DNA from: a virus
Taxonomy: Duplodnaviria > Caudoviricetes
DNA length: 64,000 bases
Virus record (IMG/VR): IMGVR_UViG_3300046786_000128
Location: 1 to 64,000 of that record
Strand: one strand, 5' to 3'
Position numbers and translations under genes: made by a program. The notes under the pieces were generated by a model. It saw nothing but the letters and a program-made list of their open reading frames with translations, did no database searches and was not told where the DNA came from. How positions within the stretch are numbered: position 1 is the first letter of the stretch; every line of letters begins with the position of its first letter. Below, one piece after another: positions 1 through 64,000 of this stretch.

Positions 1-1808
1 CTATTAGGTGCTGCTGGTGCTGCGCCTGAATTCTTTTGTAAAAACTTTAATAGTCTTGCTTTTCGATCTGTCGGTAATGCTGCGATAAGTTTCTTAACTT
101 GTTCAATATCCATAGGTGCTGTTGCACCTTTCTCATCTTTTGCATTTGTCGGACTGCTGGCAATCTTTAAAGATTTGTAAACGCCATCAACTACATTTGA
201 AGCAACACCTTGCTGTGTTAAAAATGCTTTTAATTCTTCGCTGTCAGTTGGTGATCCTGCTTTCTGCCAAGCAGAATTTAACTTGTCTGCTGTAACTTTT
301 GTTGTTAGATTCTTACCTTTGGTTGCAGCCCAGTTCATTGCTTTGCCAGCAGCACCTTTGATTGCATCCAACGGGCCTTCCATTAGTTTACCTTCTGACA
401 GCAATGCATCATTTAATTTGCATACACGATTAAACACCATGTACACTTGTCCTTCGCTTAATGATTTGCCTTGACTGATAACACTTTCGCCCTTCATGCC
501 TTTTAGCAATTCGGCAGCTTTTTCTTTGCTAACCATTGCTCTAGGCACTTCACCGTTGATAACTTTCTGTAGATAGTCTGCACTGTAACCAGATGCTGCA
601 TTACCTGCGGCATTTGCAGCAGCACTTGCAGCTTGTCCACCATTCTGTGTTTGCCAATCTAGAGCTTTTTGTGCATCTTCTGGACTAATCTTAAATCTAA
701 CTCCACTCTTTCCGCCAGCATCAATTACACGTTGTAGATACTCAGGAGCCATTCCTGCACCAAATGGTTTTGATGCTACATCAGTAGCAACATCTGCTGC
801 CTTAGACGCGATATCTGCAGATGCATCAACTGCACCTTTGCCAGCTGCTTTTGCAGTATCAGCTACACCGGCCATTGCATCACTTGATACCGAACCACTG
901 CTAATACCAGGAGTTGCCATTTTACCGGCATTGGATAAATCAGCAAACGTTTGTGTATCCATTGTCTTTAATGGAATATCACCTTGCCATACTTTTCTTC
1001 CAGTGGCATCTAAAACTTGTAGACTTTTTCCGCCTTCCCCTGCTGCAACAGTGTAACCTTGATCAGGTGGAAACTTACCAAGCAATCTATCTTGGAATGC
1101 TTGATCAGCAGCTAGTCCTTTTTCTATATCAGGATTGCCTAGTTGTCTTCTAAGATCCTGCGCATCTCCCATAGCATCATATGCATCTTTATCTGCTATT
1201 TTGCCTTTAACATAGTCACCGACTTTACTTGCACCGTAGGCCATAGCGCCAGTTTTTGCGCCTGAATAGGCAGCGGAGCTAAATTTTTCGCCTTGTAATA
1301 GCTTGTCTGTCATCTTTAACAAGCCTAGAACAGCAGCACCACCTAGTCCTGCACCGCTGATACCAGCAGCAGCGATAAGAGCAGAGTAAATTAAACCCTG
1401 TGCAATAGGATGTTCTTTAGCAAACTTACGATATTTTTGAATTACTTGATTAACCGCATTGTCTGGACCACCTAATCCAGCTTCGATTTTAGCAACAGCA
1501 TTATCATACATGCTGTCAACGTTCTTAACAGGACCACTATCTTGAATCTTAGTCTTTAGATCTTCCCAGGCTTTGTTTACAGCATCAATAGCATCTTTGC
1601 CCATACCTAGGGCTGTTCTATTTCCACCAGCTGCTGTAGCCTGTGTTTCAATTTCTTTGAATAGGCTTTGTATTTGATCAGCCGTTAGGGCTGCTTCCTT
1701 TAATTGTAATCCAGCATTTTCCCATAACGCCATTGTTTTTCTAGCATTATGATCCAGACCTTCATAAAGATATTGATTGTTAGTATTAGATATTTGTTGT
1801 ATTCTCAT
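1..1808 (-). CDS. Ala/Gly-rich putative internal head (ejected) protein, at least 602 aa, runs off the window start
   Basis: Missing from the ORF track because it has no stop in the window. Manual translation from ATG at 1808 (MRIQQISNTNNQYLYEG...KNSGAAPAAPN) is open to base 1. TAAATA box at 1836-1831. Several L-x-E motifs and one hydrophobic segment. Function is inferred. Confidence 0.6.
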   Translation of the reverse strand, partial: MRIQQISNTNNQYLYEGLDHNARKTMALWENAGLQLKEAALTADQIQSLFKEIETQATAAGGNRTALGMGKDAIDAVNKAWEDLKTKIQDSGPVKNVDSMYDNAVAKIEAGLGGPDNAVNQVIQKYRKFAKEHPIAQGLIYSALIAAAGISGAGLGGAAVLGLLKMTDKLLQGEKFSSAAYSGAKTGAMAYGASKVGDYVKGKIADKDAYDAMGDAQDLRRQLGNPDIEKGLAADQAFQDRLLGKFPPDQGYTVAAGEGGKSLQVLDATGRKVWQGDIPLKTMDTQTFADLSNAGKMATPGISSGSVSSDAMAGVADTAKAAGKGAVDASADIASKAADVATDVASKPFGAGMAPEYLQRVIDAGGKSGVRFKISPEDAQKALDWQTQNGGQAASAAANAAGNAASGYSADYLQKVINGEVPRAMVSKEKAAELLKGMKGESVISQGKSLSEGQVYMVFNRVCKLNDALLSEGKLMEGPLDAIKGAAGKAMNWAATKGKNLTTKVTADKLNSAWQKAGSPTDSEELKAFLTQQGVASNVVDGVYKSLKIASSPTNAKDEKGATAPMDIEQVKKLIAALPTDRKARLLKFLQKNSGAAPAAPN

Positions 1809-1830
1809 ATCGACTCGAAGATGTATTAGT

Positions 1831-1836
1831 TATTTA
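1831..1836 (-). promoter_or_regulatory. Putative late promoter core TAAATA
   Basis: TATTTA on the + strand, 22 nt upstream of the ATG at 1808; the same motif recurs before other structural genes. Confidence 0.6.
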
Positions 1837-1837
1837 T

Positions 1838-2340
1838 TGTACTTACGAGCTAAAGCTCGTATTCGTTTTCGCTTACGCTCAACGAATTTTCTTTCTTCTT
1901 TAATTATGAGACATTATTACTGCGAAGCAGTTTAAGTATTATGTAGATTGTTCAGTCACACTTAACCCAGGCAGGGTTAAGATTAGCATTATGTGAGTTG
2001 CACAATACACTTAGCGTTAAAGCATTACAGTGGCGGTCAGCCGGTACCACGAGCTTTGTCTTAATTACTGACGGTGGACTAATACACATACGCTAACATA
2101 TGCACTAGCCTAAGGGTTTTTCTCCCTTCTTTTAGCCTTGAAAAATACGTTTTTACAAATCAAACCGGTTTTATGAAAGGCATATCCGATCGTCGTCCTG
2201 TTAAGGATAGTGATTTGCTACTCTTCGCCAACTAGAGATTCCTTACCGTCACACATCAGAACGGATTTTGGGCACGATATAGTCGCCTGTGCGGGCTTTT
2301 TTGGCGATATTTTGCCTGGATTTATTGAGCCTAGGGTGTG
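1838..2340 (-). ncRNA. Putative large structured ncRNA (~500 nt), possibly ROOL/GOLLD-like class
   Basis: Only long ORF-free gap in a densely coding window. Many stems on the minus strand: CTTAACCC/GGGTTAAG, TACGAGC/GCTCGTA, ATTCGTT/AACGAAT enclosing GC-GTAA-GC, ACTGC/GCAGT, AAGGG/CCCTT, CCGTT/GACGG, TCCT/AGGA, GCATATG/CGTATGT. Boundaries are approximate and the family is unverified. Confidence 0.6.
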
Positions 2341-2341
2341 C

Positions 2342-2779
2342 CTACGGTAACTTATTTTTAATAATATGCGATCCATGTACACGAACTTGTATGTGTCCGT
2401 TGTACCAATCGTCTGATTCTAATACTTTGTTTTGGAATTGTTCTCTGGCTTCTATGTAAGAGCATTGCGCCTTGGATGTGCAGTAATATAGTATTTCTCT
2501 AGTGAAGTTTTCTTTGCCTAATGTTTCAATATCCTTGGTTAAATTGGGACTAGAGCCATAATAATCGCGCCAATCGCTGTCAATTTTACCACGAATTTTC
2601 TTTTTCTTCTTTGTGCCATTCTTTAATTTTACGGTTTTATACGTTGTTTTAGAGAATTTTGCTAGCTTTTTGCCTATATACTTTTTGCCAGAGACGACAT
2701 TTGTGATCAGATATACGAAACCTACACAATCTTCGGGCAGTGTTTCTACTACAGTATTCTGATACATCCATGTCATCAC
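2342..2779 (-). CDS. GIY-YIG family endonuclease (Seg-like, free-standing)
   Basis: GFVYLITN...KKYIGKK, YYGSS, REIL, Y-x-E and YN motifs; Lys-rich insertion KNGTKKKKKIRGK. Confidence 0.85.
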   Translation of the reverse strand: MMTWMYQNTVVETLPEDCVGFVYLITNVVSGKKYIGKKLAKFSKTTYKTVKLKNGTKKKKKIRGKIDSDWRDYYGSSPNLTKDIETLGKENFTREILYYCTSKAQCSYIEAREQFQNKVLESDDWYNGHIQVRVHGSHIIKNKLP

Positions 2780-3006
2780 GTAATTAGTTTACGCGGTCTC
2801 CCTGGCTTACCATTTCTGGCTATGCGCCTTTCTTCTCTTTTATTTTGAATTTCTGTTCGCCTAATGCTTGCCTCGTTTCTAATCTCTGATAACCAATATC
2901 GTGCCTTTATACCTGCCTCGTCAGTTCCGACATACTCAAATTGAGTCTGCCATTTAAAATATTCTTGAAACGCATTAATCATGCGATCATGTGAATCTGT
3001 GCTCAT
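2776..3006 (-). CDS. Small basic helical protein, histone H1-like (Hc1-like) DNA-binding candidate
   Basis: AGIKARYWLSEIRNEASIRRTEIQ resembles the AGxRARK..L.E pattern of Hc1-like proteins; Arg/Lys-rich tail; ATGA overlaps with both neighbours. Confidence 0.45.
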   Translation of the reverse strand: MSTDSHDRMINAFQEYFKWQTQFEYVGTDEAGIKARYWLSEIRNEASIRRTEIQNKREERRIARNGKPGRPRKLIT

Positions 3007-4781
3007 CCTATAATTTCAACATCGTTAGAATAGCTGGTAAATCCGTTTTCTTTGATAACTTTTAGAACATGATTTACACGGCTAGTTAAATCATCTCTGT
3101 GAGAAATTAAGAATACATTCTTATTTCTCTCACGACTCATACGCTTTAATACAGCAATGCTAGATTCAACACCGCTAGAATCCATTCCGCTATCTACTAA
3201 TTCGTCAATAAACAACAAATTGATAGAAGTATACAAGTTTTCCCATACATCTCGGAACGCCCAGCTCATAGAAAGTATCAATCTATTGCGCTCACCACGT
3301 GATAAATTGTCAAAGTCTAAGTCTTGTCCTAGTTGTGTAATGATAACTGATAGATCGTTTTGGAATTCTACAATATGTGGCAATCCGATTTTATCAAGAT
3401 AGTAAGTTAATCGTTGATTTAGGAATGCCAAGTTCTGATCGATAATTCGTTTACGCACAAAACTATCTTTGTTAGTTAACAATTTTAACAAGAACTCTTG
3501 ATGATCTTTTAATCTAACAAGTTCATTAACACTTTCCCAGTCTAATTCTTGAACAGCAGTATTCTTTAAGTCTTCAATCTGTTCTAGGTAAGGATTAACT
3601 TCTGCAACTTTAACTTCTAAATCTCTTTCTAGACTGCTTAGTGTGTTTTTATGATTCAGTGCTTGTTCTAGATTGTCGTAGATAACACTAGGACATTCAC
3701 CCAACTCACCTAATGCTTTTAATGCATCAGTATTTTCAATCCATTGTGTATTAGTAGAAAGAGCTTGTAAGGCTGCTTCTTGAAGAGCTTTACGTTTACT
3801 TTCTAAAACAGCTTCGTGTTTCTCGTCATGAAATGCTTGTCCGCAAGCATGACATGTATGCTTTTCTAGACTTTCAATTTCAATTTTTAATCTATCGATT
3901 TCTTTATTTTCTCTAGCTTCGTCTAATTCGCAACGAGCTATTAGACTTGTTAAATCTTTAATTTCTTTTCGTTTAGCATTATACGAATCTAAAGCTCTGT
4001 GCGCTGCAATTTCGTCATCGATATTAATGTGCATCATTTTATCAATGGCTTTTGCTAGGTTATTAATTGCAGTTTCTTTTTGATCTTCCCACATCCGCTG
4101 TTTGCGTTCTAATGCTTCGATACTTTGTTGGATTCTTTCGTTACTGGCTTTAATAGTTTCAAGTTTTGTGTTTTCAGTATTAATAGCATCTTTAGTTAAC
4201 TTGATTTGTTCTTTTAAAGATTCAGCCTTTTCACTTAATTGTGTAATACCTAGAAGTTGTTCAATGATGTTGCGTTGATCCGCAGCCTTCATTGACAGAA
4301 ATGGTTCAGTGTAGGTATTCAGTGCCACAATGTTTTTAAACATATCGTGACTTAACCCAAAAAGCTCGTCAATTGCTTTTTGAGTTTCTCTACTATCACC
4401 TTGGCTTTCGTCTTTATCTTCTAGGTCTTGTTCTTGTCCGTTGATACTAAATTTTAAAAGAGTGGGTTTACGACCACGTTCGATGTGATATTCAACACCG
4501 TCTTTTTCAAAGGTGATAGTAACCAACATACCTTTGTTGTTAATTTTGTTAACAAGGTTGTCTTTCTTAATATTAGTTAGGGCATTGCCGTAGATAGCAT
4601 AACTTAAACCGTTGATGATTGTAGTTTTACCTGTGCCGTTGCGAGCACCACTATCATCACCACCTAAGTCTAAGTTTTCACCTAAAACTAAAGTTAACTG
4701 TCCTTGATCAAAACTAATAGCCTGGGTTTGATTACCCACGCTCATAAAGTTTTTAACGGTTAAATTTTTAATTGTTATCAT
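3003..4781 (-). CDS. gp46: Recombination endonuclease ATPase subunit, T4 gp46/Rad50/SbcC-like
   Basis: Walker A GARNGTGKT, coiled coils, zinc hook CHAC, signature LSRGE, Walker B LLFIDE, H-loop ISH; adjacent to the Mre11-like gene. Confidence 0.95.
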   Translation of the reverse strand: MITIKNLTVKNFMSVGNQTQAISFDQGQLTLVLGENLDLGGDDSGARNGTGKTTIINGLSYAIYGNALTNIKKDNLVNKINNKGMLVTITFEKDGVEYHIERGRKPTLLKFSINGQEQDLEDKDESQGDSRETQKAIDELFGLSHDMFKNIVALNTYTEPFLSMKAADQRNIIEQLLGITQLSEKAESLKEQIKLTKDAINTENTKLETIKASNERIQQSIEALERKQRMWEDQKETAINNLAKAIDKMMHINIDDEIAAHRALDSYNAKRKEIKDLTSLIARCELDEARENKEIDRLKIEIESLEKHTCHACGQAFHDEKHEAVLESKRKALQEAALQALSTNTQWIENTDALKALGELGECPSVIYDNLEQALNHKNTLSSLERDLEVKVAEVNPYLEQIEDLKNTAVQELDWESVNELVRLKDHQEFLLKLLTNKDSFVRKRIIDQNLAFLNQRLTYYLDKIGLPHIVEFQNDLSVIITQLGQDLDFDNLSRGERNRLILSMSWAFRDVWENLYTSINLLFIDELVDSGMDSSGVESSIAVLKRMSRERNKNVFLISHRDDLTSRVNHVLKVIKENGFTSYSNDVEIIG

Positions 4782-5788
4782 AATTCTTGGTAAATTCCTA
4801 ACAGCAGAGATTTATCGTAGCTTTCGCTTTCGATAGCATTAATTTGATTCATAACAATTGTGTCTACGCTTTCAAATGCAATATCAATAGGCACATTGTT
4901 TGATTCTACTTCTACTTTTTCTGGAATTAGCATTAACTCTCTTAATTTGTATTGTGGCATGAATGTTTCTTTGATGAAGTTTGCTTCCTCAAAACTAATA
5001 GGCAAGTCAATAGTAACCCTACAGTGCATTTTTTCACGAAGCAGTGCATCTGGGTTATCGATGATTTGACTTAGCTTATAAACACGGTATACGGGCTGTT
5101 TAGGCCATGCTTTGTATTCAGGTGTGCCACCCCATTCTAATAACATCATGCCACGTTCATCGTCACCTGCATCTGCATAGTTGTGTGGAAACGAATTACC
5201 CATGTAAACAATGTTACCGGATTGTTGTCTTTTGTGGAAGTGTCCGCTAAAAACATATTCTTGATTTACAAAATGTGTACTTTGTAATTGTCCATGATCC
5301 GGCATTTGAACCATAGCATTCATATAGAAGCTAGGTAGTTCAAGGTGCCCGAAAATGTATTTGCTTTTAATAGATGGAATCTTCTTCCACTCGTCAGCAA
5401 TTAGCCAAGGCATGATAGTTACATCGCCTTCTGTAATTGATTCGTTTACTAATGTAATGTTAGGGAATAATCGCCCAAACTCTAAACTATGAATCTCACG
5501 TTTGTCTTTGTAAAACATATCGTGATTACCTGTAATGATATAGACTTTCTCAAAACTGTTATTGAGTTTTTCTAAATTTGAGACAGTATAATTCATAGTA
5601 CTTACATCAGTAGTACTGCGATTATGGTGCCAGTCGCCTAGGAAGATGCAGGTTTCTGCACCTTCTGCTTTTGCAGTTTCACAAAACCAATTAACAAAAT
5701 CTTCGCAATCTTGGTTATGTGTACGGCTTCCTGATTTAAGTCCAAAGTGTATATCGGTAAAACACGCTACTTTCTTGAATAATGACAT
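4778..5788 (-). CDS. gp47: Recombination endonuclease nuclease subunit, T4 gp47/Mre11/SbcD-like
   Basis: Metallophosphoesterase motifs DIHFG, GDWHH, GNHD, GHLE, GHFHKR. Confidence 0.95.
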   Translation of the reverse strand: MSLFKKVACFTDIHFGLKSGSRTHNQDCEDFVNWFCETAKAEGAETCIFLGDWHHNRSTTDVSTMNYTVSNLEKLNNSFEKVYIITGNHDMFYKDKREIHSLEFGRLFPNITLVNESITEGDVTIMPWLIADEWKKIPSIKSKYIFGHLELPSFYMNAMVQMPDHGQLQSTHFVNQEYVFSGHFHKRQQSGNIVYMGNSFPHNYADAGDDERGMMLLEWGGTPEYKAWPKQPVYRVYKLSQIIDNPDALLREKMHCRVTIDLPISFEEANFIKETFMPQYKLRELMLIPEKVEVESNNVPIDIAFESVDTIVMNQINAIESESYDKSLLLGIYQEL

Positions 5789-5803
5789 AGAATCTCCTTT
5801 ATT

Positions 5804-5833
5804 ATTGTACTATTTTTACAACACAAAGGTCAA
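5804..5833 (-). promoter_or_regulatory. Sigma70-like promoter upstream of gp47
   Basis: TTGACC-18 nt-TACAAT on the minus strand, followed by AAGGAGA and the ATG at 5788. Confidence 0.55.
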
Positions 5834-6702
5834 TCCCAATCGCCACCGCCGTCACCGCCGGTTGATGCTGGCCCGCTATACTGACTTCCACCTGCAGAGT
5901 TTTGTCTAGTCCAACTTGGGTTCATTCCATTCATTTCAAGAATGTCATCTCGAATGTTTTGGTTTCGTTTTTCGATGTTGATGATTCGGACAAAACTGTT
6001 AGTAACGGCGGCAGTATAATAAGCAAAAGGATTATCCGACTTGCTCTCATCAAACTGAAGACCGATTTGAGTAAGTTGAAGTATAGCTTGGCCGCGCATT
6101 TCATCGTTGTAAGTGTATCCACGAACGTTTCCTCTAGTTGCGTATCTCTCGCAGAGCTTTAAAAACATGCGAGCTAGGTTATCTGTCATTTTGCCATGTT
6201 CTTTATTAAAGGTACCTGTTTCGAGATCTCCCTTCCAATGGCTTTTTCCGACCAATATTAGATTATCGTTATCATCAAATTTCCAATGCTGGAATGGTGG
6301 AAAGTTTACTTTCTCGTGACTGTCTGCGGTATTCTTTAATGTCTTCTTTCTTCCCGGAGCAAGTGGAATATGTTCAAAGGTCATAATCCTAAAGACTACA
6401 TCTGTCTTTTTAACAGTTTTATAGTCCACTTCGAAATCTTTTGCGGGGAATTTTTTACCAGTTGATTGTGCTACTTCGTGAGCTTTCTTGCCCATTTTTA
6501 TAGCTTGATTGCGTTTAGCTTCTGCAATAGTTCTTATGTTAATTTTTGATAAGTTTGGTAAAATAATATCGTAATCTGCATATTTTGGATCTGTGTAAGA
6601 GCAGTAAGTATTCTTGCTTAAATGAATCTCTCTTAGTAAGTCCTTGTTTGTTAGATATTTTACTTTAGGTACTGTAGTTGTCATCTCCGGTGGTTTCTCC
6701 AT
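5830..6702 (-). CDS. gp55: Late-transcription sigma factor, T4 gp55-like
   Basis: KYLTNKDLL N-terminal motif and RGYTYNDEM...QFDESKSDNPFAYYT...NSFVRII match the gp55 pattern; located next to gp47/gp46 as in T4. Confidence 0.85.
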   Translation of the reverse strand: MEKPPEMTTTVPKVKYLTNKDLLREIHLSKNTYCSYTDPKYADYDIILPNLSKINIRTIAEAKRNQAIKMGKKAHEVAQSTGKKFPAKDFEVDYKTVKKTDVVFRIMTFEHIPLAPGRKKTLKNTADSHEKVNFPPFQHWKFDDNDNLILVGKSHWKGDLETGTFNKEHGKMTDNLARMFLKLCERYATRGNVRGYTYNDEMRGQAILQLTQIGLQFDESKSDNPFAYYTAAVTNSFVRIINIEKRNQNIRDDILEMNGMNPSWTRQNSAGGSQYSGPASTGGDGGGDWD

Positions 6703-6733
6703 TAGTTAATATAATAGCACATTTTGTCAAGAA

Positions 6734-6739
6734 TAAATA
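6734..6739 (+). promoter_or_regulatory. Putative late promoter core TAAATA for the baseplate operon
   Basis: ATAAATA 26 nt upstream of the ATG at 6766, in the divergent gap after gp55. Confidence 0.65.
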
Positions 6740-6765
6740 CTGAATAATAGGAAAATTCGTTCAAA

Positions 6766-7902
6766 ATGGCATTATCTACAAACCCTTTGGCTAAATTAGT
6801 ATCCTCTGTTTCGGAGCAAGTGGGTGCTGCTTCCGCCTCCGCAGAAGGTGCATTAAAAAACATCAACTTTGACTCTCTTAAGGCTAACGTAGATTCTACG
6901 GTTAGTAGATTAGGGGGTGAAATTGGCAGCGGATTAAACGGTGCAACTTCGGCTATGAATGAAATGGTTGGCAAAGCAGGAGGCGCTTTAGCCGGTGCCA
7001 AATCAGCATTAGGTGGAATGGGTAATCCTATACAAAGTCTAGCATCAAATGCAACAGGAGCCCTTAGTGGTGCTGCAAGTGCATTAGGTGGTGCAGCAGG
7101 ATCTATTAGTAATGCTAGTGCAGCAATTGGTGCGAGTTTAAACAAGTTAGGATTAGCCAGTGGTGGTCTAGGCGGGGGTCTTGCTCAAGTTGCTGGACAA
7201 ATTTCGTCAGCTGCTGGAATGATTAATAATCTTCTTAGCATGGCAAGGGGTAAAAACTTACCTAGTGGTGCAGAGTTATTTAAGCAGCAAGGTTCGTTTG
7301 TAGAGTTGAAATCGGGCGCAGCAGATGACTGGCGTGTTAAACTAAATTGTAATTTTGGTTTATTCGGCGGAGCATTTAGTAGACTATCTGAGACAGGCGG
7401 TTTTGTATGGCCCTATCTACCACAAATTAGTGTGTCATCGAAAGCAAACTATACACAGATTGATCCGGTACATAATAATCAACCCTTCTATGCTTATAAA
7501 AACAGCCAGATTGATGATATTCAAATCTCTGGAGAATTTTCTGTAGAAAACGAATTAGATGCAGAGTATTGGATTCAAGCAACTACATTTTTAAAAACAG
7601 CAACAAAAATGTTTTACGGTCAAGGAGCCAATGTTGGCAATCCTCCTGTAATCTGTAACCTAACTGGTTATGGCGCAAGAATTTTTAACAACGTTCCTGT
7701 TATTGTAAAAAGTTTTACTGTAGATTTCAAAGACGATGTAAACTACATCAAATATACAAAAGGACCAACACCAACATGGGTTCCTATCATGAGTACAATC
7801 TCAGTTACTGTTGCTCCTATCTATAACAGAACACGTCTAAGACAATTTAACTTGAAATCTTATGCTGCTGGTGGGATGACTGGCGGACAAGGAGTTCTAT
7901 AA
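6766..7902 (+). CDS. Baseplate/tail tube initiator-like protein with Gly/Ala-rich N-terminal half
   Basis: C-terminal tube-like domain (WPYLPQISVS...IQISGEF...GNPPVICNLTGYG...VPVIVKSFTVDF); first gene of the baseplate operon. Confidence 0.6.
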   Translation: MALSTNPLAKLVSSVSEQVGAASASAEGALKNINFDSLKANVDSTVSRLGGEIGSGLNGATSAMNEMVGKAGGALAGAKSALGGMGNPIQSLASNATGALSGAASALGGAAGSISNASAAIGASLNKLGLASGGLGGGLAQVAGQISSAAGMINNLLSMARGKNLPSGAELFKQQGSFVELKSGAADDWRVKLNCNFGLFGGAFSRLSETGGFVWPYLPQISVSSKANYTQIDPVHNNQPFYAYKNSQIDDIQISGEFSVENELDAEYWIQATTFLKTATKMFYGQGANVGNPPVICNLTGYGARIFNNVPVIVKSFTVDFKDDVNYIKYTKGPTPTWVPIMSTISVTVAPIYNRTRLRQFNLKSYAAGGMTGGQGVL

Positions 7903-8201
7903 TGGCTAGATATAAAAAGACATCGCCGTATTATAATACCAAAGAAAATAATCTATATTTAGAATTATTATCTATTCGTCCTGTTCCTGCAGAAGCAGAT
8001 GACTATCAGTATACTATCGAAACACATTACAAACATCGTCCTGATTTATTAGCCTATGACTTATATGGCAATTCTAATCTATGGTGGGTGTTTGTACAAA
8101 GAAATATGAGTGTATTAAAAGATCCTGTTTATGATTTTGAACCAGGTACTGTAATCTATTGCCCTAAGAAATCTAATCTAGAAAAGTACATAGGAGTTTA
8201 A
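7902..8201 (+). CDS. gp53: Baseplate wedge protein, gp53/P2 gpX LysM-like
   Basis: RPDLLAYDLYGNSNLWWVF motif, 99 aa, position before the hub gene. Confidence 0.8.
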   Translation: MARYKKTSPYYNTKENNLYLELLSIRPVPAEADDYQYTIETHYKHRPDLLAYDLYGNSNLWWVFVQRNMSVLKDPVYDFEPGTVIYCPKKSNLEKYIGV

Positions 8202-8202
8202 G

Positions 8203-10548
8203 ATGTCGATATTTAGAGACATTGGACAAACGGTCGGAAATCTACTTCGTCCAGATGGTAATCCTATTCTACAGGTTGCTAACAATGCAGGAGTAGCAAT
8301 CGGGTCGGTTAGAAATATTACCAACGCTATTGCAGAATCAGCGGCAACATTAAATCCTAATTTATTGAATAAAGTTTTACCGGATCCGAGTAAAATTCCA
8401 TTAATAAAAAGTTTTAGTTTTGCAGCGCCGCCCCCTGGCGGTCCTCCTTACGAAAACGTTTTAGAACAGTTTGCATCATATACACCTCTGTGGACATTGT
8501 GTTGCCTAGAGCCAAATCAATTTAATGATCCTACTACCTATAGAGGTAATCCTTGGGCATTGAATCATGTGGTGCTGTCTTCCGCAGGACGATATGATGC
8601 CGAACGAGCAAATACGGCATATGGTGCTCCTGAATATTTTATTGATAACGTTACTATGCAGGCCTCGCTAGGTGGTTCTGCAAAAACAGGTAACACCAAC
8701 GTTACTAGTTTTAGTTTTGAAGTATACGAACCTTATTCGTTAGGAGTATTTTTACAGAGCTTACAATCGGCAGCATTAGGAGCTGGATATCCGTCGTACT
8801 TAAATGATACACCTTATCTATTAAAATTAGAATTCGTAGGCTTCCAGGACAATGGTGCAATTTTTGAATCTTCAGAAAAGTTAACAAAATATTTTACAAT
8901 TAAAATTACAAAAGTAGAATTTAATGTTAATGAAGGCGGCAGCAAATATAAAATCGAAGCATCACCATTCCACCATCAAGGGTTCAGTGATATTGTTAAC
9001 AATGCACCTACCGACCTTAAAATTACAGGTATGAAAGTTAATGAGGTATTGGTGTCAGGTCCACAAAGTTTGTGTACCGCATTAAATGCAATTCAACTTG
9101 AAAAAGTAGATTCGGGTCAAGCTGAAATTCCAGATTTGTATGAAGTTGTATTTCCTATTGATGCAAGTGATAAAGTAGGACTAGAGGAAAATGCCAACAT
9201 TGATGTATTAAAAGCAATGGCAGATCCTAATGCCGAAAAGACTCAGAGAATTGAAGCAGTTGAACGAGAACTAACAGCAGAGAGTTTTGGGCAAGGTGAA
9301 ATAGGAATGGCCAGTATGGGATTCTCAGAAACATCAGGCGGCAATTATAATTTTAAATTAGAAGGCGATGTTATCGATCCCGATACTGGCAGGATCAAAA
9401 GAGATAGTATGTCTATCGATCCTAAACAGCGTGAAATTGTTTTTCCGCAAGGAACTAAAATTACAGAAATTATTAAGATGGTTGTATTATCATCTCAATA
9501 CTGTGTTGAAAGTTTAAAAGGCGAAAACATTGATGACAACGGTATGATAGATTGGTTCAGAATCGATGTTCAAATACAATTATTAGATTATGATAAAATT
9601 AGAAATCTTAGAGCTAAAAAGTTTATTTACAGAGTAGTTCCTTTTAAAGTAAGTGGATCAATTTTTAAAAATCCTAGCTCAGTAACCGCAGGCGAAAGCA
9701 ATCTACAAAAGATAATTTGTAAACGTTATGATTATTTGTATACCGGTCAGAACAATGATCTTTTAAAATTTGATTTAACATTTAACGGTATGTTCTTTAC
9801 CGGAGTTATGCCACGTCCGCCACAATACAATGCTCAGGTATCAAATACGGATCAACAAAATTCAGCACCTGATGCAACACCACAGGCTAGACTTAAAACA
9901 GGAGATGCACCTAGTAGTGCAACTTCAGCATCTGGTTCACCACCAGTTAAGGGAGATACTAAATTATCAGCTCCTAGTGCCTCTGGTGAAAAGACAGTTG
10001 AGCAAATTATTGCAGATGCGTTTAATAAATCATTCCAGGCCAGTAGTGATTTAACTTCTGTAAAAATTGATATTTTAGGTGATCCGTATTTCTTATCAGA
10101 TAGTGGTATTAATTCTAACTATCTTGCAGAGTATGGACCTAATGAACAGGTAACATCAGACGGCTCGATGAACTGGGAAGGTAGTCAAATTTTTGTTTAC
10201 ATAACTTGGAGAAATCCATTAGAACCTAACCTTGGTACAACAGGGCAAGGCGGGTTAATGAATTTTCCAGATGGTGGAGCAGTAACACCTTTTAGCGGTA
10301 TATATCATGTCAAGAGTGTTGAGAATAGATTCTCAGGCGGAACATTCCAACAAACTTTAGATCTAGCCCGTCAGGTTAATCAGCAGCTTGATTACAACGG
10401 ACAAGAAACAATTAGCAAACAGAATCAAACAATGTACGATACTAGTAAGGTTGAGCCTCCTAAGACTAGCCCTACTGATAGTGCATCTGAATTATCAGAT
10501 GCAGAGATCGCTGCAAACAACGCCGCCCTTGGCGATTTTATGGGATAA
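8203..10548 (+). CDS. Baseplate hub protein (gp27/P2 gpD/VgrG-N-like)
   Basis: DILGDPYFL and FSGIYHVKSVENRFSGGTFQQTLDL motifs; lies between gp53 and the spike gene. Confidence 0.7.
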   Translation: MSIFRDIGQTVGNLLRPDGNPILQVANNAGVAIGSVRNITNAIAESAATLNPNLLNKVLPDPSKIPLIKSFSFAAPPPGGPPYENVLEQFASYTPLWTLCCLEPNQFNDPTTYRGNPWALNHVVLSSAGRYDAERANTAYGAPEYFIDNVTMQASLGGSAKTGNTNVTSFSFEVYEPYSLGVFLQSLQSAALGAGYPSYLNDTPYLLKLEFVGFQDNGAIFESSEKLTKYFTIKITKVEFNVNEGGSKYKIEASPFHHQGFSDIVNNAPTDLKITGMKVNEVLVSGPQSLCTALNAIQLEKVDSGQAEIPDLYEVVFPIDASDKVGLEENANIDVLKAMADPNAEKTQRIEAVERELTAESFGQGEIGMASMGFSETSGGNYNFKLEGDVIDPDTGRIKRDSMSIDPKQREIVFPQGTKITEIIKMVVLSSQYCVESLKGENIDDNGMIDWFRIDVQIQLLDYDKIRNLRAKKFIYRVVPFKVSGSIFKNPSSVTAGESNLQKIICKRYDYLYTGQNNDLLKFDLTFNGMFFTGVMPRPPQYNAQVSNTDQQNSAPDATPQARLKTGDAPSSATSASGSPPVKGDTKLSAPSASGEKTVEQIIADAFNKSFQASSDLTSVKIDILGDPYFLSDSGINSNYLAEYGPNEQVTSDGSMNWEGSQIFVYITWRNPLEPNLGTTGQGGLMNFPDGGAVTPFSGIYHVKSVENRFSGGTFQQTLDLARQVNQQLDYNGQETISKQNQTMYDTSKVEPPKTSPTDSASELSDAEIAANNAALGDFMG

Positions 10549-10551
10549 TAA

Positions 10552-12171
10552 ATGGGACAAGAAACACGCACCCCGGTTAAGGAGTCAGACGGCAAACTGC
10601 CAACCGGGGTATTATTAGCAAAGGTAGTTGGTTACTTAGATCCTTCGTTTATGTCGGGGTTAGAAGTATCGTTGCTTAGAGAGAACGGTAACGATATTGG
10701 AGATTTAAATCAAACCTTTCCTGTAAAATATGCTAGTCCGTTTTACGGAATAACTGGCTACGAGTATATGGGATTGAATCAAGACGATTTCCAAGATACG
10801 CAGAAAAGTTATGGAATGTGGTTTCCTACCGCTGAAATAGGTACAACAATTTTATGTGCCTTTATTAATGGAGATTCTGATAAGGGATATTTTATTGCCT
10901 GTATTCCTAGTCGCTTTGCAAACCAGATGATTCCGGCAATTGGCGGATCTACAGAATACCAAGCTACCGCTGAACAAAAAAAGAAGTACGATACAACAAA
11001 TGCTCTACCAGTTGCAGAAGTTAATCGTAAGTCTAACGAACAAGATAAAAGTTTAAGCATAGACAAAATTAAAAGACCTATCCATCCTATAGCTGATAGA
11101 TTCTTGGAACAGGGATTATTAGAAGACGATGTTAGGGGAGTTCCTACAACAACAAGCAGACGAGATGTTCCTACCTCAGCATTTGGAATTTTAACACCTG
11201 GACCGTTTGATAGAGGTCCTAATTCTAAATCTCAGTTTATAGGAAAGAAGCAAAGTCAAAGTCCTAAGCCAATGCCTGTTACTAGACTAGGTGGGACACA
11301 AATGGTATTCGATGACGGTGAAGATCGTTATCAAAGAAAGAAGCCAGCAAGCGAAGGCCCAGTTGAATACGCTGATACAGAGAATAAAGAAAAAGGCGAT
11401 CCTAATATTCCTTACAATGAATATTTTAGAGTTCGTACTAGAACCGGACATCAGATTCTTTTACATAACAGTGAAGATTTAATTTACATCGGAAATGCTA
11501 GAGGAACTACTTGGATTGAAATGACTAGCAACGGCAAGATTGATATCTATGCTGAGGACAGTATTAGCATCCACACTGAAAACGATTTAAATTTTCGAGC
11601 TGATAGAGATATTAATTTTGAAGCAGGCCGTAACATAAACCTACGAGCAGAAACAGGCAGATTGCATGCAGATGTTAAAACAAATCTAGAAATTGTAATC
11701 GGTGCAAACGGATTAGTTACAACGAAAGGGAATCTAGATGTTAACACAACTGGCACTACAAAAGTTTCGTCAACAGGAGCAATGGATCTTAAGAGTGGCG
11801 CTGATATCAAAGCTACTGCTGGTGCCGGATTAAACATTAAGAGCGGTGGAGATAGTAAGTGGACTGCCGGAGGCAATGCTAGTATTGGCGGTGCTGCACT
11901 TGTTCTATCGGGCGGCAGTATTGACTTAAATGGTCCTGCCGCACCAGCCGCAGCAGAAGCCTCGGATGCAGCATTAGCAGAACTACTAAAGACACATGAT
12001 AATATTGTCACAAGTTCTAGTGAGAAGTGGGAAGGTAAAAATCGTTATGCTAAGAAAGAACCACTAAAGAGTATTATGAAACGTGTACCGATGCACGAAC
12101 CATGGGCATTACATGAAAATCAAGCCCCTGCATTCTTTACTCCAAAAAATACAGATAGGGATGTCGAATAA
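10552..12171 (+). CDS. gp5: Baseplate central spike, gp5-like (OB fold plus beta-helix), no lysozyme domain seen
   Basis: N-terminal OB-fold pattern, RTRTGHQILLHNSEDLIYI, repeated short beta-helix strands, C-terminal MHEPWALHE. Confidence 0.75.
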   Translation: MGQETRTPVKESDGKLPTGVLLAKVVGYLDPSFMSGLEVSLLRENGNDIGDLNQTFPVKYASPFYGITGYEYMGLNQDDFQDTQKSYGMWFPTAEIGTTILCAFINGDSDKGYFIACIPSRFANQMIPAIGGSTEYQATAEQKKKYDTTNALPVAEVNRKSNEQDKSLSIDKIKRPIHPIADRFLEQGLLEDDVRGVPTTTSRRDVPTSAFGILTPGPFDRGPNSKSQFIGKKQSQSPKPMPVTRLGGTQMVFDDGEDRYQRKKPASEGPVEYADTENKEKGDPNIPYNEYFRVRTRTGHQILLHNSEDLIYIGNARGTTWIEMTSNGKIDIYAEDSISIHTENDLNFRADRDINFEAGRNINLRAETGRLHADVKTNLEIVIGANGLVTTKGNLDVNTTGTTKVSSTGAMDLKSGADIKATAGAGLNIKSGGDSKWTAGGNASIGGAALVLSGGSIDLNGPAAPAAAEASDAALAELLKTHDNIVTSSSEKWEGKNRYAKKEPLKSIMKRVPMHEPWALHENQAPAFFTPKNTDRDVE

Positions 12172-12605
12172 TGTCTAAAATATACAATAAAAAATCAGTA
12201 GCTTCATTAACTGCTAAAGTTACAGATAGTAACGAATCGTTTACCTACAAAGGATTCAGTTCTAAAGAAACTAAAAATACCTTTAAGCTGCATGACATTG
12301 ATTTAGTTAAGCAGGATATTATGAATCACTTTTATATTCGTAAAGGTGAAAAATTAATGAATCCGGACTTTGGCACAGTTATTTGGGATCTACTATTTGA
12401 ACCCTTTACAGAAGAAGTAAAAAAATTAATTACAGACGACGTTGAAGCAATTATTAACTACGACCCACGTATTGCAATCAACGCAGTATCTATCGATAGC
12501 ACTGACATGGGTATTAGAATACAAGCAGATATAACGTATTTGCCTTTTAATATCAATGAAAGAATGATGTTTGACTTCGATAAAGAAAATAACATCATTA
12601 AGTGA
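12171..12605 (+). CDS. gp25: Baseplate wedge subunit, gp25-like
   Basis: LVKQDIMNHFYIRKGEKLMNPDFGTVIWDLLFEP...INYDPRI pattern. Confidence 0.9.
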   Translation: MSKIYNKKSVASLTAKVTDSNESFTYKGFSSKETKNTFKLHDIDLVKQDIMNHFYIRKGEKLMNPDFGTVIWDLLFEPFTEEVKKLITDDVEAIINYDPRIAINAVSIDSTDMGIRIQADITYLPFNINERMMFDFDKENNIIK

Positions 12606-12623
12606 GTGGTTAATTTTCTTGGG

Positions 12624-12629
12624 TAAATA
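12624..12629 (+). promoter_or_regulatory. Putative late promoter core TAAATA
   Basis: 17 nt upstream of the ATG at 12647, with AGGA between them. Confidence 0.55.
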
Positions 12630-12646
12630 CAAGATAGGATTGAAAA

Positions 12647-15600
12647 ATGACAACTAGTTCCAGACAAAATAACTTAATTTTAAACGAAGATTGGACAAGA
12701 ATCTATCAGACATTTAAAAATGCTGACTTCAAAAGCTACGACTTTGAGAATCTTCGTAGAGTTATCATTTCCTATTTCCGTGAAAATTACCCAGAAGATT
12801 TTAACGATTATATCGAGTCTAGCGAATATCTAGCGTTGATTGACGCCATTGCTTTCCTTGGACAAAGTCTTGCTTTCCGTATCGATCTAGCCAGCCGTGA
12901 AAACTTCATCGAACTAGCAGAGCGTAAAGAAAGCGTATTGCGTTTAGCACGTATGTTGAGCTATAACGCCAAGCGAAATATTGCTTCGAAAGGACTATTA
13001 AAATTTGATACTGTAACTACTACAGAAAGCGTACTAGATAGTAACGGTAAAAATCTTTCTCAACAGACTATTGTTTGGAACGACCCAACCAATCAAAACT
13101 GGGCAGAACAATTTACAACAGTTCTAAATGCTGCTATGGCAGATAACACAGAATTTGGACGTAGTCAAGGATCTGCAACAATTGAAGGCATTCAAACAGA
13201 ACAATATAGATTTAGAACAGCATCCACTGATGTTCCAATTTTTACGTTTAGTAAAGTTGTTGCAGGGCGACAAATGACATTTGAACTTGTAAGCACTAGC
13301 TTCAAGGGCAAAGAAGAAATCTACGAAGAAGCTCCTACACCAGGAAATCAAATTGGTTTTGTTTATAAAAATGACGGCCGTGGTGGTACAAGTGCTAACA
13401 CTGGTTTCTTCCTAATGTTCAAACAAGGAAGTTTAGAACTTGCTGATTTTTCAATCGCAATTCCTACTACCAACGAAACAATTGCCATTGATAGTAACAA
13501 CATCAATAATGACGATGTTTGGTTATTTGCTTTAAGTTCTGCAGGAGTTCAATTAAACGAGTGGACACAAGTTTCTAGTTTAACAGGCAGTAACATTGCA
13601 TATAACAGCATTAGTTCAAATGTAAGAAACATTTATTCTGTAATTACAAAAGAAAGTGATAGAGTCGATTTAGCATTTGCTGACGGAGTCTACGGCAATT
13701 TACCACAAGGTGCTTTCCGTGTCTATTACAGAATCAGCAATGGATTAGTTTATCAAATCGCACCAAACGAGATGCGAGGAATTAACATTGCTATTCCATA
13801 CGTTAACAAACAAGGTGTAAGTCATACTCTTAATATTACAATGAGTTTGAAATATACTGTAAGCAGTTCAGCAGCATCTGAAAGTCTAGCGTCGATTAGG
13901 ACAAATGCTCCTGCTCAGTATTATACACAAAACAGAATGATTACCGGTGAAGATTATAATCTAGCACCGTTAACTACATCTCAAGACATTTTAAAAATCA
14001 ATGCCATTAACAGAACATCAAGCGGCATTAGCAGAAATTTTGAAATTATTGACGCCACTGGAAAGTACAGTAGTGTTAATGTTTTTGCAGACGATGGATT
14101 GATGTACAAAGAAGAAACAGAACGCTCTATTGCTTTTAAGTACGCTAACAGAATTGAGATTTTAAATTTTATTAGAAACACCGTTGAACCTATTATTAAC
14201 GACACAGATGTTTACAACTATTATCTTACTAAGTTTGATAAGATTAATTTTACGGATCAAAATACACTTTGGAAACAAGTTACATCAGATGTAAATCTAT
14301 GTACTGGTTATTTTAATAGCGCCATCGACAGCAACTTAATTCTTAAAGTGGGTACCTACACCACCAGCACCTTAAAATATGTTGCTCCTGGAGCTTTAAT
14401 CAAGTTTGTACCTCCAGCTGGACAGAGCTTTAGACGCGGAAAACTAGTTACAACAGATGCAACTGATCCAGAACAAAGAGATAGACTATGGACTCGTATT
14501 ATAAAAGTTACAGGCGATGGTACCAATGCAGGCAAAGGTGTTCTAACATCTGGGCTAGGTGCTGTTCAATTTAGTGATATTATTCCAACAGGAGCAATTG
14601 CAACTAGAATTGTTCCAACGTTTTCTACAAATCTTCCTGTAGCACTAGAAACAGAAATGACTAATCAAATGTTTAGTAATCTAAACTTTGGATTAAGATA
14701 TAGTGCTATTGATTCTTCATGGAAATTAATTACAAGTGCAAACTTAAATTTATTGAGCAATTTTAGTTTAGGTAAATCGGGAGATGTATCAAACAGCAGT
14801 TTAGATGCTTCTTGGTTATTTGCTTTTGTTAAGGAAGCTGACGAGTATGTTGTTCGTATTAGAGGATTAGATTACATCTTTGGCAGCATTGAACAAAATC
14901 GTTTCTATTTTGATTCTAAAGCTAAAACTTATGACAGTAAAACAGGTAAGGTAGTTAAGGACCATATTAAGATTCTAGGAGTTAACCCAGACAGTAATTT
15001 GCTTACTCCGTTAAAACAAGATATTAAATTTGAAATCAGTGATACTATTAGATTCGATGACGGATATCAAAGTGTTGACAAAATTAAAATTGCCTTTAGC
15101 GATTCAGATGATGACGGAGTAGTTGATAATCCAGAAGCCTTTGAGCAAATTGTTGGTCTAGATTTAGATCTAAATTATCTGTTTTTCCAAGAAGTTAATG
15201 ATGACTTAGGAAACAAAATTAAACAATATATCGATAATACCGACGATCATATTGCAATTGTACAGAAAGAAAGTCTTGTTAATGTTAACGATTATGCAGA
15301 CGGTGATTTAATCTATTTTTACAATAGCGATGAAGATCAGGTTAAAAAAGTTAATAGAACAACTAATACATTAGAATTGCAGAGCGATTACACTGCTAAC
15401 GTTGGCCGTGCAGGATTAAAATTCCAGTATGTTCATAACGCTAACGTTGATCGTAGAATTGATCCTAGTGCAAGTAACATCATGGATGTTTACATTTTAA
15501 CAAGAAGTTATGATACTAGTTTTAGAAATTTCTTAGCAGGCGCTACAACTAAAGAGCCAGACGCTCCTAATAGCGATAGTTTAAGAATTAGCTTTGGTAC

Positions 15601-16054
15601 AAAGTTAGGACAAATTAAAGCAGTTAGTGATGAAATTATCTATCACCCAGTGCAATATAAAGTATTATTCGGACCAACAGCAGATGCTAAGTTGCAGGCT
15701 AAATTTAAAATTGTTAAGAATCCAAACAAGTTAATTAATGATAATGATTTGAAAGTTAGAGTAATTAATGCAATCAACGAATTCTTCGATGTAAACAATT
15801 GGGATTTTGGAGATAGGTTCTATGTTAGTGAACTAATTACCTATGTCATCAATACAGTTGCCCCGGACATATCAAACATGGTATTAGTTCCGAGACAACC
15901 AACACAGAGCTTTGGTAGCTTATTTGAGATCCAGAGCAATGTAGACGAAATATTTGTCAGCGGTGCAAGAGTAGACGATATTGAAATAGTGACTGCAATT
16001 TCTGCTACAGAAATTAGAGCAGTAAGCAGCACAATAATTACAAGTACAAATTAA
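12647..16054 (+). CDS. gp6: Baseplate wedge protein, gp6/baseplate J-like, enlarged (1135 aa)
   Basis: SYDFENLRR...FNDYIESSEYLALIDAIAFLG...FIELAERKESVLRLARMLSY and QNRMITGEDY motifs. Confidence 0.85.
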   Translation: MTTSSRQNNLILNEDWTRIYQTFKNADFKSYDFENLRRVIISYFRENYPEDFNDYIESSEYLALIDAIAFLGQSLAFRIDLASRENFIELAERKESVLRLARMLSYNAKRNIASKGLLKFDTVTTTESVLDSNGKNLSQQTIVWNDPTNQNWAEQFTTVLNAAMADNTEFGRSQGSATIEGIQTEQYRFRTASTDVPIFTFSKVVAGRQMTFELVSTSFKGKEEIYEEAPTPGNQIGFVYKNDGRGGTSANTGFFLMFKQGSLELADFSIAIPTTNETIAIDSNNINNDDVWLFALSSAGVQLNEWTQVSSLTGSNIAYNSISSNVRNIYSVITKESDRVDLAFADGVYGNLPQGAFRVYYRISNGLVYQIAPNEMRGINIAIPYVNKQGVSHTLNITMSLKYTVSSSAASESLASIRTNAPAQYYTQNRMITGEDYNLAPLTTSQDILKINAINRTSSGISRNFEIIDATGKYSSVNVFADDGLMYKEETERSIAFKYANRIEILNFIRNTVEPIINDTDVYNYYLTKFDKINFTDQNTLWKQVTSDVNLCTGYFNSAIDSNLILKVGTYTTSTLKYVAPGALIKFVPPAGQSFRRGKLVTTDATDPEQRDRLWTRIIKVTGDGTNAGKGVLTSGLGAVQFSDIIPTGAIATRIVPTFSTNLPVALETEMTNQMFSNLNFGLRYSAIDSSWKLITSANLNLLSNFSLGKSGDVSNSSLDASWLFAFVKEADEYVVRIRGLDYIFGSIEQNRFYFDSKAKTYDSKTGKVVKDHIKILGVNPDSNLLTPLKQDIKFEISDTIRFDDGYQSVDKIKIAFSDSDDDGVVDNPEAFEQIVGLDLDLNYLFFQEVNDDLGNKIKQYIDNTDDHIAIVQKESLVNVNDYADGDLIYFYNSDEDQVKKVNRTTNTLELQSDYTANVGRAGLKFQYVHNANVDRRIDPSASNIMDVYILTRSYDTSFRNFLAGATTKEPDAPNSDSLRISFGTKLGQIKAVSDEIIYHPVQYKVLFGPTADAKLQAKFKIVKNPNKLINDNDLKVRVINAINEFFDVNNWDFGDRFYVSELITYVINTVAPDISNMVLVPRQPTQSFGSLFEIQSNVDEIFVSGARVDDIEIVTAISATEIRAVSSTIITSTN

Positions 16055-16055
16055 T

Positions 16056-19000
16056 ATGGCACAAGAAATCTTTCCAGATAGTCAACTACCGATCAGAAGA
16101 ACAGTAGACTTATTACCTCAGGTTTTTCAAACTGAGGCAAATAATAAGTTTATGTCGGCAGTAGTTGATCCTTTAGTACAGCCAGGTGTTCTACAAAAAA
16201 CTGTAGGATACGTTGGGCGCCGCTACGGAAAAACATATAATGCTAATGATGTATATCTTGATACTGACGAAACATTAAGAAGCCGTTATCAATTAGAACC
16301 GGGTGTTGTTATCAAGCAAGACGAAAAAGTTACAAACTTTTACGATTATCTTGATTTTAAAAATCAAATTAAATTCTTTGGAAACAAAGAAGAAGTTGAT
16401 GCAGTTATTACAGCACAAGAACACTATACCTGGAATCCTCCAATTGATTGGGATAAGTTTGTTAACTATCGCGAGTACTACTGGGTACCGGATGGTCCAC
16501 CGCCTGTTAAAATTCTAGGCCAGGCACAAAATATTATTAGTACATATCGTGTAACACTGGGTGTTGGCAGTGTGTTTATTTTCACCCCTGATGGATTAAC
16601 AAATAATCCTACATTGACATTGTACAGAGGACAAACTTATAAGTTCAATATCAATGCACCAGACAACGGCCTAACAATTAAAACAGCTATTGACACAGGA
16701 TCTTTATTATACAATCCGTTGCTGTCTTATTCAAAAGGACAGATTGTTGTATTTGATGAAAAACTATGGAAAGCTAAAGATAATATTCCTGCAGGTGATG
16801 GCAGTACTATAGATGCTGATACACAAGATTGGGAATTTATCGATGATGCTCAATTCACAACTTCTTTAGATTACACTAAAGGAATCACCAACAACGGAGC
16901 AGAAACAGGTGTAATCACATTTGAAGTTCCGTTCGATGCACCCGATGTTTTATTCTATCAGAGTGCAACTGATCCTAATCGCTTTGGTAGATTCTTAATT
17001 TCTAACATTGAATCAAATACAAAAATTAATGTAGAAAAAGAAATCATCGGTAAGACAACATATACTAGCAGCAATGGTGTTGAGCTAACCAACGGCATGA
17101 TTATCTATTTTATAGGTTTAGTAAGTCCTGCAAAATATGCTGATGACGGTATAAAATGGTTAGTTGAAGGTGTTGGTTCAAAAATTACATTAACAAGATT
17201 TACAGACTTAATTGTTTCTGAAAATTTAAATGCAAATGCCCCTGAGGTATTATTTGATAACGGTGGTTTCGACAGCCAGCCTTACGATGATGCAAGTGCA
17301 TATCCGTCGTCAAAAGACTATATTACAATTAACAAATCTAGTATTGATTCAAATCCGTGGAGTCGTTACAATCGTTGGTTCCACAGAGCAACGCTAGATT
17401 ATTCTCACTCATTTAATAATTCAAATTTTGAAGCCGCTGAGACACTGAGAGCAAAGCGTCCTATTATTGAATTTAAACCTAATCTGCAATTGTTCAATCA
17501 CGGTTCGATTGCAAAACAGGTAGTTGATTATGTTGACGATTTCACAACTGATGTATTTTCTGTTATCGAAGGTAGCAAAGGATACATTGTTGATGGTGAA
17601 GCATTATTTGATGGTGCAAGAGTTCTAGTTACTGCCGACACTGATTCGTTAGCCAACAATCAAATTTACGTAGTAAAATTTATTAAACATAATAATGTTA
17701 CACAAATTAATCTGCAGAAAGCATCGGATGGCGAATCGTTACTTGGCGAAGGAGTTTTAGTTCGTCGAGGTAATAACAACAAAGGTTTGATGTACCATTA
17801 CAATGGTACAAACTGGATTAAAAGTCAATTAAAAACAAAAATTAATCAAGCACCGTTGTTTGATATTTTTGATGAAAATTTAGTCAGTTTATCTGATGCT
17901 GAAACCTACCCTGTAAGTTCTTTTGTAGGAACAGAAATCGTAAGTTATAAAATTGGCAATAGTGTTGTTGATAAAGAATTAGGATTTAGCGTATCTTATC
18001 TAAACATTAATAATGTTGGAGATATACAATTTGAATTTGATCTTGATACTGATACATTTACATATAATGTAGGACAGGATGTCTTTACTAAAAACATCTT
18101 AACAGGATTTTATAAATTTAACGGAATTGAATCTTACGATAACGGATGGAAAGTAATTGATAAAAACTTTACACAGCCAATTATTGATTCTGTTCCTGTA
18201 ACTACAGCGACTAATGTAATCACGTCAACTGCGGTAGATTGGAAATCAGTCTCTGATAGTCAAATTAGAAAAATTGTATTTTATGTTAACGGAGTTATTA
18301 CAAGAAAGACTTGGACACGTTCAGTTGATACATTTACATTTAGCAGCAATTTTGCAGCCGGTGATGTAGTAACTATTAAGTTATTTGCAGATTTAGATCC
18401 TAACACAGGATACTATGAAATTCCTTTAGGTCTAGAAAAGAATCCTTTAAACGATACTATCAAGACATTTACTCTAGGACAAGCCGCTGATCACATTTTA
18501 ACAGGTATTGAACTAGTTGATAATTTCTCTGGAATATATCCTGGTTCAAGTAATCTAAGAAATATTTCAGGTTACGAAAATAAAACAAAGCGTTTCTTGA
18601 AGCACAGTAATGTAGCACCGATTGCTACAGTATTATTATGCGATAAAGAAATTAATATTGTAAAATCAATTCAATATGCTAAAAAATCTTATACAGATTT
18701 TAAGAATACATTTATTGACATTGCTTATAACTTGTATTTCGATCAAGAAAACATCGACTACGTTGATACTATCTTAGAAGAAATTAGTAAAACACAAAAT
18801 ACATCAAGACCATTTTCTGGATCAGATATGATCGGCAGTGGTGCATATTCTGAATTAGTTTATACTGTAGAAGACGAAGGCATTAAAACTTTTGCCCTAT
18901 CACAAAAATTTGATTTAGAAACATTGAGCTCTAGAGCTGTATATGTTTATTATAATAATGAACAATTATTAAATGGTACTGATTACGAGTTTAATTCTAA

Positions 19001-22000
19001 CTTTGGTTTTGTTAGATTGAAAATTTCGTTAGCGGAAGGCGATGTTATTCGTATTAGAGAATATGTTTCAACATCTACAAACTTTATTCCTCCTACACCT
19101 ACAAAATTAGGATTGTATAGAAAATATACACCTATGAAATTTTTAGATACTACCTATACTGTACCTAAAGAAGTTATTCAAGGACACGATGGTAGCATCA
19201 CTGTTGCTTATGGAGATTTTAGAGATGACGTATTGCTTGAGCTAGAGAAACGTATCTACAATAACATCAAGCAACAATACAACGAATCTATTTTTAACAA
19301 TGATAATATTCTTGGCGGATATTACGGAAATTCAGAATTTGGAAAAGCAGAATTAGATGCAATCGTAACTCCTGAATTCTTAAAATGGATTGCTGACACA
19401 AATTTAGATTATGTAAACAACATTTACTTTGACAGTGAAAATAGTTTTACATTTACATATTCAAACATGGTGGACCCAACTGGGAATAAAAATCTGCCAG
19501 GTTACTGGAGAGGTGTTTATAAGTGGTTCTATGATACAGATCGTCCACACATTTGTCCTTGGGAAATGTTAGGCTTTAGTGAAAAGCCAACATGGTGGGA
19601 AGCAGAGTACGGTCCGTTGCCTTACACAAGTAATAACTTAATTCTATGGGAAGATTTAAGAGACGGTATTATTCGTCAAGGCGAAAGAGCTGGAACCCGA
19701 GATAGATATAAGCGTCCATCATTGATGCGACATATTCCAGTAGATGGAGACGGAAATCTAATCAGTCCATTAGATTCCGGACTTGCTGGTAATTTCACAA
19801 TGGCTAATAACAAGGGCCCGTTTGTTCTTGGAGATCAAGGACCGGTTGAAGCTGCTTGGAGATCAAGTAGTGAATGGCCATTTGCTGTTACATTAGCATT
19901 ATGTCTATTAAAGCCTTTTGAATTCATCACTGACAATTTTAATAAGTCTGAAACTACATTAAACATTTTAGGGCAGACTATTAATAAACATTCAAAAACA
20001 TTCTTTAATATTTCTGACCTAGTTTATGAAAATACCGATACAGTTTCTGTATCTGGATTAGTAACCTATGTTGTAAATTATTTGAAGAGTAAAACTATTC
20101 CTGTTTCTAATTTAGAAAAGAAATTATCAGGAATTGACGTTAATCTTTCAAATCGTTTAGCTGGATTTGTTGATAAAGAACAACAAAAATATGTGTTAGA
20201 TAGTAAAAATCCTAAGTCTACAACTAGCAGCATTTTTATTCCTAACGAAAACTATAACATCATCTTTAACGTAAGTTCTCCGATTTATTCTTTAGCATAC
20301 AGCGGAGTTATTATTGAGAAGACTAGCCAAGGCTGGAAGATTACAGGCTATGATAGCAAAGACCCATATTTTACATATTACAAACCTGTAATTAGTCAAA
20401 CTGATCCTTTAATTTCTGTAGGCGGAGTTAGTGAAAACTTCTTAACTTGGACAGCAGAAAAATTCTACGGTAACGGAGTTGTTGTAAAATACGGACAGAG
20501 TTATTACAGAAGTTTGAAGAGTCATACAAGCACTGATACATTTGATACAACAGTGTGGAAGCAATTACCTGCTCTGCCTGTTACAAATGCAATTCAAGCA
20601 TTTAGAAGAAAAAATTACAACAAACTAAAAACACATAGATTGAACTACGGTACTCTAATGTCGTCAATCCAGGAAGTGGTTGACTTTATGTTAGGATACC
20701 AGGAGTATCTAATTAGTATTGGTTTTGTATTTGACGGCTATGATACAACTACACAAACGGCATATGACTGGTTCACCTCTGTAAAAGAGTTTATGTTCTG
20801 GACCAAGCACAACTGGAGTGAAGGTTCGTTATTAACATTGAGTCCTAATTCACAAAAAGTTGACATTAAGATTGCTTTGGGTGTTGCAGACAGTTTCTTA
20901 GATAGTTTTTATGACTATCAAATTTTAAAAGACGACGGGACTCCGTTAGCTCCTGCATACATTGAAGTTGCAAGAGATTACCAAACCCTATCGTTATCTA
21001 CCATCAACACAAACAGCGGCATTTATTTTATGAGAGCAAATTTTGTTCTCAAAGAGCATGTTGTTATTTTCGATGACAGAACAGTGTTCAACGATGTTAT
21101 CTACGATAAGCCAACTGGGTATCGTCAAGAACGTATTAAGAGTCGCGGCTTCCGCACAGTTGATTGGGACGGTGATTACACTAGCCCTGGCTTCTTATTT
21201 GATAACGTTAATATTGCTGCATGGCAACCATTTACAGATTACAAACTAGGCGACATTGTTGCCTACAAGAGCTATTATTGGACAAGTAAGGGTTCTCAAT
21301 TAGGCACTGAATCATTTGTAGACTCTCAATGGACAAAATTAGATTCTACTCCTACTCAAGGCCTAGTAGCTAACTTTGATTACAGAATTAATCAATTTGA
21401 AGATTACTACGAAGTTGAGTCAGACGGAGTTGGATCAAGTCAACGTGACCTAGCAAGACATGCTATTGGATATCAACCAAGAGAATACCTGCAAGGATTA
21501 GCAGAGGATGAAATCAGTCAATTTAGATTGTATCAAGGTTTCATTAAAGAAAAAGGTTCGTCAAATGCAATTACTAAGGTATTTGATAAACTAAGTAGAA
21601 CCACCGATGATGCTGTTACGCTTAACGAGGAATGGGCATTTAAGGTAGGTGAACTTGGCGGAGTTGCACAGATAAGAGAAATTGAATTTGAAATTTCTAA
21701 AGATTCAATTCAAATTAATCCACAACCTACACTAATTGTTGAATCAAAGAGCAGCATTGTTTCTGATCAAAATTTAAGAATTTCGCCTAGCGATTTTACA
21801 ATTCAACCTACAGTATTCACAACTAAAATAAATGATGTTGCAATATTTGACGGTGCGTCAAGAGCTGCGGGCTATGTTCACTTAGATGATGTAGATTTTA
21901 TTGTTAAAACTAGAGATGATATTTTAAACATTAATATTAATACAGTTAATGAAAATGATCACTTCTGGGTAACATTTGATTCTGCTGCATGGACAGTTTT

Positions 22001-25000
22001 AAGATACAACGAAACATTATCTCTTAGAATTGTAAGAGTAATAAAAGACGGCGACAATGTAACGTTAACTCTAAACAGAATTCATAATCTTGCTGTGGGT
22101 GATATTATTGGTATTACCCTGGTATTGAATTTAACTGGATTCTATAAAATTACTGCGGTTGATAAAACAACAGTAACAGTAGTTTCTACAGGAAATGATC
22201 CAGCAATTGAAGATAGTACCTCTGCGGTTATCGGTACTTTTACAACAGCTAAGTTTGACACATATCAAGATCTAGATTATAAGACAACTGCTTTATTGGC
22301 AAACGGTTCTAAACTTTGGATTGATTCAAACGAATCAGGAAACTGGGAAGTTGTTGAAAAAATTAGACAATATCAAACATATGATTTGGTTGACTATGGT
22401 ATCACCGCTCCGTTGCATACAGGAACATCGGTTGCATATATTGATAATTTAAAACAAATTGCAACTTCGTTGCCTGCTTCTAACTATGTAATGATTTACA
22501 CAGATAGAACAAATGTTAATCAGGCATTAGGATTAAAACAAATTATTCCAGCACCAAACGGTATTGAAGATACAGTCGACGGTGTATTTGGACAAGTTCT
22601 TGCAGTAAGCCCTGATTACAAGTGGTTGGCAGTTTCTACGCCACTAGCAAGCGGAGTTACAAATCCCTACATGGGCGAATTAACTACTAGAAGTTATCTA
22701 GCAGGTGAAATAGTTCTGTATAACGGCAAGTTATGGAAAGCATTGGTTAATACAGTTCCAGCAGACGGCAGTTCTATTAATTTTAATTCTCAAGATTGGG
22801 AACCGGCAACACTAGTTGAAGCAAACACAACAAGCAGAGGTGTTGGTGCAGTTAATCAAGGTATGGTGTCATTGTACACTTATCAAAACGATCAATGGGA
22901 AAACGTTTATAACATTCTAAGCCCAAGGCAAGCGGCAGATGAGCGTTTTGGTAGTGCTGTAACATTTGGTGTAAGTGGTAACAAATACTACATGGCAGTT
23001 TCTGCTATTGGATCTCTATGTGATCCTCAAATAGGATACAGTACAGGAGTAGGCAGAGTATATCTATACTACTACAATGGCACTACCTGGACTCATCACG
23101 AGAATCCAAATTATGCAGGAGTTTATGATAGTTCTCCTACAGCAACCTATTCAGCAGGAACAATTGTTTGGGCTGACGGAAGCCTATGGCAAGCCTTATC
23201 AGATACACAGGGTGATGGTAGTACATTAACTGTTGATTCAAACGAATGGTTAAAACTAGATCCTGTTACAACTAATAATTCCTTACCAACTAATGTAGCA
23301 GTAGACGATGATGGTTCTACACTAGCTATGGGCTTGTTAGATACTACACAACTTGCAGAATTAGTCAAGCAGGGTGACAGTTTTGGTACTAGCCTTTCTA
23401 TGTCTAGAGATGGAAGCATCTTAGTTGTAGGAGCTCCTAGCAGTGACGGACAATACCTTGCCAATTACAGAGGCGTTTGGAATCCATACCAAGAATATCT
23501 CACAGGTGATGTTGTTAAGTATCAAGACAGCTATCATGTCTTAGCAGTTGCTGTATCAAGTAAGAATGAAATGCCGGATGACGGAGCGCCTTGGCAAAAT
23601 ACAGGCGATAGCACATTTACTACTACCGGCAAGATTTTTATCTACAATAGAAACAGTAATGGTGTTTACAATCTAGTACAGACAATTACTAATCAATCTC
23701 TTGAGCTAATTAACGACATTGGATCTTTAGGATCAATTGCATCTGGCGATAATTTTGGAACCTCAATAGATATTGATTCATCGGGAACAACATTAGTAGT
23801 CAGTAGCCCAACCGCAGACATTTTAAGACAGAATCAGGGAGCTGTGTACGTTTTCAAACGTAGTACTGGATCATCTGAATTTAGATTAAAACAAAAATTA
23901 CAGAGTTACGAAAACTACACAAACGAATATTTTGGTACAAGTGTTTCTATTAGTCCAGCTACAGAACGAATTGTTATTGGTGCAAAAAATGCTAGTTATA
24001 ATGTAATAACTACATTTGATTCTGTTGGAACAACTTTCGATAGAAGAAGAACAACATGGTCCTCTCCAGCAGGTTTTCCTGGACAAGTATATGTCTACGA
24101 AAGAAAAGATCAAGGTTATTTCTTAGCAGAAAAATTACAGGCTAATTTTGAAAACTATGAATCGTTTGGTGCATCAATTGATTGCACAAATTCTGTAGTA
24201 GTTGTTGGCTCTCCTAACTACGTAGAAAACGGCGAAGCAAAGGGTAGAGTACGATTATTCAAGAAAACATCTAATAAAGATAGTATTAATATTATTAGAA
24301 GCCAGCCCGAACAAGTTAATTTAGATGCTATCAAGAATATTGAATTGTATGATAACGAAAACAATATTAAGATTGCAGACGTTGATATCATTGATCATTT
24401 TAAATTAAAGATTCTAAATGTTGCAGAACAAGACATTAAGTTTAAAACAGTCTATGATCCGGCAATGTATATTCTAGCCACAGACAACGAAACTGTTGAT
24501 GAAAATCAAGCATGGTTTGAAGACCATGTAGGTGAAGTTTGGTGGGATTTAAGCACAGTTAAATTTGTAAATGCTGAGCAAGATGACATTTCTTATAGAG
24601 TAGGAAACTGGAGTACTCAGGTACAAGGTTCATCAGTTGATGTTTATGAATGGGTTGAAACACCTTTATTGCCATCCGAATGGAGTATACTTGCAGATAC
24701 AGTAGGCGGATTGGCTGAAGGTATCAGTGGCCAGCCAAAACATGCAGACGATACTGTCTATAACACAAAAGTATTATACAATCCTAACACTGGTAGAGCA
24801 ACAAGTACTCTTTATTATTTCTGGGTTAAGAATAAAACAGTTCTTCCTAGCGATAAACGTAGAACAGTATCTGTTTCTACAATTGCATCTTACATTTCTA
24901 ATCCAGTTGGAACAGGAATTCCTTTTGTTGCATTAGTTGATGCAGACAAATTAGCATTTTATAATTTCTCTTCAGTAGTTAGTGGTAACTCTGTTTTAGT

Positions 25001-28000
25001 TAATATTGAATACAATAAAGATGCTAAAGAAGAAAATCCTATACACAGAGAATATCAATTATTAACAGAAGGTGTAGCAGACAATATTCCTTCGGAGTTC
25101 TTAGAAAAGAAATGGATTGACAGTTTGGTTGGCTTCGACGAAGCAGGTAACACTGTTCCTGACTTTAATCTTTCGTTAAAGCAACGTTATGGATTAGGAT
25201 TTAGACCAAGACAAACAATGTTTGTTAATAGAGCCAAGGCCCTAAAAATAGCAATTGATAATATTAATTCTATTTTAGAAACAAGACCGTTTGTAGATAC
25301 AATCGATTTTGAAAATCTATCGTTGAAAGATGCTGTACCTAGCGCATTATTAAATGAGTACGATTTAGAAGTTGACAATTACATTGACTTAGAACAAGTT
25401 GGTACTGTAAAAGTTCGCCAAGCAGTATTTTCTACAAATATTATTAATGGTGAAATTGATACAATTGATATTGTAGATCCTGGATTTGGTTATAGAACAG
25501 CACCATATGTTTCTATCCAAGGAACTGGCAAAGGTGCTAAAGCAACTATTACATTAGATACTCAAGGCAGAGTTAACTCTATTACTGTTACAAATAGAGG
25601 AAAGAAATATACTTCTGCTCTAGTAAAAATTAGACCATTCTCAGTATTGGTTAAGAATGATGCCAGCGACAAGGGTTTCTGGAGCATCTATTCATGGGAT
25701 CAACAACGTAGAATTTTCTATCGTAGTAAAGCTCAAGGTTTTGATACTACAATATATTGGGAATACACAGACTGGTGGGCATCTGGATTCAGCAGCCTAT
25801 CTAGGATTACCAAAGAGATCACAAACTTCTATGAAGAGCCTTCGGTTACATTAGAAGTGGGAACCTTATTACGAGTTAAAGAATATTCGAACGGTGGTTG
25901 GGCAGTTTTAGAAAGGACTGAAGCCGGCGCCGGAAATTTAATTAACAATTATAATCTAGTTGGTAGAGAAAACGGCACAATCAGAATTAAAGATTCATTG
26001 TACAACGCATTAACTACTGCGCTAGGATATGATAATGTTGGATCTTATGATGCAGCATTATATGATCTACAACCAATTAAAGAATTAAGAAACATTCTTA
26101 AAGCTGCAAAAGACGATATTTTTGTAGATGATTTAAGAGTTGAATGGAATAAACTATTCTTTAGTTCTGTAAGATATGCGTTCTCTGAACAGCAATATGT
26201 AGACTGGGCTTTCAAAACTAGTTTCTTAAATGCAATTCACAATGTGGGTGATTTGGACCAACGTCCAAACTATAAGAACGACAACTTAGAAAGTTTTAGA
26301 AAGTACATCGAAGAAGTTAAACCTTATAGAACAACTATTAGAGAATATACAAGTAGATATACCGAAAACGAAAACTTCTATGGTGGAACAATTGACTTTG
26401 ATTTACCTCCAGCATATTCTGCCAGAGACGGAAAGATTTTACCAGTAAGTCAATATTATAACAGATTGAATGAATATCCATGGAAGTGGTGGACAACTAA
26501 TAACGGTTATTCCATTACAGAGATTACAGTATCTAATACTGGCGGCGATTATAAAACACCTCCAACAGTATTAATCGAAGGCAATGGCACAGGAGCATCT
26601 GCTACAGCATTTATTGCCAGCGGTAAGGTATCTGGAATTCGTGTTGATAATCCAGGATCTGGTTATACTAAAATCCCAACAGTTACATTAGTTGGCGGTA
26701 ATGGTACAAGCCAGAATATTGCTAAAGCCGCAGCGGTAATGGGTGATACTGTTGTTAGAACTTTTGATTTAACAATGAAGTTTGATAGAATCAGCAAGAC
26801 TGGTTTGTATCAAAATTTCACACAAAGTCAAACATTTACAGCAACTGGTTATAGTGCGGTCTTTAATTTAAATTATGCACCGTCTAGAGACAAGACTAAA
26901 ATTCGTGTTATTAAGAATGGAGAAATTATCCTAAGCAATGAATACGAAATTGATTTATATTATGATCAATTAGATGGATATACTCTATTAAAAGGCAAGT
27001 TACGATTTATAGTTGCTCCTTTAAAGAATGATATTATTGTTGTTACCTATGACAAGAATGATGAATATCTCGACGCTGTTAACAGAATTGATAAAAATTA
27101 TGCGCCAACTTCAGGAATGAAGGGCAAAGAAGTTAATCAATTAATGACTGGTATTGACTTTGGCGGTGTACAAATCCAAGGTACTACATTTGATGTTACT
27201 GGCGGCTGGGATGCTCTTCCATGGTTTACTGATAACTGGGATAGCGTTGAAACTAACAGCGATTACTATTATATTGCTGATGGTAGTACAACCTATGTAG
27301 TATTGCCTAATACCCCTTTAGAAGGACAGTTGATTTCGATCTACTTAAAGCGTGTAGGAGAATCAAGAGCAACAAGGATTGATGATCCAAAGTTTGGAAC
27401 AATAGAACAAACAAATAACAATGCTCTAATGCCAACATTTGTTGGTGACGGGTCTACAAATATTGTACAACTTCACAATCCATCTACTGATGCTGTCTAT
27501 GTACACATCAATGCAGATGATACATTGATTTTCCGTAATGTTGAAAGTGATGGTTCTGTAACTATCACAGACATTAACTTGTTAGATACAAGAATTAGTG
27601 GAGGTACGTTAGCAAGCAACGGCAGCGCATATGTAACTGCAACAGGCCTAACACCGGAAGAAATTGTTATTGACGGTGATAAGTTTGTAACACCGGATCA
27701 AGTTCCTGCACCAGAAGAAAACTTACCGGGACAGGTGTTAGACAGTCTAAGTATCAAAGTTTATACATCTACCAATCCTGGATCTGCACCGTTACAATCA
27801 AAAGTCTCCATCGGCGACGGAGTTACTGCTGTCTTTGCTATTGGTTTAACAGTTGTTGAATCTAAATCTGTAATGGTTTATGTAGATAAAGTTAAACAAG
27901 AAATTGGTACAGATTATAACATTAATTTTAATGATAACACTGTAGAATTTGACATTGCTCCGATCCTAGGATCAATTGTTGAAATTATCTCTATTGGTAT

Positions 28001-29741
28001 TGGCGGCATTGCGTTAATTGATTACCAAGAGTTTGTTGCAGACGGATCAACAAGTTTGTTCTTAACAAAGGCTGTTTATCAACAAACTGCTAATGTATTA
28101 GTAACAGTTGATGGTATTGCTATTGAAACTGGTTTTGTAAACAGTGGAGATTTTATCGATACTGCTGATAGAACAATGGTTCAGTTTGGTGCAGCACCAG
28201 CTTATAGACAAGTAGTTAAAATTATTTGTTTTGGACCTAGCACAGAAACTGATTCTACAGGATTTCCGTTTGTTAGAATCAATCAACAAGAAATTATATA
28301 TGACGGCGCAACTCGAAATATCGACCTAGACAAATTTGTCTCTCTTGATAGATCTTCAGTGTTGTCGTCGGTATTAGTTGAAGTTAATGGTAATCAATTA
28401 AAAGGCGTTGATACAACATACGTAATCTATGATGGTACAAACAATGCTATCGAAGTTGGAGTAGATCCAGCAGAAGCTATTGGTACAATTACATCTGGAG
28501 CTATCAAGGTTTATATTAATCAGGTGTTACAACGTTTTGTTATTGATTACACATATAACGGTAACTTAAACCTAATTGAAATTCCAGCAGCAAATCTAAC
28601 AATTGAAGATGTTATTAGAATTGAAACAGATACTAGAACTGATTATTCGATTGTAAGCGGAAACATTGTGTTCAGCGATAGTTTGCCGTTAGTCGCCGGT
28701 GATGTAATTAATGTTACATGGTTCAGCGAATACCCAACAATGGATATTATTTCTGATCAGTTCGCTGGCGGAAAAGTTCAGTATCAATTGCCAAGAAACC
28801 CACTAGATGTTAATTACATTTGGGTTTATAAAAACGGAAGTAGATTAACTAGAGATAGAGATTATTATATTTCGTTACCGCGTGGAGTTGTTTATCTAAC
28901 TGATATAACAACAATTGAGGACGAGATTAAGATTGTTCAATTTGGTAATATCATTTATGAACCACCAAAAGCCTTTGAAATCTACAAAGACATGTTGAAC
29001 AATTATCACTATAAGCGTCATTCTAGAAAGAATGCTGTTAAGTTATCAAAGGATCTTTACTATTACGACACAACTGTTGAATTAACAGATGCAAGTTTAT
29101 TGTCAGATCCGTTGCCAACAAGAAATATTCCTGGAGTTGTTATTATTAATAATGAAAGAATTGAATATTTCTCTAAGGTAGGAAATGTACTTTCTCAGTT
29201 AAGAAGAGGATCGTTAGGAACAGCAATTGCTACAGTTCATAGTATGGACAGTTTTGTAGTAGATGCAGGATACACCGAAACTCTACCTTACTTAGAAACA
29301 CAGGAAAAAACTGATTTTACCAGCGATGGTAGCAGTTTACTCATTGGACCATTAGATTTTGTACCTGCACAAGGCACAAGAACAGAATGGTACAAAGATA
29401 CAATTCCTGCAGAGTATGGCCCATGCGATACGATTGAAGTATTTGTTGGTGGTAAACGCCTAAACAAAAATCCAATTTCTGTGTATGACGAAACTCTCGG
29501 AGTAAGCAGTCCTGCTTCTGATATAACTAAAGAAGCAGACTTTTCTGTAGACGGAGCTACTGCATATTTACGATTAACTAACCCTGCACCTGCAGGTACA
29601 CGTATTACTGTGATTAGAAAACAAGGAAGAATTTGGTACGAGCGTGGGCAAGTAACAGCAAGCAAGGGTGTAACGCTGTTATCTAATACTACTCCTGTTG
29701 CTGATTTCATCGCAAATATGAGCACAGAATTGCCCGAATAA
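16056..29741 (+). CDS. Giant 4561 aa virion structural protein (gp7-like wedge position) with adhesin-like domains
   Basis: One uninterrupted ORF directly after gp6; carries carbohydrate-binding-like repeats, FG-GAP-like blades, GSGY-type repeats and C-terminal DG(S/A/V)T repeats. Confidence 0.7.
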   Translation: MAQEIFPDSQLPIRRTVDLLPQVFQTEANNKFMSAVVDPLVQPGVLQKTVGYVGRRYGKTYNANDVYLDTDETLRSRYQLEPGVVIKQDEKVTNFYDYLDFKNQIKFFGNKEEVDAVITAQEHYTWNPPIDWDKFVNYREYYWVPDGPPPVKILGQAQNIISTYRVTLGVGSVFIFTPDGLTNNPTLTLYRGQTYKFNINAPDNGLTIKTAIDTGSLLYNPLLSYSKGQIVVFDEKLWKAKDNIPAGDGSTIDADTQDWEFIDDAQFTTSLDYTKGITNNGAETGVITFEVPFDAPDVLFYQSATDPNRFGRFLISNIESNTKINVEKEIIGKTTYTSSNGVELTNGMIIYFIGLVSPAKYADDGIKWLVEGVGSKITLTRFTDLIVSENLNANAPEVLFDNGGFDSQPYDDASAYPSSKDYITINKSSIDSNPWSRYNRWFHRATLDYSHSFNNSNFEAAETLRAKRPIIEFKPNLQLFNHGSIAKQVVDYVDDFTTDVFSVIEGSKGYIVDGEALFDGARVLVTADTDSLANNQIYVVKFIKHNNVTQINLQKASDGESLLGEGVLVRRGNNNKGLMYHYNGTNWIKSQLKTKINQAPLFDIFDENLVSLSDAETYPVSSFVGTEIVSYKIGNSVVDKELGFSVSYLNINNVGDIQFEFDLDTDTFTYNVGQDVFTKNILTGFYKFNGIESYDNGWKVIDKNFTQPIIDSVPVTTATNVITSTAVDWKSVSDSQIRKIVFYVNGVITRKTWTRSVDTFTFSSNFAAGDVVTIKLFADLDPNTGYYEIPLGLEKNPLNDTIKTFTLGQAADHILTGIELVDNFSGIYPGSSNLRNISGYENKTKRFLKHSNVAPIATVLLCDKEINIVKSIQYAKKSYTDFKNTFIDIAYNLYFDQENIDYVDTILEEISKTQNTSRPFSGSDMIGSGAYSELVYTVEDEGIKTFALSQKFDLETLSSRAVYVYYNNEQLLNGTDYEFNSNFGFVRLKISLAEGDVIRIREYVSTSTNFIPPTPTKLGLYRKYTPMKFLDTTYTVPKEVIQGHDGSITVAYGDFRDDVLLELEKRIYNNIKQQYNESIFNNDNILGGYYGNSEFGKAELDAIVTPEFLKWIADTNLDYVNNIYFDSENSFTFTYSNMVDPTGNKNLPGYWRGVYKWFYDTDRPHICPWEMLGFSEKPTWWEAEYGPLPYTSNNLILWEDLRDGIIRQGERAGTRDRYKRPSLMRHIPVDGDGNLISPLDSGLAGNFTMANNKGPFVLGDQGPVEAAWRSSSEWPFAVTLALCLLKPFEFITDNFNKSETTLNILGQTINKHSKTFFNISDLVYENTDTVSVSGLVTYVVNYLKSKTIPVSNLEKKLSGIDVNLSNRLAGFVDKEQQKYVLDSKNPKSTTSSIFIPNENYNIIFNVSSPIYSLAYSGVIIEKTSQGWKITGYDSKDPYFTYYKPVISQTDPLISVGGVSENFLTWTAEKFYGNGVVVKYGQSYYRSLKSHTSTDTFDTTVWKQLPALPVTNAIQAFRRKNYNKLKTHRLNYGTLMSSIQEVVDFMLGYQEYLISIGFVFDGYDTTTQTAYDWFTSVKEFMFWTKHNWSEGSLLTLSPNSQKVDIKIALGVADSFLDSFYDYQILKDDGTPLAPAYIEVARDYQTLSLSTINTNSGIYFMRANFVLKEHVVIFDDRTVFNDVIYDKPTGYRQERIKSRGFRTVDWDGDYTSPGFLFDNVNIAAWQPFTDYKLGDIVAYKSYYWTSKGSQLGTESFVDSQWTKLDSTPTQGLVANFDYRINQFEDYYEVESDGVGSSQRDLARHAIGYQPREYLQGLAEDEISQFRLYQGFIKEKGSSNAITKVFDKLSRTTDDAVTLNEEWAFKVGELGGVAQIREIEFEISKDSIQINPQPTLIVESKSSIVSDQNLRISPSDFTIQPTVFTTKINDVAIFDGASRAAGYVHLDDVDFIVKTRDDILNININTVNENDHFWVTFDSAAWTVLRYNETLSLRIVRVIKDGDNVTLTLNRIHNLAVGDIIGITLVLNLTGFYKITAVDKTTVTVVSTGNDPAIEDSTSAVIGTFTTAKFDTYQDLDYKTTALLANGSKLWIDSNESGNWEVVEKIRQYQTYDLVDYGITAPLHTGTSVAYIDNLKQIATSLPASNYVMIYTDRTNVNQALGLKQIIPAPNGIEDTVDGVFGQVLAVSPDYKWLAVSTPLASGVTNPYMGELTTRSYLAGEIVLYNGKLWKALVNTVPADGSSINFNSQDWEPATLVEANTTSRGVGAVNQGMVSLYTYQNDQWENVYNILSPRQAADERFGSAVTFGVSGNKYYMAVSAIGSLCDPQIGYSTGVGRVYLYYYNGTTWTHHENPNYAGVYDSSPTATYSAGTIVWADGSLWQALSDTQGDGSTLTVDSNEWLKLDPVTTNNSLPTNVAVDDDGSTLAMGLLDTTQLAELVKQGDSFGTSLSMSRDGSILVVGAPSSDGQYLANYRGVWNPYQEYLTGDVVKYQDSYHVLAVAVSSKNEMPDDGAPWQNTGDSTFTTTGKIFIYNRNSNGVYNLVQTITNQSLELINDIGSLGSIASGDNFGTSIDIDSSGTTLVVSSPTADILRQNQGAVYVFKRSTGSSEFRLKQKLQSYENYTNEYFGTSVSISPATERIVIGAKNASYNVITTFDSVGTTFDRRRTTWSSPAGFPGQVYVYERKDQGYFLAEKLQANFENYESFGASIDCTNSVVVVGSPNYVENGEAKGRVRLFKKTSNKDSINIIRSQPEQVNLDAIKNIELYDNENNIKIADVDIIDHFKLKILNVAEQDIKFKTVYDPAMYILATDNETVDENQAWFEDHVGEVWWDLSTVKFVNAEQDDISYRVGNWSTQVQGSSVDVYEWVETPLLPSEWSILADTVGGLAEGISGQPKHADDTVYNTKVLYNPNTGRATSTLYYFWVKNKTVLPSDKRRTVSVSTIASYISNPVGTGIPFVALVDADKLAFYNFSSVVSGNSVLVNIEYNKDAKEENPIHREYQLLTEGVADNIPSEFLEKKWIDSLVGFDEAGNTVPDFNLSLKQRYGLGFRPRQTMFVNRAKALKIAIDNINSILETRPFVDTIDFENLSLKDAVPSALLNEYDLEVDNYIDLEQVGTVKVRQAVFSTNIINGEIDTIDIVDPGFGYRTAPYVSIQGTGKGAKATITLDTQGRVNSITVTNRGKKYTSALVKIRPFSVLVKNDASDKGFWSIYSWDQQRRIFYRSKAQGFDTTIYWEYTDWWASGFSSLSRITKEITNFYEEPSVTLEVGTLLRVKEYSNGGWAVLERTEAGAGNLINNYNLVGRENGTIRIKDSLYNALTTALGYDNVGSYDAALYDLQPIKELRNILKAAKDDIFVDDLRVEWNKLFFSSVRYAFSEQQYVDWAFKTSFLNAIHNVGDLDQRPNYKNDNLESFRKYIEEVKPYRTTIREYTSRYTENENFYGGTIDFDLPPAYSARDGKILPVSQYYNRLNEYPWKWWTTNNGYSITEITVSNTGGDYKTPPTVLIEGNGTGASATAFIASGKVSGIRVDNPGSGYTKIPTVTLVGGNGTSQNIAKAAAVMGDTVVRTFDLTMKFDRISKTGLYQNFTQSQTFTATGYSAVFNLNYAPSRDKTKIRVIKNGEIILSNEYEIDLYYDQLDGYTLLKGKLRFIVAPLKNDIIVVTYDKNDEYLDAVNRIDKNYAPTSGMKGKEVNQLMTGIDFGGVQIQGTTFDVTGGWDALPWFTDNWDSVETNSDYYYIADGSTTYVVLPNTPLEGQLISIYLKRVGESRATRIDDPKFGTIEQTNNNALMPTFVGDGSTNIVQLHNPSTDAVYVHINADDTLIFRNVESDGSVTITDINLLDTRISGGTLASNGSAYVTATGLTPEEIVIDGDKFVTPDQVPAPEENLPGQVLDSLSIKVYTSTNPGSAPLQSKVSIGDGVTAVFAIGLTVVESKSVMVYVDKVKQEIGTDYNINFNDNTVEFDIAPILGSIVEIISIGIGGIALIDYQEFVADGSTSLFLTKAVYQQTANVLVTVDGIAIETGFVNSGDFIDTADRTMVQFGAAPAYRQVVKIICFGPSTETDSTGFPFVRINQQEIIYDGATRNIDLDKFVSLDRSSVLSSVLVEVNGNQLKGVDTTYVIYDGTNNAIEVGVDPAEAIGTITSGAIKVYINQVLQRFVIDYTYNGNLNLIEIPAANLTIEDVIRIETDTRTDYSIVSGNIVFSDSLPLVAGDVINVTWFSEYPTMDIISDQFAGGKVQYQLPRNPLDVNYIWVYKNGSRLTRDRDYYISLPRGVVYLTDITTIEDEIKIVQFGNIIYEPPKAFEIYKDMLNNYHYKRHSRKNAVKLSKDLYYYDTTVELTDASLLSDPLPTRNIPGVVIINNERIEYFSKVGNVLSQLRRGSLGTAIATVHSMDSFVVDAGYTETLPYLETQEKTDFTSDGSSLLIGPLDFVPAQGTRTEWYKDTIPAEYGPCDTIEVFVGGKRLNKNPISVYDETLGVSSPASDITKEADFSVDGATAYLRLTNPAPAGTRITVIRKQGRIWYERGQVTASKGVTLLSNTTPVADFIANMSTELPE
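16728..23600 (+). repeat. Six dispersed CBM5/12 (ChtBD3)-like modules within the giant protein
   Basis: Y-x-x-G-x-x-V-x-(Y/F/W)...W pattern near 16728, 20448, 21222, 22697, 23148 and 23478 (e.g. YSKGQIVVFDEKLWKA, YLAGEIVLYNGKLWKA, YSAGTIVWADGSLWQA). Confidence 0.65.
22580..24265 (+). repeat. FG-GAP/integrin-alpha-like beta-propeller blades within the giant protein
   Basis: At least six repeats: FGQVLAVS, FGSAVTFG, FGTSLSMS..LVVGAP, FGTSIDID..LVVSSP..GAVYVF, FGTSVSIS..IVIGA..GQVYVY, FGASIDC..VVVGSP..GRVRLF. Confidence 0.75.
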
Positions 29742-29744
29742 ATA
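29739..29744 (+). promoter_or_regulatory. Putative late promoter core TAAATA overlapping the giant gene stop codon
   Basis: TAA stop extends to TAAATA; next ATG at 29770. Confidence 0.5.
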
Positions 29745-29769
29745 TAATATTAACAAATTAGAGACTAAA

Positions 29770-30411
29770 ATGCCAGTAACTCAAAACACTAACATTCCTG
29801 AAAAAAGACCCAACGAAGTAGGCGGGTTTAGCTTTGAAGGCCATATTAAAATATGGGAACCAGAGACAGGAATTGTCCATCAAGATAAACGCAACGCTAT
29901 TCATTATGAAAATATGAGTGTTGCAATGGTTAACGCCTTGTCAAATCAAGGACTAGGAACTGTATACGAAATGGTTTTTGGTAATGGTGGAACAACTGTA
30001 GATCCAACAGGGCTTATTACATACCTAACACCGAATACTGTTGGTACAAATACTAGCCTTTACAATCAAACTTATAAAAAGATTGTAGATCAAAACGCAT
30101 CAGAAAACGTAGATCCTGTTAGAAATAAAATGGAAATTCGTCATGTTAGCGGTGCTACTTATAGTGACATTATTATTAGCTGCATTTTAGATTACGGCGA
30201 GCCAGACGGGCAAGAGGCATATGATAACAGTCAAGATTTAAATGGCGATTTTGTTTTTGATGAACTAGGATTACGATCTTATAACCCGCTAGGCGATGGC
30301 AAGTTATTAACACATGTTGTATTTCATCCTGTGCAGAAATCTTTAAACAGACTACTACAGATTGATTACACAATCCGTATCCAGAGCTTAACAAGCTTCA
30401 CAGAGGTATAA
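29770..30411 (+). CDS. Conserved virion/baseplate protein, unknown function
   Basis: 213 aa in the structural operon; FDELGL and THVVFHPVQKSLNRLLQIDYTIRI resemble tail-associated proteins. Confidence 0.55.
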   Translation: MPVTQNTNIPEKRPNEVGGFSFEGHIKIWEPETGIVHQDKRNAIHYENMSVAMVNALSNQGLGTVYEMVFGNGGTTVDPTGLITYLTPNTVGTNTSLYNQTYKKIVDQNASENVDPVRNKMEIRHVSGATYSDIIISCILDYGEPDGQEAYDNSQDLNGDFVFDELGLRSYNPLGDGKLLTHVVFHPVQKSLNRLLQIDYTIRIQSLTSFTEV

Positions 30412-30414
30412 TAG

Positions 30415-32490
30415 ATGCCATATATTGTTAATTTTACAGATAAAGAAAATAAACTGCCAATTACAGTTTATGATAATACATCCAGCACAGATACTAGTTT
30501 AGTTTTTCCAGGACGAAATGTTACCGGTTATGGACAAACTATTGCTGAAAACTTTCTAGCATTGTTAGAAAATTTTGCTAAAGATACTGCTCCGGTTAAC
30601 CCAGTAGAAGGACAATTATGGTTTAATACCTTAGACGGTGTTCTACAAATTTGGGATAGTACAACCTGGAAGGCAGCATCTAACATTCAAAAGGGCGGTG
30701 TTGAACCCCCTACAGCATCTTCAGCAGTTGGTGAATTATGGGTTGATACAACTAATCAACAGTTGTATGTCTATTCAGGAACACGTTGGATTTTAGTTGG
30801 TCCTACATTTTCAACAGGATTACGAAGTGGTCCACTTGTTGAAGAAGTTATCGACTCCGATAACATTGCAAGAGTAGTTTTAATATTCTACGTTGAAGAC
30901 ATACCTGTAATTATTTTTAGTAAAGATGCATTTACTCCAAAAATTTCCATTACTGGATTTGTAACAATTAAATCTGGTTTAAACATTACAGCTAACGAAA
31001 TTGCGGATAACGGAGCAATAACAAAAATTTGGGGAACAAACACTTCAACTGAATCATTAACTGTTGCAGGCGTTGAAATCCCAGCTAGTAAGTTTTTAAG
31101 ATCTGATGCAGCTAATCAAACATTAGAATATGGTATCAACGTAAGAAACAACCAAGGTATTACAATTGGTGTTGACGGAACATTTAGTATTACAAATAGC
31201 GATACTGCTGCAAAGATTTATAATTCTAATCCAGGTAGTAGTATTGACTTACAACTTAACAAGGATGGTATTCCGTCTACAGTTTTACGAGTCATCAACA
31301 ACACAGTTGGTATCAATGTAGCAAGTCCAGACGAAGCACTCCATGTAGATGGTAATATTAAGACAAATGGATCTTTAATATTAACAGATACAACTATGAG
31401 TACTAATTTTAACAATGGTACTTTTAGAACAGCAGGCGGTGCAGCCATTACAAAGAATCTCTTAGTAGGCGATGGTTTAAAAGCATCGGGTATTAGTGAG
31501 TTTGATACAGTACAACCTTCAGTTACTGATGCATTTGATTTAGGTACAGTTCTTAAGCGTTGGAACGTTGTTAGAACAAAAACTTTGGTTGCAGAAACAA
31601 TCGAAGGTGTGTTAACAGGTAATATTGTTGGTAATGCTTCAACTGCAACTAACTTAAAATTTGTTACAACTTTTAAGATGGAAGGTGATGTAACATCGCC
31701 AAGTATACAGTTTGACGGACAGGTAGGTGGATTATCAAAGACATTCACTACATCACTAACATCCGGACTTATTAGCAGTAAGAGTGAACCGTCTCCTAAC
31801 GTATCGAAACCAACTGATTATGTACTTGTTTATAGAGGAACAGAAGGTCTACTCAAAGAATCTAGGAACGTATTTGTTGGAGACTTAGGAGTTCCAATGG
31901 GAGGAATTCTACCATTTGCTGGTAGCGAAGCACCATACGGATATTTGCTATGTGACGGTAGTGAAGTTGAAAGAACAAAGTACAGCGATTTATTTGATGT
32001 TATTGGAACAACATACAATGGTTCGATACCTTTAGTAGGTGTTAATACATTTAGACTTCCAGACTTGCGTGGTAGATTCCCATTAGGTCGAGATAACATG
32101 GATAATGGTGTAACAGTTCCTAACTCTACAGGTGGTTATGTTGATGCAGGCGGCGGCAACGTTGACAGAGTAGCAGGTACTGCACCTGACAACTTAGGCG
32201 AAGGTGGTGGACAAAGTTCTAACGCTTTAACAGTTTCTAACTTGCCAGAACATGAACACAGCATGAAAGGTTCAACAGGACAGCAATATTATGCAACTAG
32301 GGTTGATAGTGCTATTCCTATTGATACTGGTTCTTTATCTGATAAAGGTCCAACAACAGTTGGACAAAGTCAATACATTCCTAGTTCTGGTGGTATTAAA
32401 ACAGCAGGTACATTAGGACAACAGTTCTCTGTTATGAATCCGTTCTTAACATTGAATTACATTATTCGTTCTGGTCCAGCAGCATTCTAA
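30415..32490 (+). CDS. Tail fibre protein with phage tail collar domain (gp12-like)
   Basis: Shared fibre N-terminus; PMGGILPFAGSEAPYGYLLCDGS...FDVIGTTY...FRLPDLRGRFPLG collar motif; ends in NPFLTLNYIIR. Confidence 0.85.
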   Translation: MPYIVNFTDKENKLPITVYDNTSSTDTSLVFPGRNVTGYGQTIAENFLALLENFAKDTAPVNPVEGQLWFNTLDGVLQIWDSTTWKAASNIQKGGVEPPTASSAVGELWVDTTNQQLYVYSGTRWILVGPTFSTGLRSGPLVEEVIDSDNIARVVLIFYVEDIPVIIFSKDAFTPKISITGFVTIKSGLNITANEIADNGAITKIWGTNTSTESLTVAGVEIPASKFLRSDAANQTLEYGINVRNNQGITIGVDGTFSITNSDTAAKIYNSNPGSSIDLQLNKDGIPSTVLRVINNTVGINVASPDEALHVDGNIKTNGSLILTDTTMSTNFNNGTFRTAGGAAITKNLLVGDGLKASGISEFDTVQPSVTDAFDLGTVLKRWNVVRTKTLVAETIEGVLTGNIVGNASTATNLKFVTTFKMEGDVTSPSIQFDGQVGGLSKTFTTSLTSGLISSKSEPSPNVSKPTDYVLVYRGTEGLLKESRNVFVGDLGVPMGGILPFAGSEAPYGYLLCDGSEVERTKYSDLFDVIGTTYNGSIPLVGVNTFRLPDLRGRFPLGRDNMDNGVTVPNSTGGYVDAGGGNVDRVAGTAPDNLGEGGGQSSNALTVSNLPEHEHSMKGSTGQQYYATRVDSAIPIDTGSLSDKGPTTVGQSQYIPSSGGIKTAGTLGQQFSVMNPFLTLNYIIRSGPAAF

Positions 32491-32501
32491 GGTAAAAACA
32501 C

Positions 32502-34340
32502 ATGGCATATACAATTAATAAAACTGACGGAACAATCTTAGCTACAGTTGCTGATGGACAAGTTGATACATTATCATCTGACTTAACATTAATCGGTAAG
32601 AACTATAGCGGTTTTGGTGAAGCGTTAAACGAAAATTTAATTAAATTGCTAGAAAATTTTTCTAGCTCTTCAGCACCTGTACATCCAGTAAGAGGACAAA
32701 TTTGGTTCGATGTTACCGAATTAAAATTAAAAGTTTATAACGGCAACGGATTTGTACCAGTTAGTTCGGCTACTATTGCAGGAACTAGGCCATCTACATT
32801 AGGTGTTGGTGACCTTTGGTTTAATGAAATTGACAAGCAATTATATTTTTACGATGGTACTAACACTATTTTGTTAGGACCGGATTATTCTGTAAGTCAG
32901 GGTTTGAGCGGATTAAAAGTTACAAACATTCTAGATACATTAAATCAAAATCGTGTTGTAACTTATCTATATACTAACGGAATCTTGTTGGGCATATTTG
33001 CTAAAGATAGTTTTACACCAAAATTAGCAATTGATGGATTTAGCGGAAGTATCGAACCTGGATTTAATGCAGGAACATTGCCTGGAATTAAATTTAATGT
33101 TACAGCAACTAATGCAGACAAATTAGGAAATCAATCAGCAAGCTCGTATGTACGTAATGATACTTCAAACATTGTTAACGGACAAATTATTATCTCCTCT
33201 AACTTGGGTTTAATTATCGGTGATGCTAACCAAGGACAATTTCAAGTACAAGACGGTAACCTAATTATTGCGAACATTGCTTCTAACAAGAATATGGTTC
33301 TTAACGTTAGACGTGACGTTATTGCTGAACCAGCAATAGAAATTGAGTCAGCTTCTAGAACAATTAATTTGTATAGTGATTATCCTACTAGTCAAGTAAA
33401 CATCGGCGGCAATCTTACAATTGAAGGCAACTTAACAGTAAATGGTGATGTAGTAACTGTAAATACCAGTGTTATGACTATTGAAGATAAGAACGTTGTT
33501 CTTGCTAGACAAACAGGAGTAACTCCGACAGATTCGGCTGCTGCCGGCGGCGGCATAATTTTACAAGGAGCATCTAGTCACGTATTCCTATGGCATGATG
33601 TTGGACAGGCTGCTCAGGCAGCTTCAGCTGGAGCATTATCAGATGGTTATAACGATGCACTACCTCCGTTAGCAAGTCAAGCATGGACAAGCACTGAGCA
33701 TATCAATCTTGTATCTGGTAAAGAATTTAAAATTGACGGAGTTACAGTTCTTAGTGCAACTGCACTAGGAGCAAGTATCACAAGTATTCCGGGTGTAACA
33801 TCATTCGGTGCTCAGACACAATTAACTGTGGATGATTTGTTTTTCAACGATGCAGCTATTGAAGTTACTGCGGCAAATACAGATTTAACTTTAACAATTA
33901 ACGGAACCGGAACACTAAACTTAGGTGGTGCAAGAATCTCCAATGTTGACACTCCGGTAGCCGGAACAGATGCAGCAAATAAGGAATATGTTGATAGCAC
34001 AATTGAAACTCGAAGCCTTGCATTTAGCATGGATATTTCGGACGGTATTGCTAACTCCGGTATTGCAGCATTGCTAGAGCAAATAGCTCCAGTTGCTGAA
34101 TATAGAAACGGTACAATTGCACGTATTTTATGTTCTTTTGCTGTTAACAGTACAACAAACCTAGACATTAATCCGTTGCTAACAACAAGTTCTGTAGAAT
34201 TTGTAACCCCAACAGGTACAGCGTTCGGTTTAAACAACGTAAGTTTTTCGACAGCTACAGTCGCAGCGCCAAACTTAGCTATTTCTAGAACCGTTAAGAC
34301 GTTCCAGATTATTAGCAACGCATGGACATTTGTAAGCTAA
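32502..34340 (+). CDS. Tail fibre protein (paralog 2)
   Basis: Shared N-terminal module (GKNYSGFGEALNENLIKLLENF...GQIWFD); GNLTIEGNLTVNG beta repeats. Confidence 0.75.
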   Translation: MAYTINKTDGTILATVADGQVDTLSSDLTLIGKNYSGFGEALNENLIKLLENFSSSSAPVHPVRGQIWFDVTELKLKVYNGNGFVPVSSATIAGTRPSTLGVGDLWFNEIDKQLYFYDGTNTILLGPDYSVSQGLSGLKVTNILDTLNQNRVVTYLYTNGILLGIFAKDSFTPKLAIDGFSGSIEPGFNAGTLPGIKFNVTATNADKLGNQSASSYVRNDTSNIVNGQIIISSNLGLIIGDANQGQFQVQDGNLIIANIASNKNMVLNVRRDVIAEPAIEIESASRTINLYSDYPTSQVNIGGNLTIEGNLTVNGDVVTVNTSVMTIEDKNVVLARQTGVTPTDSAAAGGGIILQGASSHVFLWHDVGQAAQAASAGALSDGYNDALPPLASQAWTSTEHINLVSGKEFKIDGVTVLSATALGASITSIPGVTSFGAQTQLTVDDLFFNDAAIEVTAANTDLTLTINGTGTLNLGGARISNVDTPVAGTDAANKEYVDSTIETRSLAFSMDISDGIANSGIAALLEQIAPVAEYRNGTIARILCSFAVNSTTNLDINPLLTTSSVEFVTPTGTAFGLNNVSFSTATVAAPNLAISRTVKTFQIISNAWTFVS

Positions 34341-34344
34341 TGAG

Positions 34345-34350
34345 TAAATA
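34345..34350 (+). promoter_or_regulatory. Putative late promoter core TAAATA
   Basis: 15 nt upstream of the ATG at 34366, with GGGAG between them. Confidence 0.6.
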
Positions 34351-34365
34351 TGTAGGGAGCGAAGA

Positions 34366-36180
34366 ATGGCATATATAATTAACAGGTTTAGCGGTCAACA
34401 ACTAGTGGTACTAGATGACGGTACCTTAGATACTTCTACCAGCATAGGCCTGTTAGGACGTAACTATACTGGATACGGTGAAGTACAAAACGAAAACTTT
34501 CTATACTTACTAGAAAATTTTGCAAACGATGCACCTCCATCGAGGCCCGTATCAGGACAAACCTGGTATGATACAGTTACTAATTCTTTAAATGTATATA
34601 GTGGAACAGATTGGTCTCCAGTTGGATCAGCAATTGTTGCAAATTCTGAACCTGCTGGGTTTAATGGAAGTTTATGGTATAAACCAACAACTGATCAATT
34701 ATATGTATTTGAAGACGGCATTTGGAAATTAATAGGACCGGAAGCTGTTGAAGGTTTTGGGACAACAAAATTAAGAGCAAGAAGTGTATTTGATACATCA
34801 AACGTAAAGCATGCAATTTTAGAATTATTAGTTAATGGATCGCCATTAGCGGTATGTGCAAGTTCTGAATTTGTATTGAATGATTCAAATCCTATTGACG
34901 GTTTTACAGAACTATCATCGGGAATCAATATTAGTTCTTCTAAAAACTTTGTTGGAAGTCTAACAGGTAATGCATCGTCTGCAAGTAGATTATCTTCAAA
35001 TAAAACAATTAATGGTGTAGTATTTGATGGATCTACAAACGTAACTATTAAAGCAAGTACAACTAATCCATTAATTCGTGGTGCATATATATCCGGAACA
35101 AATTTTGACGGATCAGCACCGAATACTTGGTCCGTGGATGCTAGTTCGTCTAACATAATTGGTAAAGTAGTAGCTAGAGATAGTTCCGGAGATTTTGCAG
35201 CAGGTACTATTACTGCTAATCTAATTGGTGATGTTCAAGGAAATGTTACAACAACAACTGGTACTAGTAGATTTAATATTGTTGAAGCAGATCAATTTAT
35301 CGGTGCAACCTTATCAGGTAATGCAGATACAGCTAACAGATTTGCAACGCCAAGAACAATTAATGGCGTAGAATTTGACGGATCTATTAATGTAACAGTT
35401 CCAGTTTCTGGGTTAGATGTTACTGGTACACGACTAGCATATAATGTTCTAGAATCGAGATTAACTACACTTGGTACCTTAAACAGCTTAGATGTAAGCA
35501 CAACAGGTTTTATTACCATAGGTGGACCTAGCCCTAGTACAGCGGCATTAGCTGTTTCTGTAGACGGCGTTACACCGATTTTTACAGGTAATACAGGATC
35601 TATCCAAATTAATATGGTAGATTCTACACAGCCTGGTAATGTTTCAACATTTGCATTTGTTAATTCTACAGTTTCTTTAACTTCGGGCGGTCAAGCAGCG
35701 CCTGCTTTTATTCCTGATACAGAAAATAATACCAATTTAGGTATTACTACAAATAGGTGGAATAATGTTTATGCTAATTATTTCCATGGTATTGCTACAG
35801 CAGCACAATATGCTGACTTGGCTGAAAACTACCTAGCCGATGCAGAGTATGAACCAGGTACAGTATTAGAATTTGGCGGCAAATTTGAAGTAACTATTGC
35901 AGAAGATTCCACAAATAGACTAGCAGGTGTTGTTACAACAAATCCTGCGTATCTAATGAATAGTGAATGCAGTGGTGAATTTGTTGCAGGGATTGCTTTG
36001 CAGGGCAGAGTTCCGTGCAAAGTTAGAGGTAAAATACGTAAAGGTGATATGCTAGTAAGCGGCGGTAGCGGATTTGCTAGACCCTGCCAAAATCCAACAA
36101 TTGGTACAGTAATTGGCAAAGCACTAGAAGATTTTGACGGTATTTCGGGTGTAATCGAAGTGGCCGTGGGCAGAATTTAA
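34366..36180 (+). CDS. Tail fibre protein (paralog 3) with C-terminal intramolecular chaperone-like domain
   Basis: Shared N-terminus; GNASSA/GNADTA repeats; AQYADLAENY...GVVTTNP...GRVPCKV C-terminus (Peptidase_G2/IMC-like). Confidence 0.8.
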   Translation: MAYIINRFSGQQLVVLDDGTLDTSTSIGLLGRNYTGYGEVQNENFLYLLENFANDAPPSRPVSGQTWYDTVTNSLNVYSGTDWSPVGSAIVANSEPAGFNGSLWYKPTTDQLYVFEDGIWKLIGPEAVEGFGTTKLRARSVFDTSNVKHAILELLVNGSPLAVCASSEFVLNDSNPIDGFTELSSGINISSSKNFVGSLTGNASSASRLSSNKTINGVVFDGSTNVTIKASTTNPLIRGAYISGTNFDGSAPNTWSVDASSSNIIGKVVARDSSGDFAAGTITANLIGDVQGNVTTTTGTSRFNIVEADQFIGATLSGNADTANRFATPRTINGVEFDGSINVTVPVSGLDVTGTRLAYNVLESRLTTLGTLNSLDVSTTGFITIGGPSPSTAALAVSVDGVTPIFTGNTGSIQINMVDSTQPGNVSTFAFVNSTVSLTSGGQAAPAFIPDTENNTNLGITTNRWNNVYANYFHGIATAAQYADLAENYLADAEYEPGTVLEFGGKFEVTIAEDSTNRLAGVVTTNPAYLMNSECSGEFVAGIALQGRVPCKVRGKIRKGDMLVSGGSGFARPCQNPTIGTVIGKALEDFDGISGVIEVAVGRI

Positions 36181-36196
36181 TTCATGCTATTTACGA

Positions 36197-36202
36197 TAAA
36201 TA
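36197..36202 (+). promoter_or_regulatory. Putative late promoter core TAAATA
   Basis: 22 nt upstream of the ATG at 36225, with CGGAG between them. Confidence 0.6.
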
Positions 36203-36224
36203 ACAGTTATAACGGAGTTGATCA

Positions 36225-37979
36225 ATGGCATATCAAGTAGACAAATTTAATGGAACATTCTTAGTCTCTGTCGACGACGGAACCATTGATACTACCACCG
36301 ATTTGCGTTTTGTAGGTAAGAATTATGCTGGTTACGGCGAAGTACAAAACGAAAACTTTTTACACTTATTAGAGAGCTTTGCAAATACCTCAGAGCCACC
36401 TAAGGCTATTACTGGACAGGTATGGTATGATAGCGGTAATAAGAAACTAAAATTTTATGACGGTGCTAAATTTAGAACTGCTAGTGGTGCAGAAGTAGGT
36501 CCTACAGAACCCTCTGGTTTACAGTCTGGAGATTTTTGGTTTGATACTTCTACTGATCAATTAAAAGCATGGAATGGAACTGAATTTGTTCTTATTGGAC
36601 CTGAAACTGCACCGGATTTAGGTGCAAGTGCAGTAGTTTCACAGGTTGTAAAAGATACAAACGGCAACAATCACACCATTGTTAAGTTTCAATCAGGCGG
36701 CGATGTTGTTTCTATTGTTAGTAAAGACGCATTTACACTAAACAGTGTTATTAATCCTATTACAGGTTTCACTGTTATTAAGAAAGGTATTACTTTAGTT
36801 AATACAAACGGAACAACTGGAGTTACAAGCACTGATCATTATTACTGGGGCACAGCAAGTAATGCTGCCAGACTAGGTGGTTATGAAGCTAGTTCTTATA
36901 TCAGAACTGGTGAAATTGCTTTTGAACAAGAAATTAGCTTTAGCGATGCAGGTTTCACATTAGGTGATCAAAACGATATTCGTTTTAGAGTTGAAAACGG
37001 CGACGAACCTGTAATTGAAAACAGATTAGGTAACACCATCACAATGCGTGTTCGTGTTACAGATAGTGATTTAAGAAACGTTGCAATTTTTACTTCGTCT
37101 GCAATACTTCCAGGAAGTAATAACTTCTTTAATATCGGTAGTTCTTCTAGCAAATATGCAAATATTCATGCAACTACTTTTTTAGGAAATCTAACAGGCG
37201 ATGTAACAGGAAGCACAACTGGTATTCATAAAGGTAATGTAATTGCCGATGACTTAACAGTGTCTTTCAATGCTACAACAAAAACATTTACTGGTGCATT
37301 TTCTGGAACATTAACAGGAAACGTTATTGGATCAGTTACTGGTACAGCAACAAATGCCACTACACTTAATAGTCTAGTTGGAGAATTAGGCGCAGTAGCA
37401 AATTCTATCACATTAAGAGATAGTTCTGCAAATATTACTGCTACTAGATTTATCGGTATTGCTGATAAAGCAAACAGACTTAAGATTGATAACACAGCAG
37501 TTGATACAGATCCAGATTATAAATCAGCAAAAACAACAGCAACATCAAATACTATTGCAGCAAGAGATGGTTCTGGAAACTTAACGGCTAACCTATTCCA
37601 AGGTACTGCTACTGCCGCTCAATATGCTGACTTGGCAGAAAAGTATCTTGCAGATGCAGAATACGAGCCGGGTACAGTTGTTTGTATTGGCGGTGAAAAA
37701 GAAGTTACCGCTAGTTCGTGGGGTAAACGGGCAATCGGCGTAGTAAGTACAGACCCAGCGTTTATGATGAATAAAAATTTAGAAGGCGGCACTTACATTG
37801 CTCTAAAAGGTCGTGTACCGGTTAAAGTTATTGGTCGTATTAAGAAAGGCGACGATTTAATTGCAGCAAACGATGGTTGTGCAATGATGGCTGTGCCACA
37901 TGCAAGCGGTGTCTTTGCTGTTGCTTTAGAAACAAGCGATGACGAAGGCGTAAAAACAATCGAAGCATTGGTATTATAA
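36225..37979 (+). CDS. Tail fibre protein (paralog 4) with C-terminal intramolecular chaperone-like domain
   Basis: Shared N-terminus; AQYADLAEKY...GVVSTDP...GRVPVKV C-terminus. Confidence 0.8.
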   Translation: MAYQVDKFNGTFLVSVDDGTIDTTTDLRFVGKNYAGYGEVQNENFLHLLESFANTSEPPKAITGQVWYDSGNKKLKFYDGAKFRTASGAEVGPTEPSGLQSGDFWFDTSTDQLKAWNGTEFVLIGPETAPDLGASAVVSQVVKDTNGNNHTIVKFQSGGDVVSIVSKDAFTLNSVINPITGFTVIKKGITLVNTNGTTGVTSTDHYYWGTASNAARLGGYEASSYIRTGEIAFEQEISFSDAGFTLGDQNDIRFRVENGDEPVIENRLGNTITMRVRVTDSDLRNVAIFTSSAILPGSNNFFNIGSSSSKYANIHATTFLGNLTGDVTGSTTGIHKGNVIADDLTVSFNATTKTFTGAFSGTLTGNVIGSVTGTATNATTLNSLVGELGAVANSITLRDSSANITATRFIGIADKANRLKIDNTAVDTDPDYKSAKTTATSNTIAARDGSGNLTANLFQGTATAAQYADLAEKYLADAEYEPGTVVCIGGEKEVTASSWGKRAIGVVSTDPAFMMNKNLEGGTYIALKGRVPVKVIGRIKKGDDLIAANDGCAMMAVPHASGVFAVALETSDDEGVKTIEALVL

Positions 37980-37988
37980 GGATAGGAC

Positions 37989-38900
37989 ATGGCAATCGGT
38001 GATTTAATTTCAAATACAGACTATAACACAATCCGTAATAAGATTATTAATGTTATGTCCACAGGATCTGGAAACAGCGGGTATGGACAGAATACATTCA
38101 GTCTAGCTGTTGCTGAAGGAAACACTATAACTAAGGCACAATGGGACGCACTAAGATACGATATCTACAATGCCTTGATACACCAAACAGGTTCTGCTCC
38201 TAGTATTACACAAGTTGCAGCAGGTGATGTTATCCGTTATGGTGCCAGTAATCCAAACACACAATATTCTACATTGTCTGATACCGCAACAACAAACAGA
38301 TTTGACTTGGGAACAGGACAATTTGTTACAGATGCACTAGGATCTCAATCGACTTCAACATCTTGGTATCAGTCTAGAAGTGTTACAGCTACAGTTACAT
38401 TCAATACCGCAGAACAGGCTAGATTTTTCTTTAACGCTGGCGGTAAAATTAGATTTACTTCTACTAGAACAGGTGGTTCGAGTGTTCAACAAAACACAGA
38501 TTGGAGTAATTTATTGGCTTCAATTGGCACACAATCATTCGGCGGTGGAACTCCTGCTGTTAATTTCTTTAATTTAACTAGCAGCTATCAACAATTTTTT
38601 ACACAAGCATCAAGCAGTCCTTATGCAGCTAACAATTATAAGTTAGAAGCATTATGCAACGTTGCTAACAATTCTGCTGGAACAGCTAACGTTCTTACAT
38701 TTAGAATTACTTGGACTGATGGCTACTATGATCCAGGTCCAGAACCAAGTCCAGCACCTGATGATTTAGTTGATGGTACATTAACATTGACTATGGATGC
38801 TGTTAGGGCATACGGTGTTTTGCAGCCAACAGGAACTGCTGGTAGTTTTGTTACAATTGGTCCTGCAACAACAGTTATTAATCCTTTTACTGGTAGTTAA
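37989..38900 (+). CDS. Virion structural protein (fibre-associated), unknown function
   Basis: Thr/Ser/Gly-rich 303 aa protein after the fibres; AGGAC RBS. Confidence 0.55.
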   Translation: MAIGDLISNTDYNTIRNKIINVMSTGSGNSGYGQNTFSLAVAEGNTITKAQWDALRYDIYNALIHQTGSAPSITQVAAGDVIRYGASNPNTQYSTLSDTATTNRFDLGTGQFVTDALGSQSTSTSWYQSRSVTATVTFNTAEQARFFFNAGGKIRFTSTRTGGSSVQQNTDWSNLLASIGTQSFGGGTPAVNFFNLTSSYQQFFTQASSSPYAANNYKLEALCNVANNSAGTANVLTFRITWTDGYYDPGPEPSPAPDDLVDGTLTLTMDAVRAYGVLQPTGTAGSFVTIGPATTVINPFTGS

Positions 38901-38906
38901 TTTTTA

Positions 38907-38950
38907 CTCCTATTAAGTACCACATAAATAATGTGCGTATTTAATAGGAG
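38907..38950 (+). promoter_or_regulatory. 19-bp hairpin with TAAATA at the loop and the RBS in the stem
   Basis: CTCCTATTAAGTACCACAT (38907-38925) pairs with ATGTGCGTATTTAATAGGAG (38931-38950) with one bulge and one G-U pair; ATG at 38956. Confidence 0.75.
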
Positions 38951-38955
38951 ATCCC

Positions 38956-39306
38956 ATGGACGAACGTCTACAAAAAGCCTTAGATTTTTCCAACTACAGG
39001 CAAACTCTATCCATCCAACGTAAGACTCTTAAAGAGAAAATCAATGCCAAACTTACCTATGGGTGTAACGGTGGACTATTTAAAATTGATCGTTCTTTAA
39101 TTACTTTTGTTCAAATGTTAATTGATCAAGGCAGAACAGAAAATGTCCCGTTGATTGATGTAAACGAAAATCCAATTCTCATTGTTAATTTGAATGAATT
39201 TAGAGATGAAATTTTGGACAGATATTTTACAGCTACGTATGAATATCACGAAGAGTATCAAAAAATTAAATCTAGAAGAAGTGTTGAAAAATTATTAGAT
39301 CTATGA
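38956..39306 (+). CDS. Conserved hypothetical protein, possible tail fibre assembly chaperone
   Basis: 116 aa helical protein after the fibre genes; GGLFKID..LI.F...LID....P pattern is reminiscent of fibre chaperones (inference). Confidence 0.4.
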   Translation: MDERLQKALDFSNYRQTLSIQRKTLKEKINAKLTYGCNGGLFKIDRSLITFVQMLIDQGRTENVPLIDVNENPILIVNLNEFRDEILDRYFTATYEYHEEYQKIKSRRSVEKLLDL

Positions 39307-40163
39307 CTAAAGGTATCTTAATATTTGCTCATAACAATCCTCAGATTGATTATGGATTAATGGCAATCATCTCTGGTGGCCTAGCAAAGAAAAAATTAAA
39401 TGTTCCTGTTAGTCTAGTTACGGATAAATGGACCATTGCTTGGTTAAAAGAATCAGATATGTTTTCTAAGGCTGAAACTATATTTGATAAAATTATTGAA
39501 GTTGAAAAGCCAGTTACAAAAAATTCTAGAAAACTACACGACGGATTTAACAGTCAAACTATTCCTTTTGAAAATTCTAATCGATACAGCGTTTGGGATT
39601 TAAGTCCCTACGATAAAACTTTAATGATAGACAGTGATTATCTAGTATTTTCAGATGCATTAAATGAATACTGGGATGTTGATGCTCCGGTAATGATGGG
39701 TCATTCTTTAAATGATATCACCGGAGAACGTGCAGGCATTCTTGATAATAGAGTTAGCGAAACCGGCATTCATATGTTTTGGGCAACAACAGTAATGTTC
39801 GATAAGAGCCCCGAAAGCCAATTCTTTTTTAAATTAGTTGATTTTATTAAAGACAATTATAGATATTATGCAGACTTGTTTAGATTTAGTCCTAAGCAAT
39901 TTAGAAATGATATTGCATTTAGTATTGCTAAACATATCATGAATGGTTTTGAAACAGAGTTTGTTTATACATTGCCACCAGTTTTTTCTATCTTCGATAA
40001 AGATATAATGTTAAATGTAGATGCAGAAAAATTAACATTCTTAATAGACAAACCTTTAGACTGCGGAAGTTTCTGGGCAGCAACTACTACCGGAGTTGAC
40101 GTTCACGTTATGAATAAACAAAGTATTATTAGGAATAAAGATAAGCTATTGGAGTTAATATGA
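39303..40163 (+). CDS. GT-A fold glycosyltransferase-like protein (GT8-like)
   Basis: KGILIFA N-terminal strand, PYDKTLMIDSDYL DxD motif, RNDIAFSIA. Confidence 0.7.
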   Translation: MTKGILIFAHNNPQIDYGLMAIISGGLAKKKLNVPVSLVTDKWTIAWLKESDMFSKAETIFDKIIEVEKPVTKNSRKLHDGFNSQTIPFENSNRYSVWDLSPYDKTLMIDSDYLVFSDALNEYWDVDAPVMMGHSLNDITGERAGILDNRVSETGIHMFWATTVMFDKSPESQFFFKLVDFIKDNYRYYADLFRFSPKQFRNDIAFSIAKHIMNGFETEFVYTLPPVFSIFDKDIMLNVDAEKLTFLIDKPLDCGSFWAATTTGVDVHVMNKQSIIRNKDKLLELI

Positions 40164-41002
40164 AATTTGGTTACCTAATAGTTGTATCAAAAAATGCAGA
40201 TGTTGATTATTTAAAATGTGCATATGCTGCTGCCTTGAGTATTAAAAATACACAGAAGCCTGGTTATGATCAAGTAGCACTTGTTATTGATGATCCATTT
40301 TCAGTTAAAGCACTAAAGAGTCCTTGGGTGTTTGATTATGTTATTGAATGGAAACAAGAGACACACTGGGATGGTCGTAGTTGGATGGACAAATTAAGTC
40401 CGTTTTCTGAAACTGTTTGCATTGATGCGGATATGTTATTCTTGAGAGATTACAGCCATTGGATTGATTATCTAGTAGAAAATAAAGATTTGTTTGTTGC
40501 TAACAAGGCACTTACATTTAGAGGTGAAGAAATCACTAGTGATTTTTATAGAAAGGCATTTACAAAAAATGCTATTCCTAACTTGTATTCGATGTTTACT
40601 TTCTTTAAAAAGAATACAGATATTGCAGATGAGTTTTTTACACTAGGCAGATATATTTTAAAAAATCCTACAGAATTTAAAAATTTATACATGACTGAAC
40701 ACAAGCCTAAAGTTGTAGGCACAGATGAAGCGTTTGGACTTGCTGCAAAAATTTTAGACATTCAAGATGAGATTGCGCATGAATTAGATTTTCCTAAGGT
40801 TGTTCATTTAAAACCAATGGTACAAAACTGGCCGTGGACTGCGGAAAAAGTAACAGAGCACGCCGGCTTCTATCTTAACAGAGATGGAAAACTAAAAATA
40901 GGAAATTATCAACAACATGATATTGTTCATTATGTTGAAAAAGATTTAATAACAGATGAAGTTGTCAGTCTATTAGAGGAGGTTGCATGGAACAAGAACT
41001 AA
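40160..41002 (+). CDS. GT-A fold glycosyltransferase-like protein (GT8-like)
   Basis: FGYLIVV, SPFSETVCIDADMLF DxD motif, GTDEAFGLA, late HLK and HY motifs; paralogous to the preceding gene. Confidence 0.7.
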   Translation: MKFGYLIVVSKNADVDYLKCAYAAALSIKNTQKPGYDQVALVIDDPFSVKALKSPWVFDYVIEWKQETHWDGRSWMDKLSPFSETVCIDADMLFLRDYSHWIDYLVENKDLFVANKALTFRGEEITSDFYRKAFTKNAIPNLYSMFTFFKKNTDIADEFFTLGRYILKNPTEFKNLYMTEHKPKVVGTDEAFGLAAKILDIQDEIAHELDFPKVVHLKPMVQNWPWTAEKVTEHAGFYLNRDGKLKIGNYQQHDIVHYVEKDLITDEVVSLLEEVAWNKN

Positions 41003-41574
41003 TGGATTTTGATAAATGGTTGGAATTACAACATTCAACCGAGGTAGAATATTTTGCAGTATATAACTCAGATGGCGTAATCACAAGCGTTGGACCGGGA
41101 CATGCTATACTTTCCGAAACTAAAATAAAAATCGACGATGATATTGCGTTGAATATTTTAGAAGGTAGAGAAAATGTATTTTCTTATCGTGTAGATATTC
41201 CTACTAAAACTTTGGTAAAACTGAATAGTTTTTCTATGCACACGTTAACTAAGATTGACGATGTGTTGCATAGAGTTGTAGACAGAAAATGGTCAAAAAT
41301 AACTGATCCTGATATTTCAATAACACACGATAGTAATAAATCTCAGTTAAAATTTTCAATGAATGAAAAATATAAAAAGTTAATTTGGGAAGGTGAAACC
41401 GAAATGAACTTTTTAATAACTGACTATAACGATCCTAATATTCTTTTGCAGATGATTACTTTTAAAGTTGGTGACATTGCTGGCGGAGATAAAATTTTTA
41501 CTGTAGATATCCGCAGTAAATTCAGTGTATATACAAGAAGAATTTTTGATCAATACGTAATTAATACTTTATGA
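40987..41574 (+). CDS. Hypothetical protein within the glycosyltransferase operon
   Basis: 195 aa ORF overlapping both neighbours; no motif recognised. Confidence 0.6.
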   Translation: MEQELMDFDKWLELQHSTEVEYFAVYNSDGVITSVGPGHAILSETKIKIDDDIALNILEGRENVFSYRVDIPTKTLVKLNSFSMHTLTKIDDVLHRVVDRKWSKITDPDISITHDSNKSQLKFSMNEKYKKLIWEGETEMNFLITDYNDPNILLQMITFKVGDIAGGDKIFTVDIRSKFSVYTRRIFDQYVINTL

Positions 41575-42449
41575 AAACAGTAGAATTTGATGTTGTCTTT
41601 TTAAGCTACGATGAGCCTAATGCAGATTTGCATTATGCAGATTTGTGTAATAAAGTGCCTTGGGCTAAACGTGTTCACGGAGTTAAAGGTAGCGATGCTG
41701 CACACAAAGCCGCCGCAGAATTAAGTGAAACTGAATGGTTAGTTACTGTAGATGCAGACAACATTGTTGATCCGAGATTCTTTAATTTAGATATTGATAC
41801 TACTGATCCTAAAATACAAGTCTATAGTTGGTTAGGAAGAAACAAACTTAATGGATTAATGTACGGCAATGGCGGATTAAAAATCTGGAAGAAAGACTTT
41901 ATCCTTAATATGAAAAGCCACGAAGCTAGTGATAGCGAACGTGCGCAGGTTGATTTCTGCTGGGAAGACGGATACGTGCAGTTCAAAGATTGTTACAGTG
42001 AAACAGTTATAACAGGTAGTCCTTTCCAGGCATGGCGAGCAGGATTTCGTGAAGGTGTTAAGATGACCTTAGACGATGGGGTAAAAGTTCCTGCACAAGA
42101 TCTCAAAGAACGTATCTGGTGGCATAATTTACATAGATTGCGCATGTGGAGTACTGTTGGCGCCCATGAAGACAACGGAATATATGCAGTACTTGGTGCC
42201 CGAATGGGAACCTGGATGACTAACTGTACAGATTGGAATTATGTAGACGTTAGAGATTTTGAAGTGTTAAAAACCATCTACGAAGAAAAAGTCAACCATA
42301 CATTTATAAACGAAGATATACAAGACTTAGGTACAAAATTAAATCAGCAGTTGGGGTTAAATTGGCCTTATTTTGATAATAAGCAAAGCAAATATATTTT
42401 AGATTTATATAACGAAACAATTAAACTTACAAATACCTATTTAAAATGA
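41571..42449 (+). CDS. Glycosyltransferase-like protein (GT-A, DxD)
   Basis: FLSYDEPNAD...RVHGVKG..AAH..AA...WLVTVDADN; YGNGGLKIW; AWRAGFREGVK. Confidence 0.6.
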   Translation: MKTVEFDVVFLSYDEPNADLHYADLCNKVPWAKRVHGVKGSDAAHKAAAELSETEWLVTVDADNIVDPRFFNLDIDTTDPKIQVYSWLGRNKLNGLMYGNGGLKIWKKDFILNMKSHEASDSERAQVDFCWEDGYVQFKDCYSETVITGSPFQAWRAGFREGVKMTLDDGVKVPAQDLKERIWWHNLHRLRMWSTVGAHEDNGIYAVLGARMGTWMTNCTDWNYVDVRDFEVLKTIYEEKVNHTFINEDIQDLGTKLNQQLGLNWPYFDNKQSKYILDLYNETIKLTNTYLK

Positions 42450-43546
42450 TATACGATATTTTTTATATTAGCGACGGTAGTATTGATAACGAAAAATGGA
42501 ATACGTTTCGTAGCAGATTTCCTTTAGCAAGAAAGCTAGAAAACGTAACTTCCTACGCTGCTGTTAAATCAAAAGCATTTACTAAATTTTTCTGGGTCGT
42601 TTGGGATGATTTAGAAATTGCAGATGATTTTAAATTTGAATATCGTATTCCCGAATGGGATGAACAATACATTCATGTTTTTAAAAATGGATCTCATCAT
42701 AACGGTGTTTGTTTGTTTTCTAAAGATGCAAATGTTTCTGATAGAGAATTTAAAAATAGATTCTTTGTTAATAAAAAAGAAATGGATGTCGTTGCCAGTA
42801 ACTATACTACAACGGAATATGATATTATTTTTATATCGTATCAAGAACCTAACGCTGACGAATTATACAAAAATTTAAAAGAAAGATTTCCTAGAGCAAA
42901 GCGTGTACACGGAGTTAAAGGAATTCATCAAGCTCACATCGAAGCAGCAAAATTATCAACAACTGATATGTTTTGGGTAGTAGACGGTGATGCTATAATT
43001 GAACCAACATTTAATTTTGAATTTAACGATGCTGAAAAGTTTACAGTATATATTTGGTCCAGTAAAAATCCAATTAATCTATTAAAATACGGTTATGGTG
43101 GAGTAAAATTATTGCCAAAGAAATTAACACTTTCTATGGATACAACTACCGCAGATATGACTACTTCGATTAGTACAAAACTACGAGTAATGAAACAAGT
43201 TAGTAACATTACGGCTTTTAATGTAGATGAGTTTAGTACATGGCGAAGTGCATTTAGAGAGTGTGTAAAATTATCGAGTAAAGTTATTGATAGAAATTAT
43301 GATCAAGAAACTGAAACTAGATTAAAGATTTGGTGTGCAGTCGGAAAAGAGAAACCATTTGGTGAATATTCGATCGGCGGAGCATTAGCAGGTTATAGAT
43401 ACGGTACATCTAACGTTGATAATAATGAAGCACTGGCAAAAATTAATGACTTTGATTGGTTGAAAACAGAATACGAAGCATGGCTACCTTTATTAGATGC
43501 CTATAGAAAGGCAAATGACCGATACAAAAAAGATGACAGCAAATAA
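42446..43546 (+). CDS. Glycosyltransferase-like protein with internal duplication
   Basis: Degenerate N-terminal copy (YDIFYIS...FFWVVWDD) plus a full copy (FISYQEPNAD...RVHGVKG..AH...MFWVVDGD; YGYGGVKLLP; WRSAFRECVK). Confidence 0.6.
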   Translation: MIYDIFYISDGSIDNEKWNTFRSRFPLARKLENVTSYAAVKSKAFTKFFWVVWDDLEIADDFKFEYRIPEWDEQYIHVFKNGSHHNGVCLFSKDANVSDREFKNRFFVNKKEMDVVASNYTTTEYDIIFISYQEPNADELYKNLKERFPRAKRVHGVKGIHQAHIEAAKLSTTDMFWVVDGDAIIEPTFNFEFNDAEKFTVYIWSSKNPINLLKYGYGGVKLLPKKLTLSMDTTTADMTTSISTKLRVMKQVSNITAFNVDEFSTWRSAFRECVKLSSKVIDRNYDQETETRLKIWCAVGKEKPFGEYSIGGALAGYRYGTSNVDNNEALAKINDFDWLKTEYEAWLPLLDAYRKANDRYKKDDSK

Positions 43547-44954
43547 TCAAAAAGGCGATGAGATAAAAGTTGTTGATGGTAAAATTCAATCAGTTTATCT
43601 GGATAGTGCTGAGCGTGTCCTAAAAGAGTTAAATGCTGTTAGTCCGAGTTTTTGTTTAGCAAAATGGTTTAATGTAAGCATTCATATCCCTACAGGGCAG
43701 ACACATAGTTGCTATCATCCAAGGAGTCATCATATTCCAATGGAGGAAGTGGTTATCGATGTTAGTGCATTGCATAATACCAAATACAAGAAAGAACAAC
43801 GCAAACTAATGTTAGAAGGACAGCGTCCGGAGGAATGTAGTTTTTGTTGGGAAATAGAAGACAGCGGAAATAACATCAGCGATCGAGCATATAGAAGTCA
43901 AGACGTTTATAATCCGTGGTTAATTGCAGAAGCAAAGCGATTAGGACATACAGGCAATGCTCGTCCTAGATATTTAGAAGTTAATTTTAATCAAGCCTGC
44001 AATTTTAAATGTACCTATTGTAGTCCGCATCTAAGCACAGCATGGCAACAAGATATTGAAAGAAACGGGCCTTTTAAATTAAGTACCAAGGAACATAACA
44101 ACATCACTTGGATGAAAAATTCAAACATGATGCCTAATAATAGTCCAGACAATCCGTATCTAATTGCGTTTTGGAAATGGTTCCCAACAGTGTATCATGC
44201 ACTAGAAACATTTCGAATGACTGGCGGTGAACCTCTAATGGATAAAAATACCTTTAAGGTATTTGATTATGTAAAAGAAAATCCTAAAGAAGATTTACAT
44301 TTAAGCATTACCAGCAACTGTTGTCCTCCTGGGGATCAATGGGCAAAATTTTTATCTAGTCTAAAAGAAATTACTGATGCAGATGCAATCGAACACTTCA
44401 TGTTATTTTGTAGTTTAGACAGTTGGGGCAAACATGCAGAATATATTCGTCCGGGGTTAGACTTTGACATTTTGTATAAGAATGTAACTGAATATCTAGC
44501 CACTAGCAGTAAACATAGTTTAACTTTTATTATTACATTTAACGCATTGAGCTATTCTAGATTTTTAGAGTACCTGCAAAATATTTTATTGTTAAGACAA
44601 ACTTATAATACTGACAGACAATTAATATGGTTTGATGTTCCTCAGCTAACAAGTCCTGCCTGGATGGATCCTAGATTAGCAATGCATCTAACTTATATTT
44701 TAGAAGATGCAATTAAATTCATGACTGAAAATCACGAAACAGCAGAAACTAGATTCAAAGGATTTAAAGACTTTGAAATCAGTAAAGTTCAACGATTGCT
44801 AGATTGGATTAAATCGACTCCTTTCAATAAAGAAATAGCCATGAAAGATTTTTATCTTTATTGGAAAGAACACGATAATCGCAGAGAAACAAATTTTGTA
44901 AATATGTTTCCGGAACTAGAAAATTTATATAACGAGAGTAAAAATGGATCATAG
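43497..44954 (+). CDS. Radical SAM protein with N-terminal Cys-rich (twitch/SPASM-like) domain
   Basis: CNFKCTYC triad, TGGEP; CLAKW...SCYHP...ECSFCW auxiliary Cys cluster; start codon uncertain (43497/43515/43533). Confidence 0.85.
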   Translation: MPIERQMTDTKKMTANNQKGDEIKVVDGKIQSVYLDSAERVLKELNAVSPSFCLAKWFNVSIHIPTGQTHSCYHPRSHHIPMEEVVIDVSALHNTKYKKEQRKLMLEGQRPEECSFCWEIEDSGNNISDRAYRSQDVYNPWLIAEAKRLGHTGNARPRYLEVNFNQACNFKCTYCSPHLSTAWQQDIERNGPFKLSTKEHNNITWMKNSNMMPNNSPDNPYLIAFWKWFPTVYHALETFRMTGGEPLMDKNTFKVFDYVKENPKEDLHLSITSNCCPPGDQWAKFLSSLKEITDADAIEHFMLFCSLDSWGKHAEYIRPGLDFDILYKNVTEYLATSSKHSLTFIITFNALSYSRFLEYLQNILLLRQTYNTDRQLIWFDVPQLTSPAWMDPRLAMHLTYILEDAIKFMTENHETAETRFKGFKDFEISKVQRLLDWIKSTPFNKEIAMKDFYLYWKEHDNRRETNFVNMFPELENLYNESKNGS

Positions 44955-46299
44955 AGTACAATTTGTTAAGAGTGTTAGAGATAGACTAAATGCAGTAAGC
45001 CCTAGTTACTGCACAATGAAATGGCTACATCAGACACTGTATTTGCATACAGGCGACAATCATAGTTGTTACCATCCACGTCCACATCACATTGGATTAG
45101 ATGAAATTGCAGCAGATCCTAGTGCATTACATAACACAAAGTGGAAGAAAGAGCAACGCAAAAAAATGCTTGAAGGCGAACGTCCTCAAGAATGTTACTA
45201 TTGCTGGAACATTGAAGACTTGCCAGGGGATCATATTAGTGATAGAATGATTCATAGCTCTAGTAATTTTTCAACTCCTCTAATTGAAAAGCTAGCAGAA
45301 TTACCTTGGGATGCTCCGATCAATCCAAAGTATTTAGAAGTTAGTTTTGGAAATGCTTGTAATTATAGATGTGGATACTGTTGCCCGCAAGCAAGTACTA
45401 TGTGGACTGAAGAAATCAAAAAACACGGTAATTATGATTTAACTTACAATCAGTATGGCATTGAGTTTATGAGCAATGGTACATACTATGGACCTAAGGA
45501 TGAGAATCCATACATTGAGGCATTTTGGAAATGGTGGCCTAGTTTAAAGAATGACTTAGATACCTTGCGTATAACTGGCGGCGAGCCCCTAATGAATCCA
45601 GGCGCTATGCAGTTTTTTGACTTGTTGGAGTCCGAGCCCAGCCCACATCTAGAAATCACATTAAATAGCAATCTAGGAGTTACGTTTGATCGTGTAGATA
45701 GAATGCTTGCTCGCATTCAAAGTTTATTAGATCAAAAGAAGATTCGTAAGTTTAGTTTTTTCACTAGCATTGATAGCTGGGGAGAACAAGCAGAATATAT
45801 GCGTACCGGATTAAAGTGCGACCATTGGGAACGTAATGTTAAGGCAGTTATTGCTACAGGTGCTACTGTAAATTTAATGTGTACGTTCAATGTTCTTTGT
45901 GTAACAAACTTCCAAAGTTTACTTCATAAAGTAATTGAATGGAGAAAAGAATTCGGTATGACTGCGGTATCGTTTGATACTCCGTACTTAAAAGAACCAC
46001 CGCATTGGATGATTAATATTCTAACAGATGATTTTATTCCTTACATGGATGACACATTGAAATTTATTCAAGATAATAAAGAATGGTTTACTGGTGTAGA
46101 ATATGAAAAGTTTTTACGTGTAACTAATTACATGAAAGAACATACTATTGATGAAAAGAAAATTCAACAAGGGCGCAGAGATTTCTACAGTTTCTTCACA
46201 GAAAATGATAAACGCCTCGGAACAGATTTATTAAAAACATTTCCGGAATACACTGACTTTTATAATCTGTGTAAAGAAGTATATGACAACTACAAATAA
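44944..46299 (+). CDS. Radical SAM protein, paralog of the preceding gene
   Basis: CNYRCGYC triad, TGGEP; CTMKW...SCYHP...ECYYCW. Confidence 0.85.
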   Translation: MDHRVQFVKSVRDRLNAVSPSYCTMKWLHQTLYLHTGDNHSCYHPRPHHIGLDEIAADPSALHNTKWKKEQRKKMLEGERPQECYYCWNIEDLPGDHISDRMIHSSSNFSTPLIEKLAELPWDAPINPKYLEVSFGNACNYRCGYCCPQASTMWTEEIKKHGNYDLTYNQYGIEFMSNGTYYGPKDENPYIEAFWKWWPSLKNDLDTLRITGGEPLMNPGAMQFFDLLESEPSPHLEITLNSNLGVTFDRVDRMLARIQSLLDQKKIRKFSFFTSIDSWGEQAEYMRTGLKCDHWERNVKAVIATGATVNLMCTFNVLCVTNFQSLLHKVIEWRKEFGMTAVSFDTPYLKEPPHWMINILTDDFIPYMDDTLKFIQDNKEWFTGVEYEKFLRVTNYMKEHTIDEKKIQQGRRDFYSFFTENDKRLGTDLLKTFPEYTDFYNLCKEVYDNYK

Positions 46300-47131
46300 G
46301 ATAATAATTTGCAGCGGAGACAGCTATACAGCCGGTGACGAATTGCACGGCGATTCTATCGTACCTGGGTATACCTCTAATTTATTTCCGTTAAAGCACG
46401 ATGATCAAGAGCTAAGGAGACAAGCACAAGTTCTTCGAGATAAAATTAAAAAAGCAGAATCGGAATTAGAAAAAAACGATTTTAATGAATATTGGACTCG
46501 AAGTAAAGAAAGAGCTTGGCCTGCCTATTTAGAAAAATTAACAGGAATCGAAGTTAGGAATGTTTCTTGGAGAGGAATTAGTAATCAAGAGATTGTACAT
46601 AGGGCAATAGAACAAGTCCATCGTCTTAAAGAAAAAGGTATTTCTCCTAGCAATATGACGGTGTTTATGATGCTTACATCTCCTAACAGATTCGGTGCTC
46701 CTCAGCACGACCCTAATTACGGTGGAGAATTTGAATTTCAATCCTTTATGCCAGGATTTGATTTTAAGCCTCCTAAAATAAAAGAGTTTTGTGAAAGAAT
46801 AGTTAAAGATTATGACGATTATGATTTGCTATGGTTTAGTTATTCAAATATAGTTGCAGCAAAACATTACTTAGAATTTTTAGGAGCCAAGGTATACATT
46901 TTAGATTGTTGCCTATGGGGATGGTTTTTAAGACAATATGCCAATGAGTCTAAACCAATTAGACATATTTCCTTATCTAAATCATTAAAGATAGATTGGG
47001 AAATGTCAGCAACTGCATTTAAATTTGAAAAGCAAGGAGCAGCAAATCTACCAGGTGGACATTATAATGAAGTTGTTCATCAGTATCTTGCAAACGAAAT
47101 TTATGAAGCCCTCTATAGAATACCTACTTAA
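46283..47131 (+). CDS. SGNH/GDSL hydrolase-like protein
   Basis: CSGDSYTAG block I, GISNQEI block II, C-terminal GGHYNEVVH. Confidence 0.6.
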   Translation: MTTTNKIIICSGDSYTAGDELHGDSIVPGYTSNLFPLKHDDQELRRQAQVLRDKIKKAESELEKNDFNEYWTRSKERAWPAYLEKLTGIEVRNVSWRGISNQEIVHRAIEQVHRLKEKGISPSNMTVFMMLTSPNRFGAPQHDPNYGGEFEFQSFMPGFDFKPPKIKEFCERIVKDYDDYDLLWFSYSNIVAAKHYLEFLGAKVYILDCCLWGWFLRQYANESKPIRHISLSKSLKIDWEMSATAFKFEKQGAANLPGGHYNEVVHQYLANEIYEALYRIPT

Positions 47132-47873
47132 CAGTCTAAATGGCACACAGAAGGATTTAGTTTCTCTATTCACCAAATTTAAATCTTCTGATGAAAATTT
47201 ATATCTAGGATTAGTAGATCCTGTTCATTTACATTTTACTAGAATAGAAAAATTATCTAAAGATATAGAAAATTATTTCAGTAAAGAATTTGATGTAGAA
47301 AACCATACAAAGCCGTATTCTTTTGATTTTAGAAACTTTGTTAAGCTATGTTGGTTAACGGATGTTTATCTAACTGAAGGAATAAGAAATCCTTTAGGTG
47401 TGCATTATAATCCTAGGATCGATAAAAATGTAATACATCCAGGAAGTATACGGGAATCGGTGTATAATCTTTTTCATACAGGACCGATTAATGTAATTTA
47501 TTTTAATACCAATGGAGTACAATTTCCTTGGATGGAAGAAATGCAGATAGTAGAGTTGTCAGAGATAGATTGTTATGTTTCTATTGTTCCGGATCACGGA
47601 AGTTTAATACCACATTTAAATTATGAGCCTCACTTAATAGAAGACAACGTTCCTGTATATCATAATCGTATTAGACAACGATTTTCAAAAGACTTTACAA
47701 TAAGATCAAATGTTAGTATTAACGCATTGCAGAGGTGGGAAACGTCTTTAACACCAACTGTTGAACTTACTTTTAAAGACAACTATGATATTAAAGACGT
47801 TGTGCGGGCTGTGATTTTAGTATCTCTAGGATATGAATATTCTTCGGATAACTTTAAAATTAAACACTTATAA
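47103..47873 (+). CDS. Hypothetical protein, weak ParB/Srx-like motif
   Basis: Likely start ATG 47103 (MKPSIEYLL), same frame as track ORF 47025; NPLGVHYN...VIHPGSIR. Confidence 0.45.
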   Translation: MKPSIEYLLNSLNGTQKDLVSLFTKFKSSDENLYLGLVDPVHLHFTRIEKLSKDIENYFSKEFDVENHTKPYSFDFRNFVKLCWLTDVYLTEGIRNPLGVHYNPRIDKNVIHPGSIRESVYNLFHTGPINVIYFNTNGVQFPWMEEMQIVELSEIDCYVSIVPDHGSLIPHLNYEPHLIEDNVPVYHNRIRQRFSKDFTIRSNVSINALQRWETSLTPTVELTFKDNYDIKDVVRAVILVSLGYEYSSDNFKIKHL

Positions 47874-48173
47874 GAGATTTTTTGTCTCGTTGCCTATGTC
47901 GCCTTTTAAGCGATCTACGTCAATTTTAAAATCTATCTTTTTAATTTCTTCTTTATATTCTTGAAATGTTTCGATTAGTTTATTTGCAACTATATCACTA
48001 TGACTGTGTGCTAGTTGCTCTTTAACATCGATTTCCCAAATCCTACCATTGCCAAATTCTAACCTAATCATTTCTAGGTAATGAACTGGCATGGTATTCA
48101 TATAAAGATCCTCAAAGACTTCAGGCCATTCTTGCACAAGGTGTTTAGGTGGTCTGAATAAAGGTTTAGGCAT
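47868..48173 (-). CDS. Hypothetical protein
   Basis: 101 aa ORF in the minus-strand block. Confidence 0.6.
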   Translation of the reverse strand: MPKPLFRPPKHLVQEWPEVFEDLYMNTMPVHYLEMIRLEFGNGRIWEIDVKEQLAHSHSDIVANKLIETFQEYKEEIKKIDFKIDVDRLKGDIGNETKNLL

Positions 48174-48816
48174 CTGATGTTTCTTCAGCCTTCTTTGTGG
48201 TTTTCTTTGTAGGAGGATCTAGTGCATCTGCTTCTTTACGTAATCTAGCTGCTTCTTTATACATTGAATCAGCTTGACTTCGATAGGATTTAGCAATGTC
48301 TTTATCCGACAATACTTCATTTGCTCCTGCCTTTAGTGGAGGTTCTTGTCTGCGAGGTTCGCCTACATCTCTACCTAAATCTTTTACTTCAACAACTTCT
48401 TGAATTGTTGCTTTCTTTGGAGCACCTGCTACAAATGTATACAAGTCATCAATTGCACAATTTTTTTGTTCTGCAATCAAAACATTTAATTGATGTAGAT
48501 CAATTTCAGTGCCTGGAGCAGGAGTCATAACAACTGCGTCAGTTGGTAATTTTAATAATGAGTTATCAGCAGTCAACGCCTGTAGCATAGGACGGCCATC
48601 CGGGAAAGTACGAGTAAACATAATTTCACCAAACTCGAAAGAATCTTGCGCTTGATCAATCTCGACTAACTTCATAATACTATCGTGATACGAGTCAGAT
48701 AATTGCGTAACTGGCAATACAAGACTCATATGTGATTCGCCTGGTAGTGTTCTAAAGACAACAAGAACCTTTGCTCCTGATGCTTTAATCTTACCGATGT
48801 GTTTAATAGATCGCAT
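48166..48816 (-). CDS. Hypothetical protein with charged C-terminal helix
   Basis: 216 aa; GGAGG RBS; overlaps the next gene. Confidence 0.65.
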   Translation of the reverse strand: MRSIKHIGKIKASGAKVLVVFRTLPGESHMSLVLPVTQLSDSYHDSIMKLVEIDQAQDSFEFGEIMFTRTFPDGRPMLQALTADNSLLKLPTDAVVMTPAPGTEIDLHQLNVLIAEQKNCAIDDLYTFVAGAPKKATIQEVVEVKDLGRDVGEPRRQEPPLKAGANEVLSDKDIAKSYRSQADSMYKEAARLRKEADALDPPTKKTTKKAEETSDA

Positions 48817-48818
48817 AA

Positions 48819-49037
48819 TTATGCCTCCTTTTTAGATACAGAATCTAGAAAGTTACTTAACTTGTTAAACACCTTTCCGACAGATTCTAATTCTGCTGCT
48901 TTAAATGCACCACGTTGAGTTGCTACTTCAATAATACTTTTTAGTGCTGCTAAATCTGTAAGGTTCAAATCTGGACCTTGTGGCTGTGCTGCCTGCGGTT
49001 GCTCAGTCGGTGCTTCTGTTTTGACTTCGTCTGTCAT
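48819..49037 (-). CDS. Small hypothetical protein
   Basis: 72 aa; AAGGAG RBS. Confidence 0.65.
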   Translation of the reverse strand: MTDEVKTEAPTEQPQAAQPQGPDLNLTDLAALKSIIEVATQRGAFKAAELESVGKVFNKLSNFLDSVSKKEA

Positions 49038-49309
49038 TATTTTCTCCTTAAATGTGGACAGGCTAACATAAAATATGTCAGCTCTTTATGATCTTCGAAT
49101 CCAACATACGACGATGATTTTACACGACCATCGGTACCAATGCTTGGAATTTTTTGGTAGTAAAATCTACCCTTGAGTTTGTTTCTAATCCAGTCCTCAA
49201 TAGAACTGTCTTGCCATTCATTGTCCGAGACTTTCATCTTAGAGAATTGAGGTGGCATAAAATCAACTTTACGTTGATTCAAAACGTCCAGAGCGTTAAG
49301 TTCTATCAT
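49037..49309 (-). CDS. Hypothetical protein
   Basis: 90 aa; TAATG coupling to the next gene. Confidence 0.6.
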   Translation of the reverse strand: MIELNALDVLNQRKVDFMPPQFSKMKVSDNEWQDSSIEDWIRNKLKGRFYYQKIPSIGTDGRVKSSSYVGFEDHKELTYFMLACPHLRRK

Positions 49310-49322
49310 AGTATGATATTTA
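49304..49322 (-). promoter_or_regulatory. TAAATA box overlapping an inverted repeat that covers the start codon
   Basis: Minus strand reads TAAATATCAT-ACT-ATGATA; TATCAT/ATGATA stem includes the ATG at 49309. Confidence 0.45.
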
Positions 49323-49344
49323 ATATAGAGAGTTAAAGAAAATG

Positions 49345-49728
49345 TTAATCCTGGCTAAGACGTTTGTTCATAGCTTTAGCCATGCCCATCTTTCGAATGT
49401 CGCCTGAGAAAAGATACAGTTCAAATGCTGATTTTTCTGACATTACTTTGATGTAATTCTTTCCAAGATAAAATGGTGAGTTGATGAAGTGATCTAACCA
49501 AACTAAAATTTGTGGAGTTATTTTAGTTTCTTTTGGAAGATCGATTTTATATGTTTTAATATCAGCATGTTTTTCAACGAATTCAATTCCTTGATCTGTT
49601 AAACGCAAACCACTAATATTACTTTCTCTTAGATTATACCACCAAACCGATTTATATTTTTCAAAATCGCTTTCTGGTAATCCTGCTGCTTTGAGGAATA
49701 CCTCTGAATAGGTATTCTTGATATTCAT
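49345..49728 (-). CDS. Hypothetical protein
   Basis: 127 aa ORF; LRLTDQG suggests a winged-helix-like fold (weak). Confidence 0.6.
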   Translation of the reverse strand: MNIKNTYSEVFLKAAGLPESDFEKYKSVWWYNLRESNISGLRLTDQGIEFVEKHADIKTYKIDLPKETKITPQILVWLDHFINSPFYLGKNYIKVMSEKSAFELYLFSGDIRKMGMAKAMNKRLSQD

Positions 49729-49729
49729 G

Positions 49730-50014
49730 TTAACTTATTTGTTCGCCTTGTGTCAATTTAAATACAGCGAAATCGGTTGTCTTGAATAATTTGTTTAGTT
49801 TTTTAGCAAGATTATGTGCATGTCCTGGATTTGAAAAACTTACTTTTTTATACTTAGGACCTGGATAACTAGCCAATAGACTACCGCTTTTTAAATTGAA
49901 AGGTTGACCTTTATAGAACACCGCCCAGATGGCTTCGCTTTCTAAGATTTGTTCAATCTTATACGAATCTTTATTGGCATGTTCTAATATCACTTTGGGT
50001 TTTGGTCTACTCAT
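49730..50014 (-). CDS. Hypothetical protein (basic, late-promoter associated)
   Basis: 94 aa; preceded by the hairpin and TAAATA at 50016-50050. Confidence 0.65.
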   Translation of the reverse strand: MSRPKPKVILEHANKDSYKIEQILESEAIWAVFYKGQPFNLKSGSLLASYPGPKYKKVSFSNPGHAHNLAKKLNKLFKTTDFAVFKLTQGEQIS

Positions 50015-50015
50015 T

Positions 50016-50050
50016 TATATACGTGTCCTAATTAACCACGTATATATTTA
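50016..50050 (-). promoter_or_regulatory. Perfect 10-bp hairpin overlapping TAAATA and the RBS region
   Basis: TATATACGTG (50016-50025) and CACGTATATA (50037-50046) flank an 11-nt loop; TATTTA at 50045-50050; ATG at 50014. Confidence 0.7.
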
Positions 50051-50056
50051 TCTCTA

Positions 50057-50302
50057 TTAGAACGTTCCGCCGTCGAACTTAACATCGATTTTGTTAGATG
50101 ATTCGCGTATTTCGGATAACATTGTATGTATTTCTTGTACAGTTCTACCCAATTTACTTGTTAAAACACTCAATTCAGCAGTTAAATCTCGAGCTTCTTG
50201 AATGGTAATCCTAATCTCTTTTTGTTGGCTACGTTCAGCCACTGCAACTCTGTTAATTAGTTTTTCAACGCTTGGTAATGTTGTTATATCATTTGCTGAC
50301 AT
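50057..50302 (-). CDS. Hypothetical coiled-coil protein
   Basis: 81 aa ORF. Confidence 0.6.
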   Translation of the reverse strand: MSANDITTLPSVEKLINRVAVAERSQQKEIRITIQEARDLTAELSVLTSKLGRTVQEIHTMLSEIRESSNKIDVKFDGGTF

Positions 50303-50765
50303 TTGATAGCACCTGTTTCATTTCAAGTTCCGTTTTAAACGGACCTTTGTATTCGTATCGCTGTAGTGTTATTAGTTTAGGACAATGCGATTTAACCCAA
50401 CCTTTGTCGAATTTAATAACATAGTAACCAGCACAATATAAACTTTTACTGTCACTGCTTTTAGTAAAAAGAGGAAGTTTGCGTTTGATATCAAACATTG
50501 CATTAAATGGAACAGTGGAAGTTGTGTATCCATGTACTTCGTTTGGTAATGAGTCTGTTGCCTCTTTAATAATTTTAGCAACAAAGAAGTCTTTACCGAA
50601 TTGTTTAGTTAGACTTTCTTTATTGTCATAAATTTTAATACCCAATTCATTACTCATAACAAAACGATTGTCTTCGTTCTTTCTTAGAGTAGCAAATTTT
50701 TCTCCATCCTTCTCAACAATCCAGAATTTATCTTTGATGATTGGTTTAGCATGAATCTCAGTCAT
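50289..50765 (-). CDS. Hypothetical protein
   Basis: 158 aa ORF coupled to rnh. Confidence 0.65.
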   Translation of the reverse strand: MTEIHAKPIIKDKFWIVEKDGEKFATLRKNEDNRFVMSNELGIKIYDNKESLTKQFGKDFFVAKIIKEATDSLPNEVHGYTTSTVPFNAMFDIKRKLPLFTKSSDSKSLYCAGYYVIKFDKGWVKSHCPKLITLQRYEYKGPFKTELEMKQVLSNVSK

Positions 50766-51748
50766 TATATGTACCTCGCATTAAGTGGCTCTGCATAGGC
50801 CTGTGCCTGCTCTGCAATCTTTTTAAGATCATACAATCCGCAGAATTTCATCAGTCTAAGTCCTACCTGACTAATGTTTTTATTTGCACCTGTTGCTTCT
50901 GCAATAGTTGTAGCAATAATTTCTTTAATGTCATCCGGTTGATGTGCTAGATCGATTAGTCTTCGATTGCGTTCGTAATCTTCCATCACGCGATGTTCGA
51001 TACCGTTATGGTCCGTCCAACGTTGCAACATCAAATTATTCCAGTTGAAGCCTTTTGTTTTACGATCTTCGTAGGCTTCAGTTAATCCAACTTTTTTACT
51101 TGTACCTTTAGTACGTACACCAGGATAAGCACTGAAGACATTATCGCTAGTATCACCGCGCATACATTTTTCAAACAATAGCCATTCTGGATCAGGTGGT
51201 ATCTTAGGCAACTGTGTTTTCTTATCGATTACATATTTGCCTTTAACATCAAAATAACCTTCGTGTGTAATTGTTGTTTCACTAACACCGTTGTACTGTT
51301 TAACATTAGGAGCAATCAATTGTACAAAATCTGTATCTGTACTAATAATAACGTGGTGATCGTTAGGATGGCTCTGAATAAATCCTGCAATTAAATCGTC
51401 TGCTTCTAGTTGCGGATGCTGTAATACTGTACAGTTAGTTTTTTCAGTAATGAAGTCTTTAAAGGTATCAAATGCTTCCCAAAAGACTTTTTCTTCTTCT
51501 GCTTCTTTTTCTGTGTGAGCAGCACGGGCTTCTGCTCGTTGAGCTTTATAAGGCTTGTAATAGTCTTTGCGCCAGCTACGACCTTCTAGGCAAAATACAA
51601 CGTGTGTACCTCCAAAGTCTTGCCATGCCTTTTTAATACTGTTTAAAGTAATATGGAATGCCATGCCAAGTTTAATGTCGGCATCACCGTTGATGACGTG
51701 TCTAGCACGAAAGAATGTATTTGCTGTATCTACTAAAATATATGTCAT
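50765..51748 (-). CDS. rnh: T4-type RNase H / 5'-3' exonuclease (FEN-like)
   Basis: YILVDTANTFFR, EGRSWRK, LEADDLIA, IISTDTDFVQL, MRGDTSDNV. Confidence 0.9.
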   Translation of the reverse strand: MTYILVDTANTFFRARHVINGDADIKLGMAFHITLNSIKKAWQDFGGTHVVFCLEGRSWRKDYYKPYKAQRAEARAAHTEKEAEEEKVFWEAFDTFKDFITEKTNCTVLQHPQLEADDLIAGFIQSHPNDHHVIISTDTDFVQLIAPNVKQYNGVSETTITHEGYFDVKGKYVIDKKTQLPKIPPDPEWLLFEKCMRGDTSDNVFSAYPGVRTKGTSKKVGLTEAYEDRKTKGFNWNNLMLQRWTDHNGIEHRVMEDYERNRRLIDLAHQPDDIKEIIATTIAEATGANKNISQVGLRLMKFCGLYDLKKIAEQAQAYAEPLNARYI

Positions 51749-52209
51749 TTATTGTTCTTCACTACGGATTGAATATCTAGAGATCCTGTTTCTACAGGAC
51801 CACCGTAATCACCGTCAACTACTACGTTAGCACATAGTTCTCGAAACCAACGATCAACAATTTCTTCGTCCTTGTCACCGTCAACTCCGTAACCTTCTTG
51901 TTTCAATTTTAACACAAAATGGTCGTTCCAGTCAAGTTCGAAAAATCCGTTGCGAACATTTTCTTTGTTTACATGAGTATTAAGAACTCCTACCCAAGGT
52001 TCCTTTTTGCGTGTTGCACGATCCTTGGGACTTAGTTTTGAAAGTTCTTCGGCTTCTTTTGCTTTTTCGGCTTCTTGTCTAGCACGTTCTGCTTCTCGTT
52101 GATGAGCTGCTGTCTCTTCTACAGCCTGCATTAACTTAGACTCGGCATCGGCAATTGTTGCTTCTAGCTTATCTACACCAGTAATCTTTTTAAAGAATTT
52201 TCCTAACAT
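51745..52209 (-). CDS. Hypothetical protein with N-terminal coiled coil
   Basis: Likely start ATG 52209 (MLGKFFKK), TAATG-coupled to the queE stop. Confidence 0.6.
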   Translation of the reverse strand: MLGKFFKKITGVDKLEATIADAESKLMQAVEETAAHQREAERARQEAEKAKEAEELSKLSPKDRATRKKEPWVGVLNTHVNKENVRNGFFELDWNDHFVLKLKQEGYGVDGDKDEEIVDRWFRELCANVVVDGDYGGPVETGSLDIQSVVKNNK

Positions 52210-53060
52210 TAGGTACCCCACTCGTTTTTAAACAACGGAACTTGTAATCTATCACTGTATCTTAGTCCGTGTTTCATAGCAAACTCTGCTACTTTTCTAT
52301 TATTCATGCTGTAAACACTTTCAACACCCCCTACTGGCATTAGATAGCAAGGACCTTGAAATCCTTCTGCACGATAAATGTCTAATGTTTCTAATGCTTC
52401 TTCGGCATCTTCTTCTGTAGAGATAACAAACTTAAGATATGTATAACCTACTTCTTCATATTCGCAAACAACGTCTGGACGAATTGCTTCGTCTCTAGCT
52501 TCACCTGAACAACTTAGTTTAGCACTAACACTAAATGTTAGATTGTGACGTGTACGATCCATGTTTAGCTTACCCCATTTAAGAAGCTCTAATTTAAAAT
52601 CGTCGGAAAGTTTCTGAGTACCATTTGTTTCAAATGTAATCTCTTTCAAACCTAACATCTTAGGATGATTGAGCAAGTCTGGATAAGCACGTTGCCAACC
52701 TAGCAAAGGTTCGCCACCTGTGATTACAAGATGTTCGTCGCGCCATTCTTTGTACGGTAACGTATCCACAATAGCATCGGCAACCGCACTAGTATCCATA
52801 AGGGGAGATAGATGCTTAAAGCGAGGATCCCAACTAGCGTAACTATCACAACCTGTACTAACCAAAGGAAGTAATTTGTACTCGGAGTACTTAGACGGGT
52901 CAACATTGTCTGCTTCATTACTTAATTCTCCTTTAGGCATGCCAAATCCTGCACATTTAAAATTACATCCAAATGTACGTAAGAAAACAGAAGGAACACC
53001 CATGTAGCGTCCTTCACCCTGAATGCTGTAAAACAGCTCTGCAATTTTTAATTTACTCAT
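52209..53060 (-). CDS. queE: 7-carboxy-7-deazaguanine synthase (radical SAM)
   Basis: ELFYSIQGEG...VFLRTFGCNFKC, CDS, LVITGGEP, ITFETNGT, YLKFVI, RLQVPLF; likely start 53060 (MSKLKIAE). Confidence 0.9.
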   Translation of the reverse strand: MSKLKIAELFYSIQGEGRYMGVPSVFLRTFGCNFKCAGFGMPKGELSNEADNVDPSKYSEYKLLPLVSTGCDSYASWDPRFKHLSPLMDTSAVADAIVDTLPYKEWRDEHLVITGGEPLLGWQRAYPDLLNHPKMLGLKEITFETNGTQKLSDDFKLELLKWGKLNMDRTRHNLTFSVSAKLSCSGEARDEAIRPDVVCEYEEVGYTYLKFVISTEEDAEEALETLDIYRAEGFQGPCYLMPVGGVESVYSMNNRKVAEFAMKHGLRYSDRLQVPLFKNEWGT

Positions 53061-53066
53061 ATTAAT

Positions 53067-53096
53067 ATTATACACTTTTATTATTAGTTAAGTCAA
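53067..53096 (-). promoter_or_regulatory. Sigma70-like promoter upstream of queE
   Basis: TTGACT-18 nt-TATAAT on the minus strand, inside the 3' end of the deaminase gene. Confidence 0.6.
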
Positions 53097-53532
53097 CCTG
53101 TTCTACTTGTATCCCCGACGCCTTAAGGAAATCCACCCCGGCACTATCCCGATAAGCAGTACCAAAGAATACTCGTCTAATACCTGTTTGGTAGATAAGT
53201 TTGGCACAGTCCAAGCAAGGAGCATGAGTAACAAATAAATCCCCATCGAGACCAGACTCGTTACTTCTAGCAAGTTTTGCAATGGCGTTAGTTTCTGCAT
53301 GTAATACCTCTGGTCTAGTTTTTAAAATAACTTCGGGTTCATCTTCCCCGTTGTCTTCATAAATTTCATACTCACAGTTGTTATCCCAACCTGCCGGCAT
53401 ACCATTATAGCCGATAGAAATAATTCTATCATCTTTGACTACAATAGCGCCAACGTGTAAACGGCGAGCATGACTAAGCTCTGCGAATGTCTCCGCAGTT
53501 TTCATATATGCTTCTTTAAGTCGTAATTTCAT
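53068..53532 (-). CDS. cd: dCMP deaminase
   Basis: VGAIVVKDDRIISIGYNG, HAETNAI, APCLDCAK zinc-deaminase motifs. Confidence 0.9.
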   Translation of the reverse strand: MKLRLKEAYMKTAETFAELSHARRLHVGAIVVKDDRIISIGYNGMPAGWDNNCEYEIYEDNGEDEPEVILKTRPEVLHAETNAIAKLARSNESGLDGDLFVTHAPCLDCAKLIYQTGIRRVFFGTAYRDSAGVDFLKASGIQVEQVDLTNNKSV

Positions 53533-53698
53533 TTTTTAATCGTCTTTTGCGACATTCTTTTTTAACTTCGGCAGGAATGTCTGGATGCCATTCTGCCATT
53601 CCGCAGTCATAGACACGATACTCTGGTGCATCGATATTTGATAGCAATAGAACCCAAAATACACAGGCTACTAAAAACCCTATAACGTACTTGATCAT
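53516..53698 (-). CDS. Small membrane-anchored protein
   Basis: MIKYVIGFLVACVFWVLLL hydrophobic N-terminus; likely start 53698. Confidence 0.55.
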   Translation of the reverse strand: MIKYVIGFLVACVFWVLLLSNIDAPEYRVYDCGMAEWHPDIPAEVKKECRKRRLKNEITT

Positions 53699-53892
53699 AA
53701 TTCTTCGCTTATAAGTAGTTTGCACATAAATGCATCGTGTTCTTGATTAAATTTAAAGGTTAGACAGTCTTCACTAGCTTGGCTAATATATTTTCCGCCC
53801 GGCAAACCGAAATGCTCTATTACAGTAGCACAAGTTTCATTCCACTCGGTATTTGATTGTGACTTCCATTTTATCGATACATCAAACATCAA
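53695..53892 (-). CDS. Small hypothetical protein
   Basis: 65 aa; overlaps its neighbours. Confidence 0.55.
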   Translation of the reverse strand: MMFDVSIKWKSQSNTEWNETCATVIEHFGLPGGKYISQASEDCLTFKFNQEHDAFMCKLLISEEL

Positions 53893-54472
53893 GCATGTCC
53901 TTTATTTTATGATACACAATATTATTTCCGTGTTCGGTATAATGATTTACATTTCCTCGTTCGGTAGTCCATAAGTTACTAAAATCTATATGACAATTTT
54001 CTATTCTGAGATCGTTTGCAATTGGAATATGCGATACGCTAATATAAGGAATATTAATTGTGTTATTAATTTTTTCTCTTAACAATTTATAGATATCGAT
54101 CTGATATTCTTCGTCATAATGAAATTCAAAAAACTTCTTAGATGCTTGTAAATTACTATTGAATGGATCAAAGTGTCCTACAAGATCTGTAATTATTAAA
54201 TCGCAATTTTTATGAAAACCTGTTGTATGAAGCGGATGATTTCTAGTATGTATCCTACTTGGACTAGTGTGACTTACGATAACACAATCAAACTGTGACA
54301 AGTCAACATTTTTAATTTGCTTGTAAATTTTATATTCGCCTATACCTGGTTCAGCCAAATTTGTAACATCGAATTTTTTAGCAAGAAGATTGACCCAACC
54401 ATTTACAGCGTTGGGCCATTCGGCAGCAAAACTATCTCCAGTTATGAGTAATTTTTTTGTTGTTTCAACCAT
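53882..54472 (-). CDS. SGNH/GDSL hydrolase-like protein
   Basis: LLITGDSFAA, NLAEPGIGE, C-terminal NHYTEHGN. Confidence 0.6.
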   Translation of the reverse strand: MVETTKKLLITGDSFAAEWPNAVNGWVNLLAKKFDVTNLAEPGIGEYKIYKQIKNVDLSQFDCVIVSHTSPSRIHTRNHPLHTTGFHKNCDLIITDLVGHFDPFNSNLQASKKFFEFHYDEEYQIDIYKLLREKINNTINIPYISVSHIPIANDLRIENCHIDFSNLWTTERGNVNHYTEHGNNIVYHKIKDMLDV

Positions 54473-55272
54473 GGAATATAATGTTTAGCTACTAGATCGT
54501 GATAATCTTTATTGTAGTGTTCGTTATCTTCGATAAAGAAATTTTTATGATCAATGCCTGTCTGCCTCAAATAACTTTCTACTGTTTTTCCTGCAACTTT
54601 AGTATTTTTTAATTTACCGTAGTAGTCAAACTTTGTAGGAAACTTCAAACGATCTGTAAAGTTAAACAAATGCAACTTTGCATTATTATCGGCACAGATG
54701 TTATCCCAAGCATATACTGATTGTAAAAATTCTCTTTTTTCTAAGAATGTATTTAATTCAAAGAATAGTTTCACTTGCATATAACTGTGTTTGCGAATGT
54801 CTGGTTTAATTAGACCATCTTCACTACTAAATTCAATACCGGGAAATTTGTCATAATCACTATAGATTGATTTGTTTAATAATTGTAAAGTATTATCTTT
54901 GACAACTCCGTCCATGTATCTATGAATCATATCTGTTGAATTGTCAAGTTTATATTGAAACCAATCTACAGGAATAGCTTCTTCGTTTGACAAGTCATCG
55001 GCAGCGATTACAAATCTATTAAATGCAGCCATACAAATAAAAACTTCGTCAATGTCGTTGTAAGTTTCAAACATAGACTTTAACCAGTCAGTATAAAGTC
55101 TGTTTGTTGCACCAGATAGTGCATATACAACAACGGGTTTATTATTCAGTTCGCTGTAAATCTCTGCGTAATTATTATCATTCCATTGACTAAAACTACC
55201 AAGTCCTTTGCTATTAGGAACAGACTGATAGCCCATAGTATGGCTATCGCCGATAAACAAAGTTCTTGACAT
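54442..55272 (-). CDS. SGNH/GDSL hydrolase-like protein
   Basis: LFIGDSHTMG, ALSGATN, C-terminal EHYNKDYH; likely start 55272. Confidence 0.6.
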   Translation of the reverse strand: MSRTLFIGDSHTMGYQSVPNSKGLGSFSQWNDNNYAEIYSELNNKPVVVYALSGATNRLYTDWLKSMFETYNDIDEVFICMAAFNRFVIAADDLSNEEAIPVDWFQYKLDNSTDMIHRYMDGVVKDNTLQLLNKSIYSDYDKFPGIEFSSEDGLIKPDIRKHSYMQVKLFFELNTFLEKREFLQSVYAWDNICADNNAKLHLFNFTDRLKFPTKFDYYGKLKNTKVAGKTVESYLRQTGIDHKNFFIEDNEHYNKDYHDLVAKHYIPWLKQQKNYS

Positions 55273-55784
55273 TATTTGGTCCACCATTCTTCGTAGGGGA
55301 ATTCAACCCATACATCTTCTTCTGCTTTGTTAATTTCTAATCCACAATAATCAACTTCGCGAACACATTTACTAGATAAGTTATCCACTAGTACTGCAAA
55401 TCTAACATTATTGCCCCAGACAGAATTCCATCTTTCACCGTTAGGGAAGCAACCACTAGGCCAATCTTTCATGATCCAATTAAGAGTTGATCCTTGATCG
55501 TTAATATCATCAACAATTAAAATTTTCATTGGTGCTTTATCGTAACCAAAGGCATCCTCGGCCATCCAGAGATTACTTTCTGGCTCCATAGTGCCATCTC
55601 GCAAACTAACGTTTAATGTGTGCATAGGCACATCTAAATAATGGCTCAGCATTACAGCGGCCTGTAATCCACCTCTAGTCAATCCTACAATATAATCAGG
55701 GCGCCAATTATCTTTTGCCATTTGTCTAGCAATGCTAATAAGCATGCCTTTAAACTCTGTGTTATTAATTATGAGCTTGTTCAT
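55272..55784 (-). CDS. Type I phosphoribosyltransferase (purine PRTase-like)
   Basis: DYIVGLTRGG, KILIVDDINDQGSTL PRPP loop, WVEFPYE. Confidence 0.85.
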   Translation of the reverse strand: MNKLIINNTEFKGMLISIARQMAKDNWRPDYIVGLTRGGLQAAVMLSHYLDVPMHTLNVSLRDGTMEPESNLWMAEDAFGYDKAPMKILIVDDINDQGSTLNWIMKDWPSGCFPNGERWNSVWGNNVRFAVLVDNLSSKCVREVDYCGLEINKAEEDVWVEFPYEEWWTK

Positions 55785-56232
55785 ATCTTTCCTGTAGGTA
55801 TTGCTCGTGTTGTACCCATTTGTTATTAACTAAGAATCCCCACTCGCGTTTTTGCGGGCCTGGCATAAACAGTGTCCATGCAGTTACGCCAGGCTCAAGC
55901 TCAATACGATGATAAGAACCAGCCCCACATATACGAAAATGGCCGGGTCCTCGCCATTTACGTATTTCACCAATTTTGATACCTTGTTGGTTAAACTCAG
56001 GAATCCATTCATAGTAACCACCTTTTAATATTAGCGTAGCATAGGACCAAGGATGATCATGAACATCATCCGGGTCGCCTTTTAAAAATTTATGCAAGAA
56101 TACATTAAATGGAAACTTGTTTCTTTCTTTTAAGAACAAATAGTATCGTTCTAAATACGGTTCGTTATTTACACGATCCATAACAATACGCTTACGACCT
56201 AGACGTTCTAAAAAATTAAGAAACCATTTCAT
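55765..56232 (-). CDS. Cupin-fold protein
   Basis: HDHPW...ILKGGYYE and HRIEL...WTLF metal-binding cupin motifs. Confidence 0.7.
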   Translation of the reverse strand: MKWFLNFLERLGRKRIVMDRVNNEPYLERYYLFLKERNKFPFNVFLHKFLKGDPDDVHDHPWSYATLILKGGYYEWIPEFNQQGIKIGEIRKWRGPGHFRICGAGSYHRIELEPGVTAWTLFMPGPQKREWGFLVNNKWVQHEQYLQERYEQAHN

Positions 56233-56444
56233 TTACATGTCTCCAGAAATTCGTCAAATCTTTTAACTGCTTCGTTAAAATCTACTGCCCAAACCTTAGC
56301 TTCGATTTCATTGCCGTTGATTTTTATATCAAACGGTATAAATCCGTTAAATCTAAATTCGCTGGGAACTGTAGTTGTAACTGTAAATTCTACAAGATTT
56401 TTAGCCCTGTAGATTAAATTATGCATCATGTCTACTGAATTCAT
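56229..56444 (-). CDS. Small hypothetical protein
   Basis: 71 aa; ATGA overlaps. Confidence 0.55.
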   Translation of the reverse strand: MNSVDMMHNLIYRAKNLVEFTVTTTVPSEFRFNGFIPFDIKINGNEIEAKVWAVDFNEAVKRFDEFLETCK

Positions 56445-57142
56445 CTTGGGGCAAACTCCTGTTGCATTTTAATGTTATCAAAGAACTCTTTCTTTGTACC
56501 AGGATCATCTTTAAATGCACCTTTAAGTACAGTAGTCTGAGTTAACGAGCTATGCGCCATAATACCACGATTCTCACAGCAACCGTGTGTTGCTTGAATG
56601 TAAACTGCTACATTTTCTGAATCAGTTGCTTTGCTAATCTCACGGGCAATGTCGTTACAAAGTTCCTCCTGGAGAGTACCTCGTCTTGCACACCACTGTG
56701 CGATACGTGTGTACTTTGAGAGTCCGATGAGTTTCTGGGCAGCAATAATACCAATATAAGCAACGCCAGAAACAGGTTGGTGATGATGACTGCACATACT
56801 ACGCAACTCACTGCGAACAACCAGCATACCTTCGTAACGGTCTTCCGAGTCATTTGGAAATGCTGTTGCGTCTGGTGCTTGTTCATATCTACCTGCCATT
56901 ATTTCTTTGTAGTACATTTTAGCAAGGCGTCTTGCTGTACCTTTGCTATTAGGATCTGTTTCACGATCGATTAGTAGTGCATCTAGCACACCTTCAAATG
57001 CTACAGTTGCTTCGTTAATAAGTTCTTCTTGAGCAGCTTCTGAAATGTAACTTGAAATATTATCTCCGGCCCAGAAGCGTTTGTTATCTGCTTTCATTTT
57101 ATCGCGAATAACTTGCGATAGATTTTTACTTGTATCTGTCAA
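56441..57142 (-). CDS. folE: GTP cyclohydrolase I
   Basis: TARRLAKMY, SMCSHHHQP, GLSKYTRI, GTLQEE, THGCCENRG; TTG start with GGAG RBS. Confidence 0.95.
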   Translation of the reverse strand: MTDTSKNLSQVIRDKMKADNKRFWAGDNISSYISEAAQEELINEATVAFEGVLDALLIDRETDPNSKGTARRLAKMYYKEIMAGRYEQAPDATAFPNDSEDRYEGMLVVRSELRSMCSHHHQPVSGVAYIGIIAAQKLIGLSKYTRIAQWCARRGTLQEELCNDIAREISKATDSENVAVYIQATHGCCENRGIMAHSSLTQTTVLKGAFKDDPGTKKEFFDNIKMQQEFAPR

Positions 57143-57181
57143 TTATAATTTCTCCGAGTTTATGTCGTGGATGACATTAAC

Positions 57182-58252
57182 TTATTTTAACATCTCTAGT
57201 AGTGCATTGCAACTAAAGTAATGTTCTCTAAGTTCATCTACCTGCTTATTTAGACGAGGTAGGAATTTTTCATAATTATTCATGTATTGAATAATCTTTC
57301 CACATACTTCAGGCCGATGTGCAGTATATTCTTCGTACGATTCGGTCCATTCGCTAGGATACTTAAACGTATCAAATGCCATCTCGCTGTAGCTTAGTCT
57401 ATCTGGAACCATAGGGATAGCATCTACAATAGCACCTTCGTACCAACTAATACCAAGTGTTTCTTGTAAGTTAGCACTAAACACTAATTTAGCTTCGCCT
57501 AACAAATTGTGATATTCGTTCTTTGTTAGTTGTTGATCCTGACATACAACGAATTCGTATTGCGGAAGATGTTCTTTTAAATCGCGAAAGATTTCAACTT
57601 GTTTCTCAGGAGCGATGCGATGAGGGAACAAAATTAAATCACGTTTGGGCATATTCTTGTACATTACAAGAGTATCTTCCATATACTCCATAGGCCAGCC
57701 TGTACGCACAATTTTATTATTGTCGTGATTTTCACGTAAGCCAACAATGCAACCTAAAAGCTCTTCACAAAATAGTTCAATGTGAAAATCAGTGGCAAAG
57801 TAGTTATGATCAATAGCGTGAAAGAAACTCTTTTCAGCATGTCTAACCCAAGGAGCATCACCAATAAGACGTCCTAAGAAATCTTGTGGATCATAGCTGC
57901 CAGCATGCCATAGTGCGTGAATTGTTACAGGAATATGTAACAACTCGCTCATGTATTTTAAGTTGATGATGCCAGGGTGCCAAGCATCAGTAAAAATAAA
58001 GTGATCGCCGGGATGAACGGATCCGTCACAAAATAAACGGCCCATCTGCTCAACCTGTGAAGCTTTGTATATATTGGTACCACCAAAATTAAGAAAAGCG
58101 CCTGGAGTGGTAGCACTAGGAATATCTTCAGGGCCACAGATAACTTGAACATTATGACCTGCCTTTTTAAGTAGTTTAGGTACATGGGACTTCCATTGTC
58201 CCGTGTACCTTGTTTCTACCGCTTCGAGATCAACGAGAAAAACGTTGCTCAT
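57182..58252 (-). CDS. GT-B fold glycosyltransferase within the deazaguanine region
   Basis: Likely start 58252 (MSNVFLVDLE); ILFPHRIAPEKQ and QETLGISWYEG match the GT4-type E-x7-E donor-binding region. Confidence 0.75.
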   Translation of the reverse strand: MSNVFLVDLEAVETRYTGQWKSHVPKLLKKAGHNVQVICGPEDIPSATTPGAFLNFGGTNIYKASQVEQMGRLFCDGSVHPGDHFIFTDAWHPGIINLKYMSELLHIPVTIHALWHAGSYDPQDFLGRLIGDAPWVRHAEKSFFHAIDHNYFATDFHIELFCEELLGCIVGLRENHDNNKIVRTGWPMEYMEDTLVMYKNMPKRDLILFPHRIAPEKQVEIFRDLKEHLPQYEFVVCQDQQLTKNEYHNLLGEAKLVFSANLQETLGISWYEGAIVDAIPMVPDRLSYSEMAFDTFKYPSEWTESYEEYTAHRPEVCGKIIQYMNNYEKFLPRLNKQVDELREHYFSCNALLEMLK

Positions 58253-58484
58253 TACGGCGACCGTTGTTATCCCAGCGTGGCTTGTTACCCTGATATGGGC
58301 GACGTGGACGCTTGCTTGCAAGGTATGCTTGATAGTTAGCACTGTCCTTGCGATACAATTCCGCTGGGTTGAAGTCGCACATTTCTAAGCGACAATAATC
58401 GTGATATGCTTCGATGTCATCGAAGATTTTTACCACATCGGGACGATTTTCAAAATAAGCGTAATCGTTGTAATTCTTAGCCAT
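58230..58484 (-). CDS. Small hypothetical protein with Arg-rich tail
   Basis: 84 aa; AAGGA RBS. Confidence 0.6.
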   Translation of the reverse strand: MAKNYNDYAYFENRPDVVKIFDDIEAYHDYCRLEMCDFNPAELYRKDSANYQAYLASKRPRRPYQGNKPRWDNNGRRNEQRFSR

Positions 58485-58495
58485 TATAGCTTTCC

Positions 58496-58885
58496 TTAAT
58501 ATTTAATAAATGAACCATTTTCTCCGTCTTCGGAGACCTCAATCCAAACCTCACGGTCGGGATACTTTTGTGAAATAATGCCATGTAAATCATCTGACAT
58601 CATCTCGCAACTCTTAAAATCTAAACTTAGTGTAGCATCTTTGTATAAGTTTTCCAACCATCGTTTAAATTGAATAAACTCAATATCTCTATCATTATGT
58701 GTTACAGAAATCCAAACACGGAAATGAAAGATGTGTCGATGTGGATGTCCTAAGAAACTAACATCATATTCGTCACCTGTAGCTAGTGAAGGGTCTGTTA
58801 ATGCCGCTGGATATTTGTGCATACCCTCCTTACGAAATGTAACCCAAATCATTTTGTTAGGGCGGATGTCTTGCTTAATAATCAT
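58496..58885 (-). CDS. T-fold QueD-like protein, DpdL-type candidate
   Basis: EGMHKY, LGHPHRHIF, DRDIEFI, SCEMM, VSEDGENG; likely start 58885; lacks the N-terminal FxxxH...C pattern of classic QueD. Confidence 0.7.
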   Translation of the reverse strand: MIIKQDIRPNKMIWVTFRKEGMHKYPAALTDPSLATGDEYDVSFLGHPHRHIFHFRVWISVTHNDRDIEFIQFKRWLENLYKDATLSLDFKSCEMMSDDLHGIISQKYPDREVWIEVSEDGENGSFIKY

Positions 58886-59109
58886 ACTGATAGTAATCCT
58901 TTGCACAATTCGCCAATCTCTTCTTTAGTGAGATGGAAATTGTATGTACTGGTAAAGTCTACTTCACCGTCTTTATTTAGGCATTCTTGTATAAAGTCTA
59001 CATTATGTAGGCCCTTAGGACTTGTTACTTCCCAAGAACGTACTCTCATTCTAAATGCTTTGTCTTCTTTAACGACAAACTCGTTAACTGTTAAACTGTC
59101 GTGCATCAT
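58882..59109 (-). CDS. Small hypothetical protein
   Basis: 75 aa; ATGA overlaps. Confidence 0.55.
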   Translation of the reverse strand: MMHDSLTVNEFVVKEDKAFRMRVRSWEVTSPKGLHNVDFIQECLNKDGEVDFTSTYNFHLTKEEIGELCKGLLSV

Positions 59110-59381
59110 GTTTTTAAATTCTCCATGGTAATAATTTTACCAATCTCTGCACCGAGATCTTTGTCGTCGGTAATAACATACAAACCAGTTTGATGACGAT
59201 CGGATCGTCTATCGTATGCAGAAGTCTCAATAACAGTTCCGCCACTTGCTTTATATACTTTTAAATTAAATCCATATGATTCAATTGATGTATCTCTTGT
59301 TGCCTTCAATGAGGGCATTTCTAGCTTATGGTGATCATCATTCATTGCCCATCGAACAATTATTTTCTTTAACCAATTCAT
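59106..59381 (-). CDS. Small hypothetical protein
   Basis: 91 aa; ATGA overlaps. Confidence 0.55.
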   Translation of the reverse strand: MNWLKKIIVRWAMNDDHHKLEMPSLKATRDTSIESYGFNLKVYKASGGTVIETSAYDRRSDRHQTGLYVITDDKDLGAEIGKIITMENLKT

Positions 59382-59893
59382 TTTAGTATCTCATCATTTT
59401 TATACTTTGCCCAGTCTGTGAACTTACTACGATCCATAAGTGAGTGGAGACTGTGGGACCACACACCTGGATTTGTTGCATTAAAATCTTTATCATCGAT
59501 TTTAATCATTGTATTATAATTCCATAACTTTGTATATGGAATAGGCACTCGAATCTGTGGAATAAAATTATTGTATTCGTTTAACGGACCTTCGTTAAAT
59601 TCTTCAACGCATTGAATTGGAATATCTAGCGAACATAGATAATCCATCTTTAAATAATGCTCAATCATATTCTCCCACGCTTTCCACTCGTCAGCAGCTT
59701 TTGGATCAAAGCTATGATTAGCACCAAAGAAAATATGCTGTCCCACATGTTTCAAACGCATGGTAATTTGATCAGTTGGTTGTACACCTGTAACAAACAA
59801 TGTGTGCATACCAAATGCAGGAGTATGTTCTACCTCAATACCTTCAAAGAATACAGCATCATCGGCCGAGCCGGAATTATAATCACGTTTCAT
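59378..59893 (-). CDS. Hypothetical protein in the deazaguanine region
   Basis: 171 aa with enzyme-like conserved-looking motifs (EVEHTP, HIFFGANHSF, DDKDFNATNPGVWSH). Confidence 0.6.
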   Translation of the reverse strand: MKRDYNSGSADDAVFFEGIEVEHTPAFGMHTLFVTGVQPTDQITMRLKHVGQHIFFGANHSFDPKAADEWKAWENMIEHYLKMDYLCSLDIPIQCVEEFNEGPLNEYNNFIPQIRVPIPYTKLWNYNTMIKIDDKDFNATNPGVWSHSLHSLMDRSKFTDWAKYKNDEILK

Positions 59894-60048
59894 TTAAACC
59901 AACTTTTAATAGACTGCATTAAATTATAAAATCTAGTTTTGTAAGAGTCATCCATGATTTCGTCAAATAACGATTTGTGATTAGGACAACGACCTTGCCT
60001 ATAATCGCAATCTGGCGAGTACTCTTTACCGCAGGTTTTACAATTCAT
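59890..60048 (-). CDS. 52 aa Cys-rich protein, possible zinc finger (below ORF-track cutoff)
   Basis: Manual translation MNCKTCGKEYSPDCDYRQGRCPNHKSLF...SWFK; ATGA overlaps at both ends. Confidence 0.7.
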   Translation of the reverse strand: MNCKTCGKEYSPDCDYRQGRCPNHKSLFDEIMDDSYKTRFYNLMQSIKSWFK

Positions 60049-60497
60049 AGTTCTAATCCGTTTTGTTTAGCATACTGTGCATTGACTGCTTCTCGTTCTA
60101 CAAGATGGAAATCACATAATGACTTAACCCATCCACCGCTAGTTCTTTTTCCAACATTACCACACTCTTCGCAACTATGATTAGCCCAAGATTCAGCAAC
60201 ACGAACCATACCGTAGATTGTATCGTCACCACCTTGATAATAAAATCGAAGTCCGCCGAACTTTTCTTTAATCTGTTCTACAACAACCTGTGGAACGGGC
60301 TTATGTTGATCGGGATATTGTTTTGCAAGTCCATTTCGATGATTGAGATGAGACTGAATGTTATCGCACAGGCTTTCGATGATTGGCCACCAACCAACAC
60401 CAACACATACTCCGCCATATTGTCCAGAAAACATTTCTGGATATTTCTGATGAAGTTTATTTACAAAAACATCGTAGTCGTGTTCAGTTGTTACCAT
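60045..60497 (-). CDS. Hypothetical protein with CxxC
   Basis: GWWPII, QIKEKFGGLRFY, SCEECG...SLCDFH. Confidence 0.65.
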   Translation of the reverse strand: MVTTEHDYDVFVNKLHQKYPEMFSGQYGGVCVGVGWWPIIESLCDNIQSHLNHRNGLAKQYPDQHKPVPQVVVEQIKEKFGGLRFYYQGGDDTIYGMVRVAESWANHSCEECGNVGKRTSGGWVKSLCDFHLVEREAVNAQYAKQNGLEL

Positions 60498-60679
60498 GAG
60501 CTTGTATCCGTGTTATCAACTTCAACATCTTTACCAAAAATTTGAAACTTGACTGTGTAAGTAGGACCAATACCGGATTTATCATCGACATGAATATTAA
60601 ATTCCGGTACGTCCTTAAATCTCTCAGCAAATTCGTATAATGTTCTAATCTGTGTTTGTGTAAGTGTAAATTGTGACAT
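60491..60679 (-). CDS. Small hypothetical protein
   Basis: 62 aa ORF. Confidence 0.55.
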   Translation of the reverse strand: MSQFTLTQTQIRTLYEFAERFKDVPEFNIHVDDKSGIGPTYTVKFQIFGKDVEVDNTDTSSW

Positions 60680-60680
60680 T

Positions 60681-60860
60681 TTATTTTAGTTCTGCTTGCT
60701 TGTGTTTAAGTTTAACAATTTCGTCCTTTAAATGCAACCTTTGTTTCTTCAAATCTTCAAGTTTTAGATCTTCAAAAAGTCCATTCTTTTCTAAATTATC
60801 AATTTGCTTGTCCAAAACACGATGTGCTTCTTCTAAATGCTTGATTCGATTTTCGTACAT
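60681..60860 (-). CDS. 59 aa DUF465/YdcH-like coiled-coil protein (below ORF-track cutoff)
   Basis: Manual translation MYENRIKHLEEAHRVLDKQI...LKKQRLHLKDEIVKL; GGAG RBS. Confidence 0.75.
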   Translation of the reverse strand: MYENRIKHLEEAHRVLDKQIDNLEKNGLFEDLKLEDLKKQRLHLKDEIVKLKHKQAELK

Positions 60861-60862
60861 AC

Positions 60863-62497
60863 TTACTCCTGTCCAATATTTTCTTCTAATGAACGCAAGT
60901 CGTCATCGTCTTGTTGATCGAACAATGGTACACCGTCAGGACCGTATACAATCGGTTTTGTGTCTTCGATAGTAAACAAGTTGTTAAACTCGTTGTCAGC
61001 AGGACCGCCTTGTAGTCGAGCACCTTCTAAACTCTTCAGAAAACCTTTTGCACTATCAATCATTGCAAATGCTTCTTCTTTAGTTTTAGTTTCAAACAAT
61101 TCTTCGATAAATTGACCAAAGTAAAGAATCTTGTTAGGAACCCAATCGCTATATTCTTTTTCTTTCTTACCTTCGATACCGATTAATCTCCAGTCAGGCT
61201 TAAATCTAGCACATTCGACATCCATCAATTGCTGAGCACGTTGAACAGCTTTAATATGACATTCGACATTATGACCCATCATCAAAGCATAAGCAAAACT
61301 ATCCCAACTTGTTCTGTTTGGAATTTTATCTAGTTTGTTTTTCTTAGGAACAACATGATAATGTGCTGGATTCAAATGGTCAAACTTAGCACCATTTAAT
61401 TCTTCGTCAGTCTTACGTTTGCCTAAATCATAATAAGCAATATCACCCATTGTTAGTCTACTAGCAAACTCGGATTCAAACGGATATGGAATATCGCTGC
61501 CTGCAAGTGCTTTGTTATCAGGAGCCTTGTCCATAATAACACTCCAACGCTTGTTGGTATGTTGTGCATTTGTATAGACAAGTCCGTGAGCAGTAGCAAT
61601 GAACGGTGACGCACAATCAAAGCTAATTGTAAGATTAGGATTAATATGTTTACGTAGTTGACGTTGGATTTGTGTTAGATAACAACTCCAGTCAAGTTGT
61701 GCAGTACCCAAGAAGTGAATCCAATCTTTGCCTTTAAGCATACCATCTTCACGCATAGTCATTAATCTCTTTAGCGTGATAGGCATCTTGCACATATTTG
61801 CGCCACCAAAGGCCCAACCTTCTGCGGCATTATCGCCCCATATTTCTGTATCGCTAAATTCTTTAACACCGTTGTACCACTTCTCAGCAGTATCCCAGTT
61901 ACTACCTTGTAGAACATTTAAGAACTTTGTAGCTTTGCCATCACGATTCTCTAAGAAGAACTTGTTATTAAACTTAGTCTTATCTAAACAATCGTCAAAG
62001 TCTTTCAATCCAGTCTTAGGTGCATGAATATGATCACAAGCCCATGTTGGAACGTCAAGCATCATTGACCAATCTGCTGTAAGTTCAAGCCAACGCAGAA
62101 TATCCAAGCGTGTTTTATTTGCACTAGGACCATCGAAGTTTAACCAATCAAACTTAAGAACACCTTTACCAATCTGATATCCACCGGAGTCGCCAACAAT
62201 AACAGTATTGTCTCTGTCACGTTGTTGAATCATTGATTCTTGAATAACACTCTTTTCAAGATTAAGTTGTGCGTGTCCTGCTGAGTACAAACCATACTTG
62301 TAAGTGAAGTATCCGGCTTCTGGATTCAGGAAGTTCATGCCTTCAATACCGCGATCGAATCCTGCAGGAATACGTTCGTTAGGAACAAATTCTTCTAGTC
62401 GTTGTTTTGCTATGTATGTGCTATAAAAAGAACTGATAGCAGGCAAATATACTGCATAGTCCTTTTGTAATGGGGTTAAGTTAACTTGTCGTGTCAT
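60863..62497 (-). CDS. dpdA: TGT-family base-exchange enzyme, DNA 7-deazaguanine transglycosylase (DpdA-like)
   Basis: GDSGGYQ, MMLDVP, NVLQG, GWAFGG, HFLG and SFDCAS motifs; no C-terminal CxCxxC zinc site of tRNA TGT; QueE/FolE nearby. Confidence 0.8.
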   Translation of the reverse strand: MTRQVNLTPLQKDYAVYLPAISSFYSTYIAKQRLEEFVPNERIPAGFDRGIEGMNFLNPEAGYFTYKYGLYSAGHAQLNLEKSVIQESMIQQRDRDNTVIVGDSGGYQIGKGVLKFDWLNFDGPSANKTRLDILRWLELTADWSMMLDVPTWACDHIHAPKTGLKDFDDCLDKTKFNNKFFLENRDGKATKFLNVLQGSNWDTAEKWYNGVKEFSDTEIWGDNAAEGWAFGGANMCKMPITLKRLMTMREDGMLKGKDWIHFLGTAQLDWSCYLTQIQRQLRKHINPNLTISFDCASPFIATAHGLVYTNAQHTNKRWSVIMDKAPDNKALAGSDIPYPFESEFASRLTMGDIAYYDLGKRKTDEELNGAKFDHLNPAHYHVVPKKNKLDKIPNRTSWDSFAYALMMGHNVECHIKAVQRAQQLMDVECARFKPDWRLIGIEGKKEKEYSDWVPNKILYFGQFIEELFETKTKEEAFAMIDSAKGFLKSLEGARLQGGPADNEFNNLFTIEDTKPIVYGPDGVPLFDQQDDDDLRSLEENIGQE

Positions 62498-62852
62498 ATT
62501 CTCTCGCTAGTTTTGCTGTAATGTCCAGCTGACGTTTTGCCTTTTCTAAATTTTCTAGTGCTATTTTAACTGCTTCGTTTTCTTGTGCTAAAGATGCCCA
62601 AGCTAATTCTTCATCACGCTTCTTACGTGCCCAATCGAGCAAGGACTCTGCTTCACTATTTAGGCCTACTGACGCAGAGCCTAAATTAAGTTGAACCCAG
62701 CCGGAGCCGTCAAACACTTCCATACGTTGATTGGTAGTGTTGTATCGCATATTGCCAACACCCTGTGATCCAGAATAACCGTTCACATAAGTGCTGGCTG
62801 TGCCTCCCGAAACCTGGACATAACGTCCTGCAGGATATACGCTACCGATCAT
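62481..62852 (-). CDS. Hypothetical protein
   Basis: 123 aa; GNMRYNTTNQRMEVFDGSGW followed by a coiled coil. Confidence 0.6.
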   Translation of the reverse strand: MIGSVYPAGRYVQVSGGTASTYVNGYSGSQGVGNMRYNTTNQRMEVFDGSGWVQLNLGSASVGLNSEAESLLDWARKKRDEELAWASLAQENEAVKIALENLEKAKRQLDITAKLAREYDTTS

Positions 62853-62854
62853 TA

Positions 62855-63589
62855 TTAAGCCTGTGCTGGAATGATGTACTTGTAAGTTGCCAATCCGCTA
62901 TCAATAGTAATTTGAATAGCACCTTCGTTTGACAAGCTCATTTTAACAGTGCCAACATCTGCAATTTTAAGAATACTTAAAATTTGCAATACAGGCCATG
63001 TCCATCCGCGATCTAACTTACCAACAACATCAGTTGCAAAAATAAACTCGCCGCCGTGTGTATTAGCATCACCGAAGATAAACTTTAAGTTAGTACCATC
63101 AGTCTTTGCTAAGAAAGTTGGATGTTCATTATTAGCACCTGCCTGGAAAGCAAAGCGTTGAACAGCAGCAACAGTTGGGGAAATTTCTACGTCCCACTTT
63201 ACTCCGCGGAATTTAACAGTTTTCATCTTTTCATTGATGATATCAGAATTCATAAATCCATAGTCGTTCTTGAAGTCACCTGCGGTGTTTTCAAAGTGTA
63301 GACCTGTTGGAATAGTTTCTCCGTTACGTTCTGCAAACTTAACATTAATCTTAGCGTCAGTTTGATATTCGCTACCATCTAACAAATATTTCAATTTGTT
63401 TAATTGTGGCATGCCGAATGTTCCAATCATGTCTGGATATGGAGCAGCAGTTTCTGCTTCCATAATAACACTACGATCATCTGCCATAGAATTGATTGTA
63501 GTTTTTTCTTCTGTGCCTGTAACTTTAACTGTAGTTAGGAAGCCTAGGTTTTGTGTGTGACTTACGATATCTTGTAAGATGTCTTTCAT
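62855..63589 (-). CDS. gp45: DNA polymerase sliding clamp, gp45-like
   Basis: 244 aa two-domain clamp-sized protein directly after the DNA polymerase; C-terminal KYIIP; fold is inferred. Confidence 0.65.
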   Translation of the reverse strand: MKDILQDIVSHTQNLGFLTTVKVTGTEEKTTINSMADDRSVIMEAETAAPYPDMIGTFGMPQLNKLKYLLDGSEYQTDAKINVKFAERNGETIPTGLHFENTAGDFKNDYGFMNSDIINEKMKTVKFRGVKWDVEISPTVAAVQRFAFQAGANNEHPTFLAKTDGTNLKFIFGDANTHGGEFIFATDVVGKLDRGWTWPVLQILSILKIADVGTVKMSLSNEGAIQITIDSGLATYKYIIPAQA

Positions 63590-63614
63590 TTAGAGTTTCT
63601 CCATGTATGTTAAT

Positions 63615-63643
63615 ATTATATTTAGATCGTGGTTAAATTGCAA
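63615..63643 (-). promoter_or_regulatory. Sigma70-like promoter with nested TAAATA upstream of the clamp gene
   Basis: TTGCAA-17 nt-TATAAT on the minus strand; TAAATA at 63624-63619. Confidence 0.65.
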
Positions 63644-63650
63644 CAACAAT

Positions 63651-64000
63651 TTATTCAAAATCAAATAATTTTCCGAATGTATTATCATTCCTTGTTGAAC
63701 TGATATCCCAGTCCAACACTCCGATTAAGTTTTCGAGTTTTTCGTCGATAACTGTAGTTTCCATTAGCGCATGATCGAATGGTAAATCTTTAAACCATTG
63801 CGGTAAACGCAACTCGTCTACAGGATATGCCACTGACGTATATGCCATTGGGTTATCTTTGAGTTTACAAACAATAACTTTTGCACCGTCTGTAATACTC
63901 ATTGAATATTTGTCATCCATCATACGCTTCAAAGTATTCCAGTTTAGCGATGCACGAACGTGTCCGGGCATATTTGCTTTACCAGCTTTCTTTTCTTTAC
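63651..64000 (-). CDS. gp43: C-terminal part of a family B DNA polymerase (gp43-like); 5' part outside the window
   Basis: Frame open to base 64000 (KEKKAGKANMPGHVRAS); GAKVIVCKLK; C-terminal FGKLFDFE clamp-binding-like motif. Confidence 0.8.
   Translation of the reverse strand, partial: KEKKAGKANMPGHVRASLNWNTLKRMMDDKYSMSITDGAKVIVCKLKDNPMAYTSVAYPVDELRLPQWFKDLPFDHALMETTVIDEKLENLIGVLDWDISSTRNDNTFGKLFDFE

What the first reader, a model, noticed from the sequence alone, without database searches (positions are those of the whole stretch)
1838..2340. ~500 nt ornate non-coding RNA candidate in a phage replication/late-gene junction
Seen: the only long ORF-free stretch in 64 kb, more GC-rich than its flanks and containing about ten stems, including an 8-bp CTTAACCC/GGGTTAAG helix, a GNRA-capped GC-GTAA-GC inside ATTCGTT/AACGAAT, and a terminal TACGAGC/GCTCGTA hairpin. 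Established: large ornate RNAs of unknown function (ROOL, GOLLD) occur in phages. Inference: this is such an RNA or a new class. Segments such as GGTAAG...ATCCTTA...GGAC...GGATA...CCTTTC and ACTGAAC remind me of ROOL, but that is recollection, not an alignment.
Basis: partly seen in the sequence, partly recalled or inferred. Interest (0 to 1): 0.85.

Follow-up and report, generated by a model that had tools for sequence, protein, structure and literature searches.

The report
Full-length Polynucleobacter-1 twin-box phage RNA
The gene-free gap encodes a real, about 470-base, multiply knotted non-coding RNA of an uncultured giant T4-like freshwater phage. Its first third is the catalogued but unexplained Polynucleobacter-1 motif. 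The uncatalogued rest carries one 7-letter word twice, and what reads that word is still unknown.

Summary
Window 1809-2341 is the only long ORF-free stretch, and the named hairpins exist. The RNA is read from the minus strand, about 2317 to 1844.

Rfam RF01718 (Polynucleobacter-1) matches 2297-2153 at 70.8 bits against a cut-off of 37. ROOL, GOLLD and introns do not match.

More than 130 IMG/VR phage contigs carry homologues. 108 representatives under 95% identity are conserved over the whole ~470 nt. A 24-helix model with four pseudoknots is 85.8% paired against 71.5% in shuffles, with covariation 0.396 against 0.166 (0/500 shuffles).

Two single-stranded boxes, ACAUAAU at 1994-1988 and 1944-1938, are identical to each other in 101 of 105 RNAs, across 11 box types. 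I found no partner for them in the RNA, its flanks or whole phage genomes.

The RNA follows a small PSSM2_218-type GIY-YIG gene, which does not co-vary with the boxes. It ends at a covarying hairpin just before an ATAAATA late promoter. Behind that lies a variable gene slot whose products have capsid-targeting-like N-termini.

Sampled freshwater Burkholderiales genomes carry the RNA too, beside a DUF6641 gene and without the nuclease.

This scan reached the same reading many times on other DNA. Function remains unknown.

The parts
1844..2317 (-). Whole RNA gene (~474 nt). It runs from the conserved AGGCA, 25 nt behind the GIY-YIG stop codon, to the end of the terminal hairpin.
   Evidence: Conserved over its whole length in 108 representatives. 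Fold z is -2.47 on this strand only.
2153..2297 (-). Match to Rfam RF01718, Polynucleobacter-1 RNA, covering model positions 1-141.
   Evidence: 70.8 bits against a gathering score of 37, E 5e-13.
2302..2306 (-). 5' leader strand of pseudoknot PK1. It pairs with the hairpin loop at 2226-2230 and lies upstream of the Rfam model's start.
   Evidence: MI/APC. In one search, helix 1 has 4 of 5 pairs with changes on both sides.
2011..2107 (-). Hairpin H10 (2107-2097 with 2090-2080). Its whole 6-nt loop (2096-2091) pairs with 2016-2011, forming pseudoknot PK3.
   Evidence: in helices 12-13 all 11 pairs change on both sides. In helix 14 (PK3) all 6 of 6 do, with 94.7% of cells paired.
2020..2072 (-). 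Nearly invariant core: AAGAC, GGUACCGG and ACCGCC within helices H13 and H14. Pseudoknot PK4 joins 2072-2068 to the H14 loop at 2040-2036.
   Evidence: Invariant columns; helix 15 is 98.7% paired, helix 16 has 4 of 4 double changes, helix 17 is 96.3% paired.
1987..1997 (-). Twin box 1: CUC-ACAUAAU-G. The variable 7-mer is at 1994-1988.
   Evidence: Identity covariation with box 2.
1961..1981 (-).
   Evidence: helix 18: 89.2% paired, 4 pairs with double changes.
1937..1947 (-). Twin box 2: UCU-ACAUAAU-A. The 7-mer is at 1944-1938.
1862..1886 (-). Helix H17 enclosing GC-GUAA-GC and the conserved GAGCG...AGCGAAA loop.
   Evidence: helices 21-23, with double changes but weaker alignment.
1844..1861 (-). 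Terminal 7-bp hairpin, the likely 3' end of the RNA. No U-tract follows it on this strand.
   Evidence: helix 24: 6 of 7 pairs with double changes..
1831..1837 (-). ATAAATA, a T4-type late-promoter core for the downstream ORF.
   Evidence: All 6 copies in the 64 kb lie 29-37 nt upstream of a co-oriented ORF start. Present in 40 of 49 related loci.
2342..2779 (-). Upstream gene: a 145-aa GIY-YIG protein of the SegE-like Pfam family, homologous to P-SSM2 PSSM2_218.
3..1808 (-). Downstream late ORF (more than 602 aa, cut by the contig end). It occupies the variable slot behind the RNA.

Best explanation
**Shown.** The gap is the gene of a free-standing structured non-coding RNA of about 470 nt, read from the minus strand. 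Its first third is the Rfam motif Polynucleobacter-1. The whole molecule has some 19 helices, four pseudoknots and a nearly invariant GGUACCGG...ACCGCC core, and it is conserved in hundreds of uncultured giant T4-like freshwater phages and in islands of freshwater Burkholderiales.

**Inferred.**
- It is made by read-through from the upstream recombination-gene/GIY-YIG transcription unit. Only about 25 nt separate the stop codon from the conserved 5' end, with no promoter in between.
- It ends at the covarying terminal hairpin, because the next gene has its own ATAAATA late promoter.
- It acts in trans.
- Its two equivalent single-stranded arms each present the same 7-nt box behind CUC or UCU.
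- The most likely use of the boxes is to dock two copies, or two sites, of one partner by base pairing.

The fixed differences between the arms are all transitions (CUC/UCU, G/A). One G- and U-containing partner strand could therefore read both arms through G-U wobble. The partner and the biological output are unknown.
For: - **Family match:** RF01718 at 70.8 bits against 37, over the full model.
- **Homologues:** 108 representatives are conserved from about 20 nt before the Rfam start to the terminal hairpin.
- **Covariation:** unbiased MI/APC recovers Watson-Crick covariation all along the RNA, including four pseudoknots.
- **Structure counts:** 85.8% of cells paired against 71.5% in shuffles; covariation 0.396 against 0.166 (0/500); 0.055-0.090 when partners are slid; 81 of 98 pairs change on both sides.
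- **Strand:** z is -2.47 on the minus strand and -0.38 on the plus strand.
- **Twin boxes:** offset-constant identity covariation (GG 55 / AA 50 at one column pair), and no third covarying column. 101 of 105 RNAs have identical 7-mers across 11 types. Bacterial and divergent copies keep the rule with other words: AGCGAAA, GGCGAAA, AGCGAUG.
- **Independence from the downstream gene:** ATAAATA lies between the terminal hairpin and the ORF. In many loci the next gene is on the other strand.
- **Independence from the nuclease:** the bacterial copies examined have no GIY-YIG gene beside the RNA. GIY-YIG columns associate with box letters less than the control protein gp46 does, 0.41 against 0.68.
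Against: - No transcript ends were measured.
- No partner for the boxes was found in the RNA, in about 10 kb of flanks, or in four large phage records, so 'docking by base pairing' is inference only.
- Identity could instead be read by a protein or at the DNA level.
- The tight position behind one gene family in phages (33 of 37 loci) also fits a 3'-UTR role.
- The terminal hairpin is not a canonical intrinsic terminator.
Confidence: 0.35

Rival explanations
1. Cis-acting part of the upstream mRNA. The RNA would be a structured 3' UTR that protects or regulates the orf76/GIY-YIG message, or releases a processed 3'-UTR RNA, rather than a gene in its own right.
For: The conserved 5' end begins 0-70 nt behind the GIY-YIG stop in 33 of 37 loci, with no room for a promoter. 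No sigma-70-like promoter lies in the gap.
Against: 470 nt with four pseudoknots and an invariant core is far more than 3'-end protection needs. In four loci another ORF sits between the nuclease gene and the RNA. The bacterial copies examined have no GIY-YIG gene and face a divergent DUF6641 gene instead. The GIY-YIG family is common in isolate phages that lack the RNA.
Confidence: 0.2
2. The twin boxes are read by a dimeric or two-site protein, on the RNA or on the DNA (iteron or operator style). The RNA fold is a scaffold around them. At the DNA level this would make the 3' part an origin or control region.
For: There is no nucleic-acid partner despite several searches. The boxes are 50 bp apart in this window, roughly five helical turns at 10.5 bp per turn (my arithmetic).
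Against: Eleven or more box words, including quite different ones in bacterial copies, would each need a matching change in a protein. The nearest candidate protein does not co-vary. There are only two copies and no further copies in the genome beyond chance. The flanking arms are themselves a structural duplication at RNA helix ends.
Confidence: 0.15
3. Self-processing or template-switch element. The identical boxes would mark two equivalent cut, ligation or jump sites, so that the ~50-nt hairpin segment between them is removed or circularised, regenerating one box.
For: Identity of direct repeats is the signature of systems where a copy of one site must match the other. A conserved hairpin lies between the boxes.
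Against: No internal guide covaries with the boxes. No joint across the boxes appears in the RNA contigs laid (table 5). No joined form exists among IMG/VR homologues. No known ribozyme family matches.
Confidence: 0.07
4. Guide or cofactor RNA of the adjacent GIY-YIG nuclease, forming a nuclease-RNA system.
For: Tight adjacency in phages. The same link was noted by Weinberg et al. 2010.
Against: The RNA occurs without the nuclease in the bacteria examined. The nuclease occurs without the RNA in the isolate phages tested, and its family is present in 520 isolate phage records. There is no co-variation with the box. No complement of the boxes lies nearby.
Confidence: 0.03
5. A member of ROOL or GOLLD.
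For: Only its size, ornateness and phage setting.
Against: There is no Rfam hit to either family even at E up to 10. The recalled segments align to RF01718 instead.
Confidence: 0.01

Closest known systems
Polynucleobacter-1 RNA motif (Rfam RF01718; Weinberg et al. 2010, Genome Biol 11:R31, PMC2864571)
   Same: The first ~145 nt match the whole model well above its cut-off. The habitat is the same (fresh water), and so is the position downstream of a PSSM2_218-like gene.
   Different: The published motif is 141 nt with no pseudoknots annotated in the Rfam model, and its authors found it in no sequenced purified phage. Here it is the 5' third of a ~470-nt RNA that starts ~20 nt earlier. That RNA has four pseudoknots, an invariant core and twin boxes, and it sits in giant T4-like phage contigs.
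Large ornate RNAs GOLLD, ROOL and OLE (Kretsch et al. 2025, PMC12286853)
   Same: They are large, intricately folded, of unknown function, and (GOLLD and ROOL) often phage-borne.
   Different: There is no sequence or structure match. Nothing here shows oligomer formation. None of those RNAs is known to me to carry identity-covarying direct repeats.
Identity-matched short repeats that serve strand transfer, such as coronavirus TRS-L/TRS-B or retroviral R (from my own knowledge)
   Same: Two short direct repeats are kept identical while their sequence drifts.
   Different: Those work through a polymerase copying one site and re-annealing at the other. No such polymerase, joined product or RNA replication is seen here.
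T4 tRNA/stable-RNA region with segB and ipI (from my own knowledge of the T4 map, not tested here)
   Same: A GIY-YIG gene, stable RNAs of unknown role, and a hypervariable internal-protein gene lie side by side.
   Different: T4 RNAs C and D are small and unrelated. The resemblance is in layout only.

Membership tests
Polynucleobacter-1 RNA (RF01718) | Covariance-model score at or above the curated gathering score, over the full model | tested here: met
   70.8 bits against 37, model positions 1-141, E 5e-13.
Polynucleobacter-1 RNA (RF01718) | The model's helices are kept by compensatory change in relatives | tested here: met
   helices 3, 6 and 8 are 97-98% paired, with 5 of 5, 6 of 6 and 3 of 5 pairs changed on both sides.
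Polynucleobacter-1 RNA (RF01718) | Lies downstream of a GOS11034 / PSSM2_218-like gene (Weinberg 2010 supplement) | tested here: met
   The supplement text is quoted. The window protein against PSSM2_218 gives 38% identity, E 6e-21, full length. 33 of 37 related loci share this position.
Polynucleobacter-1 RNA (RF01718) | Fresh-water or Burkholderiales distribution | tested here: met
   Three freshwater metatranscriptome runs from three studies hold the stretch at 99% or more identity. 3 of 151 sampled genomes of the order of a Burkholderiales MAG match above the cut-off.
ROOL / GOLLD | Match to the family covariance model | tested here: not met
   A permissive Rfam scan of 1700-2500 at E up to 10 lists only RF01718 and a chance snoRNA hit.
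Group I/II introns and other catalogued ribozymes | Match to an Rfam model | tested here: not met
   No tRNA or tmRNA either.
Twin-box RNAs (this scan's working name) | Two direct 7-nt boxes behind CUC and UCU, identical within each RNA but differing between RNAs | tested here: met
   ACAUAAU occurs twice in the window. 101 of 105 RNAs are identical across 11 types. The rule holds in bacterial copies.
T4-type RNA-primed replication origin | A promoter plus an unwinding element, with replication starting there | not testable with these tools
   No promoter consensus lies in the gap. Initiation cannot be measured here.

The most novel reading that the evidence does not exclude
The two arms are programmable docking sites. 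Each box, with its CUC or UCU flank, base-pairs with the same short sequence in a trans nucleic acid, either two molecules or two sites. That would make this a new kind of guide-like RNA, shared by giant phages and host islands at their fast-evolving 'arms-race' gene slots.
Probability: 0.12. Interest if true: 0.9.

Novelty: new variant of a known kind. Interest (0 to 1): 0.66.

Why it matters
A 2010 orphan motif turns out to be the head of one of the larger and more knotted bacterial-virus RNAs. It is widespread in uncultured giant freshwater phages and shared with islands of likely host bacteria.

Its twin boxes show covariation by identity rather than by complementarity. I know of no other structured RNA that does this, and it implies an unseen reader.

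Even if not, the family is a good target for cryo-EM and for finding what phages and islands both need at their variable gene slots.

Tried and rejected
1. **Isolate phage DNA.** A blastn of the gap against 50,697 isolate phage records gave no match. RF01718 is absent from Melnitz, V45v66, ACP17 and C48C1, although these encode the GIY-YIG homologue.
2. **Bacterial genome scan.** The genome-contig scan with GGTACCGGNNNACCGCC gave only GC-rich chance hits. nhmmer found no RNA in them, so that scan was wasted.
3. **Intramolecular box partner.**
   - No third column covaries with the boxes.
   - A U-rich stretch (GAUUGUUUG) can wobble-pair with many boxes (44 of 101). It is the covarying 3' strand of helix H6 and does not track box changes, so I rejected it.
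   - There is no third box copy beyond chance, 32 hits against 38 in the control.
4. **Box partner in ~10-kb flanks.** 5 hits in 200 tests against 25 in 960 control tests. The 14-of-15 complement inside gp46 of this window is therefore chance.
5. **Box partner in whole records.** In records of 133-345 kb, only the gene's own antisense strand and chance-level extra hits appeared, and these were not shared between genomes.
6. **Box as a genome-wide motif or promoter.** Counts were at chance.
7. **Small ORF from the box 1 AUG to the box 2 UAA.** The spacing and the AUG are not conserved.
8. **DNA-level deletion between boxes.** 37 hits to the joined form, none in a homologue. The one deletion variant, L247, is not box-mediated.
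9. **GIY-YIG as box reader.** Association is below the phylogenetic background.
10. **GIY-YIG against solved structures.** No match by sequence.
11. **DUF6641 and tyrosine recombinase in the phages.** Both absent, including from a 99%-complete 345-kb record.
12. **Metatranscriptome contigs.**
   - The deepest contigs cover 3071-2009, 2491-2070 and 2254-2040, and stop before box 1.
   - The 3' third has little cover.
   - These are assembled contigs that may include DNA, so uncovered parts and depth are no evidence.
   - I draw no conclusion about processing.
13. **Promoter scans.** Nothing above chance near 2900-3400 or in the gap.

Full report
**Observation**

Window 1809-2341 lies between two minus-strand ORFs, a 145-aa protein (2342-2779) and an ORF of more than 602 aa (3-1808). 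It contains only chance ORFs of up to 54 aa. All other gaps in the 64 kb are filled by co-oriented small ORFs. The minus strand folds better than dinucleotide shuffles (z -2.47) and the plus strand does not (z -0.38). The GC excess is marginal.

**Identity**

Rfam release 15 gives a single hit in the window at gathering threshold. It is RF01718, Polynucleobacter-1 RNA, at 2297-2153 on the minus strand, 70.8 bits against a cut-off of 37, covering the full model. A permissive scan of 1700-2500 at E up to 10 adds only a chance snoRNA hit. ROOL, GOLLD, introns and ribozymes are therefore excluded as far as Rfam reaches. There is no tRNA or tmRNA.

Weinberg et al. 2010 described the motif from freshwater and estuary samples and one Polynucleobacter genome. 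They noted that it lies downstream of genes resembling PSSM2_218 of cyanophage P-SSM2, and that they had found it in no sequenced purified phage.

**Setting**

- The neighbours on the minus strand are a gp55-like late sigma factor, gp47/SbcD, gp46/SbcC, a 76-aa ORF and the GIY-YIG protein.
- The plus strand beyond them carries baseplate and tail-fibre genes and a 4561-aa virion protein.
- The record is an IMG/VR contig of 76 kb estimated at 21% complete.
- gp46 is closest, at 48% identity, to giant phages such as PA5oct, Atu_ph07 and Phosso.
- The GIY-YIG protein is a full-length homologue of PSSM2_218, 38% identity, E 6e-21. The context Weinberg described is therefore reproduced.

**The RNA is much longer than the Rfam model**

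Together they gave 135 loci with the middle motif, many on contigs of 110-345 kb. At under 95% identity they reduce to 108 representatives.

Conservation runs from a conserved AGGCA about 20 nt before the Rfam start to the terminal hairpin. An unbiased mutual-information scan recovers Watson-Crick covariation all along the RNA.

My model has 24 helix segments and 98 pairs, and includes four pseudoknots:

| Pseudoknot | Pairing (window coordinates) |
|---|---|
| PK1 | 5' leader 2306-2302 with hairpin loop 2230-2226 |
| PK2 | 2296-2294 with 2287-2285, inside the first Rfam hairpin |
| PK3 | whole loop 2096-2091 with 2016-2011 |
| PK4 | 2072-2068 with 2040-2036, inside the invariant GGUACCGG...ACCGCC core |

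Counts for this model on the tool's own alignment of the 108 sequences:

| Measure | Observed | Control |
|---|---|---|
| Cells paired | 85.8% | 71.5% in shuffles |
| Covariation score | 0.396 | 0.166 in shuffles (0/500 reach it) |
| Covariation with partners slid | - | 0.055-0.090 |
| Pairs with changes on both sides | 81 of 98 | - |

The 3' two-thirds carry as much support as the Rfam part. PK3 has 6 of 6 pairs with double changes, H13 has 4 of 4, and the terminal hairpin has 6 of 7.

**Twin boxes**

Two segments stand out: CUC-ACAUAAU-G at 1997-1987 and UCU-ACAUAAU-A at 1947-1937. They covary by identity at a constant offset. One column pair reads GG 55 / AA 50, and others behave likewise.

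- In 101 of 105 RNAs the two 7-mers are identical, with 11 different words. The window's word is unique in the sample.
- Each box sits about 20 nt behind the 3' end of a helix (UAAG-UG...CAA-YYY-box). The two arms are therefore a structural duplication.
- The fixed differences between the arms are all transitions (CUC/UCU, G/A). A single partner strand using G-U wobble could read both. This point is inference.
- No third column in the RNA covaries with the boxes.

All searches for a complement or a further copy, and for a joined form, were at chance level:

- inside the RNA;
- in about 10 kb of flanks;
- in four whole phage records;
- as a genome-wide motif;
- as a joined, box-recombined form.

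The neighbouring nuclease does not co-vary with the box. Its best normalised association is 0.41, against 0.68 for the control protein gp46.

**Boundaries and transcription**

- In 33 of 37 loci the RNA begins 0-70 nt behind the GIY-YIG stop, and no promoter consensus lies in the gap. Read-through from the upstream unit is therefore the simplest reading.
- ATAAATA occurs only six times in the 64 kb. Each copy lies 29-37 nt upstream of a co-oriented ORF start, so it is this phage's late-promoter core.
- One copy (1837-1831) sits between the terminal hairpin and the downstream ORF. The same holds in 40 of 49 related loci. The RNA is therefore not the leader of that gene.
- Freshwater metatranscriptome runs from three studies hold this phage at 99% or more identity. 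They are assembled contigs, so I use them only as a sign of habitat, not of transcript shape.

**Distribution beyond phages**

- 3 of 151 sampled genomes from the order of a Burkholderiales MAG, all 1.8-1.9 Mb, match RF01718 above the cut-off. A fourth, of 1.7 Mb, matches weakly.
- Their copies have the 3' extension and twin boxes with other words: AGCGAAA, GGCGAAA, AGCGAUG.
- None of the three copies whose flanks I read (two above the cut-off and the weak one) has a GIY-YIG gene beside the RNA.
- In all three a DUF6641 gene faces the RNA divergently.
- One of the three sits in an island with an integrase and an SNF2-Mrr protein. Another sits beside a type III restriction-modification system.
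- The phages lack both DUF6641 and tyrosine recombinases.

**Variable slot**

Behind the RNA the phage loci have a slot filled by at least 21 unrelated ORF families, before a conserved baseplate-hub backbone. Most same-strand slot ORFs begin with M-K/R-I/V-x-E/D-I-I/L-x-E. This resembles the 10-residue capsid-targeting propeptide of T4 internal proteins, which is cleaved at (L/I)xE (PMC9026906). The exact T4 sequence I compare with is from memory.

**Earlier work in this scan**

The notes show the same RNA was reported many times on other genomes, with the same reading and the same unsolved boxes. I reached my reading before looking. The notes prompted the bacterial search and agree with what I found.

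**Verdict**

- This is a real, large, pseudoknotted RNA.
- It is a member of RF01718 by every test I could run, but with an undescribed full-length architecture.
- Its function is unknown.
- The most likely mode of action is a trans-acting RNA whose two identical arms dock one kind of partner.

Noticed in passing
window 1831-1837, 6733-6739, 29738-29744, 36196-36202, 38924-38930, 50045-50051: ATAAATA occurs only six times in 64 kb, against about 35 expected from base composition. Every copy lies 29-37 nt upstream of a co-oriented ORF start. It is evidently the gp55-type late-promoter core and is avoided elsewhere.
   Followed up: partly
window 3-1808 (-) and the first ORF behind the RNA in loci such as L069:6621-7973, L263:8754-9776, L334:6765-7919: The slot directly behind the RNA holds at least 21 unrelated ORF families with no PHROG match. 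Most same-strand ones share an N-terminus like MKVYEIISE, which resembles the T4 capsid-targeting propeptide. They are candidate hypervariable internal (injected) proteins.
   Followed up: partly
window 16056-29741 (+): A single 4561-aa ORF matches a virion structural protein family (phrog_10938, 1083 bits). It is followed by at least four paralogous tail-fibre-like genes (30415-37979) that share an N-terminal module.
   Followed up: no
L376:8130-15657 (bacterial genome G057), L377:3734-10698 (G099), L373: In bacterial copies a DUF6641 gene lies divergently 110-180 nt upstream of the RNA. One island also has a 212-aa tyrosine recombinase and a 1331-aa SNF2-Mrr fusion. Another has a type III R-M system and DUF6876.
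   Followed up: partly
window 2342-2779 (-): The small GIY-YIG protein is 71-82% identical across contigs whose gp46 is only 55-76% identical. Its homologues in about 520 isolate phage records are widely mislabelled 'NAD synthetase'. It looks like a conserved enzyme rather than a homing endonuclease.
   Followed up: partly
L247:8253-8644: One contig carries a version of the RNA lacking about 75 nt (the PK3 3' strand, box 1 and the inter-box hairpin). The end points do not lie in the boxes. It may be a natural deletion or an assembly error.
   Followed up: partly
window 3702-3716 (-), inside gp46: A 15-mer complementary to the box 1 arm in 14 of 15 positions lies on the same strand inside gp46. 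Other loci show no such match, so I take it as chance.
   Followed up: yes
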